In this document: positions 1-64,000 of the stretch, in pieces
How the letters are laid out: each line of letters opens with the position of its first letter
How positions within the stretch are numbered: position 1 is the stretch's first letter
Assembly (NCBI GenBank): GCA_973895155.1
Contig: OZ316897.1
Span: 19,106,168-19,170,167, forward strand
From: Marsupella aquatica
Lineage: Eukaryota > Plantae > Marchantiophyta
Reading direction: 5' to 3'
Length of the DNA stretch: 64,000 nucleotides
The notes under the pieces: generated by a model
Database searches by the model: none
Seen by the model: the letters and a program-made list of their open reading frames with translations, nothing else
Told to the model about the DNA's origin: nothing
Program-made: the position numbers and the translations under genes

Positions 1-141
1 CGCAATCCCACTAAGCTAAGTGTCAGGGCCGCTCCTGGTCCTGATCCTAATCCTAAACTTGGAGATCAGCGCCCGCCCTGCCCACTCACGCCTCCTACCT
101 CCACGTCCACCCTTCCTAAAAGGAACGGCGCCCTTGCACCG

Positions 142-1870
142 TCACGACACCGGTGGTGGATCCTTAATGGACGCCCCCAACGCTTCCTCCTCAGCCACTG
201 TCGTAGGTTCGTTCTCTGACAGATTACCTGCCCTTGACTGAGTCAACTCTCCATCGGCCTGACTGGGTCTACCATCGGCATCGGCGTTGGCTCGGGAATC
301 ATTCTCGGCTACGGCCTCAGCCTCGGCTATGGTCTCCCCGGCCTGCTCAAGAGGCGGATCTGGGATACCAGCCTCATTATTGAGTAGTTCGGCTTGGGCC
401 GCGTCATCCCCACCTTTGGTGATAGCGGAATCTATTGCCGTGTTCATGCCGGAGGTTGGTGCTGAGTCTACCTCCTTGGTCACCACGGCCAGCGAAGTCG
501 TATTACTCTTTGACCCTGAAGGTTTCCGCTTCTTCTTCTTTTCTGGTTTGGCAGCTGGTCCCTTCCCCTTCCCACTTACTTCCGGCACTGGTGCAGGTGG
601 CGCGGCTTGTTCTTCGGCCAGTACCACTCCTGGTAACTTGGTTGCCCCAATTGGAGTTGGGCCTGATGAAGACAAGCACTTAAATACTGCGGCTTGTTTC
701 TTCAGCCGCTCTGTTTGGTTGTCGGCCCGCCGCTGTAGGTTCTCCATCTTCCTTGTGATTTCCTCCAACTCCTCCTACACCTCGTCCAGGTCCTTGCGCG
801 CCTCCTCTAGTTCCTTCTGGGCTTCCTCCCGTTCCCTGTGGGCTTCCTCCAGTTCTTTCTTCAAGGTAGCCCTCTCCGAGCCCGGGTTGCTCTTAGCTCC
901 TTGTCGAGCTCTGCAATGATGACAGACTCCATCTGGTTCATCTTGGCGTAAGTCTGATCGAGCATCTCGTCCTTCTCCCGTAGGTCGGCCTTGAAGCTGG
1001 CCGTCAGGGACGCAAGCTCCTGCTGCAGGGCCATAATCCCTTGATAGGATTTCCCTAACTCGGCCTCCTTCTGCTCAAGGGCTCCGCGGATTTTCTCGAG
1101 CTCCCCCTTCAACGCCCATTCCTTTCTTTGGGTCTCCGCCATGGCCCGGTTGTTGGCTGTTATGTGGGCCTCCTCTGCATTCCTCAGCTCTCGCTTCCAT
1201 TTCTCCCTGTCCTTGATTGCGTCGGCCAACTCTCCTTGGGTCCGCGTCAGTAGATTCTCGATCATCCGATTATCAGATTGTGCGGTATCCAACTGGCCCT
1301 ACATGATATTTAGCTCATGCCGCTTAATCCGCAGCTCATCTTGGGCTTTCTTGGCCACCCTCAGGTTCTTGATTTCGGCTTCCCTTTCCCTAAGCCGACG
1401 GATGACCTCGTCCTTCTTGCTTCTTTCCAAGGCCACCGCTTCTTCTAATTGGCGCTTCTCCAACATCTCCCTCTGGAAAAAGGGTCCCTGCTCCAACTCC
1501 TCCCCAAAGATGCTGAGCGTCAGTTCTCCACACATCTCCCCGTACTCCATGGCTCTGTCTTTAGCATAGGTGGAGGAAGTAGAAGTCATCGGCATCATCC
1601 ACCGCGGCCTCTACTCCCAAGCCGTCTTGCGGATCTCTTCAATCGTGGCTAGAGCTTTGCTTCCTTTTTTGGCTACCCGCCTGATGTCCTCCGGCCAATC
1701 TCCTCCTGGCAAATCCTTTTCCCTAGCCAGGGCTTCCTTCTCTTCCTGCCTGATTCGCTCCTGAAATTCTTGCGCCGTCTGTTTTATGGCGTCCTTTGGC
1801 TCGGATAGCAAAGGAATGAGTGGTAGATTTATAGATGGGACCTTAGGGAATAAGGTTTCTTTGGGAATAT
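142..1870 (-). pseudogene. Degraded coiled-coil / low-complexity ORF run of a probable retrotransposon accessory gene
   Basis: Successive minus-strand ORFs (1997-1611, 1598-1299, 1292-861, 768-142) of E/K/R/A-rich coiled-coil character, separated by stops or frameshifts. No recognisable enzymatic motif. Confidence 0.45.
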
Positions 1871-1920
1871 AGGGGTGGGGCGTCCTTTGGCCCAGATAGC
1901 AAAGGAATAGAAGAGCCATC

Positions 1921-2136
1921 ATGAATCCAGGAGAGAGAGTTATCCCTGATCTTCCCCTTCGTAATCCGTTTTTGATTAGAGTCCATCTTTTAGACAAACC
2001 ATCTATGAGGCAACATCTAACCTATCATTTTGGAGCTCAGTTTGCAACTGCTGTTATGGTTTCTAATGAGCCAATAATATACCCAGTGGTGTCGTACCGA
2101 GAGGAGTGGGAGTGCATCATCTTTGTCCTTTATTGA
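1921..2136 (+). CDS. LTR-borne small ORF A (71 aa), unknown function
   Basis: Open ATG-TGA frame. A diverged homolog at 24421-24627 keeps NPFLIR.H, RQH.T.HFG..FATAV and EPI.YP and the same stop position. Confidence 0.55.
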   Translation: MNPGERVIPDLPLRNPFLIRVHLLDKPSMRQHLTYHFGAQFATAVMVSNEPIIYPVVSYREEWECIIFVLY

Positions 2137-2140
2137 AGTC

Positions 2141-2347
2141 ATGGATCTGAATAGGAGTCCGAATGATATTCCTATTTCATTTTCTCTTGGAGATATTAGG
2201 ATCATATGTCGTAAGAAAACTAATTTTTGTGATGTGTTGGTCTGCAAGTATGGTGAAATAGGGTTTAACAGTATTTTAGTTTCACCTGAACCTTTCTTAA
2301 TACCCACTACCCTTGTTACTAGAATTATCATTTTGATTTTAGTGTAG
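2141..2347 (+). CDS. LTR-borne small ORF B (68 aa, starts MDLNRSP)
   Basis: ATG 4 nt after the ORF A stop. Homologs at 18996-19202 and 24629-24838 have conservative substitutions and the same stop position. Confidence 0.55.
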   Translation: MDLNRSPNDIPISFSLGDIRIICRKKTNFCDVLVCKYGEIGFNSILVSPEPFLIPTTLVTRIIILILV

Positions 2348-2419
2348 AACTTATAAGCATGCAAGGTTAACTTCAAAAGAGCCAACATGCTCTTGCCAGA
2401 AAACACGGTCACCCGGACA

Positions 2420-3390
2420 CCGGCACAACAACGGCATGTGATAGCCAAGCCGCAACACGCTCCCCATGCCGATTACCTGCTGCTCCTCCTTTAAGATCTT
2501 CTTCAATTGGTTGAGGAGGTACCCGTTGTAGTCCCGGCTTGGGTCTGGCCTCTCTGCCAGATAGACCTGTGCCTTGCCGATCTCTGCCCTCGGCAAGTTA
2601 CAGTGCATTGTCACCCGCAAGAAGTCGATCATCTCTCCTATGTGTGGGTTGGTGCAGGTGTTCCGGAAGAAGCCATTCTTCATTGATGGCCTGGGGAACG
2701 ACCGAAACTCCTTGTCAGGCAAGGTCTTCCTGGTATCGACTTTGGTCTTATTGCCTATCGGCAAGCCAAACGCTTTGGCAGTCACCTTGGGAGTAAGATA
2801 GAAATCCTTCCCATATATCCTCGTGCAATTGGTCTCGGGTTCCCATGACCCCATGAATTCTAATAGGTCTGAATCCGGTACCTCCGGCTTCAGCCATGGT
2901 AATCTTACAAAGGCCTCTAAGCCGGATCCAGCCATGAAGCCTTGGTACTTCTTGGTCTGCATGGCCGTAAAGCATGCATCCTCCTCCCGTGCAAAATGTA
3001 GTTGCACCTCCACCGGTAGGGTTGCCGCCCAGCCTTTCCAGGTGTCATCCCTGGTTGGAATGGCATTGATGGGATCGACCTCCTCAATTCCCAGTGTATG
3101 TCGTTACACTTCTTGATGGCCTCTCGAATGCCGATGATTCTGTCTTCACAAAACAGAAGATCGTCGAGCTGATTGGAAGTAGGAGTCCACAAGAACTCGG
3201 CGTTGATGAGTTTGCCTCCTAAGAAAGCCGTCTTCTGCAGCTCTCACAATCGAGCGAGCTCCTGCCATTCTTGAGCTGCCCTTTCTGATTCCTCGTCCTC
3301 GTAAGTCTTGATGTACTCAGTTGCCCGTTTGAACAGGCATCCCCAGAAATGTGCCGCTTGATTGACGTTGCTCATACCCTCCTTAGGTCA
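2420..3390 (-). pseudogene. Plant-transposon accessory protein fragment (plant mobile domain-like)
   Basis: GLEAFVRLPW...LLEFMGSW...IYGKDFYLTPKVTAKAFGLP resembles the 'V.G..I.LT...I...LGLP' signature of plant retroelement accessory ORFs. Contains frameshifts and stops. Confidence 0.45.
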
Positions 3391-3746
3391 ATTGTTGGTA
3401 TCTACTCTCTCCCCGAGTGCTTGCCTAAGCAGCTGACAGTAGTTGGCCTCCCGTAGTCGTCTGCCTAGTTCGTGCTCGCAAATGAGCCACCATCTCCTGC
3501 AAGCGCTCCTTACCCCTCTCCTCTTTCGGTCCTTCCTCCCGTTGATCCTTCCTAGCCGCCGATGCTTAACGCGCCCTAACCCTAATCCAGTTTTCACCCC
3601 CAGCGTCCTTACCTCCGGCCTCGGCCCGGGTTCCATGGTCGCCCCTAATTGTTTATATTTTCCTTGTTTTGTCCCTATACTAAGGTGTTTCTAGGGTGCA
3701 TTCCTGCTTTACCCACTTAACTGGCCGAGTGATTCCTGGCTAGGCA

Positions 3747-3990
3747 TCACATGGACCGATCCCACAGAATTACTGAATTTAAGCTTTCACCGACCAGGTC
3801 CGCCCCTGCGTTTGGATAAGGTAACTCAGCAAGGTGGAAGAATGCATCCTCAATAGAAACACTGATTCTATGCTTGCCAATCGGAATGTTGTGACAAGAG
3901 TTCGAGGGAGTAATGTTGAAAACCGTCCCACCCGCAACCGGTTCATCATTCAATAAGAGATTAACTCGATCCCCAAGGGAAAACATATTC
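3747..3990 (-). pseudogene. Isolated Tnp1/En/Spm (TnpA C-terminal, Transposase_23-like) domain fragment
   Basis: PVAGGTV...CHNIPIG...ISVSIEDAF...LPYP...VGESLNSVILW matches the VA.G...H...V.V...LP.P...G...LW pattern also seen at 48013-49915. Confidence 0.6.
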
Positions 3991-5942
3991 TTAACCGATT
4001 CGAGGTTAACAGTAACTTCGACACGACTCTCATGTGGACACAAGACGGGAATTATTCACCGGCAGGAAAAGACCTGGTTAACCAGAATAAAACATGCACA
4101 TCAGTATCCCTCAACACGAGGCTCGTGTAGAATTATTAACGCATACAGGTAGTGGAAGGAAACACAAGGAGGTTTGATGGCTAGGCGAGCCTTGTGTAGA
4201 GCATCAGCTTAGGTCTAAACATCTCCCAAAAGTAACAGAATTATCATAATCATATGCATTTATGACAAAAAGTCCCACAAGAAGTAAGGAAAGGACCCAC
4301 TATTATTCGATGCTTCACTCTAAGAGAGAAGGAAAGTCCAACAAGGTACAAATTCCAACAGGGTAAAAGGACCACCAGTGTACAAATTCCATTAGGTTAC
4401 AAATTCCAACAGGGTACAAATCCCCAATCCATGTAATATCACATTAAAGAACCACCCAACTGATAAATTGTGTTACAATTGAAGTCCAATTCCTCAAGAC
4501 CAAGACATAACCCATGTCAAGACCCTCAATCGTCCTCAATTAAGAAGAAATGAAGTCTAAAATTTCTAAAATTAGGGCAGTTAAGGAAGAAATGAAGTCT
4601 AATTCCTCTTCCCTGGGCCCTCACTCCATGTAAAAGAAGTGGACCCCCTGCAATCAGGCCCTTTTCATGTTTACCCCTTGTTATTTCCATTTTACCATTA
4701 AAAGTTCCCTTATTACTGGTAATAATTATAATTATTAGGTCAAAATGAAGAAAAACTCCCCTTCGAGCGTTCGCACGTCCTCCATGTATTAGTTAAGACT
4801 GAGGGCCCAGGGTTCCTCTTGAAATGCTAAATATCCTATTACACTACCCCTATTTAGTAGAACTTTTGAAAGAAATGAGGTACAGATAATTGTCCTAAAA
4901 AAACATTCTCCAAGAGTGATAGGAATGAGACAGTCACAAGAATGAGACAGTCACAGGAATGGAATTCCAGAAGGGACGTACCGATTGGGCGCCCAGAAGC
5001 AGTCCTTGGACTCAAACCCGTGCTAAAACCTGTCCTCTAAACCACTACAACATATTTTGCCCTTTTGCGAAGCTCATTTGAGTCCGGACACACATTTGCG
5101 ATTCCAGATGCTTCAAACCGTTGATGACTCAATACGCATCGCAATTTGTGATACTTGTGGTATCGCAACTTTGGTCTTCCATGCGATTTGCATCGCAAAC
5201 ATTTTGCGAACTTTATTGTATCACAATAGTTTGCGAAACTACAAAGATTACAAAACATATTACGAAGGCTCCGCGACCGCTCTGAAAGTCCGAAACCACA
5301 GTAACATTAATGATGCAAAACAATTAGTATTGGAGGATGTTTGCGAAAAGGTTAGCTTCAAACAATTTGCGATGAGTTTGTATGGCAAATGTGCGAAACG
5401 ATGTGGATGGTAAAGGTGGGATGGTCTGGATATCGCAAAATAGTGAAGCGTATAGTATGGAATAATTGAGAAACGGTTTAAATGGCAGAATTGCGATTTG
5501 GTTGGGATTTGTTTAGTTTCGCAAACAGTTCGCAAACGTTTATGTTAGACTTGTGTGTGCATCTAGGTTAGAGTTTGAATGGGGGAGGAGGAGGGAGGGA
5601 GGTGAAAGGTGAAAGAGGGAGGAAGGGAGTTGGAAGGTGGATGAGGGACGGAGGAAGAAGGGAGTCCAAAGAGGGTTTACTAAAAATAGGAGAGACTTTA
5701 GCGAAGAGGGAGGGAGGAGAAAAAGCTATGGAGTTTTTGGAAGAGGAAGGAGAGTTTGGGTTCAAAGAGGGAGGAGGGATAAGGGAGGGAGTACCCATGT
5801 CACTTATATGCATGACCTCTTTTGAAAGTAGGAGTCCAAAATGAAAATACCTACCACACTAATGGTGTATGAAATATTAATTAAGAAACAACATGAACAA
5901 TCCATGATATAGATTTTTGGTTTAAATATCCATAAGTGTCTC

Positions 5943-8900
5943 TCACACTTGGTCACCTTCAATGTCCTCTACATCTGACACAAAAATAGTGTCTGGCTTA
6001 TCTGAAACAATGGAACGAGACCGTGGCACATATGTGATGACAAGTGACCACTCTGGGTCTAAGGGGTATGGAACGTAGAAACATTGCTCCAAGTGAGATG
6101 GGAAAGTAAATGGCTCTGACGTTTGCCAATGATATGCTTGAAAACTAGTGGCACTTGTCCTCAACCGTGTAAACCCACTCTCATCTTGGAGTACAGTGCA
6201 ATTATTACCAACAAGGTTCACTTTGAACCACTTGCACTTGAAGACATACTCCTCAAACTTAGATTGGTTGTCATATGAGACCACCAAAATCTCCTCTATC
6301 TTCCCATAGTGTGGCACAACATCACGAACAATGTTCCTGTCATGTCGGCTACTCCGGGAGTCCTGACAAAACTGCCCTTGAACTCCACAATCAAAAGTAC
6401 AAGCCCTCTTCTCATCAAGGGAAGAAATCCTGAAATTAACAAGACCCATATATTGTTATACTACACAAAAAACACTAATCATGTTATGAGGAACCTTTCA
6501 TACCAAAAGAGAAAAACACACTTATCTTAAGTAAAATGATTACTATATCTTAAGTAGTAGTACATGAATATGGAAAATAAGGTTAGGAACTAGTGAAACC
6601 TGAAGTGTCTCCCTTGGGTCCACATGGCCGTCTTGGATGTTACCAAGTCTCTCAAAGGGCCATGAACAATGGTCCGAATGTCATTTGTCATAGTAGGAAA
6701 CTGTGAGACATCTCCTCCTTGTGCCAAAATGCCATCCAACTCAACCAACTTTTCCTTCATAAACTCATGCAACTTAGGAAAAATCCTTGCCCTTTGACTC
6801 ATTCTTTTGGCATTGTCATAAAACTCCCTCCATTCATCCATGACATTGCTATTACTCAACATGAATGTATTCAACTGTGTCCACTCTGTTGATGTAAGCA
6901 TGCGTGTTTTTGTTGCTCCTGTTAAACGGTCCTCCTCCTCTTGCCTCTCCTCCATCCAAGTACGTGGTAAAGTCCGATCAATGGTGGCCAAGATGTTACT
7001 ACAATAAAACATGCTCTCTGCAGCCAAGTATCCTGTAGCTATGCTTCCCTCCACTCGTGCACGGTTACGTACATAAGCCTTCAAGACTGACATGTAACGC
7101 TCAAGCCAGTACATCCATTGACAATGAACTGGACCAGCAATGGCAACCTCCCTCACAAGATGCACAAGTAAATGAACCTGATAATCAAAGAAGGAAAGAG
7201 GGAGGGCCTTCTCCAACTTGCAAACCACCTCAGCAGCCAATACCTCCATTCCAGGAATCTCTTCCACATATATCTCCTTTGAGCATATCCATCTCAACAA
7301 ACGACCCAATGACCAAATGGCATCTTGCACTTCTTTGGTCCCCAACCCTATAATTGCCACTGGCAATATATGCTGCAATAAGCGGTGATAGTCATGTGTC
7401 TTGAGATACCGTGGCCATTTGTGATTGTCCTCCATCCCAAAAGCTTTCCTCAAATTGGCACCATAGCCTGTAGGAAACCGCATCTCCCCTATACGATTCC
7501 GGAATTCACGTCTTTGGCCAACACTAAGCACCCCAAGGAGCAGAAGGACGATGTTCCAAACCTGTGGCAGGATCAACTTGTACCCATACATCTGGATGCA
7601 TTTCCAACTCTTCACATGCCTCCCTGAAGTTAGTGTCCTTCTCCTCATAAAAATGAGCTATCAACGCCTTCCCCACATTTCCCTCTATGTGCATGGGGTC
7701 TAAAAGATGGCGGATCTTCAACTCTGACCAATAGGGCAAACTGGCTAGTATACTCCACCTCGTCAACCCAGTACCATCAAAGGTGAGGGGATTATCAGGG
7801 TCTGCCACCCTATCAGCTAGTGACTTCCAATGCCCAAAAGTTGTTGGTTCCGGAATTTCCCGCATATCACCAAGGGGCATGTCAAAGGAGGAAAATAAAA
7901 GTGGGTCAGACCTCATCTCATGCCCCATCGGAAGAAACTTTGTATGCCCAATGTAAACAATCTTCCTAAGCCATGGGGACCAAATTGCCATATCTTGCAA
8001 TTGTGGACCACAGGTGGAGCAAGCTTTGTACCCCTGAGTTTGCAATCCAGAGACAAAGCCAAACCCTGGTTACACCAAAAATAAAACCAAACTAAATGTT
8101 AGGGTTGTCACATGACAAACAAGTATATTAAAGAGCATATCAAAGAAGGGTGGCATATGGTCAAAAAGTCATCTTACCAGGATAGTCATGCATTGTCCAA
8201 CAAACTACCCCTCTCAATTTAAATACACGTGGAATGTCTCCTGTATTTTTCCTGCCATCATATGCCCACACTCCACCCCACAGTTTTTGGAGTTCTCCAA
8301 TCAATAGTGCCAAATAAGTGTCAAAGTTCTTCACCTTTTTTGGACCTGGAATAATCAAAGACAGCAAGAGGAACCCCTTCTTCATGGATAGCCATGGTGG
8401 AAGGTTGTAATTCATCACAACCACAAGCCAAACTGATGTAGGTCTTCCCTTGCCTCCAAGGGCATGAGGACTAACCCCATCAGATGCCAATCCCAACCTC
8501 ACATGATGAGGATCATGTGCAAAGTCTGGCCATGTTTCCTCAATATGTTTGACTGCAGGAGAGTCAATTGGCAACCGCATAACACCAGGCTCTGATCGAT
8601 GAGTCTTATGCCATACCATCAACTCTGCCAAATCAGAACACCTGTACATGTGCAACAACCGAGGAATGATGGGAAACCAACGAACAGCTTTTCTTGGCAC
8701 CTTCTTTGTAATCATGTTGGGGTCATACCGTGGCTCATGACATTCAGTACACTGTGTCTTCTTCTCATCGGCCCCATGAAATAACATGCAATCATTCACA
8801 CATGCATGAATGATATGATATTTCATGCCAATTGATGAGAGAACACGCTTGGCCTCCTTCCAAGTTCCTGGCAACACATTGCCAAAAGGTAACATAAGGT

Positions 8901-10657
8901 CATGGCAAAGTGCAAACATATCAGATAACAAGGCATTGCTTGCCTTGTGTTTGGCCTGTAGATTCATCAACCCCAAGATAGCAGAGAGATGACTCAAACG
9001 AGCACCCTCATAGATAGGAGTTTGGGCATGTTCCTCTGCTTCCTCCCATTGGCGCTGTCCCTCGGGGGTATGTCTTGGTCGTGGATCATTGGGGGGCACA
9101 TGACCTCTTTGATCAGCAGACACCTCAGCATCATCACCAGGGACGTCAACACCAAACCAATCAACCATAAAATCATCCATGGCTCTATCTTGGTCATCAA
9201 TAACCTGTTCATATGTTCTGGGTACATTGCGATCAGGGTTGTTGCTTCCACTGTCACTTGATGAGGAATGTGACTCAGAGCCTTGTCCTTCTTCCGGCAT
9301 ACCCATTTCCCGATATGCTGCTCTCAATCTCCGCGGTAACATATTTTGAGAGGGTCGCACATTCTAAAAACAATGCAAACAATTGAAAGTTACAAAGCAA
9401 ATAGTTACAACATGTAGAAGAATATATGGGGGTGTGAAAACATGAAATAATATTGGTACTGGTGTAAATACAAAATGTGGCCAAACGCCATGTGTATGGT
9501 CATTTTCTAATCCCACACATAGTGAGTAAACAACTCATCACCTGAGTGAATGGTCCTAGTAGCTACAACCAGACAATGGTCATGATGATATGTCTGGCCA
9601 TAAGGGGCTGGTGGAGGACCCTCAATGAAAACCCACTCACAATTTTGCCTACGCTTGGGGCGAGTCCCCACAGTACTGTTTATGAAACCAGCTATATTCC
9701 CAGTTCATATGGGGTCCCCATCTATCACCCGCTGCTCACTATACCTCCTAGTGTTTCCATCAAAAGTATCTAACTCCAAGGCATAAGTCTTCCACTCAGG
9801 ATGTTGTGCAAGGATCATGTTCCAATGTCTTCTCTTGTAGATGGGTCCACCATAAGGAAACAACGTAGGTCCTTCTCGACCGCGTCCACCACTACCACTC
9901 TCGGTATCCACAATGATGTCTTCACAAGCAAAAACTCCATAGCCATGTCTATCCCCAAGTGTGGAAGGTTTGATAACCCAACGTCTTCCCCAAACCTCTA
10001 CCTCCTCACCATAGGAAAGCTCTTGTGGCAAACCAAGAGTTTGGGGATCCCAGTCCTTGATGATAGGAACACATCTGCCAGTAAACTCACAATCACCCCA
10101 CCTACCGGTAACCACTGCCTTGTACAAATCAGTATCCCCTCGGGGCCGTCTCTTGGAACGCTTTCTCCCTCTTGGGACAACAGGCTCACCCCCAACTGCC
10201 CTAGGACTGGAGGGGGCTGTTGCTAGACCCAAGGCTTGTGAGAATGCATTGCCTATAGCATCTAGAACACCTTGTGATGGGACATAAGGTGCTGATGCCG
10301 CAGGTCTAGGCCTACTAGATACCTATTCCACCCAAACCAAAACAAACAACAAGAGGTGTGAAATTAAAAACCTTCACCATTGCGATGTGGAAATAGGGTA
10401 GAAACTAAGGCGTAAACACTTACCACATGGGATGAGGAAGCCCCTATTGTATGACATCCGTAACGTCCATATCTCTCAATATGCTGGGTGCATATATAGG
10501 ACTTTTGGGAAACCTGACCCACGCATTTGGCACATTGGCAAAGCTGACGGGGTGGACCACGAGGAGGAGGTGCAGTCGTGTGAGGTTGAGGAGGAGGTGG
10601 TATATCTTCATCGGAGGAGGAAGAATCTGTGGTGGAGATCTCAGAAGATGAAGACAT
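5943..10657 (-). pseudogene. TnpD/Tnp2-family CACTA transposase (transposase-associated Zn domain, Tnp2, DUF4218- and DUF4216-like regions)
   Basis: Motifs IHACVNDC, WFPIIPRL, VRLGLASDG, YNLPPW, TMHDYPG, LDPMHIEGN, KTHDYH, HLLVHL, WMYWLERY, YGKIEEI and FKCKWF. GT-AG introns. Frameshift near 7530. Confidence 0.93.
9507..10322 (-). pseudogene. SET-domain exon inside CACTA-1 (one premature TGA at 9705-9707)
   Basis: HGYGVFA, YGG, IDGDPI*TGNIAGFINS, NC and VATRTIHSGDELFTHY give the SET motif order. 816-nt phase-0 exon after an AG acceptor. Confidence 0.8.
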
Positions 10658-11049
10658 TGCCCCTACAAAGATGTATAATTTGCAAGTTAGGGGTTATTAC
10701 CAAATAACATCACAATATCAAGCTGGACAAATGTAAGTTCTCAAGTAATGATGACATGAAACCAAACACAAAAGGAACACTAAAAAATACCTTTCTGAGA
10801 CCCAGGCTCAGTGGTGCCAATAGGTCTTGTGGCTCTAAAATAATGAACCGAATCTGGAAGTATGAGAAAAGCTGCAAGTACACAAAGCGAACACCTTACA
10901 TACATGTCCTCTTTATAGATAGTGGGAACCAAAAATTTTAATTACATGAATAAGCCTAACTAGACCCATCTATTTTAGTCCGTACCTCCAGATGCCCGGG
11001 CTCATACGATGCATACGCATTAGCTAGTATCAATTCATGCAAAAGTGCT

Positions 11050-11560
11050 GCACCCTGCAAGTTGTCATAGCTCCTCCTCCTTTGTTAGCATAAAACCCAT
11101 GGAAAAACCATTAAACCCCAAAAGATCCATAAAACCCATTAAAACCCATAAAACCCATGGTAAAACAACTAAAGCATTAATCTCATCTAACCTTGCTTTG
11201 CCTTTTCCAAACCCTCACCCCCAAACCTCTGACCTATTACAAAAACCTAGACCCTCACTCCCAATCCCCTTCCTCTCTTTTGTTTTAAACCCTAAACCCT
11301 TGCTTGAACCCTAAAAGCCTACAACCATAAATGCAAACCCTGCTTAAACCCAAAATTAAAGACTTAAACCCTAAACCCAAACCCAACTTTAATCCTAAAC
11401 CCTTTCCTCACTTATTAATTTTAAACCAAAACCCAACTCTTATCAAAATTAGCCTACACCCACACCATGTATAGCTTAAAAAATGGAAGGTTTGACTGGT
11501 AATCTCGCTTTTAACCCCTAAAAAAACCAGCTTCATCCAAGACCCAACCCTAACAAACGC
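11050..11560. repeat. AAACCC(T/A)-rich tract, telo-box-like, between the divergent CACTA-1 genes
   Basis: Several AAACCCTAA, AAACCCAT and AAACCCAA copies. Confidence 0.5.
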
Positions 11561-12023
11561 CGGGATTTGAAACGGCGGAATTTCTTAATTACACAAAAGG
11601 GCATAGTATAACTTACATGGCCTAAACAAAAGGAGGAGGGAAAGAATGTGAAAAAAAAATTCGCCAGGAATTGCCACGATATTGAGAACCGACCTGCTTC
11701 GCAACCTGCTTCAGAATTTGGTCACATTATTTGCGAAGCAAAATGTTTCGCAACAGCTTCGGAAAAACAGAGCCCGAGAGCATTTTTTCGCGTCTCTGCA
11801 GCTTTGCGAAGGCTTTGCAAAGCATGTGGTTTCGCATTGGTTTTGGAAAGTTGAGATACTAGTTGCGAAGCGGGCTGATTCACAAATTGCGATGCGGACT
11901 GCGTCGCAAATGTGTTTTGTCTGGGCATTCGGACCTTCCCGCCGGGTTACGAGGCCCATTCGACGTTTTTTGAAGTGAGGGAGGGCAGGAGGAGAGCTTG
12001 CGCGCGCTTGGTGTTGGATAGCT

Positions 12024-14070
12024 ATGGATTCTAGTGGAGGGCGTGGAGGGGATGGGGCAGGGGCAAGTGGGAGTGGGAGTGGCAATGGCAATGGAGGGAA
12101 CAGGAATGAGGAGAGTAATCAATGGACGAATTTGATGGCCGAGCATCTCAATGCCACACAGCTGAGCCATTTGGATTTGAGTACACCAGTTGGGATTGCT
12201 TCTTTGAGTGCAATTCTAGGGCAAGCTTTGCAAACCGGGGTTGCAGTAGGGCAGGCTTAGAGGGAGAAAGAGGCAAAGGCTGCAGCTGAGGAGAAGGCCA
12301 GAGAGAAGAAACGAAAGAAGGAGGAGAGGGCTAAGGCAGGAGTACTCTCTCCTGCAGCCCTCGAAAAGAAGAGGAGAAGGGAGGAACGAGATGAGATTCG
12401 AGCACAACGTGAGGCGCAGCGGAAAAAGGAGGAAGAGAGGAAGAAGCTGCCATTGATTGCCTTGGTTGAGGGCATTCCTACTGAGTTGGCCTACACTGGG
12501 GCAAAGAGCACTATCAAGCTTGCTGTGAGGACTAGCTTTGCACGAGGTGTTGAGTGGGGGAAACTAAGCAGAGCAGAGCAGAGGAAAGTAATGACTCAGG
12601 TCAAAGATTCATTCAGAAATGGAGCAGAGATTGATGACCAGTGGCTTGCAGATAGAATTTTGAATTCAATGTCTCAAGCACGATACCATGATAGGAGGAA
12701 GGTGAGGGCCTACCTGGCAAGCTTGCAGGAGTACAAGAATGTGAGGAGGCCAGTGCAATTCACAGAGGATGTGTGGAACGTGTTCTATAAGGTCGAGGTG
12801 CAGCTGAAAGCAGCCAAGGACCTCCAATTCTGGAAGGAGAAGGAGGCCAAGGCACTTCAGGCCGGGAAGTCAGACAAAGACCTCAAGGCATTGGCTGAGA
12901 AGGTCTCTCAGCTGCAGCACATCGTGGATGAAGTGGGGACACCACCCTAGAAGTTCATCCTTGCAGCAGACCGAGTCAGCAAACGCCCCAAGACCACACA
13001 CAAGATGGGGCAAGGTGGACTTCCCGGCCTGAAAGCAACCTTCGTGAGTCCTCTCCCCTCCTCCCCTACTTCTTTTCCTTCGCCTTCAATAGTTGTTTGC
13101 TTGCCTGCAATGCCCCTCGCAGACCTCTGCTTTACCCCTTATGGCCTCCCCTTTCGTTTTAGGTCACCCTGACACATTGCGTGCCTTAGCCATTTCTCGG
13201 ATTTTTTTAAAAGCACAGTTTGCGAAACAATTGCGAAGCGGGTTGCCTCACAATTGTTTCGCAAACTCTATTATAACCTTTTTCCCGTAAGGTTTGCAAA
13301 GCCATTGCAAAGCAATCCGATTCGCAGTCTATTTTGCAAACTTAAATATATTTGAATTTGCGAAGGTGGGAGTTTCGCAAAGCTTGTTTCATTTTGAAAA
13401 ATGTTTAGTGTCGAGTGACAAATGTTTGTTAGGGTAATGGGGTTTTTTTCTGGTTAGGGTACCCTTTTTACCCTTTTTAGGATTCCTTTTTTGCTTAAGT
13501 ACCCTTAGTTACTAACCCGGGCCCCTTATGTTTTGGTGTTTCATTTTTTTGTGGTAGTATAAGAGGTACCGCCACAAGATAACAACAAAGGAGATGGAGA
13601 TAGGAGCAGAGCATGGGGCCAGACATCTCTTTGAGTTGGTTGATGCAGAGTTGGCTAGTGTGAGTGATTTGTAGTACCCTTTCTAAACCCGCACTCATTC
13701 CATTTATAAGGTTTATACATTTTTCCTATTAACCCTAAACCCGAATTAACCTTGTGACATGGAAGCAGGATAAGGAGTAGGAGGGGAGTGAGGATAGCAG
13801 TGAGGAGGGTAGCGGCGCTGATGATGGGGACACTACCGGGGCCACCACGAGTGGGTCCAGAGGGGCAGGGAGTGCTGCCACACCTAGCACACCAGGAGAC
13901 CAGGAGGATGATGATGAGGATGATGACGATGATGAGGATGAGCCAGATGGGGAGGAGCAACAGGCACCACCACCACCGCCACCACCACCACCACCCCCCT
14001 CCCGTCCAGCTCGTCCCGCCCAAAGCAAGAAGGACAAGGGGAAGAGGCCAGCAAAGAGGAGTAGGCGGGC
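12024..14070 (+). pseudogene. TnpA-like (Ptta/En/Spm, Transposase_24-like) gene of CACTA-1, divergent from TnpD
   Basis: Spliced ORF containing ...VEWGKL...RRPVQFTEDVWNVF...THKMGQGG and an acidic, Pro-rich last exon. In-frame TAG stops at 12258 and 12948. Confidence 0.6.
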
Positions 14071-17000
14071 TCCATTCTAGAGGATGCAGATGTAGTTCAC
14101 TCCATATGGCATATGGATTAGTCAAAGGACAGTGTCTTGGTATTTGATACCCCATAGGGTTTTAGAAAACCCTAATTTTTGTACATTCAGGGATTTTTGG
14201 CATATATAAAGTTTTGCTTTGGTATCTTCATGTGGAGCAATAAGACCCCAACCCAATTATGAACCCAAATATACAAAACCCAGCCCTCAAACTATCCTTG
14301 CGAAACACATGCGAACGCCATACTATCGCAAACTTGTCATACATTGAGTATTGGAACATTGCGATACTTTTGGTTCCGCAATTGTGCGACACCCTGATTG
14401 ACGCAGTTATGCGATACCATATGAATGGCAACGGAATTGTCAAGACAACAGCTTCGCAAATAAGTTATAGTTCAGAGCGTGTCGCAAACCGATAAAGAGT
14501 CTGTCGAGATCGCATAAATGTGATTTATGTGCGATAAAATAAGTTTTGTAGTGTGCGAAGGTGTTGCGAAGGGGTTGCGAAAGTCCGATTGCGAAGCTGT
14601 GGGTTTCAAAGAATGCGAAAGGGTTGCGATGCATAGCGTTTCGCAAACGCCGGAATTTCATAATTTGGTCCTTTGTTAGTTGCGATGGGACGGGGTTCGC
14701 AAAAGGGGTCGGTAGTGTTGTAGTGAACCACCCGTGCCAGAACTTATCCTCGGTGAGAGAATCAGGACGACTAATCGATAAATACCATTCCCAGATAGAA
14801 ATCCCAAATATAATGGACAAAAATGATAGGGTGATCACTCTGCTAGATCGTTGTGTGGTCCAATTTTCCGATATTTTGGCGGTGCAATTAATCATGTCAG
14901 ATAATGACAATAGATAATGACAAAAGAATAAGCACATCTGCTTGAATGTGACAGGCTGATAGCTTTGCATGATTGTCGTCTGGTAAGATTCGTCGATATT
15001 TTTGGCGGCGCTCTTAATGATGTCTTCACGCTTCACGCTGGCCCATTTTCACGCTTGCCCATTCCTCGTGTCAGTTATATATTTCAAGGAGATTCGCTCA
15101 TTCACTCATTCCTTCATCTTTGCCCTCTCGCTCATTCTTCGCCCTTTTGCTCATTCATCTCTCCCTTTGAGTTCTGCTCAATTACGTCCATATTTTGCAA
15201 ATTGTTTCACACGTGCGAAGAGGTTTCATGGCGAATCTATCTGAATCGGAGGTCCGAGAGATGTCGGTAATATGTGCCCCAACTTTAGAAGATGGTAGTC
15301 AAGCGGGCAAAGTCCATTTTGGTCGAATGAGTTGTTTTCTGGACGAATTGTCCATTTTTGTGAATAATAAAATCTCGGCATTTGTTTTGACATCTTGGAC
15401 TCTATTCTAAATCTTCCGTATTGGTTCTTTCCTAGGATTCCCGTATGTTTGTTTCAGCCACCCGCGCCTACCGCAGCCGCTAAGTCGAAGCACTGTTAGC
15501 CACCAAAATCCAATCGTCAATTCATGGTCTTTTGAAATGCGTATGGAGGGTGACGCTTGGAGGTGTTGGTTGTAGGGGATCGTTATTGCCAAGCCCAAAA
15601 GGTTTTGGAAGTACTTGGGTGTGCTTGCCGATTGTAGGATTTCAAAAGCACCAGAGCACCAGAAGGGGAAGGTCTTTCTGACAGTGACGGTGGAGGACCG
15701 TGTTAATTGTGGATATAGAGAGTTCTCTCTTGCCGTTGAACAATATTGTTGCGCACATTGTCTTGAGCCAAATGATGCGACAATGAACATAACGTCCTTA
15801 GGATTTTTTGATCCATCCACTCAACATTTCATGGATCCAGATAATGTTCTCACTACTGAGGATATTGTTTTAGGGCTGGGAAGGGTTAGTTTTTTGTTCT
15901 TCAAAGATTATCAATCTCACCTTTCTGCAACCAGGCATGTTGTTTACGTCATGTCTCTATCTTTACTGGAAGATGAACCCCGACAGGAGATCGAGATCGT
16001 TCTGGAAATTTCTTTCCCAGATCCTGTTGACGAGGAAAGGATTAAACGTTGGGTTGCAACCCATGCTGTAGTGAAGGCCTTCAATTTGAATCAGAAAAGG
16101 CACGGACGTCATGGTGGTGGCCCAAATCTCAAAGCAAGCAAAGTTGTACAGGAACCTGGATTGTCGTCGAGTTCAGATTCAGGATCATCAAGTTCATAGG
16201 GTACATCAGATGAACCAAGCATTGTTCCTAGTGACTCTTTTAGTCCTGAGTTGGTTGGAACAGAGGAGATCTTTGAAGATGAGATCCAAGTCGTGGATGA
16301 AGAACTCGTGGAAGTGGGAGGTTCAGAGGCTGAAGAGGAAAAGGACTCTAAGACTGAGATGGAGGTGTAGAAGAAAAAGAAAAGAAAGCGAATGGAAGAA
16401 GACGCTCCTTCCAAGAAGAAGAGATTGTCTTCAAAGATTGCTCTTCCAGAGAAGGTTGGGAAAGCTAATGTCCCTCAGGAAAAAATCCGCACTAGCTCTA
16501 CTGAGGTGAAAGGGCCACAGATTGCAAAGTCCAAACAACCACAGAAGAAGATTAAAGCGGCCGAAATACCATAACAGAAGAAGGCTATCAGGAAGAAGGC
16601 AAGCAGGCAGTTGTGGAAGATATAGCAAAACCCATATCAAAAGGTGTCGTTAAGAAGGATTTATCTTGTAAGGCTTCTATTGCAACACCTTCCGCTGTCG
16701 TGAAACAAAAGGTGCCCTCAAAATCTCAAAAGGTCAATACTCAAGTGCAAGACGTATCCACAGACCATGGGGTGACAAGATCGGAGAAGTCCAAACGTGG
16801 AAGGGGCCGCAAAAGAGACACTGAGGGAATGGAAGAGGCACCGGAAACCGATGTCCCAATCCTGAAGAAACAACGTAAGAAAGTGGAGATGATTGAGATG
16901 GATATCGTGGATGACATGGGAGAGATGAATGTTGACTCGAGTTCTAAAGTAATCGTTGATCAAGCCAGACTTGAGAGGGAAGAAAAGACTTTGCAGCAAA

Positions 17001-18349
17001 ACCATTGCTGGTATTCTTTTGGGCTGTATATCTATCCTCCGCCGGCAAAAATGAATGAGCGGTTACTCAACGAAGACCATGTCAACCATCTTGTTCAGTT
17101 GATGATTTTAAATGTCGGTCAGGAACCTTTGCCTGCAGATCTGGTGCCTTACAAGATGATTAATGGTGTTTACAGTCTTATCGATCTTTCCGTCAGAGAT
17201 TTTGATTCTAAACAATTATCTGAGTATCAATATTGTGCAATAAGTGGTCAACACTCGACTATGGCCACGAGGAAAATCATTTGGAGTTCTCGGACACAGC
17301 CATCTCTGGTTAAAACTGCCAACCTCCTAAAATTCCGTCGTGCAAGAATTCTCAAGGGGTCGACACCTGTTAAGGTGTTGGTTGAGATTTCACATGCAAA
17401 CAACTTGCAAGCTGAAGCACATCGTTTCTCGTCACCATTCATCGACCAGGTCAAGCATGCGAGAATGCAATATTCGGAAATGAATCAACCAGTGCGGCCA
17501 GTGCCGTCAGGGCAAAAATCCCAGGAATTCCAGGTCCGTTCTTGTTGACACCATAATTTCTTTTGTGGTCCACACAAGCCTCGTGTAGAATCCGAGGCTT
17601 GGATCTAAGATAACTTCTCCAAAGGTTTGGTTTACTGTGTTGTTCTTACCGTTTGTTGTTGGGTTTCAGGATTACGAAGGGTTGGCCAAAGTCACACTGA
17701 AAGTGAGTAGCATCAGCGAATACAACTGGATCCTTTTCATATTGGAGAGCCTCTATAAGTTGTGGATGTCGGTCTGCAATAGTTAGTTGTCTGGTAGTTT
17801 ACCTGACACCAATGGAGAGATGACTGGGAAGAAGAGGGAAGCAAAGCAGCTTACTGGGACGACATTCAGGGTATTTGAGAGGGTGCAAGAATCTGACATT
17901 ACCTCTATCTTGAATAAAGTTCAACCGGAAGAGGTTCTCTTGATGAAGAGAAGACATGCAAGGACAAATATACCTTCAATGTCCGATCTTGCCATGAAAG
18001 CCAAGTATACTGAAAAGCTGAAAGGTGCAATCTTGCGGTTCTACCGCGAGACCTATGAAAGTGTTTTCAATGTTGGGGCCGTTTGGTCGGACGTGGGCCG
18101 CGAGTTTAATTTCATGAATGAAGAATTGGATCAATGTTGCTCAATGGTCGACAATGCTTATTTCAAGAGTTTAGTCAAGGTCTCTACAAAATCCGATATG
18201 CCGGAACCTTTGAAGAATAGGTTACGGTGTCGTGATTTTCTCTTAAGTTATAAAAAATTGTTTGTTTTAATATGCTATAAATTATAAAGTAATTTAGTAG
18301 TTAGATTATTAAATTTAGACTTTATTCAACTTCTTTAGCTATATTAACG

Positions 18350-18545
18350 GACTATAGTAGTTCCACCAATGCATATGAGTAGTTCCACCAACTACAATAA
18401 TATTCACCAACGCACAGTAGGTCCACCAGCGCATAGTAGGTCCACCAATGCACAGTAGGTCCACCAACGCATAGTAGTTCCACCAACGCATAGTAGTTCC
18501 ACCAACGCATGGTAGTTCCACCTACTAAAAGTAGTTTCACCAACT
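18350..18545. repeat. ~20-bp tandem repeat (TAGTAGTTCCACCAACGCA) in the LTR U3 region
   Basis: About 9 degenerate copies visible. Confidence 0.9.
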
Positions 18546-18995
18546 ATGAACAGTACTAGCACACTCTTAGGTATTAGATGTTTGACACTTGGCCTTCATC
18601 CAAGTGCTTGGGCTTGATCCATGCCCTCTTGGTGTGCACTATAAATAAAATGGTGAGGGGCACTCTCCCCTCATTCCGCAGTGTTTATCATTCAAGGTTG
18701 TGAAGCTCTTTTGTGCCTTGAACATAGTAGTGGGGCATCCTTTGGCCCGGATAGCAAAGGAATAGGAGAGCCATCATGAAATCAGGAGAGAGAGTTATCC
18801 TTGATCTTCCCCTTCGTAATCCGTTTTTGATTAGAGTCCATCTTTTAGACAAACCATCTATGAGATAACATCTAACCTATCATTTTGGAGCTCAGTTTGC
18901 AACTGCTGTTATGGTTTCTAACGAGCCAATAATATACCCAGTGATGTCGTACCGAGAGGAGTGGGAGTGCATCATCTTTATCCTTTATTGAAGTC

Positions 18996-19202
18996 ATGGA
19001 TCTGAATAGGAGTCCGAATGATATTCCTGTTTCATTTTCTCTTGGAGATATTAGGATCATATGTCGTAAGAAATCTAATTTTTGTGATGTGTTGGTCCGC
19101 AAGTATGGTGAAGTAGGGTTTAACAGTATTTTAGTTTCACTTGAACCTTTCTTAATACCCACTACCTTTGTTACTAGAATTATCATTTTGATTTTAGTGT
19201 AG
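18996..19202 (+). CDS. LTR-borne small ORF B copy (ORF A in this copy has a premature TAA)
   Basis: MDLNRSPNDIPVSF... is open. The upstream ORF A (ATG at 18776) has AGG CAA changed to AGA TAA. Confidence 0.5.
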   Translation: MDLNRSPNDIPVSFSLGDIRIICRKKSNFCDVLVRKYGEVGFNSILVSLEPFLIPTTFVTRIIILILV

Positions 19203-20426
19203 AACTTATAAGCATGCAAGGTTAACTTCAAAAGAGCCAACATGCTCTTGCCAGAAAACACGGTCACCCGGACAACGGAATATTTACCAAAAAAAATTTG
19301 AGGAAACTGTCCGTGAGAGAATGGATCCATATTGAATATTTTACTCTGGGAATCTTCTTGCTTCCGCGGAGCCTCCTTTTGATTTGACGAGTTGTAGGGA
19401 GAGGATTAATGTGTCACTTGCTATTGTCGATATGACACACTCAATTCAAAATACCTGGACACAATCGGAGCTGCTGAATTTCTTGAAGACTGTTGTGAAT
19501 GTGCCCGCCAACGACTTGGTGACTGTCGTGTTTTTTGTGCACCCAGGTCTCTTGCTGGCCAGAATTATTGAAGCTGTCACTGATCTACCTTCCAGTTATA
19601 ATGCTCATCTGGAGTATGGAAGCTATTGGAAGAGTGCGAAAGAAGTCCGCTCATCGCATTTCATGTCGGGTATTATTGAGTCCATTGTTTTCCTTGGAGT
19701 CTCCCAGGAACAAGAACCGGATTGGGAAAAACATTCAAGAGGGTTTCAAGGTCATTTCTTGGCAAAATCCATGGATCAGCTTGAACTGGCAAGACCAGCC
19801 AAAGAAGATTATGCTGGCCTTTCCAAGGAAGAGGTTGCAGCAAAGCAAAAATCCGCTCTTGGAGATCGCTTGTATAGACTCATTCCTTTCCGGAACCCCG
19901 GTGGCAGAACATTTACATCAAACATTAAGCCCAGCAGAATTATCAAGGCAATCATTCTTTGATTTTCCGAAAAGGAGGAAATTATGTTGGACTTCTTTAC
20001 TGGTGGGCAAGTTTTAAAGAATGCCCTACTTCTGGAAAGGGAATGTTTCTCGTTTTGTTCGGAAAGGGGGGATGTGATGGACCTCACGGCTTATGCGGAG
20101 AATGTCAAGTCGTTGGAGGGTGTCGCACAATTTGTGAAATCCTTATGGAAACTTCCACGAGGGGAGGGCAGCTCAACGCAAAACTCTAATGCAAGTGGCG
20201 CAAAGGAAGGGAGGCACTATCATGTCACTGGAACAGTCTCCCATCAAGACGATAACAGATTTTCTGATCCTTGTGTTGGAATGATTAATGTTGGGGAACA
20301 GATTTGCCGTCCATGGGAATTGGGTGAGGCGCAAAGACCGATCCACCACTTAGGGAGTTTCGAAGGACCTCTTGTGGAGGAAGAACACAATGACGATCTC
20401 GGGGGTTAACTTAGTGTATATTTTGG

Positions 20427-20655
20427 GGCACCACGTGCGATCCTAACCTAATATAAACACACCTCTTTTATTATGGGAATATTCTAAAAATATTCTCTAT
20501 TTTTAATACAAATGACCTATTTTACTTTATAAAAGGTATATATTAGAGAATATTCTACAAATATAGGTTTATAATCCCTTCTTTTGCTTTCTATGCTTTT
20601 TAAAAATTTAGCTAATTTATATGAAAAATACCTATTTTGGATCGCACGTGGTTCC
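20427..20655. mobile_element. MITE (Tourist/PIF-Harbinger-like)
   Basis: 17-bp inverted ends GGCACCACGTGCGATCC / GGATCGCACGTGGTTCC with one mismatch, a very AT-rich interior, and TAA on the right flank. The left boundary/TSD is not clean. Confidence 0.7.
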
Positions 20656-20921
20656 TAAGATTGTTGATAGTCAACCCCCCAAGATGATGATGGGATACCT
20701 CTATCTCTACGCGAGCCTCGTGTGGGGTCGTTTGGCGAGGTGGACTCAATTATAAATGATATTGCACCGGTTGTGTCTGAGGATCCTTCCGATTACCTTC
20801 GGGTTATCACTGGAGTTCAAGAGGCCGTTAACATCGTCAATCCATCCCTCCCCATACTTGGGCAGAAAATCAGGGTCCATGCGAGGTCGAGCCCGTCATC
20901 GAACATGTCAATAATGTTGTC

Positions 20922-21679
20922 GTGGAACTTGCAGTGGAGCCTGCGAATGAGGCAGGTGCCAATTCACTCTTTCCCACTTCTCTCAACCTGAACGATGATG
21001 TGGCGATAGACTTTTGCCTCAACCCTGACATGGATCTTAACATGGATCAGGATTTAGTTTTGTCAACAATCAGTGGATGCGTCATAACTTGTCGCGAGAT
21101 GGCATGTCTAGGTCCTGAGCGATGGATAACTTCTAAAATTATGAATGCTTATTTTGGTTTGATTGCTTCAAGAGCAGAATCCGCGGGTACCGACCTCCCG
21201 CAGGTTCATATTTTTGATACTTGGTTCTATTCGGAACTTGCTCGAGGTGGATACAAGTATGACGATGTTCAAACTTGGACCTCAAAGTTGGAGTACTTTT
21301 AACTGATGTAGAGATGGTCATGGTCCCTATTCATAAGGGACATAACCATTGGGCACTGGTCATCATCGACATGGGTCTTAGGAAATTGGACTATTTGGAT
21401 TCTTTGCACGGAGATAACCCTGAAGTTCTTGAGAACCTAGCAAGATATCTAGATGATGAAGCCATGTTCAGAACTCATAAGGAACTGAATGCTTTGTCAT
21501 GGCCAAGAAACTGTTGTAAAGACATCCCTCTTCAAACCAATGACTACAACTGTGGAGTGTTTGTCATGAAATTTGTCGATTACCGGAGTAGGGAGAAGCC
21601 TATTTATTTCAAAGCCGAGGACATGGATGTTGAAAGGAGGAATATTCTTCTAAGCCTTTATCGTCACCATTTGAGTTAG
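20922..21679 (+). pseudogene. Ulp1/SENP-family (peptidase C48) protease domain
   Basis: WITSKIMNAY, HIFDTWFY, VPIH..HNHWAL, YLDSL and LQTNDYNCGVF retain the His-Asp-Gln-Cys catalytic residues. One frameshift near 21295. Confidence 0.9.
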
Positions 21680-21790
21680 ATCTCCGTGATTCTCGTGTGG
21701 AATAGGTTATCGTCAGACTTCCATACGCTGCAATGCATCGTAATTGATGTTACGCTCTTGCATTGACTTTATGATATTGATGTTCATTTA

Positions 21791-22857
21791 TTGTTTGGTC
21801 ACTCTATAGATATTGTAACATACGATATGGCAACTATTATACAAAACATCATTCCTCGTAAACTGCTCATACTTGACATGAATGTCGTCTTACATATTGT
21901 GCAAATATCGGGAGTGCGAGCAAAGTCTCTTAGGGATATAAATACTGAAAACGGGGAGACATTGTTTCTAAATAATAGAATCATCTATGTAAGACCGGGA
22001 ATGCGGCACTTCGTTGAATGGTGTCTTCAGACATTTGATGTGGGGATATGGGCCTCTGCCGTATATCGTAATGTGCATGAGATTTTGGAGAAAGTGTTTC
22101 CCAACGAGAAGCATCAATTTGTCTTTGTGAGAACTGAAGCGGAAGCCTTGTCGACTAGGATATTTTATGGGGCTGGAAGAAACAAAGGGAAAAATTGCTT
22201 TGTGAAATTACTGAAAAATATTTGGGATGACCTCGTTTTATATGGAGATCGGACAAGTGCACCTTATAATGACAGCAACACCATCCTTCTTGATGATTTA
22301 CCTCATAGAAGTTTCTTTAACCCCGAATACTCGACGTTGTTTTGTGATTGCTTCAACGGCAATAATAATGGTTTCCTTGCAGATACGTTTATAAGCAACA
22401 AACTTCTGAAACCAGTGTTGCAGGAGTTGGCCTTGGCAAGAGATGTGCGTGTGTATTGTGGCGAAACACTCCAAAATGGTCCAGTCTGAATTTAGCTGAA
22501 GACCGAAAACAGTATCAATAGATATACACTCAACTGCAGGGGTTTGGGGAATCTAATTCGCTTTTTGCGTCGTGGCCAGTGTGCAAATATGATGTTCTCC
22601 AACTGACAACTTCAAAACTTACACCTCGGCACATAGAGATCATATTGTGGATGTCTCGTAAGGAAAACTTCACTGAGCATGAAACTAATCAATGTACAAA
22701 AGTCCTAGGAGCTGCGCATGGGCTATTCGCCACAAATTTTAGGGAGTTTGTGAAAGTAGTCAGCGAAGTTCACAGACAAACGTCAAAATTCTGTAGAATA
22801 AACACAGGAGTAAAGAGTAGGCAGGACTTAGTACTTCAGATTATGGATAGAATTTAG
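21791..22857 (+). pseudogene. NIF/FCP1-homology (HAD-like) domain protein (copy 1)
   Basis: KLLILDMN, YVRPG...F...C...FDVGIW, K.L..IWD and NTILLDD.P...F.NP. A premature TGA at 22487 precedes a C-terminal extension. Confidence 0.8.
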
Positions 22858-23532
22858 TGAATATGTTTCATATAGATTAGAATTAGCCCCATTTGGAGGG
22901 AGGGGTGAAGGGCAATGCGCAACCCTGGAATCATTCCTTTTGGTTTGGCCCAATAGCAGAGGAGAGGAGAAGAGAGTCGTTTTGGCTTGAAGGCGGACAC
23001 AATTGGACTATGGCGGAATGCAGAGGGGAGAGGGGAGGCTTTGGCAGGGGTTTTGGAAGATGGACAGAGTTTAGGGAGGAGAAATAGGTGTCTGTGACAA
23101 AGCTATCCTTCATTTGTTAGTTCACAAATATTCTTGATATGATTAGTGTAGCTGTCTAGTCAAATATGTGTAGTTGTCTAGTCAACTTTGTAGTCACTTT
23201 AGCGGAAGACGATGTTGTTAGCGAAAAACCCAACAATTATGAAGTCCCATGAAGGGATATCAAAATATATGTACGGCACCACCGTTAGTGCCCCATTTAT
23301 TATAAAGAGTAATTTCAGTCATTCATTTTAAGGAGTACTTTTTTCATTGCCTTTGAATTCGTAATTCATCCAATGCACTAGATTTTGGAAATTTAAAAGT
23401 ATGCTTTTGGAAACTTCAATTTTGGGTTTTGGAAATTTCAGATCATGTTTTTGGATTTTTGAAATGAATGTTTTGGAAATTTCATTCTTCAACTTTGGAC
23501 AAAAGAATCTCCAAAGTTAGTGAAATGTTAGA

Positions 23533-23765
23533 TCAGTGTGCATGCTGCAGTGTACGATCTACAGTGTGCATGCTACAGTGTACGGTCTACAGAGTGCATG
23601 CTACAATACATGGTAGACCTACAGTATCCATGCTACAGTGTACGATCTACAGTGTGCATGTTAAATTGCAAAACTTATAGTATGCATGCTACAGTGTATG
23701 ATCTACAATATGCATGCTATAGTGTACGATCTATAGTGTACATGCTACAGTGTACTGCCTACAGT
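23533..23765. repeat. ~28-bp tandem repeat (CAGTGTGCATGCTACAGTGTACGATCTA)
   Basis: About 8 degenerate copies upstream of the TATA-like box. Confidence 0.9.
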
Positions 23766-24420
23766 TGCTCCACTCACTAACTATAGTACTAGCACACTTA
23801 CTTGCCTTGGATGTGTGACACATGGCTTCCATCCGTGTGCCATGCTTGATCCGTGTGCTTGAGGTGTGAGCACTATAAATAAAGAGGAGAGGGGCTGTCT
23901 CCTCTCACTCTCCATTTTTCATCAACTAAGTTGTGAAGCCTTAAGAATCCATTGGACTTGATGATTCTTCTATGAATATAACCCTTATGAAGTAGACCCA
24001 CTCATGCACTCTTGCTTAGAGCTTTGACTCGGCCAGAGATATTTTGTATAAGTTGGACCTTCAAAAAGTGTTATCATTTGATAGGAGATGGTTATTAAGT
24101 TCTAAAAAGTTGCAAAGTGCTCAACAATGCCTTGACATCATATGCTCTTTTTGGGTAAAATCCTTATGAAGTAGACCCACGCATGTACACTGGCCTGGAG
24201 TTTAACTCAGTCAGTGGTAATTTGTATGCGTTGGACCTTCAGATAGTATTTTTATTCAAAAGAAGATAAACCTATTAAGATAAACATCTGCATGTATATA
24301 TTCTTAAAGTTAACTCAATGTATAGTATTTGTTTAAAATGAATGATCTTTTTTGGTGAGTGATTATATATCTTGTCATTAGAATGAATATTAGTTGGATG
24401 GAATATTTGATAGTACGATA

Positions 24421-24838
24421 ATGCCCAGACTAGTATCTGTTCTTTCTCTCCCTAATCCTTTCCTTATTAGAATTCATGTACTCCAAAAAAAGATAATACG
24501 TCAGCATATGACTTTTCACTTTGGAGAAGCATTTGCAACTGCGGTGTTAAATTTAATAGAGCCAATTGTATACCCTTATGTAGTTTATGGTCAGGATTGG
24601 GCTTACACAATTTTTATCTTGTATTGAGATGGATCTCAACAAACCTCCCTCCGATGAACCTCCCGTTTCTTTCTTGTTGGGAGATATTTGTTTTGTAACT
24701 CGATCCAAGGTAGCTGCCAAGGAGGCAATAGTCCGTAGGTATGGAGAAAAGGGTTATGATGTTGTGCTTTCATCCACAGAACCATTCCTTGTGGTGTCTG
24801 CTACCCAATCTAGAATAGTAATCATGATCTTAACTTAA
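24421..24838 (+). CDS. Diverged small ORF A (24421-24627) and ORF B (24629-24838, MDLNKPP...) pair
   Basis: Both frames are open and align at the protein level with 1921-2347. Confidence 0.55.
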
Positions 24839-24905
24839 GTTCTCTCTTGACACTAGCAGCCATAGGCCTAGTGCTTCCTCAAGAACCACATTTTTTCCCC
24901 AGACA

Positions 24906-26737
24906 ACGTTAATGTGGATCCACCAGAATATATTGAAGAAGATTTTGAGGATGACAAAGAGGAAGAGGAGGGGGAAGCACCTCAAAATTTGGATGTAGAG
25001 AGCGAAGGAGGGGCAGAGGCCTTACGAAACCTGAGTGAGTAGGCCAAGCAATGTCGCAAGAGCCTCAAGAGGAAACGGAGGGCAGTAACCCTCTCGCAGG
25101 AAGGTGAAGATGAAGATGAAGATGAAGAAAAAGAAGAAGAAGAAGAAGAAGGGAGGAATGCCACCTTCCAACAACCCACGCTGTCCAAACTTTTGGATAC
25201 CACCAATCTGGTAGAATTGAGGACTTCTGCCCAATGTCTGGCGTTCATAGGAAAGCCAATCCCCAACGCCAGGGATCTACGTTACTAGTTGAGGGATTTG
25301 AAGGAGAACAAGGCAATGGCAAGGATAGCAGTCATGGAATCTGAGGGCAAGACTTGGGACATGGAGAAGCTGAGGATAGCAAGAGAGAAGGTTGAGCGAC
25401 TCCTTATAAAGGTACATAAGAAGCCCAAATCTAACAAGCTCATATTGAAACAGCTAGAGGACTTAGAGGGATTGCTAGACAAGGCAAGGGAGAAAATGAG
25501 GAAGCAACCACAGCCTTGCAGCAGGCCCGAGAGGCGGTCCGGACAGAGAAGGTTGGGACACAGGCCCTAAAGGTCGAGTTAGGAAAAGCCCAGAAGGAGA
25601 GAAAGAAGCTGCAGGAGCTACTGGCTGACAAGGAGGAAGAATGGAGCCACCTCTTGTCGACCGCCGAAGAGGAGTTAAAGGAGGTAACCACCCAGCATGT
25701 GAACTGCGGTTCTGTATCCCAGTAGAAGGCCGATGAGCTGCAAAGCTAGGGTAATTGAAGAGTTGGAGCATAGAGTAGGAGAAGGAGAACAATTGGCACT
25801 TTGGCTGTCCGACCAGTTGGTTGCGCATGGGAAAATGGTGGAAGAGCTCGCAGAGAAAGAGGCATCAACCAGATTAGGAGCTTTGGAGTGGGAGGAGAAG
25901 CTCCAAGAAGTATTTAAGAGAGCCAATCGTGAGCTACAAGGAAAATTAGAGGAGAAGCATACATACATTGTTGGGTTAGAAGAAAAAGGGGAAAGAAGAG
26001 AGAAGGAGAGGAAGAGATGGCTACAAGAGGTAGCAAGTAAGGAGCTCGTCCAACAATGCAGTAAGGTGGTCCGGATTCCGACAAACACCTACAAGGCCTA
26101 GGACTTGGAAGTGTAGGGCATGCAAAATAAGTTTTTGAAGGATGCACTAGCAGATCCGGTGCACAAGAGGAGGCTGGAACAGCTCAAGAAGGTGAGTGTA
26201 AACTCGTGGAAACTATTCACAAGGCAGAAGTTAGATAGCATCCCAAAATGCTATTGAAGATGAAGCTAGGGGGTTGGAAACTCTCCGTGTTATTTTGGCC
26301 ACAGCGGGGATTAACAAGAGGGTCATTCGTCCGGACAATTGCGATCGGATATGGTATGACATCCCGGTCCGGATCAAATTTATGCTTCCATTCTTTGAAT
26401 GGTTGGGAGCCATTGGGTTCACCCAATCCACAGACTTATATTTTAGATTGGGAGGAAGGGCCAACAACAGAGTAACACAAATCTTGCTATCCAAACTAGA
26501 GCGAGAGCACGCTGGCCATCCATTCCTCATTATGTGGCTCTCATGGCAAATGCAAACACTACGCATCCCAACTGTCCGGCATGGAAACTCCATTGGTTCT
26601 ATAGTTTAGCAGTACATAGGAAAGCCTTTGATTTAGTAGAAGTAGTGATGAAGTCCTGGGCGGCAAGAGAAATCCACACCAACTGTAGGCAGTATACCTT
26701 GCCCCGCCTGGTTACTTTTCTCCAAACGGCCGGATGA
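24906..26737 (+). pseudogene. Degraded acidic / coiled-coil ORF of a probable retroelement accessory gene
   Basis: Long E/K-rich reading broken by many TAG stops and frameshifts. No recognised domain. Confidence 0.4.
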
Positions 26738-29199
26738 CACAACGCAGAAAGAAATGGGACAAGTGTGATTTTCAATCCTTACTACACCTCCCATCTTATA
26801 GTCCTTGGACCCCCACTCTTAGGTAAAACGGATTGGACGTAAGAACGATTCAAGGGTCAATTTAACTCATATTGAAGTAATTTTTAGAATTGACTTGTAA
26901 CTAAGCAATCCACTCTTTTATACAAATGTCACTTTCCAAATAAGGAAGGGCACTTGATATTCCGCTCCCATTTATTTTTGGGAAGGGGGTATAAAATCAT
27001 CTCCGGCACACGGTATCATCTTAGTGGTACACATGGCATCATCTAATAGCATGTACACATGTCTATGCCTTTTGGTATGCCGTTGTAAGTTATGGGCAGA
27101 GTTGTGGGGTTTAGGGTAGGGTATGTTGAGAAGTTTAGGGTGGGTTTTTTGAACTGCCCTATGAGGAAACACATGGGGCAATCCCTGCCCATTGGATCCG
27201 AGGGAGGGAAGATCTTTGAACAAAGAAAATGTAACTAGTAAAGCCTATATAAAAGTCCTCAAATCTGGACTTTATAATTATATCAATGATATTAAGTATT
27301 GTCAATATGTGTTTTTTTCTAAATAAGAAGGTAAATTTTTATTGTTTCAAAAATAATAACAAGGGGTACTAGAGGGGGGTCCGTTCATAGGGGGTAGAGA
27401 TTTTTTACTGGGAGTGGGGACCTAGGGATTATAGTAACCAATGAGTGGATGAGCTTTGTAGACCGGGATCCGACTGTAGTGGCTTGTGCGGGGGACACTA
27501 TCCAAACCAACGAGCTTCCCTTTGATCCAGTTGATTTGAGTCTAGGTGTTTGGGAGAAGACATCCTTTTAGGAAAGGGTGACCCCTATGGAGTGTAATTA
27601 ATTAGATTGTTAGAGGCAAGTGTACATAATTATAGATTAGGAAATTACTTTGGACCTGCAATCTTTTGGACACCACACCAATTCTTCTGGGAGCTTGTAG
27701 ACGACGACGGGTTTGGTCTACACATTGAGACCAACCCTATAGTGTGTATATCATTCAATATGGCATCATGATCCCCGGGTTAGTATGAGACTGCCCGAGC
27801 ACGAGGCCTTCCCCCCATTAAATCTTTTGGCTCAACTCAGGCGGTGGATAAATGCCCTTACGAATCGATATCCTTTTGGGCGTTTGCTTGCAAACCCTTG
27901 CTACTTCCGGTGGTATTGTTTTGCGCATTCTTTAATTGAGGTAGTGGATTGATCTGGACAAGCAGACATGGATCTTAATGGCAAGATGAAGTGTAAAAGG
28001 ATGATTATGTGGAAGCTGGGTAGCCGGGCGGGGCCAGCCATCGCGTGAATATACAATTTGTTAATAAGCACCAAGTTCTTAAAGGGGGAAGACCCCATAA
28101 TTAGATGCAGAGGACCACCAATGCCAACTCGGGCATACCTTATGGTATACCAACCCAATCCTGACACAGTGGACCATGACAAAATTGAGCTTGAGGACAA
28201 ATGAGGTCCTAACACTTACAAAGAATACCACAACTGAGGGCACAATTGGTGGGTATTCGTGGGTGAGACGCCGGGGGAAAGGGAGGAACGACACTTGAGA
28301 CAGCGGTATGAGTTCCAACGACAGTGCTAGGCTTGCCGCCAAATTGAGGCAGTGGCAGCAAGGGATGTAGAGGCAGCCACATGGGAGGCCGCCCATGAAA
28401 GAGAAATAGGACTGCCACCTGTTGTGCTAGAGAAATAAAAGAGCGGCGGATAGGATTAGGTTAGGAAGAGCACATTGCTCAGTAGAATGACGGTGGCCAT
28501 TGCCCCATTCTTAGGATGAATTGTAAAGTATCTAAACCCCTGGTCTGTGTGTGAAAAGGCAGGGAGAGCATTGCTCAGTTATAACACATTCTTGCAAGTA
28601 GAATCGCGTTGGTGTGTAATGTTCTTTTCCTGTTCTGATAAGTTAGTCTTTATTGAATTTGTAGTAGAGAGTGTCGTTGAGGAAGTAAGGTTTGGATACC
28701 CACAATAGTGACAATAGGAGGATGTTTTCTCCTGTATTGTAGTCTATCCGGACCAGTGTCAAGAACAAACAAGCTCCATTGTTCTTGATGACTATGTGTC
28801 TCACCTACGATAAGAGTAAGGATGAAAAGCCGCAATGGTGAGGTGAGCTTACTAGGAGTCTAGCTGGATCAGCCTATTCATTAAAAGTGTATTTTCTTTT
28901 GTTCACAAATCAGTCTTGAAATGTACACTTTCATGTCCCCAAATGTACACTTTTTGGTCCCTAAATGTACACTTTATAGGCCAAATCATATTAGTATTAT
29001 ATTAATAAATAATACATATTATATCATTTATTGATTCACAAAGAATAATAGGATAGAGATAATTATTTATTAATTCACAAAGAATAGTAGGATAGAGATC
29101 ATACTTATAAAAACATTTCAGCACAAAGAAACCCTTGAATATGTGTGAACAAAATGACATAACTCCAAATAGATTATAAAATAATATACAATTATCTCC

Positions 29200-30383
29200 A
29201 AATTTACAATGTCCTTCTTCTATCTAAGGGGCTTAACGTGAGTCAAATCTCTAAACAAAGTGCTCCTTACAATGTGTATTTGAGCACGTGCCCCTGTCTC
29301 CTTTACTATCTACCCTAGTGTCACGGTTGCAAGTCCCTTTATCTTTAGGGAGCTAAAACTTGGTGGTGTTGTTCCTAATGGCTATAATCTCCCGCAAAAA
29401 GTGTCTGGGATTTTCTCTATGTGGACCTGAATAGTCCCTTCCTACAAATGCTTTAGCAAGTGACGTGACAAGTGCATCATCAAGTTCTGTCTCAGGACGT
29501 AAACTACATATATGATGCTTCACGTTCCAAGGAATCTCATTGCTATTGAGGTCCAACACACTATGCGTAAACTGTGACTTCCAAATTTTTGTTGCACAAC
29601 TCTTACTAAGTTGATCATAAGTAATTTTATTTTTTACCTTGTCTCTCTTTATGTGCAATAGAGACCACAGTGGAGAGTTAAGAAGAAGATAACATCTAAT
29701 GTCACTTGCATGGGATAGTTTCTCAAGACAAGGCCAAAGAATTGTTAGAAGAAAATTATCTCCACCATTGGCATGCGTGTGGGGCACTGGAAATAGTCCG
29801 GTCATGCTTGGGTTGGCAAATGCCTTAAGGGGGGAGTCATCCACAAGGAGGGTGTTGGTTTCATCATATAGATTTCCAAATCCACTCCATACCACCCAAA
29901 AATCCTTCAGTAGCACATTTGCCTTTCCGTTTGTAATGTCACGCCTTTGAATGCCTGTGTCAAAGGCTTCCACCTATGTGCATACAAACTTAAGTTTCAA
30001 CTGCTCCTCAGCAGTGAACATCATGTTCAGCATTTTCACTGTTTGATGTACCCCAGCACATGTCCAAATTGCAATGTCAAATCAGTCAAAAACCAACTTT
30101 AGAAACTCATGGAGCCCTGGCCTTTCTGTGTACATGCGACTAATTCCATTTTTCTATCCCAATGCACTCCACTTGGGGTCACAACATTTCTGGATTTGCC
30201 CTTGCTTTGGAATTCAACTGAATCCCAAAGTATTTTGTTAAGATCCAAAATCAACAATTTGCGCTTGATGGAACAAGGTCTTGGTTCTGCAAGTGCAACA
30301 AATACCAATCTTAGAGAAAAAACCACATTTGAAGTTTGGATATAGATCATCTCTGTCAACCCAACACAAGTGGCCAACCACAA
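29200..30383 (-). pseudogene. NIF/FCP1-homology domain protein (copy 2)
   Basis: KLLILDLNKIL, LKDFWVVW and YDETNTLLVDDSPLKAFANP. Frameshifts and stops. Same position downstream of the MTase gene as in copy 1. Confidence 0.8.
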
Positions 30384-32946
30384 AGAAAATATATTTGCAT
30401 ACTGATCGTATTCATTGAGAAACCGTAAAGAGGAGATGGATATTGATACTGATGCTCTAATTGTTAAACTTGAAGTATAATTATACAGACTATATTATAT
30501 CAAATTGATAAGGTCACATCGCTCAATCTAGACCTTGGCTAACAATGCGATCCATATTCATCAATCAAGATATCATCACCGAGCTCTTGTTGGATCTCAT
30601 AATTGACATCGGAGGTACTCTCCTCTATCCAATAAGGTGCAGACCAAACCGGAGTTATCAATCCCAATTCTCCACTTCTATAAGTTGGATCTTTCTTGTG
30701 CTTTTTGTACAAGTCATTGTTCAAAATTGATTGAGCAGCATCCAATGCAACTTCAGTTCCTACATCGGGTCCACTTTTCCACACGTAACATCGACAATCA
30801 TATTCAAGTGACTTATATCCAGTTGATCCTACTCTCTTCCCTTTCTTTTTTGAGAGTGGAAGGATAACGGGACTTCTTGATTGTGATCGAACAAACACCA
30901 ATTTGTCATCAGAGGCGGAAAAGAGTGTATCGGGATAAATTGAAGCACCTGCCTGGTTGTCAGCAGTCGTGGATGCACTTGCTTCATTCACGGGAATGTC
31001 AGCTATTTGGATGGGCTGCGGTCTCAATCCCAATGTGTCGAGTTCATTGGACTCACCATGCCTCTCCGCACCTTGATTGAGAAGGTTGTTTGAAGACAGT
31101 TTTTCAAACGTATCAACTTCCATCTCTTGTCCAGGCAATTGTGGATGGAGACCATCTCTATCCAAGTTATCATCATACTGGCCCTCGTTGGGTCCCATGG
31201 GGGCAACATCTGTAATTGGTGAACTGCAAGATGCAGATCCAACAATCATGTCGTCTTCCACAAGGTCAATATTTTCACCCTCGCCAACTCGGTCATCCAA
31301 ATTCTTCACATATGCCTCCTCCGATGGCCCATCGTCTTTGACTGATTGGTCAGCTCCATCTTCTTGATCACCATCTGATTCATCGTCAATAGCAAGAGTG
31401 GCAGAAAAGGGTTCCCAATGTCTAGAACTTCCACCGACATAGCGATCATAACGATCTTTGATGGTGGGAACCTTCTCACAAAGGAATGAAGCATATGCTT
31501 CCACAAATTAAATGTCTCTCATGTTGAGAGTCACAATAAACAAAACATTCACGTTGAGAAAAAAGGGATGCCTTCATCACTTGACCACCAGAGAAAAAGT
31601 CAAGAATCAAATCCCCCGGCTCGGACAGTGTTTGGATGATCTTTTGGATCATCCATGTGGGTTTGGCGTGAGGATTCACCCACCCATCCCGAGCGCTGAC
31701 CGTCTCAAATTGAGGTGCCATGTGTAGAAGTATTGCCGCCTCTGCTGGGATCATCATATTTCTTGGATCTTCATGTAATGACTCCTCGTCCGCGTCCTTT
31801 GCCTTTCCCTTTCCCTTGACCTTCTCAACCACAAAATCAGTATCCTTTTCACCGTACACCCATTTTGGCTTCATCTGGTTGGGCTTGAACACTTCATCCC
31901 AGCTGACGTTCTCTTCGCGAGAAATTCCCGCAAAGATAACTTCTTCTATTCCTCCCTTCCAACATGAGTCGTGAGGGTGAGGTTGATCATCTCAGTAATA
32001 ACTCCCATACTCAATGTGAATAGTGAGAGTTTTTGAATGTCCTAATTTATGAAGAGCGCTTAGGACATTCAATACAAGGTAACCCAGATGGACAGTTATC
32101 ATCACAACAATGGTGGGATTCCGTGGTAGCTCTACTATGTATTGGAAGAGTACCAAAATCTCTGCTTCGGTCCACTCCTTCTGTTGAAGTCGGCTGAAAT
32201 CAACAATTGCAAGAGGGCATGTTGGAGATTGTTCTTCCAACGACTCCGGATCCACTGTCTTCATTAGGTTGTTACTAAAAAATGTGACCCATGGTTGGGT
32301 CCGAGAACTTGTCCCCCCGCCAAACTTCTGACAGTAAATATCATCTAGACGCATCACCAATGTCATTGGTAATATCTCACTCTCTTTGTATGATTAGACT
32401 TCAATAAATTTGTCAACCATACTTCACCAGCCGCTCTTTGGCACCTGTTCAACTCCGACTCGGCACCTAACAATGGGAGGACCTCAATTACTTTAACCCA
32501 ATCACTATCTATTGGGAAGTTTTTTGGATCCTTCTCAAAGTAGTAATCTCCAATAAGAGACTTCAGTTTGATCAATATCTTCACCTCCTTTGCAAAGTCC
32601 TCCATTGCTGGAACATCTGACTTATTTGTTGGATCCTTCTTCAATAAAACCTGACCTGACTTCACCTTGTTCAAAATTCTGGTCAAATCTCTACTTGAGA
32701 TTTCACCATCAAAACAATGAAACATTGCGACCGTTATACCCTTTTCGGACCTTTTGTTTCCCTGTGTACCAGCTCCATCAGGAAGATGTCCATCAATCCA
32801 CATCTGGCACACTAACTGCCAGAGCTCGAAAAGATTATTCTCGGCAAAAAGCAACCAATATACATTTTTCAAGTCTTTTCTCCCCATGGTCATCCTTGCC
32901 AATGCCAAATAATCCTACAGTCAAAATTAGGGGAAAATAGGTTATC

Positions 32947-33081
32947 TGTTATACCCTAACTAGGATTAGATATCTTAACCCGAGTTAAGATCTAACCAAG
33001 ATCTAACTCAACTACCTCATGTATATATATTGGACACATGAATAAGATTCATTACATTGTTGGAGCATATGGTTTGTAACA
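32947..33081 (+). repeat. 5' LTR
   Basis: TGTTATACCC...TGTAACA, identical to 39180-39314. Confidence 0.98.
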
Positions 33082-33095
33082 CGTTATCAGCACGA
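33082..33095 (+). promoter_or_regulatory. Primer-binding site (half-tRNA type, complementary to the tRNA-Ile anticodon arm)
   Basis: CGTTATCAGCACGA directly after the LTR, with no TGG start. Confidence 0.7.
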
Positions 33096-34208
33096 ATGCA
33101 AATTTTTTTTCCCACGAAGAGGTGCTAAACCATAAGGGGAGATCCGAAGAGTTTTTCCCAAAAGATGAGCACTTTTGGCCACATTTGAGGGCCATTTCTC
33201 GATAGAAACCTCGAGTAGAATGACATGGGCCTCGGTTCGTCTATGGCTTGAGAACGATAGACCACCATCTAGAGATCTTGTGAGCGAGCGAGCAATAGGT
33301 AAACAGTAGGAACATAGAGACAGAACGAAAAAAGAAACACGTAGGGCCAGCCGCAGTCTAAATCCGAAGGAATTGAAACGAAAGGAAATCGGCAGAAGAG
33401 TAGAACTTCTTGAAACCCACAGTAACTCAAGACAAATCCCGCAGACGACGCATAGCACACACGAAGGAACGATAGCGCCAATTCAGCACGAAGACCAAGC
33501 CCCGGACAAAGCCACGAGGCGCCGTTCCGCAGATAGCACCACACAATCCAGACACAATTCAGACACAATTCGACGCTCGCCGCCTGTAGCCACTGAATTC
33601 ACAATTCGACGCTTCGCCGCCTGTAGCCACTGAATTCACTGACTCCCGGACCACTGACTCCCGGACCCACACTTGAGACAGCGCAGCGTTGAAACAAGAC
33701 GAAACGAAACAGAAGATCGATAAGGACTTCATCGGCACACCATCCCTCACCAAATTGAAACCACCCGTATAGGGACCCTGACTGAAGTCAAAGCGGATCG
33801 ATCCCACACAAGAAGAGCAGAATAAAGAAATACACAGAAATTGCAGAGAAGACTCCGAGAGATAAAACGCGAACACAGAAGAGTCCCAGGCAAATTAACA
33901 CACTAAAGAGAGCCGAGCAGCACCATCCATAGAGAACGAGTGAAAGACCAAGCACACCATAGCGAAGAGAGCAAACGCGAGCCCCAGACCAAAAACGTAC
34001 AAGCAAGGGCAGCGACCCCCAATTCTCCTTTCCACCCACCTAAGAAGGAAGAATCCAATCATACCGGGACCAAACCTGAAGAATAGCGAATACCAAAAGA
34101 AAGGAGCAAGCGAAGCTGATCCACCACAAAATAATAGCTAAGTGCAAAAACTCCATTGAACCCTCCTTAATTGCATACATTTACAAGGTGAACCCATATT
34201 AGCCCAAG

Positions 34209-37200
34209 ATGGCAATGGAGAAACTATTATTCCCAGCACTAAGAATTGACGGGAAGAACTATAATGATTGGACAATAGACGTGGAGGTTAACCTCACCGC
34301 AAAAAGAATCCCAGAAACAATACATACTGACATTGGGGTGGACCAATACCAGAAGGCCCAAGCACTAGTCCTACTAAGACACCACTTAATAGAACCATTA
34401 AAACATCAATATAAGACGATATACAACCCAAGGCTCCTATGGGATGCATTGAAAGAGAGATTTGAACACATAACAACTATAAACTTACCAAATGTGCTAC
34501 AAGCATGGGTAACCTTAAGAGTGCAAGATTTCAAAACGGTAGACTTATACAACAGCGAGATGTTCTGCATCTCGAACGAACTCCAGATGTGCGGTGAACC
34601 AGTGAATGATAAACAACAAATCGAAAAGACACTAGCAACATTTCACCCTACAAACTTAGTAATCTCAAACCAGTATAGAAACATGGCATTCACTAAATAC
34701 TCAGCACTAATAGCACACATGCTCTTGGCAGAACAAAACTCAATCCTACTCATGACAAATGCAAAGGATAGACCCCCGGGTACACTCCCAATACCTGCCC
34801 CCACTGAGACGAACTTAATTATAAACGAGAAACTGAGAGAAGCTAACTTGACCACACCTTATGATAGAAATACAAGTAAATTCAGGGGGAGAGGCTCATA
34901 TAGGGGAAGAGGAACGAAGAGAGGACGATCGAACTACTCCTACAGAGGAGGATCCAGAGGAGGATTCAGCAACCGCGGAAGGGGCCGTGGAAGAAACAAT
35001 TTCCCCGGAAGGACCACATGGAAACGAGGCCGCAACGACTACCAAGAGAAGTCAAGAAACAACTCAAACAACTCAATCACATGCTTCAGGTGCGGTACAA
35101 AAGGTCACACCCAAAAGGTATGCCATGCCCCAGCCCATCTCGTGAAACTCTACAAACAAAGTTTAGATGGATCAAAACTTGAAACCCATGGAGTTTACCT
35201 GGAATCACCTGAGATTATACCAGAAATTCATATGGTAGACCCCCCACCTGAGCTAGAGGATATAGATGTATGCATTATAGACAGCGGTACATCACACACC
35301 ATCCTCCGAAATAGAAAATATTTCCATGAAATTATCCCTTCCCAAAGACAAATAATCACTATAACCGGAGAAAGCCAAATAGAAGAAGGTCACGGAAGAG
35401 CCACCTTAACTCTCCCTGGAGGCACAATAATTAGATGCCCATCAGCCATATATGCCCCCAAAGCAAGGAGGAACCTTCTGAGTTTCCAAGATATTAGAGC
35501 CAACAACTACCATATCCAAACAAACATCCAAAACTTACAAGAAGTACTGCAAATAACATCACACTCACCAGGAGGGATAATCATTAGAGAAACCATCTCG
35601 ACCCACCCTTCAGGGTTCTACATCACCCAAAACCAATGTTATAACCTAGGGGTCGAACCCAAAGATATCACCGAGACATGGCACATGAGATTGGGACACC
35701 CAGGAACCAGCATGTTCCATAGGATAGTCAACAACTCAACAGGAATACCAAAGCCCTGTCACCCAAGGTCATTCCAAAAACCATGCATTGCCTGCTCCCA
35801 GGGCAAGATGATTACCGCCCCCTCCATCCCAAAAACCGAAAACCATATCCCCGCATTCCTCGAGAGACTCCATGCGGACGTATGCGGACCAATCGACCCA
35901 CCAAGTGGACCATTTCGATACTTCTTGGTAGTGATAGACGCCAGTTCTAAGTGGTCTAGAGTATCCTTATTATCAACCCGCAACCTAGTCTTCCCCAGAA
36001 TCCTTACACACATCTTAAGACTAAGGTCACAATTCCCTGAAAATCCAATTAGAACCCTTAGAACTGATGGAGCTGGTGAATTCACTTCTAGAACCTTTGA
36101 TGAATTCTGCACAATAAATAGAATTGACTCCCAACATAATGTACCCCATGTCCACTTCCAGAATGGACTAGCGGAGTCACTTATTAAACGTATACAACAG
36201 ATTGCTAGACCACTATTAATGCAATCATCACTCCCAACATCAGCATGGGGCCATGCAGTATTACATGCTGCAACCCTACTCCTTTATAGACCATCAGCCT
36301 TTAACAGCAACACACCTTATCACCTAGCTTTCGGGCAACCACCAAATATCTCACACCTAAGAATATTTGGATGCCAAGTCCTCATCCCCATACTAGGTCC
36401 TCATAGAACCAAAATGGGACCACAACGGAGGAAAGGCATCTATGTAGGATTTGACTCAACATCTATCATACGATACATGGAACCTTCAACCACTGACATA
36501 TTTAAAGCCCGTTTCAGCGATTGCCATTTCTATGAAAACATTTTCCCAACCATTAACACGCAAGAGGGAAAACATAAGTCATACACCAAAACACTCACAT
36601 GGCAAGCTTCCCCGGCACTTTGCCCAGATCCTCGAACTAACCAAACTGAACTAGAAGTCAATAGGATACTTCAATTAACCAAGATCATGGAGTCCCTACC
36701 CGACTCATTTGCTGATGCTACACACGTAACTAAATCCCATATACCAGTGGCTAATACACCATCCCGCATACAAGATCAGAGACTATCCTCTGACACACTC
36801 CCACAACTCAAAAGAGGGAGACCACTAGGAGCAGTCGACAAACAACCTAGAAACAAGCGTAGACCTCCTACACCAACCAACCATACGAGACCACCATCCC
36901 AACCAGAGATAGCAATTAACTACAACTCCACTGGTAACATACTAGATAGAATGATGATCAACCCTGATCTCATATTTGCCTCTCATGTAGCAAATGATAT
37001 TAACAACCTACCAGATCCCAAATCAGTGACCGAAGCACAAAAACAAATAGATTGGAGCAAATGGCAAGAGGCCATGAACTCCGAATTAGACTCCTTGATA
37101 TCTAGAAAAGTCTTTGGACCTATAACCGTAGCTTCCCCAGACCAACACCTCACGGGATATAGGATGACATTTGTTAAAAAGCGAAACTCACAAGGAGAAA

Positions 37201-37505
37201 TACTAAGATATAAAGCTAGGCTGGTTGCTAAAGGCTACACACAAGTTTATGGAACCGACTATGCCCTGACATACTCACCTGTCATGGACGTCACCACATA
37301 CCGCTATTTGATAGCATTTGCTATACACAACAAACTGTTAATGCAACAAATGGATGTTGTTACCGCTTACCTTTATGGTAAACTGGACAACGTGATTTAT
37401 ATGGAAGCCCCGCCTGAACTCATTGAGAGAGTAAACTTCCATGCAAATTCAAAACATAATCCACATATGCACAATGATAATAGTGCAAATCATTTGACTA
37501 TATGA
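34209..37505 (+). CDS. Copia polyprotein: Gag (CCHC knuckle), protease, integrase, N-terminal RT
   Basis: CFRCGTKGHTQKVC, IIDSGTSHT, WHMRLGHP...CIAC, HADVCGP...RTDGAGEF...NGLAE, YKARLVAKG and QMDVVTAYL. Confidence 0.97.
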   Translation: MAMEKLLFPALRIDGKNYNDWTIDVEVNLTAKRIPETIHTDIGVDQYQKAQALVLLRHHLIEPLKHQYKTIYNPRLLWDALKERFEHITTINLPNVLQAWVTLRVQDFKTVDLYNSEMFCISNELQMCGEPVNDKQQIEKTLATFHPTNLVISNQYRNMAFTKYSALIAHMLLAEQNSILLMTNAKDRPPGTLPIPAPTETNLIINEKLREANLTTPYDRNTSKFRGRGSYRGRGTKRGRSNYSYRGGSRGGFSNRGRGRGRNNFPGRTTWKRGRNDYQEKSRNNSNNSITCFRCGTKGHTQKVCHAPAHLVKLYKQSLDGSKLETHGVYLESPEIIPEIHMVDPPPELEDIDVCIIDSGTSHTILRNRKYFHEIIPSQRQIITITGESQIEEGHGRATLTLPGGTIIRCPSAIYAPKARRNLLSFQDIRANNYHIQTNIQNLQEVLQITSHSPGGIIIRETISTHPSGFYITQNQCYNLGVEPKDITETWHMRLGHPGTSMFHRIVNNSTGIPKPCHPRSFQKPCIACSQGKMITAPSIPKTENHIPAFLERLHADVCGPIDPPSGPFRYFLVVIDASSKWSRVSLLSTRNLVFPRILTHILRLRSQFPENPIRTLRTDGAGEFTSRTFDEFCTINRIDSQHNVPHVHFQNGLAESLIKRIQQIARPLLMQSSLPTSAWGHAVLHAATLLLYRPSAFNSNTPYHLAFGQPPNISHLRIFGCQVLIPILGPHRTKMGPQRRKGIYVGFDSTSIIRYMEPSTTDIFKARFSDCHFYENIFPTINTQEGKHKSYTKTLTWQASPALCPDPRTNQTELEVNRILQLTKIMESLPDSFADATHVTKSHIPVANTPSRIQDQRLSSDTLPQLKRGRPLGAVDKQPRNKRRPPTPTNHTRPPSQPEIAINYNSTGNILDRMMINPDLIFASHVANDINNLPDPKSVTEAQKQIDWSKWQEAMNSELDSLISRKVFGPITVASPDQHLTGYRMTFVKKRNSQGEILRYKARLVAKGYTQVYGTDYALTYSPVMDVTTYRYLIAFAIHNKLLMQQMDVVTAYLYGKLDNVIYMEAPPELIERVNFHANSKHNPHMHNDNSANHLTI

Positions 37506-38812
37506 ACAAATTGGTACTCCACAATGCTTCTAAAGCAATTGCATTACAAGAACCTAGAAAGGATCATAAGGCAACCGGAGCAAAGACCCGGTATGCAGTT
37601 CAAGTCCTTAGTTCCCTTTACGGACTCAAACAGAGTGGACGTACATGGTACCACAGATTCAAAAATCAAATGATATCCATGGGATATAAGAATTCTGAAA
37701 TAGCTCCTTGCTTATTTATAAAGCATGAAGGACCTAAATTCATAATCATCGCTATATATGTTGATGACCTCAACCTCCTTGGTACGAAAAAGATGATGAA
37801 TGAGTCAATGCAAACACTAAAAAGCGTTTTTGAAATGAGAGACATGGGCAGAACTTCTTATTGCATTGGACTCCAATTTGAACATTTGGAAAAAGGCATT
37901 CTTTTACACCAAACTACTTACACAAAGAAAATATTACAACAATTCAGAATGAATATGTTGAAGCCTGTTAAATCCCCCATGGACATCCGTACCCTTGATA
38001 AGGATAAGGATATGTTTAGAAAAAGAGAAGAATTCGAACCTATATTAGGTTCAGATATGCCATACCTTTCGGCTATCGGTGCTCTTATGTTTTTATCTAA
38101 TCAAACAAGACCAGACATAGCATTTTCTGTCAACCTACTGGCGAGACATAGTTCTCAACCCACTATAAGACATTGGAACGGGCTAAAACGGATTTTCAGA
38201 TACCTTAATGGTACATCCGACCTCGGCCTATATTTTCCTAATGAGGATAACCATAAGTTGACAGGATATGTTGACGCCGGATACCTTTCTGATCCACATG
38301 ACGGTAGATCCCAAACAGGATATATATTCTTAATGGGATCAACACCAATATCTTGGAGAAGTACTAAGCAAACACTTGCAACCACTTCTTCAAACCATTC
38401 AGAAATTATTGCCCTTTATGAGGCTACTAGAGAATGTTTATGGCTAAGGCAAGTAATAGACCATATTCTTATTCAAACAGGTAAACAAAACTTAACCATG
38501 CCTACAACTATATTTGAAGACAATATGTCATGCATCACTCAAATCAAATCAGGATTTATAAAAGGTGAACGCACAAAACATATTGCACCCAAGTTCTTTT
38601 TCTCACATGAACAACAAGGAAAAGACATCGACATACAATGGATTTCAGGAGAAAAGAACCTGGCCGACATCCTAACAAAATCTCTACCCCCATCTACTCA
38701 TAGAACACTAACTCACCTCTTGGGGATGCGAAGTCTTAAGAAACTGATGCAGGATTCTAACATTGAGGGGGAGAATGGATTTTTCTACAACAACACTATT
38801 GAAGATGAATGA
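37502..38812 (+). CDS. Copia RT C-terminal part and RNase H
   Basis: SLYGLKQSG, YVDD, YLSAIGAL, TRPDI, GYVDA, SEIIA, FEDN, RTKHI and NLADILTK. Confidence 0.95.
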   Translation: MNKLVLHNASKAIALQEPRKDHKATGAKTRYAVQVLSSLYGLKQSGRTWYHRFKNQMISMGYKNSEIAPCLFIKHEGPKFIIIAIYVDDLNLLGTKKMMNESMQTLKSVFEMRDMGRTSYCIGLQFEHLEKGILLHQTTYTKKILQQFRMNMLKPVKSPMDIRTLDKDKDMFRKREEFEPILGSDMPYLSAIGALMFLSNQTRPDIAFSVNLLARHSSQPTIRHWNGLKRIFRYLNGTSDLGLYFPNEDNHKLTGYVDAGYLSDPHDGRSQTGYIFLMGSTPISWRSTKQTLATTSSNHSEIIALYEATRECLWLRQVIDHILIQTGKQNLTMPTTIFEDNMSCITQIKSGFIKGERTKHIAPKFFFSHEQQGKDIDIQWISGEKNLADILTKSLPPSTHRTLTHLLGMRSLKKLMQDSNIEGENGFFYNNTIEDE

Positions 38813-39179
38813 CTACTTACTATGAAGAAGCAAACCATCAATACTACCACAAAGGAGATCAAGACATTCTCAAGAACATCAATAACTCACATACACTACA
38901 ATGAAGACAATGGAGACAACAACCCCTATGGAGCTTAACAACATAGAAAACACAATTAAACCAGTATTGTACTCTAGATCTTACATACATACAAAATAGA
39001 TCATACAAAAGAGATGGAAGGTGACAATACTCTTTCCTTCCATGATGTTAGTAGGGAAGGTTTTAATGAGGTTGCACCTCCATCATCTCACAATATAACA
39101 TAGGTAGAAGATATCTAACTGATAGCAACTTAGATTGGTTGTTATAATTTCATCAAAAACTATAACACCCAAGGGGGAG

Positions 39180-39314
39180 TGTTATACCCTAACTAGGATT
39201 AGATATCTTAACCCGAGTTAAGATCTAACCAAGATCTAACTCAACTACCTCATGTATATATATTGGACACATGAATAAGATTCATTACATTGTTGGAGCA
39301 TATGGTTTGTAACA
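39180..39314 (+). repeat. 3' LTR
   Basis: Preceded by the PPT (39171-39179) and followed by TSD TTATC. Confidence 0.98.
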
Positions 39315-39359
39315 TTATCTACAATCAATGAGATTTGACAACAAACTATCACTTGCTTG

Positions 39360-39777
39360 TTGGACAGAGACCATCTCCATCCAAGTCATAACCAAAAGTA
39401 AAAGGAAGAGAAATATCTGGAATGGATGATCACACTCTTGGACAGAGATCATCTCCATCCAAGTCATAACCAAAAGTAAAAGGAAGAGAAATCTTTGGAA
39501 TGGACGATGACACTCTTGGACAGAGATCATCTCCATCCAAGTCATAACCAAAAGTAGTTCAAGGAAGAGAAATCTCTAGAATGGACGATCACACTCTTGG
39601 ACAGAGATCATCTCCATCCAAGTCATAACCAAAAGTAGAAGGAAGAGAAATCTCTAGAATGGACGATCACACTCTTGGACAAAGACCATCTCCATCCAAG
39701 TCATAACTAGAAATATATTGAACTAAAATCAATGTAACGGACGGTCACACTCTTGGACAGAGACCATCTCTGTCCAA
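39360..39777. repeat. ~78-bp intronic tandem repeat built on a 25-bp palindrome
   Basis: Units start at about 39360, 39438, 39516, 39597, 39676 and 39753, each with TTGGACAGAGA-NNN-TCTC(C/T)(A/G)TCCAA. Confidence 0.9.
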
Positions 39778-42294
39778 ACAAGAAAAATGTTTCTCACTCT
39801 TGAAATTTTTGATTCTCTTGGGCGTTTGACTTGTTGTCCTTGTGCTTTGGCTTTCTTGGTCCTCCGCATTCAAGGAATTGTTTCCTTGCATGAACAATTG
39901 TATCTTTGAAGCACGATTGAAACACCATCGTCGAATTGATGGCATTTTATCTCATTGACTGCTCAACCAATATAGCCGATGGTGTAAGGTCTGACAATAA
40001 TCTAGACTTCTTGTATTTTAACTTTTTTGCCAACACTATGAGCTTGGCATCGATCAGTTTTGGCCCATTCGAGAACCCACTTGGCCGCCCTAGCCGAATG
40101 TTGCCCACTGATGGCAAAGAAACCAATCTTGCCTTTCTTCACTCCTGCAAGAAAGTCTTTGTGGTCGTTCTCCGTGCTGTCAAAATGGAGCAACTTTCTA
40201 AGCTTCGAACTATAAGGAAGCAGGTCCGCAACGTGAGGTTCATGTCCGGGGTTTTTGACCATGGATTCGGCTATGTGCTTCACATGGGTACTACTGAGCA
40301 TCCTATAACATAATCTTACAGGTGCAGGCACAATTTTCTCCACTGGAATAGAAAACAGTTCATTTATCCCAAAAGTATAGTACTGCTCTATTCTCTAGAG
40401 AACATAATTTCCTTCTAAGACCTTCTTCTCCTCAGGGGCATCAAGTTTGTCTCCCTCATCTTCTGGGAGCATCTGTACGTCCGTAGGGGTTGACCGCAAA
40501 AGAGACTTGTTAGTTTTGTGTTTCTTCGCTACTGGCTTCTTCTTGGGTTCCTTCGGCAATGTCTCAATTTTCTTGTGACCCTTCCTCTCTCTTAGTCTTC
40601 GCTTCCCTATCACTTGTTTGGTGCTTGTCCCAGCCGTTGTTCCTGCAGTCCCTGTTGTTGTCTCCTGAGATATTTTTCTAGGTTTGGGAACTTCTTTGTT
40701 AACAACTACTGGAAGCTTGTTCACCACTACTGGTGCAACATTTTTAGGCTTGGGTAATGATTCTACCCACTTTTTTGCATTATCCATCACAAACTCCTCT
40801 GCAAATGCAATTTGCTTGTCAAGGCAAACACCTGATTCCAAAGATAGGAATCCTGCCTTGTCGAGAAAATTATTTAAAATCCATGTCACCGGAAATGTAT
40901 AATTCCCTTGGTGTTTATGGATATTCAGCTTCACATATTGAAACCCATACATGATGTCAAGTGGAAGAATCCCCTTCACTCCAGCAATCACCTTTTGAGT
41001 TGAATACGACTTAGGGAAAAAGCCCATTGCCATCATGCCAAGTTCTCCAGCAGCAGACCACTCAACATTGAACTTTGAAGAATACGCCTTTGATGGTAGA
41101 TGTAGCTTAACCCATCGTATCCTTTCATGGAGCTCAAGAATGTCTGACGGAAACAAACCCTCTTCCTTCAATTCCAATGAAGACTACAGGTCCGAGTACA
41201 AGAGTCTCTTGATCTTCTGTTCTGACCTTTATGCACAAAATGGGATCCCGTCTCTCTGACGTGCTAAGGAAATCAAAATCAACTCTAGAGAACTCAAGGC
41301 CCCAACAAAAATCTGGTTTGCTCTGCTCCAACAAGACTCCCTTGGAGCAATCTGATTCTGAAATTGCTGGTTTCAATCCATTTAGATCGCTCCCTGCAAT
41401 AGTCCCATCCATGCATATTAGTTTGGAAAATCTTAATTTGTAATCGACAAAGATGAGGTTCTCTCACAGTTTGGACAGAGATGATCCCTATCCAATTGGA
41501 CAGGGATGATCTCTATCCTCTACTTGGATAGGGATGCACTACTACATATTGGCCCCTTTTGTGAAGCTTTTTTTTATGCCGGGATGGTCTTGCGATGTCA
41601 TCGACTTCAGATATTTTGTGATCAAACATGCATCACATGCAATAAACCATGCTCAAAGGTTTGCAACATAGTGTTGCGAAGCTAAATACCTCGCAATTTG
41701 TTTGAGATCGGATTGAATTCGCAACTCTTTCAGATACTATTTGTCTTGCAAAGTATTTGTGGATCCGCGACCATCGCGACTGCATTTGGATCTCTTTTGT
41801 TTCATAATTTAGCGATAATAATGTACTCAAATATATCTTGTGAACCTATTAGCTTCGCACAATATTGTGAAGTATAAATAGTCGCAAGTTACCGAAGCCA
41901 GTTGATTCGCAAAGTTGAGAACCCATTGGCATCACAATTACCGATGGTGTGTTATTCACAAAGTGTTCAGAAGTTGCTTCTTGACAAGCTTGAAAATGTT
42001 TTGCAAAGAGAGTTGTTTGAAAAGTTTGTAGAATGGAAATGTTTGAGAGAGTTTCTTTACAAGATGGAGAATGCATGTGTTTAGGTTATAGCTAGGGTTT
42101 TCAAAAAGGTGGCATGCATGAGGATAGCTTTGGAAATGGCTAGGGTTGCATATATAACAGTGAGATGAAATTTCAAAGTCCAATTAAGTGTTTGTAAAAC
42201 AAAAGAAGAAAATTAATATGTTAATATAAATAAAACCATGATAGTTAGTTTAGGGTCAAATTCTGGGCCCACAACAAGTTTTACTACTAGTGCA

Positions 42295-45200
42295 TCAAAC
42301 CTGGTCCTCATCCTCTCCTCCATTTGACACAATAATAACGTCAGGGTTTTCCGAGATAATGGAATGGGACCGTGGCACATACGGTATAACAACTGACCAC
42401 TCTGGGTTTGGTGGGTACGGAATATAGAAACATTGCTCAAGGTGACTTGGGAATGTAAATGGTTCAGATGTTTGCCAATGAGATGGTTGAAAGTTAGTTG
42501 CTGATGTCTTCAGTCGAGTAAACCCACACTCATCAAGAAGTACCGTGCGATTATCACCAACCAGGTGAATTTTGAACCACTTACACTTGAAGACATACTC
42601 TTCAAATTTGGAATCGGCATCATAGGATATGATCAAGATCTCCTCAATCTTCCCATAGTGAGGCACCACATCTCTGATCACATTAGTGTCATGACGGCTA
42701 CTTTGTGAATCTTGCATGAACTGCCCTTGAACTCCACAATCAAAAGTTCTTCCCCTCTTCTCATCAAGGTCAGAAATCTTGAAATGCCTCCCTTGTGTCC
42801 ACATTGTAGTTCTGGTCTGAACAAGTCTTAAAGGACCATGAACAATTGTTCAAACCTCAGGAGTCATATCTGGAAAATGTGATACATTCTCACCTTGGGC
42901 CACCATAGCATCCAACTGATGTACTTTCTCCTTCATATACTCAAGGAACTTTGGAAAGATCCTTGGGCGATGACTCTCCCTCTTGGCATCCTCATAAAAC
43001 TCTCTCCAATCTTCCATCACATTGCTGTTACTCAACATGAAAGTACTAACCTGTGTCAACTCCACTGCGGTTAGTAAGCATGTTTTTTTTGCACCTGTTA
43101 AACGGTCCTCCTCCACTTCCCTGAGCTCTTCCATCCATTCAAGTGCGTGGACAACTAGGATCAATGGTAGCTAAGATGTTACTACAATAAAACATACTCT
43201 CAGCTGCCAAGTATCCAGTTGCCATGCTCCCCTCCACTCGTGCACGGTTCCGTACATAAGCCTTTAACACGGCCATATACCTTTCCAACCAATACATCCA
43301 CCTACAATGCACCGGACCGGCAATGGTAACCTCCCTCACAAGATGAACAAGAAGATGCACCTAACAATCAAAGAAGGAAGGAGGGAGGGCCTTCTCCAAC
43401 TTGCATACCACCTCTGCTGCCAATACCTCCATCCGTGGTATCTCTTCTTCATATATTTCCTTTGAGCATATCCATCTCAACAAAGTGCCCAGTGACCAAA
43501 GGGCGTCTTGCACTTCTTCACTCCCCAAACCTATGATTGCCACAGGAAGTATATGTTGTAGTAAACGATGATAGTCATGTGTCTTGAGATACATTGGCCA
43601 TTTATGATTGTCCTCCATCCCAAAAGCCTTACGTAGATTGGCACCATAGCCTGTAGGAAACCGCATCTGCCCTATGCGTTGTTGAAACTCTCTTCTTTTA
43701 CCAACACTCAAAACCCATGGAGCTGAAGGACAATGTTCCATCCCTGTGGATTCATCAGCTTTATCCATACATCTGGATGTCATTCTAGATCCTGGCATGC
43801 CTCCCTAAAATTAATGTTCTTTTCCCCATAAAAGTGCTTGATCAAAGCCTTCCCAACATTTCTCTCTATATGCATTGGGTCTAACAAGTGATGAATCTTC
43901 AACTCAGGCCAATAGGGCAAAGTGGCCAGTATACTCCACCTTGTCAATCCACTACCATCAAATCCCATGGCATCTTCAGGATCTGCCACCCTATCAGCTA
44001 TGGATTTCCAATACGAAAATGTTGTGCGATCAGGTATCTCACACTCATCACCATTAATTGATCATGTCAAAGTCTAAAAACAAAAGTGGGTCAGACCTCA
44101 TGTGATGCCCAAGTGGAAGAAACTTGGTATGACCAAGGTAGATTATCTTGTGCAGCCATTTTGAGTACTTGGCCATATCGTGAAGGCTTGGACCACAAGT
44201 GGAGCATGCCTTGTACCCTTGAGTTTGGAACCCAAAAACAAACCCAAACCCTGCTCACAAAATAACATTCTCAATTAGAGTCAAAGGAATTGAAAAGTTC
44301 ATGTACATAGAATTAAAAAGGACTTCCTTCCAAACAAACTTGATCTCCAATACATGAAAAAAATACAAATCCATACCACTCACCTGGATAGTCATGCATG
44401 GTCCACATAATGATTCCCTTCAATTGGAAGACACGTGGTAACCCTCCTGTAGTTGTCCGACCATCATATGCCCATACACCCCCCCATAATTTATGGAGTT
44501 CCCCAACCAAGAGCGCCAAGTAGGTGTCCATGTTTTTTTACCTTAGATGGACCTGGGATAATCAATGATAGCAATAAGAATCCCTTTTTCATGGACAACC
44601 ATGGGGGAAGGTTGTAATTCATAACAACCACCGGCCAAACCAAAGTAGGGCGCCCTTTCCCTCCAAGGGAGTGTGGGCTCACCCCATCTGATGCCAACCC
44701 CAACCTCACATGACGAGGGTCACGTGCAAACTCTGGCCATTGTGACTCCACATGCTTGTGAGCAGGGAAATCAACTGGCAACCGCATGACACCGGCCTCT
44801 GATCGATGTGTCTTATGCCATACCATCAATTCTGCCAAGTCAGAACATCGGTACATGTGCAACAATCGAGGAATAATAGGAAACCAACGAACAACTTTTC
44901 TAGGCACCTTTGAGGTCAACATGTTGGTTTCATATCGAGGCTCTTGACAAATTGGACACTCAGTTGCGCTGGCATTGGTCTCATGATAGAGAATGCAGTC
45001 ATTCACACAAGCATGAATGATATGGTATTCCATGCCAATGGATGATAGAACCCTCTTTGCCTCCTTCCAAGTTCCTGGCAACACATTTTCACTGGGTAAC
45101 AAGAGATCATGGCAAATTGCAAACAAATCCGATAGTTTTGCCTGAAGATTCATCAATGCCAAGATGGCAGATAGTCTATTCAAAAGAGCACCCCCATAAA

Positions 45201-46864
45201 TAGGTGTTCTAGCATGTGCCTCAGCTTCTTCCCATTGTTTTTGTCCTTCAGGTGTACGTTGAGGCCTTGGATCATGTGCAACATTTGGTGGAGGATCTCC
45301 TTCATTGGGTGGGACACCTCCTTCACCACCAATGTCTACACCAAACCAATCTGTCATGAAGTCATCCATGGCTGACTCTTGGTCTTGCATGACCTCATAA
45401 TCTGTCCGAGGTGCCCCTTCATCTAGACTGTCATTATCATTGTCACTTGATGAGAAATCTGCTGATGATGTTTCCCCGTCTTGTGGCAAGCCCATTTCTT
45501 GATATGTAGCTCTCAACCTCCTTGGCAACAAATTTTGACTAGGCCGCACATTCTATAGACAATACAATAAAGCATTCACAATGAAATTAACTCCAAATAT
45601 AGTAGTGCTTGAAACATATTATTAACAATATAAAAAGAACATGTCATTACAAAACATACATTCACATACGATGAACGTATAATACATGTCCCTAAAGTAA
45701 TCCTAATCCCATTCATAATGTGTAAACAACTCCTCTCCAGCTAGAATGGTCCTATTAGCTACAACTAGACAATGGTCATGATGATATCTCTGCCCATAAG
45801 GGGCTGGAGGGGGACCATCAACAAAAACCCATTCACAGTTTTTCCTACGCTTAGGCCGGGTCCCCACAATACTGTTGATGAAACCGGCAATATTTCCACT
45901 ACGGATGGGATCACCATCAATTATACGCTGGTCACAATACTTTCTATTGCAACCATCAAAAGTATCCATGTCCAATGCATAAGTCTTCCACTCAGGGTGT
46001 TGAACAAGGATCATGTTCCAATGTCTCCTCTTGTAAATGGGTCCATCATACGGGAACAACGTTGGTCCATCCGAAGAGCGCCCTTTTCCACCCATATCAT
46101 CCACAATAATGTCCTGACAAGAGAAAATCCCATACCCATGCCTCTCCCCTAGGGTCAAACTCTTGACAACCCAACGTCTTCCCCAAACTTCTATCTCCTC
46201 ACCATAGGTTATATCACATGGCAAACCAAGGCACTCCGGATTCCAATCCTTTATGATAGGAACACACTTCCCTGTGAAGGTACAAGGGCCCCATCTACCA
46301 TCAACCCTACAAGTGTACTGATCCACTTCCCCTCTAGGCTGTCTTTTTGACTTTTTTTTCCCTCTTGTAACAATACCGTCACCCTGAATTATCCCAACAC
46401 TACCTTGCCCTGCTGCCACTAAACGAAAAGCTTGTGAAAGTGCCGAGCCTATAGCATCTAGAACTCCTTGTGAGGGAACATAGGGTGTTGGTGTAGTGGG
46501 TGTAGGCCTACTGGATACCTATAGGAAGAAATGGAACCAAGTGAGTGTGATGAACCTCCCAAATTTTATTTTATGCTACCTAGCAAGATTTACAAAATAA
46601 AATGGAAATCACAGTAAGTTTACAACTCACCATACGGGATGAAGAAGCTCCCGGTGTAAGACCTCGATGTTGGCCATATCGAGCAATGTGCTCTGCACAT
46701 ACATATGACTTTTGGACAACCATCCCCACACATTTTTTACAACCACAAAGTTGGCGTGGTGGACCACTAGGTTGACGTACGGTTGGTTCAGGCTGAGGAG
46801 GAGGACGACTTTCTTCATCGGAAGAGGAATCTGATGTGGTGGAAGTTGTAGAGGATGAAGACAT
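42295..46864 (-). pseudogene. TnpD/Tnp2 transposase of CACTA-2
   Basis: Same motifs as 5943-10657, with several frameshifts and stops. Confidence 0.92.
45703..46518 (-). CDS. SET-domain exon inside CACTA-2 (frame open)
   Basis: HGYGIFS, IIDGDPIRSGNIAGFINS, KNCEW and VVANRTILAGEELFTHYEWD*. 816 nt, the same length as in CACTA-1. Confidence 0.82.
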   Translation of the reverse strand, partial: VSSRPTPTTPTPYVPSQGVLDAIGSALSQAFRLVAAGQGSVGIIQGDGIVTRGKKKSKRQPRGEVDQYTCRVDGRWGPCTFTGKCVPIIKDWNPECLGLPCDITYGEEIEVWGRRWVVKSLTLGERHGYGIFSCQDIIVDDMGGKGRSSDGPTLFPYDGPIYKRRHWNMILVQHPEWKTYALDMDTFDGCNRKYCDQRIIDGDPIRSGNIAGFINSIVGTRPKRRKNCEWVFVDGPPPAPYGQRYHHDHCLVVANRTILAGEELFTHYEWD

Positions 46865-47334
46865 CTGACAAGTATAGCAATTGGAAGGTGATTAGTAAAA
46901 ACTTCACCAAAACCATCATTGATAATCCCTACCTAAACATATTAGAAAGAATTGACAGAAAAATACCTTTATGAGACCCCGGCTTACACTAGTGGAAAAT
47001 AGTGTCCTTAATGACTAGAACGAGGACTGACAAACGAGTCATATGTACCAATATATGACTAGAGCTTTTCTGTCATACCTGCCTCGTCTTTTAGGACAGT
47101 CAATTAAGACAAATGACTAAAACTCTCACCAGTCATTTATGGTAGTCCTAAATGACACAATATTTCTGAAATGACATGTTGTCCTAAATGACTGAATGAA
47201 CGGCCGTCAGTCATTTAGGCATGTCTTTAATGACACATATTTAAACAAATCATATTACAACATGTGGCAACTACGCACGGTTGTCATTATATGTCATTTC
47301 AGACATGTCATAAATGACACAATAATAAATCATT

Positions 47335-47670
47335 TAAGGTGTCATTTAGTGTGTCATTGAAGGTATCATACATGGTGTCATTAAAAATGTCATATAAGGT
47401 GTCATACAAGGTGTCATTGAGGGTGTCATATAGGGTGTCATTGAGGGTGTCATACAAGGTATCATTGAGGGTGTCAATAGGGTGTCATTGAGGGTGTCAT
47501 ACATGGTGTCATTGAGGGTGTCATATATGGTGTCATTGAGGGTGTCATACATGATGTCATTGAGGGTGTCATACATGGTGTCATACAGGGTGTCATTGAG
47601 GGTGTCATATATGGTGTCATTGAGAATGTCATTGAGGGTGTCATACAAGGTGCTTTTAAGTAATGTCATT
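47335..47670. repeat. 12-bp GGTGTCATNNNN subterminal tandem array
   Basis: More than 20 copies of GTGTCAT at 12-bp spacing. Confidence 0.95.
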
Positions 47671-48012
47671 TGGGATGTATCTAAGAAGAGCTCATAGTTA
47701 TATTCAAAATCACATACAATGAATCCACTTAAAACTCTAAACAAAGACATCACTTTGCGCATCATCATTGTATTCAGAAATTCACACTCCAACATTCACA
47801 AGCTCTAATATAGAATAATTGAAAAAACAGAAGTCATCATTGTATTCAGAAATTCACATTCCAACATTCACAAGCTCTAGTATAGAACAATTGAAAAAAC
47901 ATAAGTCTTTATGATAAAGGGATAGAAAGTACACATTTTTCACTCGCATGAGTGAAACAATGGTAACCAAAATATTCAAAAATTCTCTATTCTACATGAT
48001 TAGAGAAAATGT

Positions 48013-51000
48013 TCAACACTTCCGAAGAAACCTAGCATTCCACAATGTATTCATTCCTAACACATTCCATAAGCAGAGTTGTTTCTCTTCTTTGTTGGGC
48101 ATTGGCAATGCTGCATCACCACAATACACTGCCTTAACTGATACTCCACTAGTACATTTTACCTCCTTTTTCCGATTCTCTCCACATCGGACGTCTTTGT
48201 AAAATAAAATTTGAAAAACCATATATCCGATACTACTAGCATCGCAACATGCCATTTTAATAGTATCGGATATCGACAATCGGACTTCTATCGGAAAGTC
48301 CGATAGTGGGAGAATGGGAAAGTCCGATAGTGGGAGAATGGGAAAGTCCGATGGTGAGAGAATGGAAAAGTCCGATGCTAGGAGAATGGGAAAATCCGAT
48401 GCTAGGAGAATGGGAAAGTCCGAAGCAATCAAAATGGGATATGCATTTCAGCGGACGCGACATGCTCAGGTCACCCATCTCTTCCTTTAATTGGGTTTCT
48501 ACTTTCATTTGGAATTATGAGCTAGGTGCCCATCTCCCTTGACATGTGAACTCTTCAAATTTTCTCAACTACTTAGTCACCCATCCCAATTGCTATTCCT
48601 CCAACATGAGCTTAACTTTGTGGTTCTTATTCCTTACATTGTACATGCAAGCTTAGCACTTTTGTTGTTTGACTTAGAGTGTTTGGGGATTTTATACACT
48701 TGTGAGTTTACTAAGACCCATAATTTGGACCCATTCTTGATCCATTTTTCTCTATCATGAGATTAGATCTTTGCATCAAGTGACCTATTCTAGTTACCCT
48801 GTTACATTCCCCTAGGAGAAACCAATAGAAATCTGGCACGGGTCATTCATCGATAGTAAAGCCCTCCTTCATTAGATTTGATATGGGATAATTATGGCTT
48901 ATTAGTTATGGATGATATTTTGGTCCTTCCAAAGCCTCAGCGTCAATGGCTCCTGATTGTCTCATCTTTTATCAACTATGTTGTTGTTGGACTTGCAACA
49001 AAGACTACATGGGACAAGCAACCTCCTTCTAGATGATGTATTTTGGACTTGGCATGTTGAGCACATATTTCCGTAAGGGAACAATATGTTGGGTCTTGGA
49101 ATGAGGCAAAAACAACACTCAAGTCCATTTGCCTCAAGTATGAAGTTATTCATGCATGCAAGAATGATTGCATCTTTTGGGAAGAGTATGTCGGTGCAAC
49201 CACATACTCCATCTAACACATCAAAACTTTTCATTCTAACACAATCATAAATTTTCTTTTTGTCATAACCAGACTTTCCCATACTCCCAGCATCGGACTT
49301 TCCCATTCTTCTAGCATCAGACTTTCCCATACTCCCAGCATCAGACTTTCCCATTCTTCCAGCATCGGACTTTCCCATTCTTCTAGCATCGGACTTTCTC
49401 ATACTCCCAGCATCGGACTTTCCCATTCTCCCAACATCGGACTTTGCCATGTTAGCACAATCGGATATAATATCCGTTCTTATTAACTACGGAAAGTTTC
49501 CGATCAATATTGTAACGCACATCATTTTTGTTACAAAAAACATCGGACATATCAATCAAAGTTTCTGTTGAGGGATCCGATGTGTTTTTTAACGAATATG
49601 ATCTGTTTTTTAACGCATCGGAAAGGTTCCGTTGTCAATTATATCGGAAATGAAGATATCCGAAGCCGAGAGTATGGCATATTGCCATTTTCTGATAATC
49701 GGAATTTCCGATGCTAAAAGAATCGGACGCCGATTGTTCGCAAAAATTGAGCATCAGAAATCAGCTTAATATGTACTAGTGCTCGCACCCAAGGACTCTC
49801 AATCATGACACAATGAAATTTATCCTCTCCTGGTAACCCTGTCACTTCACCTCTAGCAACAACTGTAGAGCGATCCACAACGCTTCATACTTCTACATCA
49901 TCTCCTTTTGAAAACTACCACACAAAATTGTTAATTAGGATAAAATACTGTCTTGTAGTACTGATTTGGGCATATTATCAATTTAAGAACATAAGCCAAC
50001 TGAAAACAAATTCACCTTTGCTGCTGGATTTGGGGAGAGAACTGGTCCTCGTTCACTAGGTGAGATAGTGATAGGGGTTGATTTCTTTAATCTCTTTGAA
50101 GGCCTAGGTGGCGTAGCTTCTTGTTCCTGAATTGCATTTGACACTATCTGTTCATCTGTGACAGCAATCTCATCACTTTCACCATTACCAATGCTGCTTT
50201 GTACAATGCAAGGTTCCTGCAGTGCTCCCAAATTTGCTTCTCCCATACTTGGCTTTGGCTTCTGCCTTGTTAAAGTATCTGATTTCTCTCGTTGTGATAC
50301 AGGATTCTCCCCTGAAGAAGCTACCACAAAACCAAACAATGAATGCTTAGAAAACTTCATTCTAAATTGAAAAATAAACTATTGCATATGTAATATGTTT
50401 AGAGTATAAGTTTGTATGTTCTTACCATCACCATCACCTGAGAAAGTAAGAGAACGTTTCCTGCTACTACCTTTAGGATCAACCACCACCTTAGTAGCAA
50501 TTGCATTTGATAATTGCATATGAAACTGATTCTGTTGATTTTGTGCAATGAAAGAGGTCATCATAGATGTCAAATTGTCCACTTTGAACTCAAGTTTGGT
50601 TAAATTCTCCACAGACTGTTCAAGCTTGAGTAATCGAGCTGGTTCCTCAATTGTAGTTTCCCTGGACAGTGGAGTCTACATACACAAAGACACCATACAA
50701 TGTCAATCATCAATGATAATTTGAACATCATGGATAACTGATAATCAAAATTGAATATATACACAGGTTTTCATTACATACCGCTGATCCATGTGCAGAT
50801 CCAATTCCAACAAAACTACTGCCTCGATGTTCACCACTGCCCATAGATGGACTGATCTGCACTGGGGGGACTGGACTACTAGACACAAGTTTTGATATAA
50901 TAGAGCTCGTCATTCCTTTTGCTTTCTGGAAACACATAATCACATTCAAAGCAATTGGAATATTTAATTAGAACTCATCATGTCATTGTTTATTCCTATA

Positions 51001-52640
51001 CTAGATAAACACTTCAATTCAAATGACAGTCTAGACCTGCAGTGAGATGGACCATCTGAAGATTCTTACCAATCTTTTTTCTGCTCCAACAGCCCCTCCT
51101 CTTCCAAAATGCTCTTTGTTCACCACTTCTGCCCTCCTTGCTTTCATCACAGCACTCCTTGCAAGCAAAGCAGGACTATCAAAATGATCCACCAGTCGTG
51201 CCCATTTCAATGGGTCAACATATTGAGGTCCTGGTTTGGAGCGATCACCTTTACATACATCCTTCCAATAAGTATTTAGTTTGTGACGTTCTCTTTTCAA
51301 TAATGTTCGACAGTGACTAATAAATTTCTTGTCAGACACTGACTGCTTATCTGGATACTCCCAATCTGCCTCCATCAATTTCTGCACATCCTCAATTATG
51401 TTTGGATCTTGTTTGTTCCAATCAGGTTCTGATACATCAAAAAGCCTCAAGACATTGGCACGTAGCTCCTCCATCCAATATGGTTTATTAGGATGAGAAT
51501 CATCAATATCATTGTCATGAATCTGAAAAAAACACCATAAATGATAGTCATCAACATTGAAAATGAAACAAACACCCAATTGCTTCTGAGTACACAAACT
51601 GTAGGCCACAAATATGAAATGTGCAATGAAAATCTTACCGTTATCAATTTTCCCTTCTTATTGTCAGCCCTTCTTGCACTACCGGTTCTCTGGAATTGTT
51701 TTTTGGCTTGCCTAGATTCCCTGCGTTGCTCAGTTGCAGTCTTTCTTCCCTCTACATACACAATGAGCATCCAATACTGATCATCCACTATTGCAAAATG
51801 AGGGACAAGAAATATTACAATATAATAGGAGGACGCTTCATTGAATTTGACTTACCTGAACCCTGATTGGATGTCACTACTGTAGAGTGTCCAGATTTCC
51901 CAATCGATGCTGATGGAACCACCACTATACACATGCAAACCACTAGAGTTATGAATCCAACATTCATATAGATCAACATTGAAAATCTTTGAAATTACTT
52001 ACATTCAAATAGTTGGCCAGTCACAGGGTCTTTGTAACATTGCACCATGCCACTCATGGAAGGTCCAACCTTTGTAGGGGTTTCTTTTGCATCTGCCAAG
52101 CTCTTAGATGGAGGTTGCAGATGTTCCTGTCCAGATCAAGTTAAAACCAATGTTATTAAACAGAATCACTACCAATGTCTATAGTTTCCTCATAATGTTG
52201 GTGAAATGTAATAGGAATCTCACCTTGGATGAACTTTCTGGTTTCTCATCTTCACTGTACTCAGCATCAGTGTCATAATCTGATTCAGAGCCCTCATCAC
52301 CAGACTCTGCCATACTCACTGAGGCAATTCTTGATAGTCTGGAGCTCTGTCTCCTCTGTGTGGTAACCTCACTTGTAGGAGTTCGACGTGCACTTGTTTC
52401 CTTCTTGCGCCCTACGGTCTGTGTTGCACCCAATCTACATCAGAGAATATCAATGAATGAATGACAAGTACCAAAAACCAACTCATATTGCTGATGAGCA
52501 ATATTAACACATCTTTGCACATTCAAAACAACATGCAAGATTATACTCACATGAAATTAAAATTTTCTCCAAATATCTCCCTGAATTTTCTATTGTTGTC
52601 TGCTACCTTCTTATTTCGTTCCTCCTCATATGGAGGTATT
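48013..52640 (-). pseudogene. TnpA-like multi-exon gene of CACTA-3 (Transposase_24-like and Transposase_23-like)
   Basis: KWARLVDHF...ARRAEV..EHFGRGG (51060-51520). The last exon VVARGEV...FHC...WVR|VSVKAVYCGDAALPMP...LW is split by CACTA-4. Confidence 0.7.
48147..49781. mobile_element. CACTA-4, non-autonomous (1635 bp)
   Basis: TIRs CACTAGTACAT / ATGTACTAGTG. TSD CTC at 48144-48146 and 49782-49784. 24-bp TCCGAT-containing arrays in opposite orientation at 48290-48425 and 49270-49450. Plus-strand Tnp2 remnant (WNEAKTTLKSICLKYEVIHACKNDCI, ~49095-49175). Confidence 0.95.
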
Positions 52641-52732
52641 CGCTACATTCACTGCTAGACCATGGCATGCCATGTTAGTATAATCCCACTCCCAACCAAA
52701 TGAAACCGGACTGTACAGTGTCTTCAAATCAT

Positions 52733-55700
52733 TCATTTCCTTTTATACTTTCTTTTTCCTTTGTCTGTAGTACTTGGTCTAGGCTCCTGTCTAGTTGTAC
52801 AGGCTTCTGCCAACTCTATGTGAAACTTAGCATTGTCATCCATAGTATCATGGAAATCAATTTCCATGTAATCACCCAGTACCCTTGTAGACCTGGATTC
52901 CTTGTGGAGGATTGTCCTCCATGCAATCCCCTTATCATTTGGGTTAAAAAACACCTGTTCTATCTGTCGTGGCAATACATAGTCCATTTTCTTGGAAGCA
53001 CCCAACTCCTTCTGAAAATTTACTTGCCACAATCCAGACGCATCATATCTCATACTTGCAGTGGCTTTGGGAGTCCAAGATGGGTTTGCCCACCTTCCTT
53101 TGAAAAGGACCACTTCCTTTATCAGAGGCCCATAGTTCAACACTAAGATGTCTGTCAACACCCCCACATATTGTACAGATTCATCTACTGTTGCCCTTGA
53201 CCTAATGACCCGCTTCTCAGTGAATGTACAAGCCATCCCAGAATCAAAAGTCTTGAACCTAGATGAATCACAATCAATCAAGGAACCTAGTGATGGAATG
53301 GTCCTCCAATGGTGCCCATAGGCTCTGTAGGCCCTGTACCGCAGTGCCTTCAGACTAGGTGGTACACTATACGCTGCCAACACCATTCGTTCAAACTCAT
53401 TCTCAAAATTATGCCTTCTAATTGTCACTTCAAACCATTCTCTAAAAGGAGGCAACTCATCCAAATCATAGGGATAAGGCACAGGATTCCTTCGATTTCC
53501 TGGATTCTTCATCCATTCTTTCCGGAAATCTGCTCTATGCTTGGTAACTGCCTCCTTTTGATCATCATAAACCCTGCATGGCAAGAATGACAGTCAGCTC
53601 CTAGGCCCACACAATTTCTGCTCAAAACTCAATTCTGTTTAATAATAAACAACAGAGAACTTAACAATATAAACCATGCTCATACCTATACCATGGTTCC
53701 ACCAGCTCTTCATTCTCTAGTATGTAATGATGCATAGCTATCATATCATTCCACTCCAAGATGATCTGTTTTCCAGCTCCTTCCAAGACAATGCCTGCAA
53801 CACCAGGATTCTCCTCCAAGTCCCATTTTCTCATTCTTGTCCCCTTAACATCGATCATGTATTCAGAAAGGAATCCTAAAGATTCATCCAGAAGGTAGCC
53901 TTGAGCCATAGAAGCCTCTGGACGTGCCTTGTTTCGAACATAACCCTTCAAGGTCTTTAGATATCTTTCTATTGGGTACATCCATCTAATGTTCACTGGA
54001 CCACAGATGTCTAGTTCCTGAACCAGATGAATCAACAGATGGGTCATGACATCAAAGAAGCTTGGTGGGAAATGAATTTCCATAAGGCAGAGTGTGAATG
54101 CAACATCCAACATCACAGAGTCGTACTGTGAGGGATCCCAAACCTTGGCACAGATGGTACGCCACACATTGCTCACTCTGGCTATGGCCAACCGAACACC
54201 TTCATCAAGTAATCCCATTGTTGCCAATGGAAGGATTTGTTGCATGAGGTGATGGAAATCGTGAGATTTCAGCCCTGATAACTTCTTCTTAACTGTGACA
54301 CATTTAGCCAGAGAACTGTTGAAACCAGTGGGCCCTTTAAAGGTCAACAATACCTCTAAGAACTTAGTCTTCTCTGTCTTACTGAGGCAGTATGGGGCTG
54401 GCGGCATGATCTTTGAATCTTTTTTTGGATCTGGATTTGGAACCAGCCACAGGTGTTCCCGCACGTCCATGACTTTCATGTCTTCTCGAACAGAAGGAGT
54501 ATCCTTTATCCCCAAAATAGTGTGCACAATGTTGTGTGCAAGATTCTTCTCACAGTGCATGGGATCCAAACAATGGTTGATGAGAAGTTTCTGCATTGGA
54601 TGCACAGTTCAATACAAACTAAGTTAGAATCAGAAATGTTACTCTTTGGTACTTAACATTACACACTAAGGGATTCAGTATGGGGAACCAGATACTTACA
54701 CTCCAGTATGGCAGCTTGTATAATCCAGTAACCCTCTTCACTCCATTCTTCTTTACTGGAGAGTTTTCATCATCCAGCGCATTCCCTGGTTTCTTCTCCA
54801 CATATTTAGCGGCCTTTTCTCCCCAACGTTTCCTATCAGAGCTGGACACTCTACATGGTGCAGCTCGTGCCTCTACCTCACCATTAAAGTATTTTGCCAC
54901 TTCCTCTCTGCGAAAATAGTGCCTATGTGGTAACCAGCGACGATGGCCAGCAAACAGTAACTTGCCCAACTGTTTTGAACCTTGTGCCACACAATTTGGC
55001 CCACAAACCACACATCCTTTGTACCCTGCATGTTGTTGGCCAGAGACTAATCCATATGCAGGATAATCATTGATTGTCCACAATACTGAAGCCCTTAGCT
55101 TGAACTGTTGCTGCAATCCTAGCCTTGGTAGAACATCAAAACAATCTACTCCTTCTGACCATAATGTCTCAAGATCATCCACAAGTGGAGCCATGTATAC
55201 ATCAAATTGTTCCTCGCTTACAGACACAGGACCTGGAATTAGAAGAGCCAGCATGACAAAGAACTTCTTTGTGGAAAGCCAAGGAGGGATATTATAATTC
55301 AATAGCAGGATTGGCCATGTAGACCAGGCAGTAGAATTATTCCCAAATGGATTTACCCCATCATGCCAATCCCATTCGCACATTCCTTGGCTCAGCAGCA
55401 AAAGCAGGGTCGATCTCTGTGTCCACATGTTTCCATGCCTTTGAATCTGCTGGATGTCGCACCATGTTGTCCTTGCTCTTGTTCTCATGATGCCAAGTCA
55501 TTAGCTTAGATGTACCCTTAGTGGCATACAATCTCTTCAATCGAGGGATTATAGGGAAATATCTCAAGACCTTTGCAGGCTGTAAAGAATTCCCCACTAA
55601 CTTCATCTTTGGCTGATTACACTTGGAACAATTGTCCAACTCTGCAGTCTCATTTCTAAACAACATACATCCATTCTCACAGACTGGGATTCTCTCATAG

Positions 55701-56518
55701 TCTAAACCCAATTTTCTTAGTAATTGTTTTGCAGCATATAGGTTTTTAGGGAGAGTGTGCTCTGTTGGCATTCCATGCTCAGTCAACAAAGACAACATGG
55801 CATTCACTCCCGTGTTTGAGAACCTATTGTTGTGACAGATGTTTAAAAACAACAACATGAAGGAAACTACATCAGTCTTACTGCCTGGAAATAAGGGTCT
55901 CATGGCTTCTTCTAAAGACCCTTGCAGAGGGACAGGATTTATAGGATGCCCTACTGCAGGTGTGTCCTCAGCCCTGGTCTCAGTAGAGGGTGGACCTGCC
56001 TCATTCTCATCATTTTGAAACATTGAATCTATATCAAAAGGAGGATCATTATCCACATATTCGTCAGACTCTTCAGAAGCTCTTGCCAATGTCTCCTGAA
56101 GTAAAACTCTGACCTGCTCTTCAACATCTATTGATGGCTGGCCTGAGTGGAATGCCTCTCGAGACATTCCTGCCCTTAGTGCCTCTGGACCAGAGTTACG
56201 AATGTAATTGGATCTCCACTCCTCATCAGAAGAGTCTTCACCCTCTCCTACCCACACTCGACAGGCAGGGTAGCGGCCATATTTAAGAAGATGTTGTCGA
56301 CTGGTCTTTCGAGTAGTCTTAACAATCCCTTTGCATTCCATGCAAGAGCAATACATTCTATGATCAACACTACCAGAGCAAGCTGTCTGTTCCCGAGCCC
56401 ATAAGTTATCATCACGACGCTGTATTCGACGTGGATGGGAAAGAGGTAATCTTCTCAGGTTGTTTGCCTCTATTGTATGTGCAGTGTTATGTGACCCAGC
56501 CTGGCTAGAAGAAGCCAT
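52733..56518 (-). pseudogene. TnpD/Tnp2 transposase of CACTA-3
   Basis: CSCMEC...HLLKYG, YFPIIPRL, RHPADS..W, DGVNPFG, NDYPAYG, LDPMHCEKN, LKSHDFH and WMYPIERY. Frameshift at ~55362. Confidence 0.93.
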
Positions 56519-57905
56519 GATTGCAGCACTACCTAATCAAAAACACAGTTGCACGTCTTTCTTCTGTGACATCTTGCAGAGCATATGAATTTGTTCTAGA
56601 CAACTCCAAAACCCTTCCATACCATCTTCTAGACCGTCATGTGAAGCAAATGTGTGCACAAGTGAAGAATAGACATACATTTGAGGTACAGTACTCCAAC
56701 TGAGGTAAAGGCAGCTCCCACTTTAGCCTTCATTGCCAATAGAATAGTACATGCATGCCAACAAAAGGTAAACAGATTACATATTAGCAACTTGATCAGA
56801 AATTATTTACTTGGGTACACGTTACCTAATCTCAATTCATACTGTAAGTGACAATGGGTATTTGAAGGAGACCTGAATTGTACAAATGAAAATGACAAAA
56901 GTTTACAAGACCAAATAGAGGCCTACCTCAACCAGATTTAGGGCAAGGGTGTTCACAGTAGTCAGCAATCTCAGACCCTTCAAAACAGTGAATACAATAA
57001 CAAACATTAATCATAATGTCCAACAATCCCCTCCTTCATTCTGTGACTTTTGAATTCATTTGTTGAAATGATCATCTTCATCAAGGCAGTTTGTTTTGGC
57101 AGGTACTAGAATAGATTCAGATCACAACATTTCATCATCCCCACACAAACCAGGATACATATGGGCAAGGGCCTCAAAGGATTTCATGTAATCTACATAA
57201 TGTCACATACTGTGTTTTTGTGCAATAGTCAGAATAAAATACAGTCACTCAGTCTTCAAAATTATCAAAAATGACGAAGTTCAGAGATCAACCCAGGTTG
57301 AAGGGTTGAAGGAGTTCTTAAGGCTATAGGTTTAGAAAGGCAGTACTACAAAACTTGAGAGACATTATGTAAAGTTTGCCTTCTTATGGCCAGATCCCTC
57401 AAAGGGACAACAACATTTTTAAGACCTTGGGTGGATTTTAGGTCTTGCCTCTAAGGTCAGTGTGATGTTTTTTAGTGTTTTAGTTCTTTTGTTATGTATC
57501 TCCATTCAGGCTATTCATATATTGCTGAGTACAGCTGTAACAGTCATCATACAATCAGAATTGATACTGGTCTTTCTCCACTAAGTGTTGCTCTACTCTA
57601 GGGCAAACAGTCTCAACCACAGGTGTAGTCCACTTCATACAGTGAGACAATTTAGTCCACTTCATACAATCAGGCAGTTTAGTCCATTTCATACAATCAT
57701 CCTGCTTTAGTCCATTTCAGTTTAGTCCATTGAATCCAACTTGACACTTCACTCCATTTTCATCCAACAAAAAACTCTGGTGCTCCACTGTACCCCTTTA
57801 GTCCATTTTGTGTCCAGTATCCTCCAGAAGTCCTTAACCCATGACAAGTTCAATATACTTTGTACTAGGCAGTGTTTTCGACACAACTGAACTAAGGCTT
57901 ATCAT

Positions 57906-58619
57906 CTATTTGAAATCATGAGGTGGCACATCAGAACTCTCTGGAATGACATGGCGATTGCAGTACACCATACGCCATGGACCAATATCCCACGTTTCTC
58001 TACCCTTCACCCCTCTCTTGAGGTGTTTGTCTGCCTCTGGTCCCTCATCCCTGCACCATGCATGAGGGCACCTACAACACTGGATGAATTCCCAGATGCC
58101 ATCCCGATACTCCTTGCAAACATCACAATAATGCCTTGGGCATATCAGAGCAGCGGGATGTGCATCTGAGTTTTGTGCGTACCCCAGGAGAGGCAACTCC
58201 CTTGCCCTCAGTATGGTCCGCAGACAACCCACGTGATAAAAAGAAGAGCAGTCATCTTGTGCACACTGGACCACAAGGGGCTCATCTGCAGTGGGCTTTA
58301 CGGTTCGGCCAAGTAGTCCACAAGCAAAGCAACGACCTTGGTTCTGCTGATAGAGGTCACAGAGCCACTCCTTGGCCCAATCATGCCCTCTAGAAATGGC
58401 AACGGGTGTGCACTCAGGCCCATGGCCATCAGGCTCCTGAGGAGCTTGCTGGCCATGAACTAAGTAATGGAAATGACGACTGCAAGGCCCATCGCAGAAC
58501 AAAACAGTACCTCCCTCATCACATTCAAAACAACAAGGGGGATCCAAGCGAAGGTGTTCTTTATGGGCAAACTTTGGATCCAGCCAGGCAGCAGCAGCTC
58601 GTGCCATGCCCGATGTCAT
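57906..58619 (-). CDS. EDM2/NSD-type tandem PHD-finger protein carried by CACTA-3
   Basis: CFECDEGG..LFCDGPCSRHFH, RCFACG.LG, VVQC...DCSSFYH..C, ICPRHYCDVC, CCRCPHAW and MVYCNRH. Confidence 0.78.
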   Translation of the reverse strand: MTSGMARAAAAWLDPKFAHKEHLRLDPPCCFECDEGGTVLFCDGPCSRHFHYLVHGQQAPQEPDGHGPECTPVAISRGHDWAKEWLCDLYQQNQGRCFACGLLGRTVKPTADEPLVVQCAQDDCSSFYHVGCLRTILRARELPLLGYAQNSDAHPAALICPRHYCDVCKEYRDGIWEFIQCCRCPHAWCRDEGPEADKHLKRGVKGRETWDIGPWRMVYCNRHVIPESSDVPPHDFK

Positions 58620-61600
58620 GCGTGGATCTGCACAATTACCTTGAATATTACAAGAAGTGTATGGAGAAGGGCAACAGACAAGTACAAAGATGGTATTTGG
58701 ACATAGTGTACTTACCGTAAGAGGTCTTAGTATAAATCAGGAGATGTCCTGCCCACCTCGATCTCACGGAGTACAAGCAATGTCAAAAATAACTTGGCTT
58801 TGGCTTAAGGGTGCTCTGCATAGAGAGCAAGCAGTTCAGGGTTTAGTGTCAGGCAGACTTGGAAAAAATGTTCAGAAGAGTCAAAGAGAAGTTTATTCAA
58901 AAAGGCAACCACTGTGAAGACCATAGAGCACACAAATTAAATATTGTTCACTGAAATTGTACTCATTCAATACTTGTTGGAGCAGGTAGAATTCAGTAGC
59001 GACTGGGGATAGTATAGACAGGGCTGTAGCTCTTCTTGGGGGGGGGGGCTAACTACATCGGATTAAAACCTCTATCCTTTTAAAAACTCATTTAAACATT
59101 CACAGGTCTTACTTGCACAAAGAAAGGAACTGGTATACTGGCCACTGCACACAAGTCATTATCTGAGTACAATGGACTGGGCCCCCCTTCACTGAGAAAC
59201 AAGCTCACCTCCACATCACGTCACCACTGTAGAAAGTCACCACAACTCTTAAAATGATGTTCTTTCAAGGATTTAGGGATTTTATTCAGAGTCTCTTGGG
59301 GCCGCCTTGTTACTTAGTGAAGAAAAAACAGTCAAGACGACTCAATTAAGCATTTTCTAAATTCAAGAAAAATAAATCTCAACAGCAACCCAATCGATCA
59401 CAACAACAAACACACGACATGGATGCAAGCAAGCCCACCTCCACTGGAGCCTTCTTGTGTAGCAGCACCACCAAACAAGGGTCCAATCTTCCTTAGAATC
59501 CCTGGATGCTGCAGTCTGTGGGAATGCAGCTTTAGGGTTATCCAATACTAACCGCACCGGTGCAGCAACAAGTCTCTTCAGATATGCAGGTCCAATGTCA
59601 GTCCAACACAATCATGTAAGAAATGGAACGTAAAATTTGATGGCACAATATCCAGATGGCATGAAAGATGCCTTTGTGACTTATGGCAATTTGCGTAGCT
59701 TAAATTCACTAGGATGTTCCACAAAAAATAAGTACCAACAACAGGAAGAACACAAAGAATGGGCAACCAATTCAATAGTCCAACAATCTAGACACCTTTG
59801 ACAGCATTGCAAAAAATTTGTAAGACTGCTCTCTAGTATTTGAGCACAAGATACTTACAGATGGTGCAAATTGTAAAACAGAGCTCCAATCCTCCTTAGA
59901 ATTTTTGGATGATGCAGGCAGGAATGCAGCTCCAATGCAGATCGAATCGCACCTCAGCAACAACTAGTCTCTTTAGATATGCACGTATGTCCAACACAGG
60001 TAAGAAACGAGGATACAGTCAGAAATTATTGCATGCAGGAGGAGTAGGATAGAACGGGGGATACAAGGAAAAAACAGCTTTTCTTTCCCTAAGCTTGAGG
60101 ATGCAATCCTCTTGGACTCACCTTGCTGGTCGTCGCAACTCCAATGCCCACCTCCAATCGGCTCCACATTCAATCTGTAGTAAATGAGTATACTGCATGA
60201 CAGAGCACAGTAAGCAGAGTATGAGAAAAGACAAAAATTGAGGTATGGCCAGACAAGGACAGAAACTGAACAAAAATGAATAGAAAATGAACAAGAATAC
60301 AGTCAGGAACGCAAACTTCTGGAGAGCAACAGAGAGCATTGAAGAGGAATCGATCATTAAAGTTTTTTAAGACTCAGAGCAATGTTGGTAGAAATAGGAA
60401 GCTTGAAATAAGAGACGAGAGTCTGCGGAACACTTGATGTGATGAAGCCGCTGTGTGTGGCATCAAGCAACTTCAAGGACAGACAAAGCAAAGTAGGCCA
60501 CAGTCTATTCTAGTGCTTGGGACACACAGGGTATCTCTAATGCATGTCCACCTTCATCGCAGCTCGAAGCACAACATCGAAGCACAACATTGCAGCACGG
60601 CCAGATACTTACTTGGGGGACGTAGTGCCACATAAATTGGACAGAGAATGCGCAACTATCCACTGACTCCAATCATCCAGGTCATACCTTTGAGGTGGAA
60701 GTCGCAAGAGGTTGCGCTCTGTAGCAGCTTGCGAGCAATGGCATTGCAGGTTGGAGGCAGCTACAACATTGAAGGTCCCGGGTCTCAACTTGCACATACA
60801 GGAGCTTGCGCTCTGTAGATAGTCCGAGGGAGCAACGGTGTTGCGGAGTCCTTTCTCCACCAAGCTCGCTCTGTAAGCAGCCAACGTTAGTGACAAGAAG
60901 CTGCAAGTTTCCACTGAGCAAGCTGAGTTCCACTGAGCTGGTTCTCAAAAACCTTTGCAATCAAAATAAGGCAATCCTCCAATGAAGAGCTTGGTCTCAA
61001 CCTCCAAGCGCAAACCTCCCCATGGTGAAACCCGCACCTCCCACACAACAACTCATCACTCTCCCATTTTGCAAGCAGGTTGCCCTCGATGATGGTAGCA
61101 GCTGTCCTCCTACCTGCCTTGACCCGGGGCCTCGACAATGGCAGCCAAGCGCAGCGGCCCTCCTAGCGGCCCTCCTTCAATGTCTACCCACGAATGCAGC
61201 ACCAAGGTCGATCGACTCCCCGCAGTTTAGTCCGTCGACTCCCCGCAGCACCAAGGTCGCACCTTGACTCCCCGCAACACCAAGGTTGCGCACTCACTTC
61301 CCACAGCACCAACTGAAGGTCGCACCTCGACTCCCCGCTTATCGCTACGAGGAAACTCACAGCCCTAATGTTGTCGGGTGACAATGTGAGAGCACTCTGC
61401 CTAAGCACGCACTGCCTTGCAACGGTAAACCCTTCACGTAAACCTGCACCGACTGGGACACAAAACGCAACATTCGATATCAATGTTGTTCTCGATGTTT
61501 GACCGGACTAAGGAAGGCATCCAATGCGAGGTAGTGTAAAATAACATTCCTGTGCAAAGGGCCACGATTGCATGAGGGGATGATTATAGATGCTACATAG

Positions 61601-62019
61601 ACGGTCCAGATGCTGTGATCCTATCCCCCATCAAAAGACTTGGGAGACCCTTAGGAAAGGGGGGGGGCATGTGCACCCTAAACCATTACTCATTATGACC
61701 CCCAAAACATATAAATACATACAAGGGGGAGCTTATTGATTGATGAGGTCTTGGGGGCGAGCTTGGGGGTTTGTTTAGAATTCAAACATAATTGTGGACT
61801 GACTTAGTCTAATTTTAACACTTCACCCTAAACCCTGCCCTTTTATGAACATAATTATGCATGTTCCCTCGTACACCCTATATATATCATTGTTTTGTGT
61901 ATGTAACTCATGGTCGGCTCCTACCATCAATATGGCGGAATACGTCATCAAGGGGTGTAATGAGTCATATTGTGTGTGGCTTACATGATTGTTGCATTGA
62001 CATCAATGACCATTTTTTG

Positions 62020-64000
62020 TAAGTCGTACAACTTGGGAGTGTTTTGCCCAAAGTTGAGTGATGCCCTTCCATGATGCAGAATGTGCGTGTTAAAAAGTGT
62101 TGTGGAAGCCAACTGGCATAACTAGTGGCCGAGGGTTGTCAAATACCCCATTCCGCACCATGTGGAGTGGGTAGCATCCCTAATGGCCGGCTACAATCAC
62201 GGATATTGCAAATTAGCCCCCGAAACTCCCAACGGGTCATATTGTCCATGGCATGCTTGACTGCCGCATTGACATCATGAATGACTTGTTTTTGTGTCAT
62301 ACGCAGGAATGACGTATCCTATGACTCTATAAATGACGAAAATATTCAGTCACTTGTATAAATGATGCAAAATCCCTTGCAAATGACAAAATATGAGTGG
62401 TTTGCACCCCTTTGGGCAAATGACTTGAAAGTCGTACAACTTGGGAGTGTTTTGCCCAAAGTTGGGTGATGCCCTATCATTGTGCAAAAGTTTGGTCATA
62501 AAACTATTGCTTTGCCAATTAGTGATAACTAGTGGCCCAGGATTGAGGGGCACCCTATCCCACACCATGTGGAGTGGGTAGCATGCTCAATGGCGGGCCC
62601 CTATCACCAACAATGGCCGATCAGCGGCCTGAGTTCCAGAAGAGTCATATTGTCCATGGCATGCATGACTGCTACATTGACATGAACAATGACTCGTTTC
62701 CGTGTCATTTGAATAAATGACATATCCTAGCACTCATAAAATGACCAACACAATGACTCACAGGCACAATTGACTGAAAATGGCTTGGGAATGACCATAT
62801 GGGAGTGATTTGGACCCCTTTGGACAAATGACTCCAAAGTCATACAACTTGGGAGTGTTTTGCCCAAAGTTGGGCCATGCCCTTCCATGATGCAAAATGT
62901 GTGTGTTAAAAAGTGTTGTGGAGGCCAAGTGGCATAACTAGTGGCCCAGGGTTGGTGAGTACCCTGTCGCACACCATGTGGAGTGGGTAGGATCCCTAAT
63001 GGTGGGCTACAATCATGGATATGGCCAGTCAACCCCCGGAGGCCCCAAAGAGTCATATTGTCCATGGTATGCAGGACTGCACTATTGACATCATGAATGA
63101 CCCCTATTTGTGTCATTTGCTCATATGACATCCCCTGGCACTGCATAAATGACAAAAACTTTTAGTCAATCGCACAAATGACTCTATATCCCTTGCAAAT
63201 GACAAAATGCGAGTGGTTTGCACCCCTTTGGGCAAATGACTCCAAAGTCATACAACTTGGGAGTGTTTTGCCCAAAGTTGGGCCATGCCCTTCCATGATG
63301 CAAAATGTGTGTGTTAAAAAGTGTTGTGGAGGCCAAGTAGCATAACTAGTGGCCCAAGGTTGGTGAGTACCCTGTGGCACACCATGTGGAGTAGGTAGCA
63401 TCCCTAATGGTGGGCTACAATCATGGATATGGCCAGTCGACCCCCGGAGGCCCCAAAGAGTCATATTGTCCATGGCATGCATGACTGCAACAATGACATC
63501 ATCAATGACTTATTTTTGTGTCATTTGCTTAAATGACACCCCTCGGCACTCCACAAATGACAAAAACCTTTACTCACGCACAAATGACTCAAGATCCCTT
63601 GCAAATGACCAAATTAGAATGATTTGCACCCCTTTGGGCAAATGACTCCAAAGTCATACAACTTGGGAGTGTTTTGCCCAAAGTTGGGTGATGCCCTTCC
63701 GCGATGTAAAATGTGTGTTTAAAAAAGTGTTGTGGAGGCCAAGTGGCATAACTAGTGGCTCAGGGTGTACAAGTACTCCATCCCGCACCATGTGGAGTGG
63801 GTAGCATCCCTAATGGCCGGCTACGATCGCGTATATTGCGAATAAGCCCCCAAAGGCCCCAAGGAGTCATATTGTCCATGGCATGCTTGACTGCCACATT
63901 GACATCATCAATGACTTATTTTTGTGTCATTTGCTTAAATGACACCCCTCGGCACTCCACAAATGACAAAAACCTTTACTCACACGCACAAATGACTCAA
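62020..64000. repeat. ~408-bp tandem repeat (about 5 units, continues off the window)
   Basis: The anchor GTC(A/G)TACAACTTGGGAGTGTTTTGCCC recurs at 62023, 62431, 62839, 63247 and 63653. Rich in ATGAC/GTCAT. Confidence 0.95.

What the first reader, a model, noticed from the sequence alone, without database searches (positions are those of the whole stretch)
1921..2347. Conserved pair of ~70-aa microproteins in the 3' end of an LTR; ORF B starts with an EAR-type DLNxxP motif
Seen: three copies (1921-2347, 18776-19202, 24421-24838). The third is highly diverged in DNA yet keeps both frames, both stop positions and mostly conservative substitutions. ORF B starts 1-4 nt after the ORF A stop (TGA-AGTC-ATG; TGA-G-ATG). 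A and B resemble each other (HFGAQFATAVMVSNEPII vs KYGEIGFNSILVSPEPFL, both with hydrophobic C-termini). B begins MDLNRSP / MDLNKPP. In the solo LTR the pair sits downstream of the TATA box and about 70 bp before the terminal CA. Established: LTRs are normally non-coding, and DLNxxP is a plant EAR repression motif that recruits TOPLESS-type corepressors. Inference: a bicistronic, duplication-derived microprotein module that even solo LTRs could express.
Basis: partly seen in the sequence, partly recalled or inferred. Interest (0 to 1): 0.72.

Follow-up and report, generated by a model that had tools for sequence, protein, structure and literature searches.

The report
LTR-encoded microproteins with plant repressor motif
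The end segment of a jumping-gene family, a part that is normally non-coding, carries two tiny related genes under selection, and one keeps a short tag that likely binds the plant's main gene-silencing partner TOPLESS, which would give the element its own handle on host repression.

Summary
The ORF pair is real. A (68-71 aa) and B (68-69 aa) occur in three copies, 67-72 bp before a shared GACA end. Copy 2 is a 1,047-bp solo-LTR-type insertion (TGTC...GACA, ACGG duplicated). All three right junctions are GACA|NCGN, matching the moss Gypsy lineage Phygy; membership is untested because no pol region is present. Copies 1 and 3 are 56% identical in DNA, yet keep 59 of 118 residues (null 33, p=5e-5) with third-position bias; the sense frame beats all five others. 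A and B are paralogues (HHalign 94.7%). B belongs to a diverse unnamed family: 42 representatives, median domain identity 29% in a 38-sequence alignment. There, D-L-N and one lysine are the only columns conserved at 90% or more; DLNx(x)P is present in 29 of 42. The motif sits on a low-confidence tail, with a variable spacer, ahead of a confidently predicted domain that has no Pfam or fold match. Best reading (0.45): an LTR-transcribed accessory module whose B protein recruits TOPLESS to regulate the element family in trans. Expression, TOPLESS binding, A-B pairing and the host's identity are not shown.

The parts
18228..19274 (+). Copy 2: complete solo-LTR-type unit, 1,047 bp, TGTC...GACA, flanked by ACGG on both sides, inside a coding region of another repeat
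   Evidence: empty-site joint 18225-19278 in one contig of run X1, net 1,051 bp = unit + 4
18354..18544 (+). 19-bp tandem array (9.9 copies) upstream of the promoter (U3-like, inferred)
18508..18710 (+). Promoter-like block with TATAAATAAA at 18640 followed by a hairpin; shared with copy 3 (73.6% over 174 bp)
18776..18991 (+). ORF A, copy 2 (71 codons; in-frame stop at codon 31)
18996..19202 (+). ORF B, copy 2 (68 aa, begins MDLNRSP)
1865..2419 (+). Copy 1: 3' 555 bp of the unit, 96.4% identical to copy 2, ends GACA|CCGG, lies in a minus-strand coding region of another repeat
1921..2136 (+). ORF A, copy 1 (71 aa, intact)
2141..2347 (+). ORF B, copy 1 (68 aa, intact; DLNxxP at residues 2-7)
23089..24905 (+). 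Copy 3: diverged subfamily, ends GACA|ACGT. 5' end unresolved: 23089 (TGTCTGTGA after a purine-rich tract, i.e. possibly a 3' LTR) or 23216 (TGT after ATGT, a possibly decayed duplication)
   Evidence: contig depth rises only from the bin starting at 23511
23534..23755 (+). 28-bp tandem array (7.8 copies) upstream of the promoter of copy 3
23741..23942 (+). Promoter-like block of copy 3, TATAAATAAA at 23874 plus hairpin
24421..24627 (+). ORF A, copy 3 (68 aa, intact, 54% identical to copy 1 A)
24629..24838 (+). ORF B, copy 3 (69 aa, intact, begins MDLNKPP, 44% identical to copy 1 B)

Best explanation
A and B are two paralogous small genes under purifying selection at the 3' end of an LTR-type unit, and B likely uses its N-terminal DLNxxP tag to recruit the TOPLESS corepressor, so that the pair would regulate transcription of the element family in trans. 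Shown: the ORFs, the selection, the paralogy, the conserved motif, the position behind a TATA box, the TGTC...GACA ends and the NCGN duplication. Inferred: the carrier is a Phygy-like Ty3/gypsy LTR. The LTR promoter makes an RNA in which A comes first and B follows by re-initiation or leaky scanning across the 1-4 nt gap, so any LTR, solo ones included, could express the pair. Predicted: each protein folds into a small strand-helix-hairpin domain, and B's tag lies on a flexible tail outside it. Untested: the conserved basic residues at the start of the helix bind nucleic acid or a chromatin protein at the LTR; A, which lacks the tag, partners or competes with B; the net effect is a feedback brake through TOPLESS and histone deacetylase.
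For: Selection: (sense pN/pS 0.43 for A and 0.52 for B with saturated synonymous sites; other five frames 0.54-2.29 and 0.67-1.25, each with a stop in at least one copy). Family: 7 B and 3 A close homologues; 49 hits among 50%-identity representatives, 42 kept. Motif: DLN 36 of 42 (35 at the N-terminus), DLNx(x)P 29 of 42, DLNxxP 26 of 42; among 35 that score 35 bits or more on the domain alone, DLN 29 and DLNx(x)P 22. In a 38-sequence alignment only D2, L3, N4 and K26 reach 90%, at a median domain identity of 29%. Linear-motif behaviour: DLN-to-K26 spacer 20-28 residues, 62 in P0061, motif doubled in P0026; pLDDT 58 for residues 1-10 against 88-95 for the rest. Pair conserved: A and B homologues lie on contigs of the same four lengths; 10 of 21 N-terminally extended B records resemble the off-frame reading of A's 3' end at p<0.05; two records are A-B fusions and one has two domains in tandem. 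Paralogy. Carrier; Phygy is the only lineage listed with 4-bp NCGN sites in PMC6317226. [quoted passage not shown]
Against: 13 of 42 representatives lack DLNx(x)P; the proline is less conserved than DLN. The hits came from a profile that contains the motif, so the counts are biased upwards; the domain-only control only partly removes this. Known DLNx(x)P motifs are mostly C-terminal: only 5 of 65 lie elsewhere (PMC9956375). The leader of copy 3 is about 520 nt with 16 ATGs, and 4-5 ATGs (A's own start included) precede B's start, which fits simple scanning poorly unless the RNA is spliced or starts elsewhere. No DNA-binding domain was recognised. The host is not identified; that it is a land plant is inferred from its element content. 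The second MTase/NIF cassette and the rest of the window hold no further A/B copy, and no full-length element was seen.
Confidence: 0.45

Rival explanations
1. B binds TOPLESS but acts as a decoy: it would compete with host DLNxxP repressors, as the fungal effector Jsi1 is proposed to, and so lift repression of the LTR or of stress pathways that favour transposition.
For: Same motif evidence as the main reading. The protein is tiny and has no recognised DNA-binding domain. Jsi1 precedent in PMC8126959. Many contigs lie on the unit in two runs, so many templates may exist.
Against: A pure decoy needs little beyond the tag, yet a 55-residue domain with K26, G38 and other conserved positions is kept, and A keeps the domain without the tag.
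Confidence: 0.2
2. The pair acts in the retrotransposition cycle: B would tether the integration complex or particle to TOPLESS-bound chromatin, or A and B are particle or integrase cofactors and DLN is not a TPL tag.
For: Position next to the LTR end and the sequence-biased NCGN target. Integrase tethering by short motifs is known for yeast Ty5 and Ty1 (recalled, no call).
Against: Targeting motifs are usually part of integrase itself (recalled). The three insertions here lie in or beside coding regions of other repeats, not at recognisable host genes.
Confidence: 0.15
3. The ORFs are translated but act in cis, as conserved-peptide upstream ORFs that tune translation of gag-pol from the 5' LTR transcript.
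For: They would lie in the leader of the genomic RNA (inferred from position); tight stop-start spacing.
Against: A confidently predicted folded domain, tandem and fused forms and a motif on a variable spacer suit a protein with partners better.
Confidence: 0.1
4. The unit is not an LTR but a non-autonomous Ginger-like DNA transposon, or a carrier of a captured host gene pair.
For: TGTNR end and CCGG/ACGG targets are also Ginger1 traits (PMC2836005). No PBS, pol or paired LTRs were seen.
Against: No terminal inverted arms of 10 nt or more join the two ends of copy 2, whereas Ginger1 has 40-270 bp. The ACGT junction of copy 3 is outside the Ginger1 set but inside NCGN. No homologue carries a host-gene name.
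Confidence: 0.08
5. The frames are non-coding and stay open by chance, by RNA structure or through an antisense gene.
For: One antisense frame is open across B in copy 1.
Against: That frame has a stop in copy 3 and a higher pN/pS; permutation p=5e-5; no unusual RNA folding at the two A/B junctions tested (z 0.59, 0.14); no Rfam match.
Confidence: 0.02

Closest known systems
Phygy lineage of non-chromovirus Ty3/gypsy LTR retrotransposons (PMC6317226, passages and supplementary file 3)
   Same: TG...CA ends and a 4-bp NCGN target duplication, which that survey lists for Phygy alone (100% of 186 elements).
   Different: No extra ORF is listed for Phygy, but the survey counted only ORFs of 250 codons or more, so 70-codon ORFs would be missed. 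RT/INT and PBS could not be examined here.
Extra ORFs (eORF/aORF) of Athila, Ogre, Retand and SIRE elements (PMC6317226, passages)
   Same: Accessory coding capacity beyond gag-pol in a plant LTR element, function unknown.
   Different: Those are 250 codons or longer, lie up- or downstream of the polyprotein and are often antisense. A and B are about 70 aa, in sense, paired, inside the terminal unit, and match no Pfam family.
DLNxxP EAR proteins and EAR-mimic effectors such as Ustilago Jsi1 (PMC8126959, PMC9956375, passages)
   Same: Same motif consensus; a parasite using a host corepressor tag.
   Different: Encoded by an endogenous mobile element; motif at the very N-terminus of a 68-aa protein; no recognised DNA-binding domain; binding untested.
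VANC anti-silencing proteins of VANDAL DNA transposons (PMC5735166, PMC10398659; search listing only)
   Same: Element-encoded protein proposed to regulate its own family in trans through chromatin.
   Different: VANCs oppose silencing and belong to DNA transposons; no sequence or Pfam link to A or B was found.
Retroviral genes in or overlapping the LTR (MMTV sag, HIV nef, HTLV-1 hbz); recalled, no call
   Same: Protein coding within a long terminal repeat.
   Different: Those lie in U3 or antisense in animal retroviruses; here two sense ORFs lie downstream of the TATA box in a plant-type element.
Ginger1 and GingerRoot DNA transposons (PMC2836005 passages; PMC6839031 parts 2-3 of 7)
   Same: Gypsy-like ends; Ginger1 targets CCGG/CCGT/ACGG.
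   Different: Both have long terminal inverted repeats, absent here; GingerRoot makes 6-bp duplications.

Membership tests
Solo LTR of a Phygy-type Ty3/gypsy element | TG...CA termini with only a short inverted repeat | tested here: met
   Copy 2 TGTC...GACA; no long terminal arms
Solo LTR of a Phygy-type Ty3/gypsy element | 4-bp target duplication of pattern NCGN | tested here: met
   ACGG on both sides of copy 2; right junctions CCGG, ACGG, ACGT in 3 of 3 copies; empty-site joint with a short side of 23 letters
Solo LTR of a Phygy-type Ty3/gypsy element | Occurs as paired direct repeats around gag-pol in full-length copies | tested here: inconclusive
   No such element in the window; no genome held; collection scans found no relative
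Solo LTR of a Phygy-type Ty3/gypsy element | RT/RH/INT phylogeny in the Phygy clade; tRNA-Trp PBS | not testable with these tools
   No internal region available
DLNxxP-type EAR protein | DLNx(x)P consensus, conserved across homologues | tested here: met
   3 of 3 window copies; 29 of 42 representatives; D2 L3 N4 at 90% or more
DLNxxP-type EAR protein | Motif-dependent binding to TPL/TPR | not testable with these tools
DLNxxP-type EAR protein | Transcriptional repression in planta | not testable with these tools
   Needs a reporter assay
DLNxxP-type EAR protein | DNA-binding or adaptor domain that places the motif on chromatin | tested here: inconclusive
   Folded domain predicted; no family or fold assigned
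Plant LTR-retrotransposon eORF (as defined in PMC6317226) | 250 codons or more, up- or downstream of the polyprotein | tested here: not met
   68-71 codons, inside the terminal unit
Ginger1 DNA transposon | CCGG/CCGT/ACGG 4-bp duplication and TGTNR end | tested here: met
   2 of 3 right junctions fit; copy 2 starts TGTCG
Ginger1 DNA transposon | 40-270 bp terminal inverted repeats | tested here: not met
   None of 25 inverted pairs in 18200-19300 joins the two ends
GingerRoot | 6-bp duplication and 100-150 bp terminal inverted repeats | tested here: not met
   4-bp duplication, no such repeats

The most novel reading that the evidence does not exclude
A retrotransposon lineage encodes, inside its LTR, a previously undescribed microprotein family of unassigned fold that mimics the host EAR tag to hijack TOPLESS. 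Because the genes ride in the LTR, every solo LTR is a potential source, and the repeat fraction of the genome becomes a dispersed, dosage-sensing regulator of its own family and perhaps of host TOPLESS targets.
Probability: 0.35. Interest if true: 0.88.

Novelty: new variant of a known kind. Interest (0 to 1): 0.72.

Why it matters
Plant LTRs and solo LTRs are treated as non-coding, and surveys of extra ORFs use length cut-offs (250 codons in PMC6317226) that hide genes of this size. The function of accessory ORFs in plant retrotransposons is a long-standing open question; here one comes with a specific handle that can be tested directly, a conserved DLNxxP tag. If B binds TOPLESS it would extend EAR mimicry from pathogens to an endogenous mobile element. 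My literature searches listed no such case (open-access library only). It would also add a small protein family with no assigned fold.

Tried and rejected
No genome is held for this window. Metagenome scan with the B alignment: 93 pattern matches, 1 locus (L001), a 19-residue chance match in a 280-aa bacterial-type ORF, rejected. Viral contigs with B: 0 of 66. Prokaryote genomes with A: 0 of 44. Promoter pattern in viral contigs: 8 loci, none with A or B by HMM. Longer or fused forms of A: 0 of 3,164 candidates. Pfam: 0 families for the four intact window proteins; 2 weak families on 3 of 38 B members (Bestrophin_2, TAFH), treated as noise. NCBIfam: 0 of 10 proteins. PDB by sequence: one hit at E=0.81. 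Fold searches: no Foldseek hit at E<=0.001 in PDB or BFVD; best VIA Z 3.1 for B (rmsd 3.9, 50 aligned) and 2.9 for A (rmsd 3.5, 62 aligned); this shows neither a match nor a new fold. ESM Atlas: one hit at 0.75 for B, none for P0032. A-B complex prediction: no answer (score 0.01, alignments not used). Sequencing runs: no RNA holder listed. What follows the LTR end in other copies (PBS, PPT) stays open. Rfam: 0 in 18000-25500. RNA folding of 7 segments: z from -1.98 to 0.68. Seven long multi-stretch hits (P0027, P0052, P0056, P0057, P0064, P0065, P0068) were dropped as spurious before counting. GingerRoot, Ginger1 and the P. patens chromovirus RLG1 (PMC7466625, passages) were considered as carrier and rejected or disfavoured. 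PMC13547354 (Arabidopsis atlas of TE products) has 0 occurrences of EAR, TOPLESS or microprotein (term search only). Earlier-findings look-ups by sequence, place and EAR words were empty.

Full report
Observation. ORF A is 71 aa in copy 1 (1921-2136) and 68 aa in copy 3 (24421-24627). ORF B is 68 aa in copies 1 and 2 and 69 aa in copy 3. B starts 4 nt or 1 nt after A's stop and ends 72, 72 and 67 bp before a terminal GACA. Copies 1 and 2 differ at 20 of 555 positions, 17 of them transitions, and A of copy 2 has an in-frame stop at codon 31, as expected of decay after insertion.

Selection. With a protein-guided alignment of copy 1 against copy 3, the sense frame has pN/pS 0.43 (A) and 0.52 (B), synonymous sites near saturation (pS 0.70, 0.76) and no stops. 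The other five frames give 0.54-2.29 (A) and 0.67-1.25 (B), each with a stop in at least one copy. To avoid alignment bias I repeated the test on an ungapped DNA diagonal anchored at the stops: 34 of 60 (A) and 25 of 58 (B) residues are identical against null means of 19.4 and 13.8 (p=5e-5 each), at 56% DNA identity. The tail after B does not align between subfamilies. The constraint is on the proteins.

The carrier. Copy 2 runs 18228-19274 (1,047 bp), begins TGTC, ends GACA and has ACGG on both sides. One contig of run X1 joins 18225 to 19278, a net loss of 1,051 bp, i.e. the unit plus four bases; its short side is only 23 letters, and a second joint is one base off. From 5' to 3' the unit holds an AT-rich stretch, a tandem array, a TATA box with a hairpin, a leader, A, B and a short tail. 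Copy 3 has the same order and a promoter block 73.6% identical over 174 bp. Summed contig depth over the units is several times that of their flanks in runs X1 and X2 (X1: 46,000-54,000 against 5,500-7,900 for copy 2); the tool warns this is no copy number. All three right junctions are GACA|NCGN. In PMC6317226 (passages and supplementary file 3) Phygy, a moss non-chromovirus Gypsy lineage, is the only lineage listed with an NCGN 4-bp site; PMC6911290 (passages) also gives 4 bp as its commonest size. Ginger1 DNA transposons share CCGG/ACGG targets but have 40-270 bp inverted repeats (PMC2836005, passages), which copy 2 lacks. So a Phygy-like solo LTR is the best call, but no pol, PBS or paired LTR was seen. 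The 5' end of copy 3 is open: 23089 after a purine-rich tract, or 23216. The host is not identified; a bryophyte is an inference from the target pattern.

The proteins. Close searches gave 7 B homologues (52-69%) and 3 A homologues (77-79%), all unnamed. A profile search of 1.84 billion representatives gave 49 hits; I dropped 7 long multi-stretch proteins and kept 42. Of these, 36 contain DLN (one, P0054, not at the N-terminus), 29 DLNx(x)P and 26 DLNxxP. Because the profile contained the motif, I rescored with the domain alone: of 35 at 35 bits or more, 29 have DLN and 22 DLNx(x)P; some bias remains. In a 38-sequence alignment only D2, L3, N4 and K26 reach 90%, while the median pairwise identity of the domain is 29% over 703 pairs. 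The spacer from DLN to K26 is 20-28 residues, and 62 in P0061; P0026 has the motif twice. AlphaFold2 gives B a confident model (mean pLDDT 86.6; strands 12-16 and 19-24, helix 26-47, strands 52-58 and 61-67) with the first ten residues at 58. A gives a weaker model of the same outline (68.2). Profile comparison makes A and B homologous (94.7%, E=6e-8; 66% with the shallow alignment). A lacks the tag. Many database B records have extra N-terminal residues; 10 of 21 resemble the off-frame reading of the window's A 3' end at p<0.05 (one row is not a true case and several are near-duplicates), so A-like sequence precedes B beyond this window. P0070 and P0037 are A-B fusions and P0032 has two domains in one chain without DLN. 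No Pfam family was assigned to the window proteins.

How it most likely works. Shown: two paralogous, selected ORFs behind a TATA box at the end of an LTR-type unit, and a DLNxxP tag on B that behaves like a linear motif. [quoted passage not shown] Inferred: the LTR promoter transcribes A and B; B is made by re-initiation or leaky scanning; B recruits TOPLESS; the shared domain, with K26 in 95% and R30 in 76% of 42 rows, places it on LTR chromatin or on a partner; A modulates it. I put 0.45 on this trans-acting brake, 0.2 on a TOPLESS decoy, 0.15 on a role in particles or integration targeting, 0.1 on cis-acting uORFs, 0.08 on a non-LTR carrier or captured host genes, and 0.02 on non-coding. 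Against the main reading: 13 of 42 lack the full motif; DLNx(x)P is C-terminal in all but 5 of 65 known cases (PMC9956375, passages); the leader of copy 3 has 16 ATGs.

Comparison and novelty. It works like an accessory gene of a retroelement and, if the tag is functional, like an EAR-mimic effector. It fails the published eORF definition (250 codons or more) and the Ginger and GingerRoot definitions. Five literature searches listed no transposon-encoded EAR protein and no ORF pair in a plant LTR (titles and abstract starts only, open-access library; supplements of bioRxiv preprints were not visible). Two unchecked earlier notes of this scan describe single conserved ORFs in moss solo-LTR-like units in other genomes, one with a 5-bp duplication; they are leads that LTR-borne genes may recur in mosses, and are not support for this case.

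Verdict. A real, selected, undescribed microprotein pair in an LTR-type unit, with a strongly conserved EAR-type tag whose function is untested. New variant of a known kind; interest 0.72.

Noticed in passing
window 15576-22489 (+) and 29353-32914 (-): Two diverged copies of a multi-gene repeat cassette. The first has Ulp1 protease (PF02902) and NIF phosphatase (PF03031) hits and an MTase-like ORF; the second has N6/N4 DNA methylase (PF01555, E=2e-6) and a weak NIF hit. No transposase or RT was recognised; it is covered along its length in runs X1 and X2. An upstream ORF looks ParB-like (recalled resemblance, no Pfam hit). Element class unknown; copy 3 may be its 3' LTR.
   Followed up: partly
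window 1788-1817 and 1879-1908: A 30-bp quasi-palindromic motif in the leader just before ORF A is repeated (28 of 30) 90 bp upstream, inside the minus-strand coding region that hosts copy 1. It may be a repair duplication or shared ancestry; an LTR transcript would be antisense to that host ORF.
   Followed up: partly
window 1-149 (-): A second element starts TGTCGTGA after CCGG and runs off the left edge: the same first eight bases as copy 2 and again an NCGN site.
   Followed up: no
window 45703-46518 (-) and 57906-58736 (-): CACTA-type elements (Transposase_21, DUF4216, DUF4218) lie next to ORFs with a SET domain and with NSD-like PHD fingers; three such CACTA regions are in the window.
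   Followed up: no
window 32947-39319: A young Copia element with short (about 142-bp) LTRs that are 98.6% identical and two long ORFs.
   Followed up: no
window about 20395-20700: An AT-rich insert of about 300 bp with very high contig depth; contigs of X1 and X2 skip 294-309 bp here, suggesting a MITE-like insertion.
   Followed up: no
proteins P0032, P0072 (Logan contigs up to 8,410 bp): A two-domain tandem form of the A/B domain without the DLN tag, seen on 7 and 4 contigs; a good target for a structure.
   Followed up: partly
window 62021-64000: 408-bp tandem satellite, 4.9 copies, running off the right edge.
   Followed up: no

Follow-up and report, generated by a model that had tools for sequence, protein, structure and literature searches.

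A SET-domain exon in the transposase gene of CACTA transposons from the liverwort Marsupella aquatica, predicted to be spliced as an alternative to the transposase exon

The window, a 64,000-nucleotide stretch of contig OZ316897.1 of Marsupella aquatica (assembly GCA_973895155.1, positions 19,106,168 to 19,170,167), contains two related CACTA transposons, both on the minus strand. CACTA-1 is a complete element of 9,683 bp (5043-14725), with a perfect 10-bp terminal inverted repeat (TIR), CACTACAACA, at both ends and a 3-bp AAC target-site duplication (5040-5042 and 14726-14728). Its right end was found through homology to the TIR of a metagenome locus (L007), and the TIR pair has 11/14 matches. 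The element shows CACTA-starting TIRs, a 3-bp target-site duplication, a TnpD transposase and subterminal TTGCGA repeats, in line with the definition of the CACTA/EnSpm superfamily (PMC4158355). The body of TnpD is encoded, on the minus strand, by exon 2 (8178-9363), which follows a phase-0 AG acceptor, begins with NVRPSQNMLPRRLR and holds the start of Tnp2 (PF02992), by exon 3 (6600-8065), with DUF4218 and one frameshift near 7530, and by the last exon (5943-6429), with DUF4216. In copy 1, PF02992, PF13960 and PF13952 all score above cut-off, and in copy 2 PF02992 does so. Intron positions in TnpD vary among close relatives: the last intron of copy 1 (6430-6599) is absent from copy 2, and the related locus L013 has an intron (L013:2591-2778) that is absent from copy 1.

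Upstream lies a second, divergently oriented gene, ORF2 (12024-14080, plus strand), with a main frame at 12024-12950 and a further acidic and proline-rich frame at approximately 13780-14080. It carries a premature TAG at 12258-12260. Ten of 34 related loci contain frames with 47-66% identity to ORF2. It has no informative match in Pfam, PDB or Atlas, and its structure model is of low confidence (pLDDT 59.5). The hexamer TTGCGA occurs 39 times in CACTA-1, compared with 10 times in the 48,866 bp outside both elements. One cluster (11699-11904) is found between the two divergent genes, two are at the ends of the element (5065-5530 and 14298-14697), and one is in the ORF2 region (13220-13375). Locus L023 has the same four-cluster layout. 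In the VANDAL elements of Arabidopsis, short motifs are likewise clustered in internal non-coding regions.

CACTA-2 (41537-46986, minus strand) has its left end, CACTACTACATATT, at 41537, and its right end is not within the window. Its 5' part was severed by the end of a nested CACTA element at 46987, inside the predicted 5' UTR. The TnpD exons of this copy (42295-45552, minus strand) are broken by several frameshifts and stops, and its SET exon is open. CACTA-1 has three lesions, namely the stops in the SET exon and in ORF2, and the TnpD frameshift. Both copies in the window are now decayed.

The nested element, CACTA-3 (46987 to beyond ~62000, minus strand), belongs to a second CACTA lineage and apparently sits in the 5' UTR of copy 2. 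Its TnpD (56536-52733) has an unsplit start with the Zn motif, and an upstream frame (58736-57906) matches an NSD-type PHD finger (PF22908, E 2.6e-9), a possible transposon-borne chromatin reader. The right end of CACTA-3 was not found in the window. A tandem array at 62017-64000, whose ~408-bp units contain palindromes and ATGAC repeats and which is inverted relative to the repeats at 47312-47577, is probably its far subterminal region. At 48147-49781 there is a non-autonomous CACTA element, with the TIR CACTAGTACAT, a CTC duplication, 24-bp subterminal repeats and a short transposase remnant in reverse orientation (49091-49180). Elsewhere in the window, two diverged copies of a multi-gene unit (16556-22536, plus strand; 41183-29608, minus strand) share ~28-47% identity in their longer blocks. 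The unit includes an N6/N4 DNA methylase fragment (31476-31991; PF01555, E 2e-6), a NIF phosphatase (21767-22489; 29353-29973) and an SGQH motif reminiscent of ParB. In content it is similar to the cargo of red-algal Plavaka elements, which also includes ParB and a methylase, and no transposase or ends could be assigned to it. A Copia LTR retrotransposon (32947-39319), whose LTR ends are 98.6% identical, is inserted in the minus-strand copy.

In both CACTA-1 and CACTA-2, the transposase gene opens with a 234-nt coding exon 1 (10424-10657 and 46631-46864, minus strand), which runs from an ATG to a phase-0 donor, GTAAGT in copy 1 and GTGAGT in copy 2. In copy 1 it encodes 78 aa, a Ser/Pro-rich start followed by C-x-C-x2-C ... 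H ... YGR. In copy 2, an AG stands immediately 5' of the ATG. A 5'-UTR intron is predicted from the sequence alone (AAAG/GTATTT ... TAG; 10663-10790 in copy 1 and 46966-46865 in copy 2, minus strand). The next exon, of 816 nt in both copies (9507-10322 and 45703-46518, minus strand), is preceded by TAG, ends on a TAG stop and has 271 codons, covering a helix, a basic linker, a pre-SET extension and a SET domain. The transposase (Tnp) exon then starts at 9363 in copy 1 and at 45552 in copy 2, each time after a TAG and with a phase-0 acceptor. We propose that the SET exon, lying between exon 1 with its Zn motif and the rest of the transposase gene, is part of one pre-mRNA with two splice forms. 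Joining exon 1 to the SET exon would give a 349-aa Zn-SET protein ending there, and skipping the SET exon would give the normal TnpD transposase.

The coordinates, exon lengths and splice dinucleotides of a preliminary description of this DNA proved exact in both copies. It had also stated that exon lengths and splice sites were kept in spite of diverged introns, and this was borne out. CACTA-1 and CACTA-2 are ~74% identical over 4.1 kb, whereas neither intron 1 (101 and 112 nt in copies 1 and 2) nor the post-SET spacer (143 and 150 nt) reaches an alignment score above the maximum from 200 shuffles (31 versus 49, and 58 versus 63, respectively). The common exon lengths and splice sites are thus not a trivial carry-over. 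The SET exon had been said to have its own stop. Its terminal TAG is present in both copies, but an in-frame TGA in copy 1 (9707-9705), 5' of motif III, had been overlooked, and because of it copy 1 is unable to make a full SET domain. At position 9707, four public runs have an Arg codon in their entire depth (2194/2194, 25780/25780, 55444/55444 and 9096/9096), which indicates that the TGA is a decay mutation private to copy 1 and that the exon of the family is intact. In copy 2, the exon is fully open (271 aa). As for the Zn domain ascribed to exon 1, the motif is present, but it represents the ordinary transposase-associated N-terminus of CACTA elements, and not a separate acquisition. PF13963 matches it weakly in copy 2 (E 0.009) and not in copy 1. 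In CACTA-3, C-x-C-x2-C...H..YGRY stands in one frame with Tnp2, with a pairwise E of 2e-6 to exon 1 and a PF13963 E of 1.2e-4.

The proposed SET identity of the exon was upheld by the profile search. PF00856 scores 25.8 and 26.8 bits in the two copies, above its gathering score of 22.4, and the fold model agrees. This model, built on 71 sequences, has a mean pLDDT of 84 and, as a Foldseek query, matches SETD8, LegAS4 and MLL1 with a probability of 1.0. The structural match to SETD8 reaches Z 11.6 (rmsd 2.9, 129 residues aligned), and the best Z overall is 12.2. In a wide structural search, yeast Set1, PRC2, SETD8, SET7/9 and NSD2 lie within 1 Z unit of one another (Z 11-12) at 16-22% identity, therefore no KMT subfamily can be named among those considered (SETD8, Set1/MLL, E(z), SUVH, NSD, PRDM). 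Particular to the family are a SET-I insert and a pre-SET extension. A K/R-rich basic linker is present in both copies, and there is no reader domain.

Conserved residues in the alignment are G128 and G130 (66/71 each), G159 (68/71), Y162 (70/71), N215 (63/71), N227 (70/70), E263 (62/64) and the catalytic Y268 (58/63). The GxG, the Asn, the Glu-Leu and the catalytic Tyr are retained in sequences down to ~25% identity. In the canonical SET motif III, a His follows the Asn, and this position is a Ser in 68 of the 71 sequences. The SET proteins of the window end three residues past Tyr268 and have no post-SET segment, the part that closes the cofactor pocket in active SET enzymes. Among solved structures, the best profile match was LegAS4 (E 7e-5 with the wide alignment; Z 10.9, 26% identity), and a profile from the narrow alignment had no match among solved sequences. 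The Legionella protein RomA/LegAS4 is also without the motif-III His, having a Phe there, yet it is an active H3K14 methyltransferase. It differs in being a bacterial effector, whose isolated SET domain binds SAM poorly and which requires its ankyrin repeats for good SAM binding and for activity (PMC10653858, where the roles of the GxG and Tyr in SET enzymes are also described). In the window proteins, this function may have to be taken over by a partner, a dimer or the well modelled pre-SET segment (residues 69-111). The similarity to LegAS4 is too low to imply a common origin or the same target lysine. The Zn-SET protein is probably an active SAM-dependent lysine methyltransferase.

A sequence search with the SET exon returned 40 clusters at 90% identity and 89 at 50%. 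Named members come from Sphagnum (one cluster, with 360 sequences), Calypogeia fissa and Riccia sorocarpa, the closest named protein being from Calypogeia (72% identity to copy 1). Among 34 metagenome loci, exon 1 was found in 19, the Tnp exon in 20, and both around the SET exon in 9, most of the remaining loci ending too early or being incomplete. All but one of these loci (33/34) appear to form a single tight family (pS 0.06 in a comparison of 11) and are therefore not independent. The order of exon 1, SET and transposase is also seen in Sphagnum-like loci and agrees with gene models from Calypogeia and Riccia. In distant Riccia models, the Zn motif precedes SET (P0081, P0112, P0124) or TnpD follows it (P0113, P0149). 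A 423-aa protein from a Logan contig (P0089) has the Zn motif and SET in one frame, maybe as a spliced transcript or from an intron-free lineage.

Pattern matches in viral contigs (49) and in prokaryotic genomes (35) included no relative. Structural matches in viruses were generic (7-21% identity), and a giant-virus cluster in the Atlas, at 0.96, is a lead only. A phylogeny with 51 rows and no outgroup resolves several deep lineages among the sequences from Calypogeia and Riccia, but names no donor. The identity of ~62% between Sphagnum and Calypogeia, together with a dS of ~1.0-1.2 to the loci, hints at horizontal transfer. The family also appears in published gene counts, to which it is linked by one member id that matches one of our search matches. 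In two Sphagnum species, orthogroup OG_7564 numbers 90 and 44 genes (PMC9946827 Table S5). It has 2 genes in Pseudotsuga and 0 in the other 33 species, zeros that are limited by repeat filters in the annotation (PMC9946827). The two Pseudotsuga genes could reflect contamination or an occurrence in conifers. This "expanded gene family" in two Sphagnum annotations is likely transposon cargo.

Between copy 1 and copy 2, the SET core and the Tnp exon both have a dN/dS of 0.22 (pN/pS 95% interval for the SET core, 0.22-0.41), and in comparison with four metagenome loci it ranges from 0.17 to 0.24. Neutral evolution of the exon, a concern from the start, is thus not what we see: the SET exon is under purifying selection equal to that on the transposase exon. 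Within the family, 11 close locus copies have a pN/pS of 0.89, pointing to near-neutral decay, and stops are present in 7 of 14 locus copies. Low dN/dS between the window copies combined with near-neutral close copies suggests a cargo selected during transposition, and not a host gene. The same pN/pS and stops, and the position of the exon between TIRs, led us to reject a domesticated host gene.

How are the two downstream exons translated? The first Met of the SET exon is residue 142 in copy 2 and ~169 in copy 1, in each case after the GxG, so that in the window copies this exon needs an upstream coding exon. In Sphagnum-type copies, the fourth codon of the SET exon is an ATG, which many models use as their start. 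In the Tnp exon, codons 1-7, located 5' of the first Met, differ between copies 1 and 2 by four base changes and no residue change, including a TCT/AGT Ser. Codon 8 is TTG in copy 2, and Met in copy 1 and in 8/8 loci compared. Proteins found with exon 1 run on into the SET exon in 11 of 14 cases (Calypogeia, Sphagnum). Among the 34 metagenome loci, the GT donor is kept in 17/17 testable cases, the in-frame AG acceptor of the SET exon in 22/25, the SET stop in 21/22 and the AG acceptor of the Tnp exon in 18/19, an acceptor being also present in L006. The lack of a conserved usable start in either downstream exon, together with the match of exon 1 to the N-terminus of an unsplit transposase, argues strongly for alternative splicing. 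It is also the simplest reading, because the SET and Tnp exons are under equal selection and both need one upstream coding exon. In view of the sequences, both splice products are very probably made. For the earlier claim that exon 1 is spliced to either exon, layout and start codons are strong but indirect evidence, and gene models joining exon 1 directly to the Tnp exon number 0/14, and 0/2 in a second set. Contigs from four runs, of uncertain kind, cover the introns, and none of the joints listed for them (15 of 51 for copy 2, 6/6 for copy 1) matches a predicted intron, which is uninformative on expression. One Sphagnum member of the family was nearly silent in 8 treatments, with a value of 0.069 and then zeros (PMC9946827 Table S6).

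Alternatively, exon 1 could serve the SET exon only, with TnpD starting at a Met inside the Tnp exon, either by re-initiation or on a transcript with a separate promoter. All exon-1 gene models enter the SET exon or read into the intron, Met8 is widely kept and two ORF calls begin at Met20, as would be expected in this case. Nevertheless, the conservation of codons 1-7 as protein, the retained AG acceptor, the TTG at codon 8 of copy 2 and the presence of the exon-1 motif at the N-terminus of the unsplit TnpD of CACTA-3 make such a start very unlikely. A three-part Zn-SET-transposase fusion, similar to SETMAR, would require splicing from a donor close to where the SET exon ends. SET sequence is indeed joined to the Tnp exon in models from Sphagnum (P0027, P0056, P0074) and Riccia (P0113, P0149), and P0113 retains the C-terminal SET motifs through the catalytic Tyr. 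The donor, however, differs in each model, and most have a shortened SET. The SET stop is kept in nearly all loci, and there is no strong common phase-0 donor: the four phase-0 GT sites inside the SET exon that are common to five sequences all score <=3/6 on a simple donor consensus, on which the exon-1 donors score 5/6. We regard this fusion as extremely improbable.

With alternative splicing as the preferred reading, the Zn-SET protein would act as a SAM-dependent lysine methyltransferase. Our tentative suggestion is that the basic linker brings it into the nucleus, where it would methylate histone tails on or close to copies of its family, easing their silencing. Both the histone substrate and the self-targeting are conjecture, resting on the basic linker and the motif clusters. 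The N-terminal domain in common with the transposase would recruit Zn-SET to a TnpD/ORF2 complex on the four TTGCGA clusters, and the splice ratio would couple the dose of the regulator to that of the transposase. Catalytically inactive SET domains exist, and the exon could instead encode a pseudo-enzyme or decoy, with a dead SET fold that attaches to histone tails or to Polycomb/SUVH partners of the host. The short Zn-SET isoform could also pair with TnpD as a dominant negative. The Ser in motif III, the missing post-SET segment and the transposase N-terminus of the isoform would all suit such a role. On the other hand, the GxG, Asn, Glu-Leu and catalytic Tyr persist in the most distant sequences, and LegAS4 is active with the same His missing, so a dead enzyme seems quite unlikely. 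A third reading keeps the splicing and the active enzyme, and replaces the histone with another substrate, either the element's own TnpD/ORF2 or a host silencing factor, thereby tuning transposition. It would agree with the tie among histone-KMT subfamilies, with the family-specific SET-I insert and pre-SET extension, and with the lack of a reader domain. The K/R-rich linker in both copies speaks against it, and published transposon-borne SETs are called histone methyltransferases (PMC12730594). We consider a non-histone substrate rather unlikely. Taken as a whole, an alternatively spliced, likely active methyltransferase, which is recruited through its transposase-type N-terminus and aids the element against silencing, is the account that we favor with some reservation.

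Parts of this arrangement have precedents. In maize En/Spm and in Arabidopsis EN/SPM3 and EN/SPM7, alternative splicing of one gene yields both TnpA and TnpD (PMC13547354). The elements described here belong to the same CACTA superfamily and are likewise predicted to make two proteins from one alternatively spliced unit. Unlike in En/Spm, the alternative product is a SET protein with coding exon 1 of the transposase, its exon is nested before the transposase body, and the putative ORF2-type gene stands apart and is divergently oriented. The red-algal Plavaka elements are also EnSpm-superfamily transposons with a PF00856 SET, which in their case belongs to an accessory gene of its own, PAG2, together with a PF01555 methylase domain, and these elements measure 17-19 kb (bioRxiv 10.1101/2025.02.11.637652). 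Here, by contrast, a lone SET exon lies inside the TnpD unit of a canonical 9.7-kb element. The SET exon matches PF00856 only, and no other frame in the 64-kb window matches the SET profile. The HarbingerS and MuDR families in Phytophthora and SET-carrying Helitrons are further DNA transposons with SET cargo, but they belong to other superfamilies and hosts, and these accounts of them describe no exon in common with the transposase (PMC12730594; bioRxiv 10.1101/2025.02.11.637652). Arabidopsis VANDAL elements offer a parallel in VANC, an accessory protein proposed to act on the chromatin of its own element (PMC12730594; bioRxiv 10.1101/2025.02.11.637652). According to the latter source, no transposon other than VANDAL is known to bind its own sequence and modify it, and none of the accounts consulted gives an assay of a transposon-borne SET. 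It differs from our elements in belonging to the MuDR superfamily, in that VANC is not a SET protein, and in that its activity has been demonstrated, whereas self-action is a prediction here. Our literature search, which did not extend to Repbase Reports, subscription journals or bioRxiv supplements, found no SET terminal exon sharing exon 1 of the transposase in a bryophyte or other land-plant CACTA element. Judging by the sources cited, SET cargo in transposons, including the EnSpm lineage, is already published, and what appears new is the shared-exon form in land plants.

The most far-reaching version of our proposal is that a clade of moss and liverwort transposons has kept its own histone KMT, of unclassified lineage, as a splice isoform of the transposase, tethered through the N-terminal transposase domain to motif clusters at the ends and promoters of the element and writing an anti-silencing mark there. 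We think it less likely than not that this holds in full. Bryophytes mark many of their transposons with H3K27me3 (bioRxiv 10.1101/2022.10.24.513474), therefore the target mark of the SET protein would be informative. The writing of histone marks by a transposon is directly testable here, as the putative enzyme is small, encoded by a single exon and present in high copy number, in tractable plants and with intact natural copies. If true, these elements would encode their own chromatin writer, with a dose set by a splice switch, a possible route for a transposon to edit the very chromatin that silences it.

Follow-up and report, generated by a model that had tools for sequence, protein, structure and literature searches.

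The window, a 64,000-nucleotide stretch of the Marsupella aquatica genome, holds two copies of one gene, and both are pseudogenes broken by stops, frame changes, and nested insertions. Our best explanation, held tentatively and somewhat short of an even chance, is that they are decayed copies of a spliced liverwort, lycophyte, and fern gene. The gene would then likely have served an unclassified mobile element in an accessory role, and its product would be a DNA-binding scaffold without catalytic activity that combines a ParB fold with a DNA-methyltransferase (MTase) fold and carries exchangeable chromatin enzymes. We found no description of such a ParB-MTase-fold plant family in the literature.

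Architecture and decay of the two copies

Copy 1 covers positions 15228-22857 on the plus strand and encodes an N-domain, a ParB-like domain and, after an intron, a helical domain, an MTase-like domain, a Ulp1 domain, and a NIF ORF. The exon 1 region (15228-17533) comprises the N-terminal domain of unknown fold, for which the ESM Atlas gave no usable match, a low-complexity linker, and the ParB/Srx-like domain (~16934-17530). A small intron is possible within this region at ~15267-15435. A phase 0 GT..AG intron (17534-17669) precedes exon 2, which contains the helical middle domain (17670-18227) and the MTase-like domain with an acidic linker (19278-20409). Two nested insertions interrupt the copy. 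An LTR-like insertion outside the gene proper (18228-19273; TG...CA ends, ACGG duplication) is 96% identical to 1865-2423, and a small MITE-like insertion (~20395-20689) has imperfect inverted ends. Read contigs include forms of the locus free of either insertion: the junction without the LTR-like insertion is present in contigs of read runs X2 and X5, and that without the small insertion in contigs of X2. The Ulp1/C48 SUMO-protease domain (20832-21679), split by a frameshift, is followed by the NIF/FCP1-like HAD ORF (21767-22857), which continues in another frame from 22522 to 22857; introns are not evident in either. In-frame stops lie at 15573, 16197, 16368, 17784 (helical domain), 19333, and 19960 (both MTase-like domain), and the frame changes near 16560 and within Ulp1 (21263-21300).

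Copy 2 runs on the minus strand from 41412 to ~29350, 6 kb away from copy 1. Its broken exon 1 (39800-41412) encodes the N-domain, the linker, and the ParB-like domain, and exon 2 (30542-32914) the helical domain, the MTase-like domain, the acidic linker, and a C-terminal part, followed by a broken NIF-like ORF with a DLNKI motif (29356-30300), all on the minus strand. The intron harbors a plus-strand Copia LTR retrotransposon with a TTATC duplication, which lies outside the gene proper (32947-39314). The diverged, collinear second copy announced by the first-pass annotation was borne out by tblastn at 28-35% amino acid identity, with E values of 4e-17 for the ParB-like, 2e-20 for the helical, 1e-28 for the MTase-like, and 3e-14 for the NIF part.

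The intron donor position is common to both copies and, as judged by the ends of database proteins, to most homologues; P0020 and P0053 cross the intron. In a quick tree, calculated without bootstrap and leaving out five short domain fragments and P0045, copy 1 grouped with Calypogeia (SH-aLRT 95). Copies 1 and 2 fell into different deep clades, and we therefore rejected a local tandem duplication as their origin.

The ParB-like domain

The motifs RLLNEDHVNHL and AISGQHSTMA lie within 16556-17545 of copy 1. The ParB/Srx-like segment noticed earlier was thus located, albeit with a spacing of R-L-x4-HV rather than x3. The predicted model of the domain (pLDDT 86) retrieved PadC, Pnob8 ParB, KorB, SerK, Srx, and SbnI as the top six VIA rows, with Z-scores of 6.1-4.2, all below the Z of 8 that is the tool's level for comfortable calls, and a best rmsd of 3.5 over 93 residues. 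All six are ParB/Srx-fold proteins, as we take SerK and SbnI to be. Foldseek ranked Noc/PadC first at E values of 0.2-0.6, with no match at E≤0.001. In BFVD, an uncharacterized protein of Cafeteria roenbergensis virus ranked first (E 5e-3), ahead of ParB proteins from phages. Pfam ParB matched none of the 30 family members scanned, no significant PDB sequence match to the domain was found, and the ESM Atlas returned unnamed clusters at 0.91-0.93 with a recognition value under the tool threshold. Taken together, the model comparisons lend moderate support to a ParB/Srx fold.

Nucleotide binding in the ParB/Srx superfamily uses the Arg of GxxRxxA or DGQHR. This residue is missing in the plant family, where ISGQHS is the dominant motif (56 matches among 84 proteins) and none of the variants listed among the motif matches of these proteins has an Arg after the His.

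The methyltransferase-like domain

The C-terminal MTase signature reported for copy 1 was recovered as KPSRII..SEKEEIMLDFFTGG..LERECF at ~19930-20050, and includes KP..II in the motif X region and LDFFTGG as a shortened motif I; copy 2 reads PHAKP and LDFFSGG. Motif I is thus FxGG instead of FxGxG. PF01555 scored 28.2 bits on the C-terminal MTase ORF of copy 2, against a cut-off of 26.7, and 19.0 bits on copy 1. The SAM-binding end matched M.RsrI (E 0.0036), and hhalign of the motif X-I region scored 32.5, whereas the best of 40 shuffles reached 20.7. These profile and alignment scores support the assignment of the C-terminal SAM-binding end, motif X followed by motif I, to the beta-class MTase type, in agreement with the bacterial-type domain first suggested.

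The catalytic motif (D/S/N)PP(Y/F/W) is absent from copy 1 in three frames and from four homologues; copy 2 shows DFSR instead. All five sequences that cover the inferred motif IV position read DFSR, DFSQ, DFAR, or DMTH there (the last in copy 1); the position was assigned by eye and secondary structure, given the poor model of the domain (pLDDT 42). We rejected EPPF at ~19370 as motif IV because homologues do not conserve it. The N-terminal half of the domain, compared with 15 reference beta-class MTases, scored 13.7 versus a shuffle maximum of 17.6. The predicted order beta-alpha-beta-alpha-beta-beta suits the catalytic half (strands 4-7), albeit at pLDDT 42 and with unspecific fold searches. 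Apart from the two copies, only Riccia P0053 was found to join the MTase part, as its N-half, to the ParB part; a search for longer proteins with the copy 2 MTase ORF yielded 0 of 251 candidates.

Judged from these residues, the domain is likely catalytically dead, and the earlier suggestion of a DNA-modifying enzyme found no support as regards an active one: the catalytic motif of bdelloid N4CMT, Marchantia DN4MT1, and phage ParB-MTases is missing in five of five sequences covering the position, and the ParB Arg is missing as well. Some room is left for activity, since all five retain the Asp that closes inferred strand 4 and since four of the annotated MTases in the reference set of 15 also escaped the motif IV regular expression.

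C-terminal partners, family members, and genomic setting

In copy 1, Ulp1 (PF02902, 80.8 bits) retains the His/Asp/Gln/Cys codons near 21347/21398/21533/21551, as first read, and the downstream NIF/FCP1-like ORF was confirmed by PF03031 (41.7 bits), with LILDMNV in place of the canonical DxDxT. Pfam scan and tblastn gave no Ulp1 match in copy 2, including its C-terminal part. In the fern Adiantum, three loci on separate scaffolds are 96.5-97.5% identical, and two carry a SET domain after the ParB-like domain, the fusions being automatic gene models. The C-terminal partner therefore varies: Ulp1 in copy 1, SET in the fern models, neither in copy 2. A repeated locus of ParB, MTase, Ulp1, and NIF parts, as originally proposed, is correct for the other parts, which both copies share, but not for Ulp1 as a constant one.

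Searching 1.84 billion 50%-identity representatives with the ParB-like domain returned 55 proteins at E≤0.001. Among the 26 looked up were four from named plants (Calypogeia, Riccia twice, Diphasiastrum), one bacterial repeat protein, and 21 without an organism. The named relatives are thus liverworts and a lycophyte, to which a second search added Adiantum. P0045 was rejected as a bacterial homologue because the family profile does not match it. No family recurred consistently when 30 members were scanned against Pfam and NCBIfam. Pattern matches contained no related locus in JGI metagenomes (0/70 and 0/40), viral contigs (0/21), or prokaryotic genomes (0/53), and tblastn against phages gave no match or chance-level ones, so that these searches uncovered no close relative in prokaryotes or viruses. 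The family has dozens of clusters under 50% identity, and contigs of four read runs stack on the locus across a wide identity range, with 22-25 variant-bearing contigs at 17454 and 19503 in X2, although summed contig depth does not equal copy number. These sequences support a multicopy family of diverged members, as the first-pass annotation had supposed.

It had also raised the possibility of cargo of a described transposon. Copy 1 lies outside the complete CACTA element at 5043-14725, whose own ends and AAC duplication led us to reject it as the carrier; copy 2 lies to the left of a CACTA end at 41537. No pair of CACTA termini bracketing either copy was found in the window, and an older outer element may enclose the copies. 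As stated from the outset, no transposase or termini can be assigned to either copy in the window; a target-site duplication was likewise not found, and comparing the flanks revealed no common termini. The case for mobility therefore draws on copy number, on context, and on the decay of the copies. A Pfam scan of 43 ORFs of the window detected neither a MULE domain nor a viral hallmark domain, and none of the DDE, HUH, or tyrosine-recombinase type other than those of CACTA and Copia.

Discussion

We weighed four other accounts of the two copies. An active amino-methyltransferase with a non-canonical, Asp-only site, by which a mobile element would mark its own DNA with 4mC or 6mA, is less likely than a dead scaffold, and we consider it unlikely. 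It would account for a SAM-binding end retained across copies ~70% diverged and for the Asp kept in all five sequences, and eukaryotic co-option of beta-class enzymes is on record (PMC8885841; bioRxiv 10.1101/2021.02.12.428880). However, the PP-aromatic part is missing, motif I is shortened, and the profile finds no similarity in the catalytic half; N4CMT itself lost its activity when SPPY was changed to APPA (PMC8885841). It is improbable, too, that the ParB-MTase-fold protein is the mobilizing machinery of a new kind of element, serving end recognition, target choice, or nicking rather than opposing silencing. The constancy of this part of the cassette beside varying Ulp1 and SET would fit, neither copy contains another candidate enzyme or falls between the mapped CACTA ends, and ParB-fold proteins include nucleases. 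Against this stand the missing ParB Arg, the Pfam result on the recombinase domains, and fragments upstream of copy 1, which presumably resemble CACTA/MULE accessory genes and make an ordinary carrier possible.

Large DNA viruses and phage-like genomes can contain genes of all four kinds, ParB, MTase, Ulp1, and NIF, and the Cafeteria roenbergensis virus and phage matches in BFVD, as well as Ulp1 and NIF parts without evident introns, could point to the fossil of an integrated segment of that kind. The spliceosomal intron conserved across distant members, the location of the copies among plant transposons, the lack of viral hallmark domains in the ORFs scanned, and the failure of the viral contig scan and phage tblastn to find a relative make this very unlikely. 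The chance is equally slim that the copies are pseudogenes from a family of low-copy host genes in seed-free plants. The conserved intron, the wide taxonomic range, and the CpG o/e of 0.68 in copy 1, a weaker depletion than the 0.25-0.31 of the CACTA transposases, speak for such a family, but an unrelated ORF at 145-1860 has practically the same ratio (0.69). Moreover, both copies are broken and belong to different deep clades despite lying 6 kb apart, many diverged contigs cover each site, the clusters under 50% identity number in the dozens, and 97%-identical fern loci occupy separate scaffolds.

Phage and prophage fusions of ParB with N6/N4 methyltransferases, among which ParB-Tls loci have been described (PMC4738411), resemble the plant family in placing a ParB-type domain ahead of a beta-class MTase and in showing KP..I / LD.F.G at the SAM-binding end. 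The Streptococcus phage phi-SsuFJNP9_rum protein QGJ85624.1 (417 aa) has GGHQR and DPPY where the plant protein reads SGQHS and DF(S/A)(R/Q) or DMTH. The latter also has an additional N-domain and a helical domain of ~180 aa, contains an intron, and is joined to C-terminal partners of eukaryotic type; it had no sequence match in the phages searched. VANC and Kaonashi (KIU) of the VANDAL non-TIR MULEs are likewise repeat-borne accessory genes with an optional captured Ulp1 domain, and VANC-Ulp1 fusions occur (PMC13317346). By description, the plant family is set apart from VANC by its ParB and MTase-fold core; the window has no MuDR transposase, and the family has so far been found only in seed-free plants. 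The DIRS1 retrotransposon is a mobile element with an amino-MTase fold in which substitutions at catalytic positions have likely abolished activity (PMC4738411), but its domain is group-2/PCIF1-derived and part of a retro-polyprotein, whereas the plant domain is beta-class-like, ParB-fused, and accompanied by neither RT nor tyrosine recombinase. Bdelloid N4CMT and Marchantia DN4MT1 resemble the family as beta-class-like MTases of probable prokaryotic origin in eukaryotes. Both are described as active host enzymes with SPPY/TSPPY (PMC8885841; bioRxiv 10.1101/2021.02.12.428880), and the accessible parts of their descriptions mention no ParB domain; the plant family lacks SPPY and behaves as a repeat.

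If the copies are remnants of a dead scaffold gene, a phage- or plasmid-type ParB-MTase would have been acquired once and would then have gained an intron and lost catalysis. Its ParB and MTase folds would now recognize the element's own DNA and bring in a SUMO protease or a histone methyltransferase, alongside a NIF protein made separately. Host silencing would be relaxed by the recruited enzymes, much as VANC/Kaonashi relax it on behalf of VANDAL MULEs. We infer that the family is mobile and had a prokaryotic donor, and, by this analogy, that it may counteract silencing. A bolder version, which seems rather doubtful to us, would see here an unrecognized class of mobile elements of liverworts, lycophytes, and ferns, built on a phage-derived ParB-methyltransferase, possibly an active non-canonical 4mC/6mA writer or its own mobilizing factor, together with interchangeable modules of SUMO-protease, SET, and phosphatase type for escaping plant silencing.

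PF01555 matches in seed-free plant genomes need not mean 4mC/6mA writers; should any lineage be active, non-5mC marks in these genomes might stem from it. To our knowledge, the anti-silencing proteins of plant transposons come mainly from flowering-plant MULEs. If our explanation is true, liverworts, lycophytes, and ferns would hold an independent solution to the silencing conflict, made of two prokaryotic DNA-handling folds with interchangeable SUMO-protease or SET partners, and would offer a testable programmable chromatin scaffold.

Architecture of the two copies

The first-pass annotation had proposed a spliced gene with ParB-like and MTase-like parts followed by Ulp1 and NIF, and this arrangement is present in copy 1 (15228-22857, plus strand). 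From an ATG at 15228, exon 1 encodes an N-terminal domain joined by a lysine-rich linker to the ParB-like domain and ends at a phase-0 GT..AG intron (17534-17669). Exon 2, after 17669, encodes a helical domain split by an LTR-like insertion (18228-19273; TG..CA ends, ACGG duplication), beyond which, in register with copy 2, the MTase-like domain starts at 19278 and leads into an acidic linker. A small insertion (~20395-20689) separates this linker from a frameshifted Ulp1 domain (PF02902, 80.8 bits), with the NIF ORF (PF03031, 41.7 bits) 3' of it. The proposed second, collinear minus-strand copy (41412 to ~29350) agrees in domain order at 28-35% identity; its intron carries a Copia element (32947-39314) with a TTATC duplication, and this copy lacks Ulp1. 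Each copy has several stops and frame changes. CpG observed/expected is 0.68 for copy 1, 0.28-0.56 for copy 2 and 0.25-0.31 for the CACTA transposases, only a weak hint of lower past methylation of copy 1 because ORF 145-1860 also reaches 0.69.

ParB-like domain

The AlphaFold model of the ParB-like domain was confident (pLDDT 86). The earlier ParB assignment has moderate support: the top six VIA rows were PadC (Z 6.1, rmsd 3.5, 93 aligned), Pnob8 ParB, KorB, SerK, Srx and SbnI, but their Z-scores are modest, the first unrelated row already appearing at Z 4.1, and Foldseek gave no match at E<=0.001. Among PDB entries, Foldseek still placed Noc and PadC at the top (above E 0.001), and in BFVD a CroV protein (E 5e-3) followed by phage ParB proteins. 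ParB proteins carry an arginine in the motif GxxRxxA/DGQHR, whereas the plant family has SGQHS without that arginine.

A full HMMER search matched 55 proteins at E<=0.001. Among 26 relatives looked up, four come from Calypogeia fissa, Riccia sorocarpa (two) and Diphasiastrum complanatum, and 21 are environmental or Logan records; the last, a bacterial repeat protein, is not matched by the family profile. When longer proteins were searched by profile, four more members appeared, including three Adiantum nelumboides models (mutually 96.5-97.5% identical), two of which end in a SET domain. Most profile matches (53 of 58) stop no more than 70 residues from the domain; among these 53, 26 have an aromatic-x-V pattern at the intron donor position. 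Protein ends and pattern together suggest that the intron is common to the relatives, so we take the environmental and Logan records to be probably eukaryotic.

MTase-like domain

The C-terminal segment, the SAM-binding end, resembles beta-class amino-MTases in sequence, bearing out the signature read there earlier: PF01555 scored 28.2 bits in copy 2 (cut-off 26.7) and 19.0 in copy 1, M.RsrI matched at E 0.0036, and 35 columns against 15 reference enzymes scored 32.5, whereas none of 40 column shuffles exceeded 20.7. The N-terminal half did not score above shuffles against the same references, and it was modelled with low confidence (pLDDT 42). Motif IV was placed by eye and predicted secondary structure, whereby the strand LAIVD would be the counterpart of LIVTD; in five covering sequences it is followed by F-S-R, F-S-Q, F-S-R, F-A-R and M-T-H. 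The pattern (D/S/N)PP(Y/F/W), which as a regular expression finds 11 of the 15 references, is absent from copy 1 and the four homologues examined. The domain has likely lost catalysis, because this pattern is missing while, in the available parts of both sources, bdelloid N4CMT is inactivated by SPPY to APPA (PMC8885841) and Marchantia DN4MT1 has TSPPY (bioRxiv 10.1101/2021.02.12.428880). The domain search retrieved only three database proteins; the N-terminal half additionally occurs in P0053, a Riccia protein running across the shared intron.

Genomic setting

The window is eukaryotic DNA dense in transposons: CACTA transposases account for three regions, alongside a Copia element and LTR fragments. 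The named homologues suggest a seed-free land plant as the likely host. In four public sequencing runs, contigs span the region from end to end and carry many variants; in run X2, as many as 22-25 contigs cover listed variant sites inside copy 1. Contig depth is no measure of copy number. Forms without the LTR-like insertion occur in runs X2 and X5, and without the small insertion in X2. The two copies fall into separate deep clades in a quick tree.

The gene is not cargo of either neighbouring CACTA, because the first is a complete element spanning 5043-14725, flanked by an AAC duplication of its own, and the second starts only at 41537. In the first, the subterminal repeats are of the TCGCAA type and 12261-12947 is a divergent ORF; a 22-bp repeat unit flanks its insertion site on both sides. 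Flank comparison of the copies found no common termini. Once this CACTA is removed, two minus-strand fragments lie upstream of copy 1: 3750-4055, which we take to resemble a TnpA C-terminal domain, and 145-3103, presumably a PMD-like plus coiled-coil ORF. Neither has a significant Pfam match; they are a possible clue to the carrier. Between the tail-to-tail copies (~23500-28900) lie LTR-like sequence akin to 18228-19273, then decayed coiled-coil ORFs, and also high-depth short repeats.

SET-domain ORFs (PF00856; 9510-10322 and 45706-46518, both minus strand) each lie upstream of a Tnp2 transposase in mutually related CACTA elements. The 28% identity between a CACTA SET ORF and the ParB-fused SET domain of Adiantum suggests a module common to several transposons. 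An NSD-type PHD-finger ORF (57909-58736, minus strand; PF22908, 37.6 bits) lies upstream of the third CACTA transposase (52736-56536). The window also holds a non-autonomous CACTA-type element (48147-49781; CTC duplication, 24-bp inverted subterminal arrays) and a tandem array (61938-64000) of a 408-bp unit at ~82% identity with an internal palindrome.

Discussion

We tentatively favor, at a little under an even chance, a mobile-element accessory protein that would have lost catalysis and whose ParB and MTase folds would bind DNA and bring in chromatin enzymes against silencing. Both folds would probably stem from a phage or plasmid; with catalysis gone from each, their present role would be DNA binding, and the bound protein would deliver exchangeable enzymes (Ulp1, SET) and so counter silencing. 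Precedents appear in the available parts of two papers: VANC/Kaonashi, anti-silencing genes of VANDAL MULEs, have captured Ulp1 (PMC13317346), as copy 1 has Ulp1 here, and DIRS1 elements carry an inactive MTase (PMC4738411), like the likely inactive domain here.

An active, non-canonical methyl writer seems unlikely. A role in mobilizing the element is slightly less likely still. The fossil of a virus and a host gene family are both improbable.

The full-text literature searched, which excludes supplements, subscription journals and Repbase, contained no description of this family. In the available parts of the sources, ParB-linked MTases are listed for haptophytes, chlorophytes and chytrids, with few in land plants (PMC4738411), and no matching accessory gene appears for Replitrons, whose host range equals this family's (PMC10288648), or Tat elements (PMC13468544). 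The family is real and apparently undescribed so far. In our judgment it may belong among the chromatin accessory genes that transposons carry, and there is some chance that it represents a new class of element.
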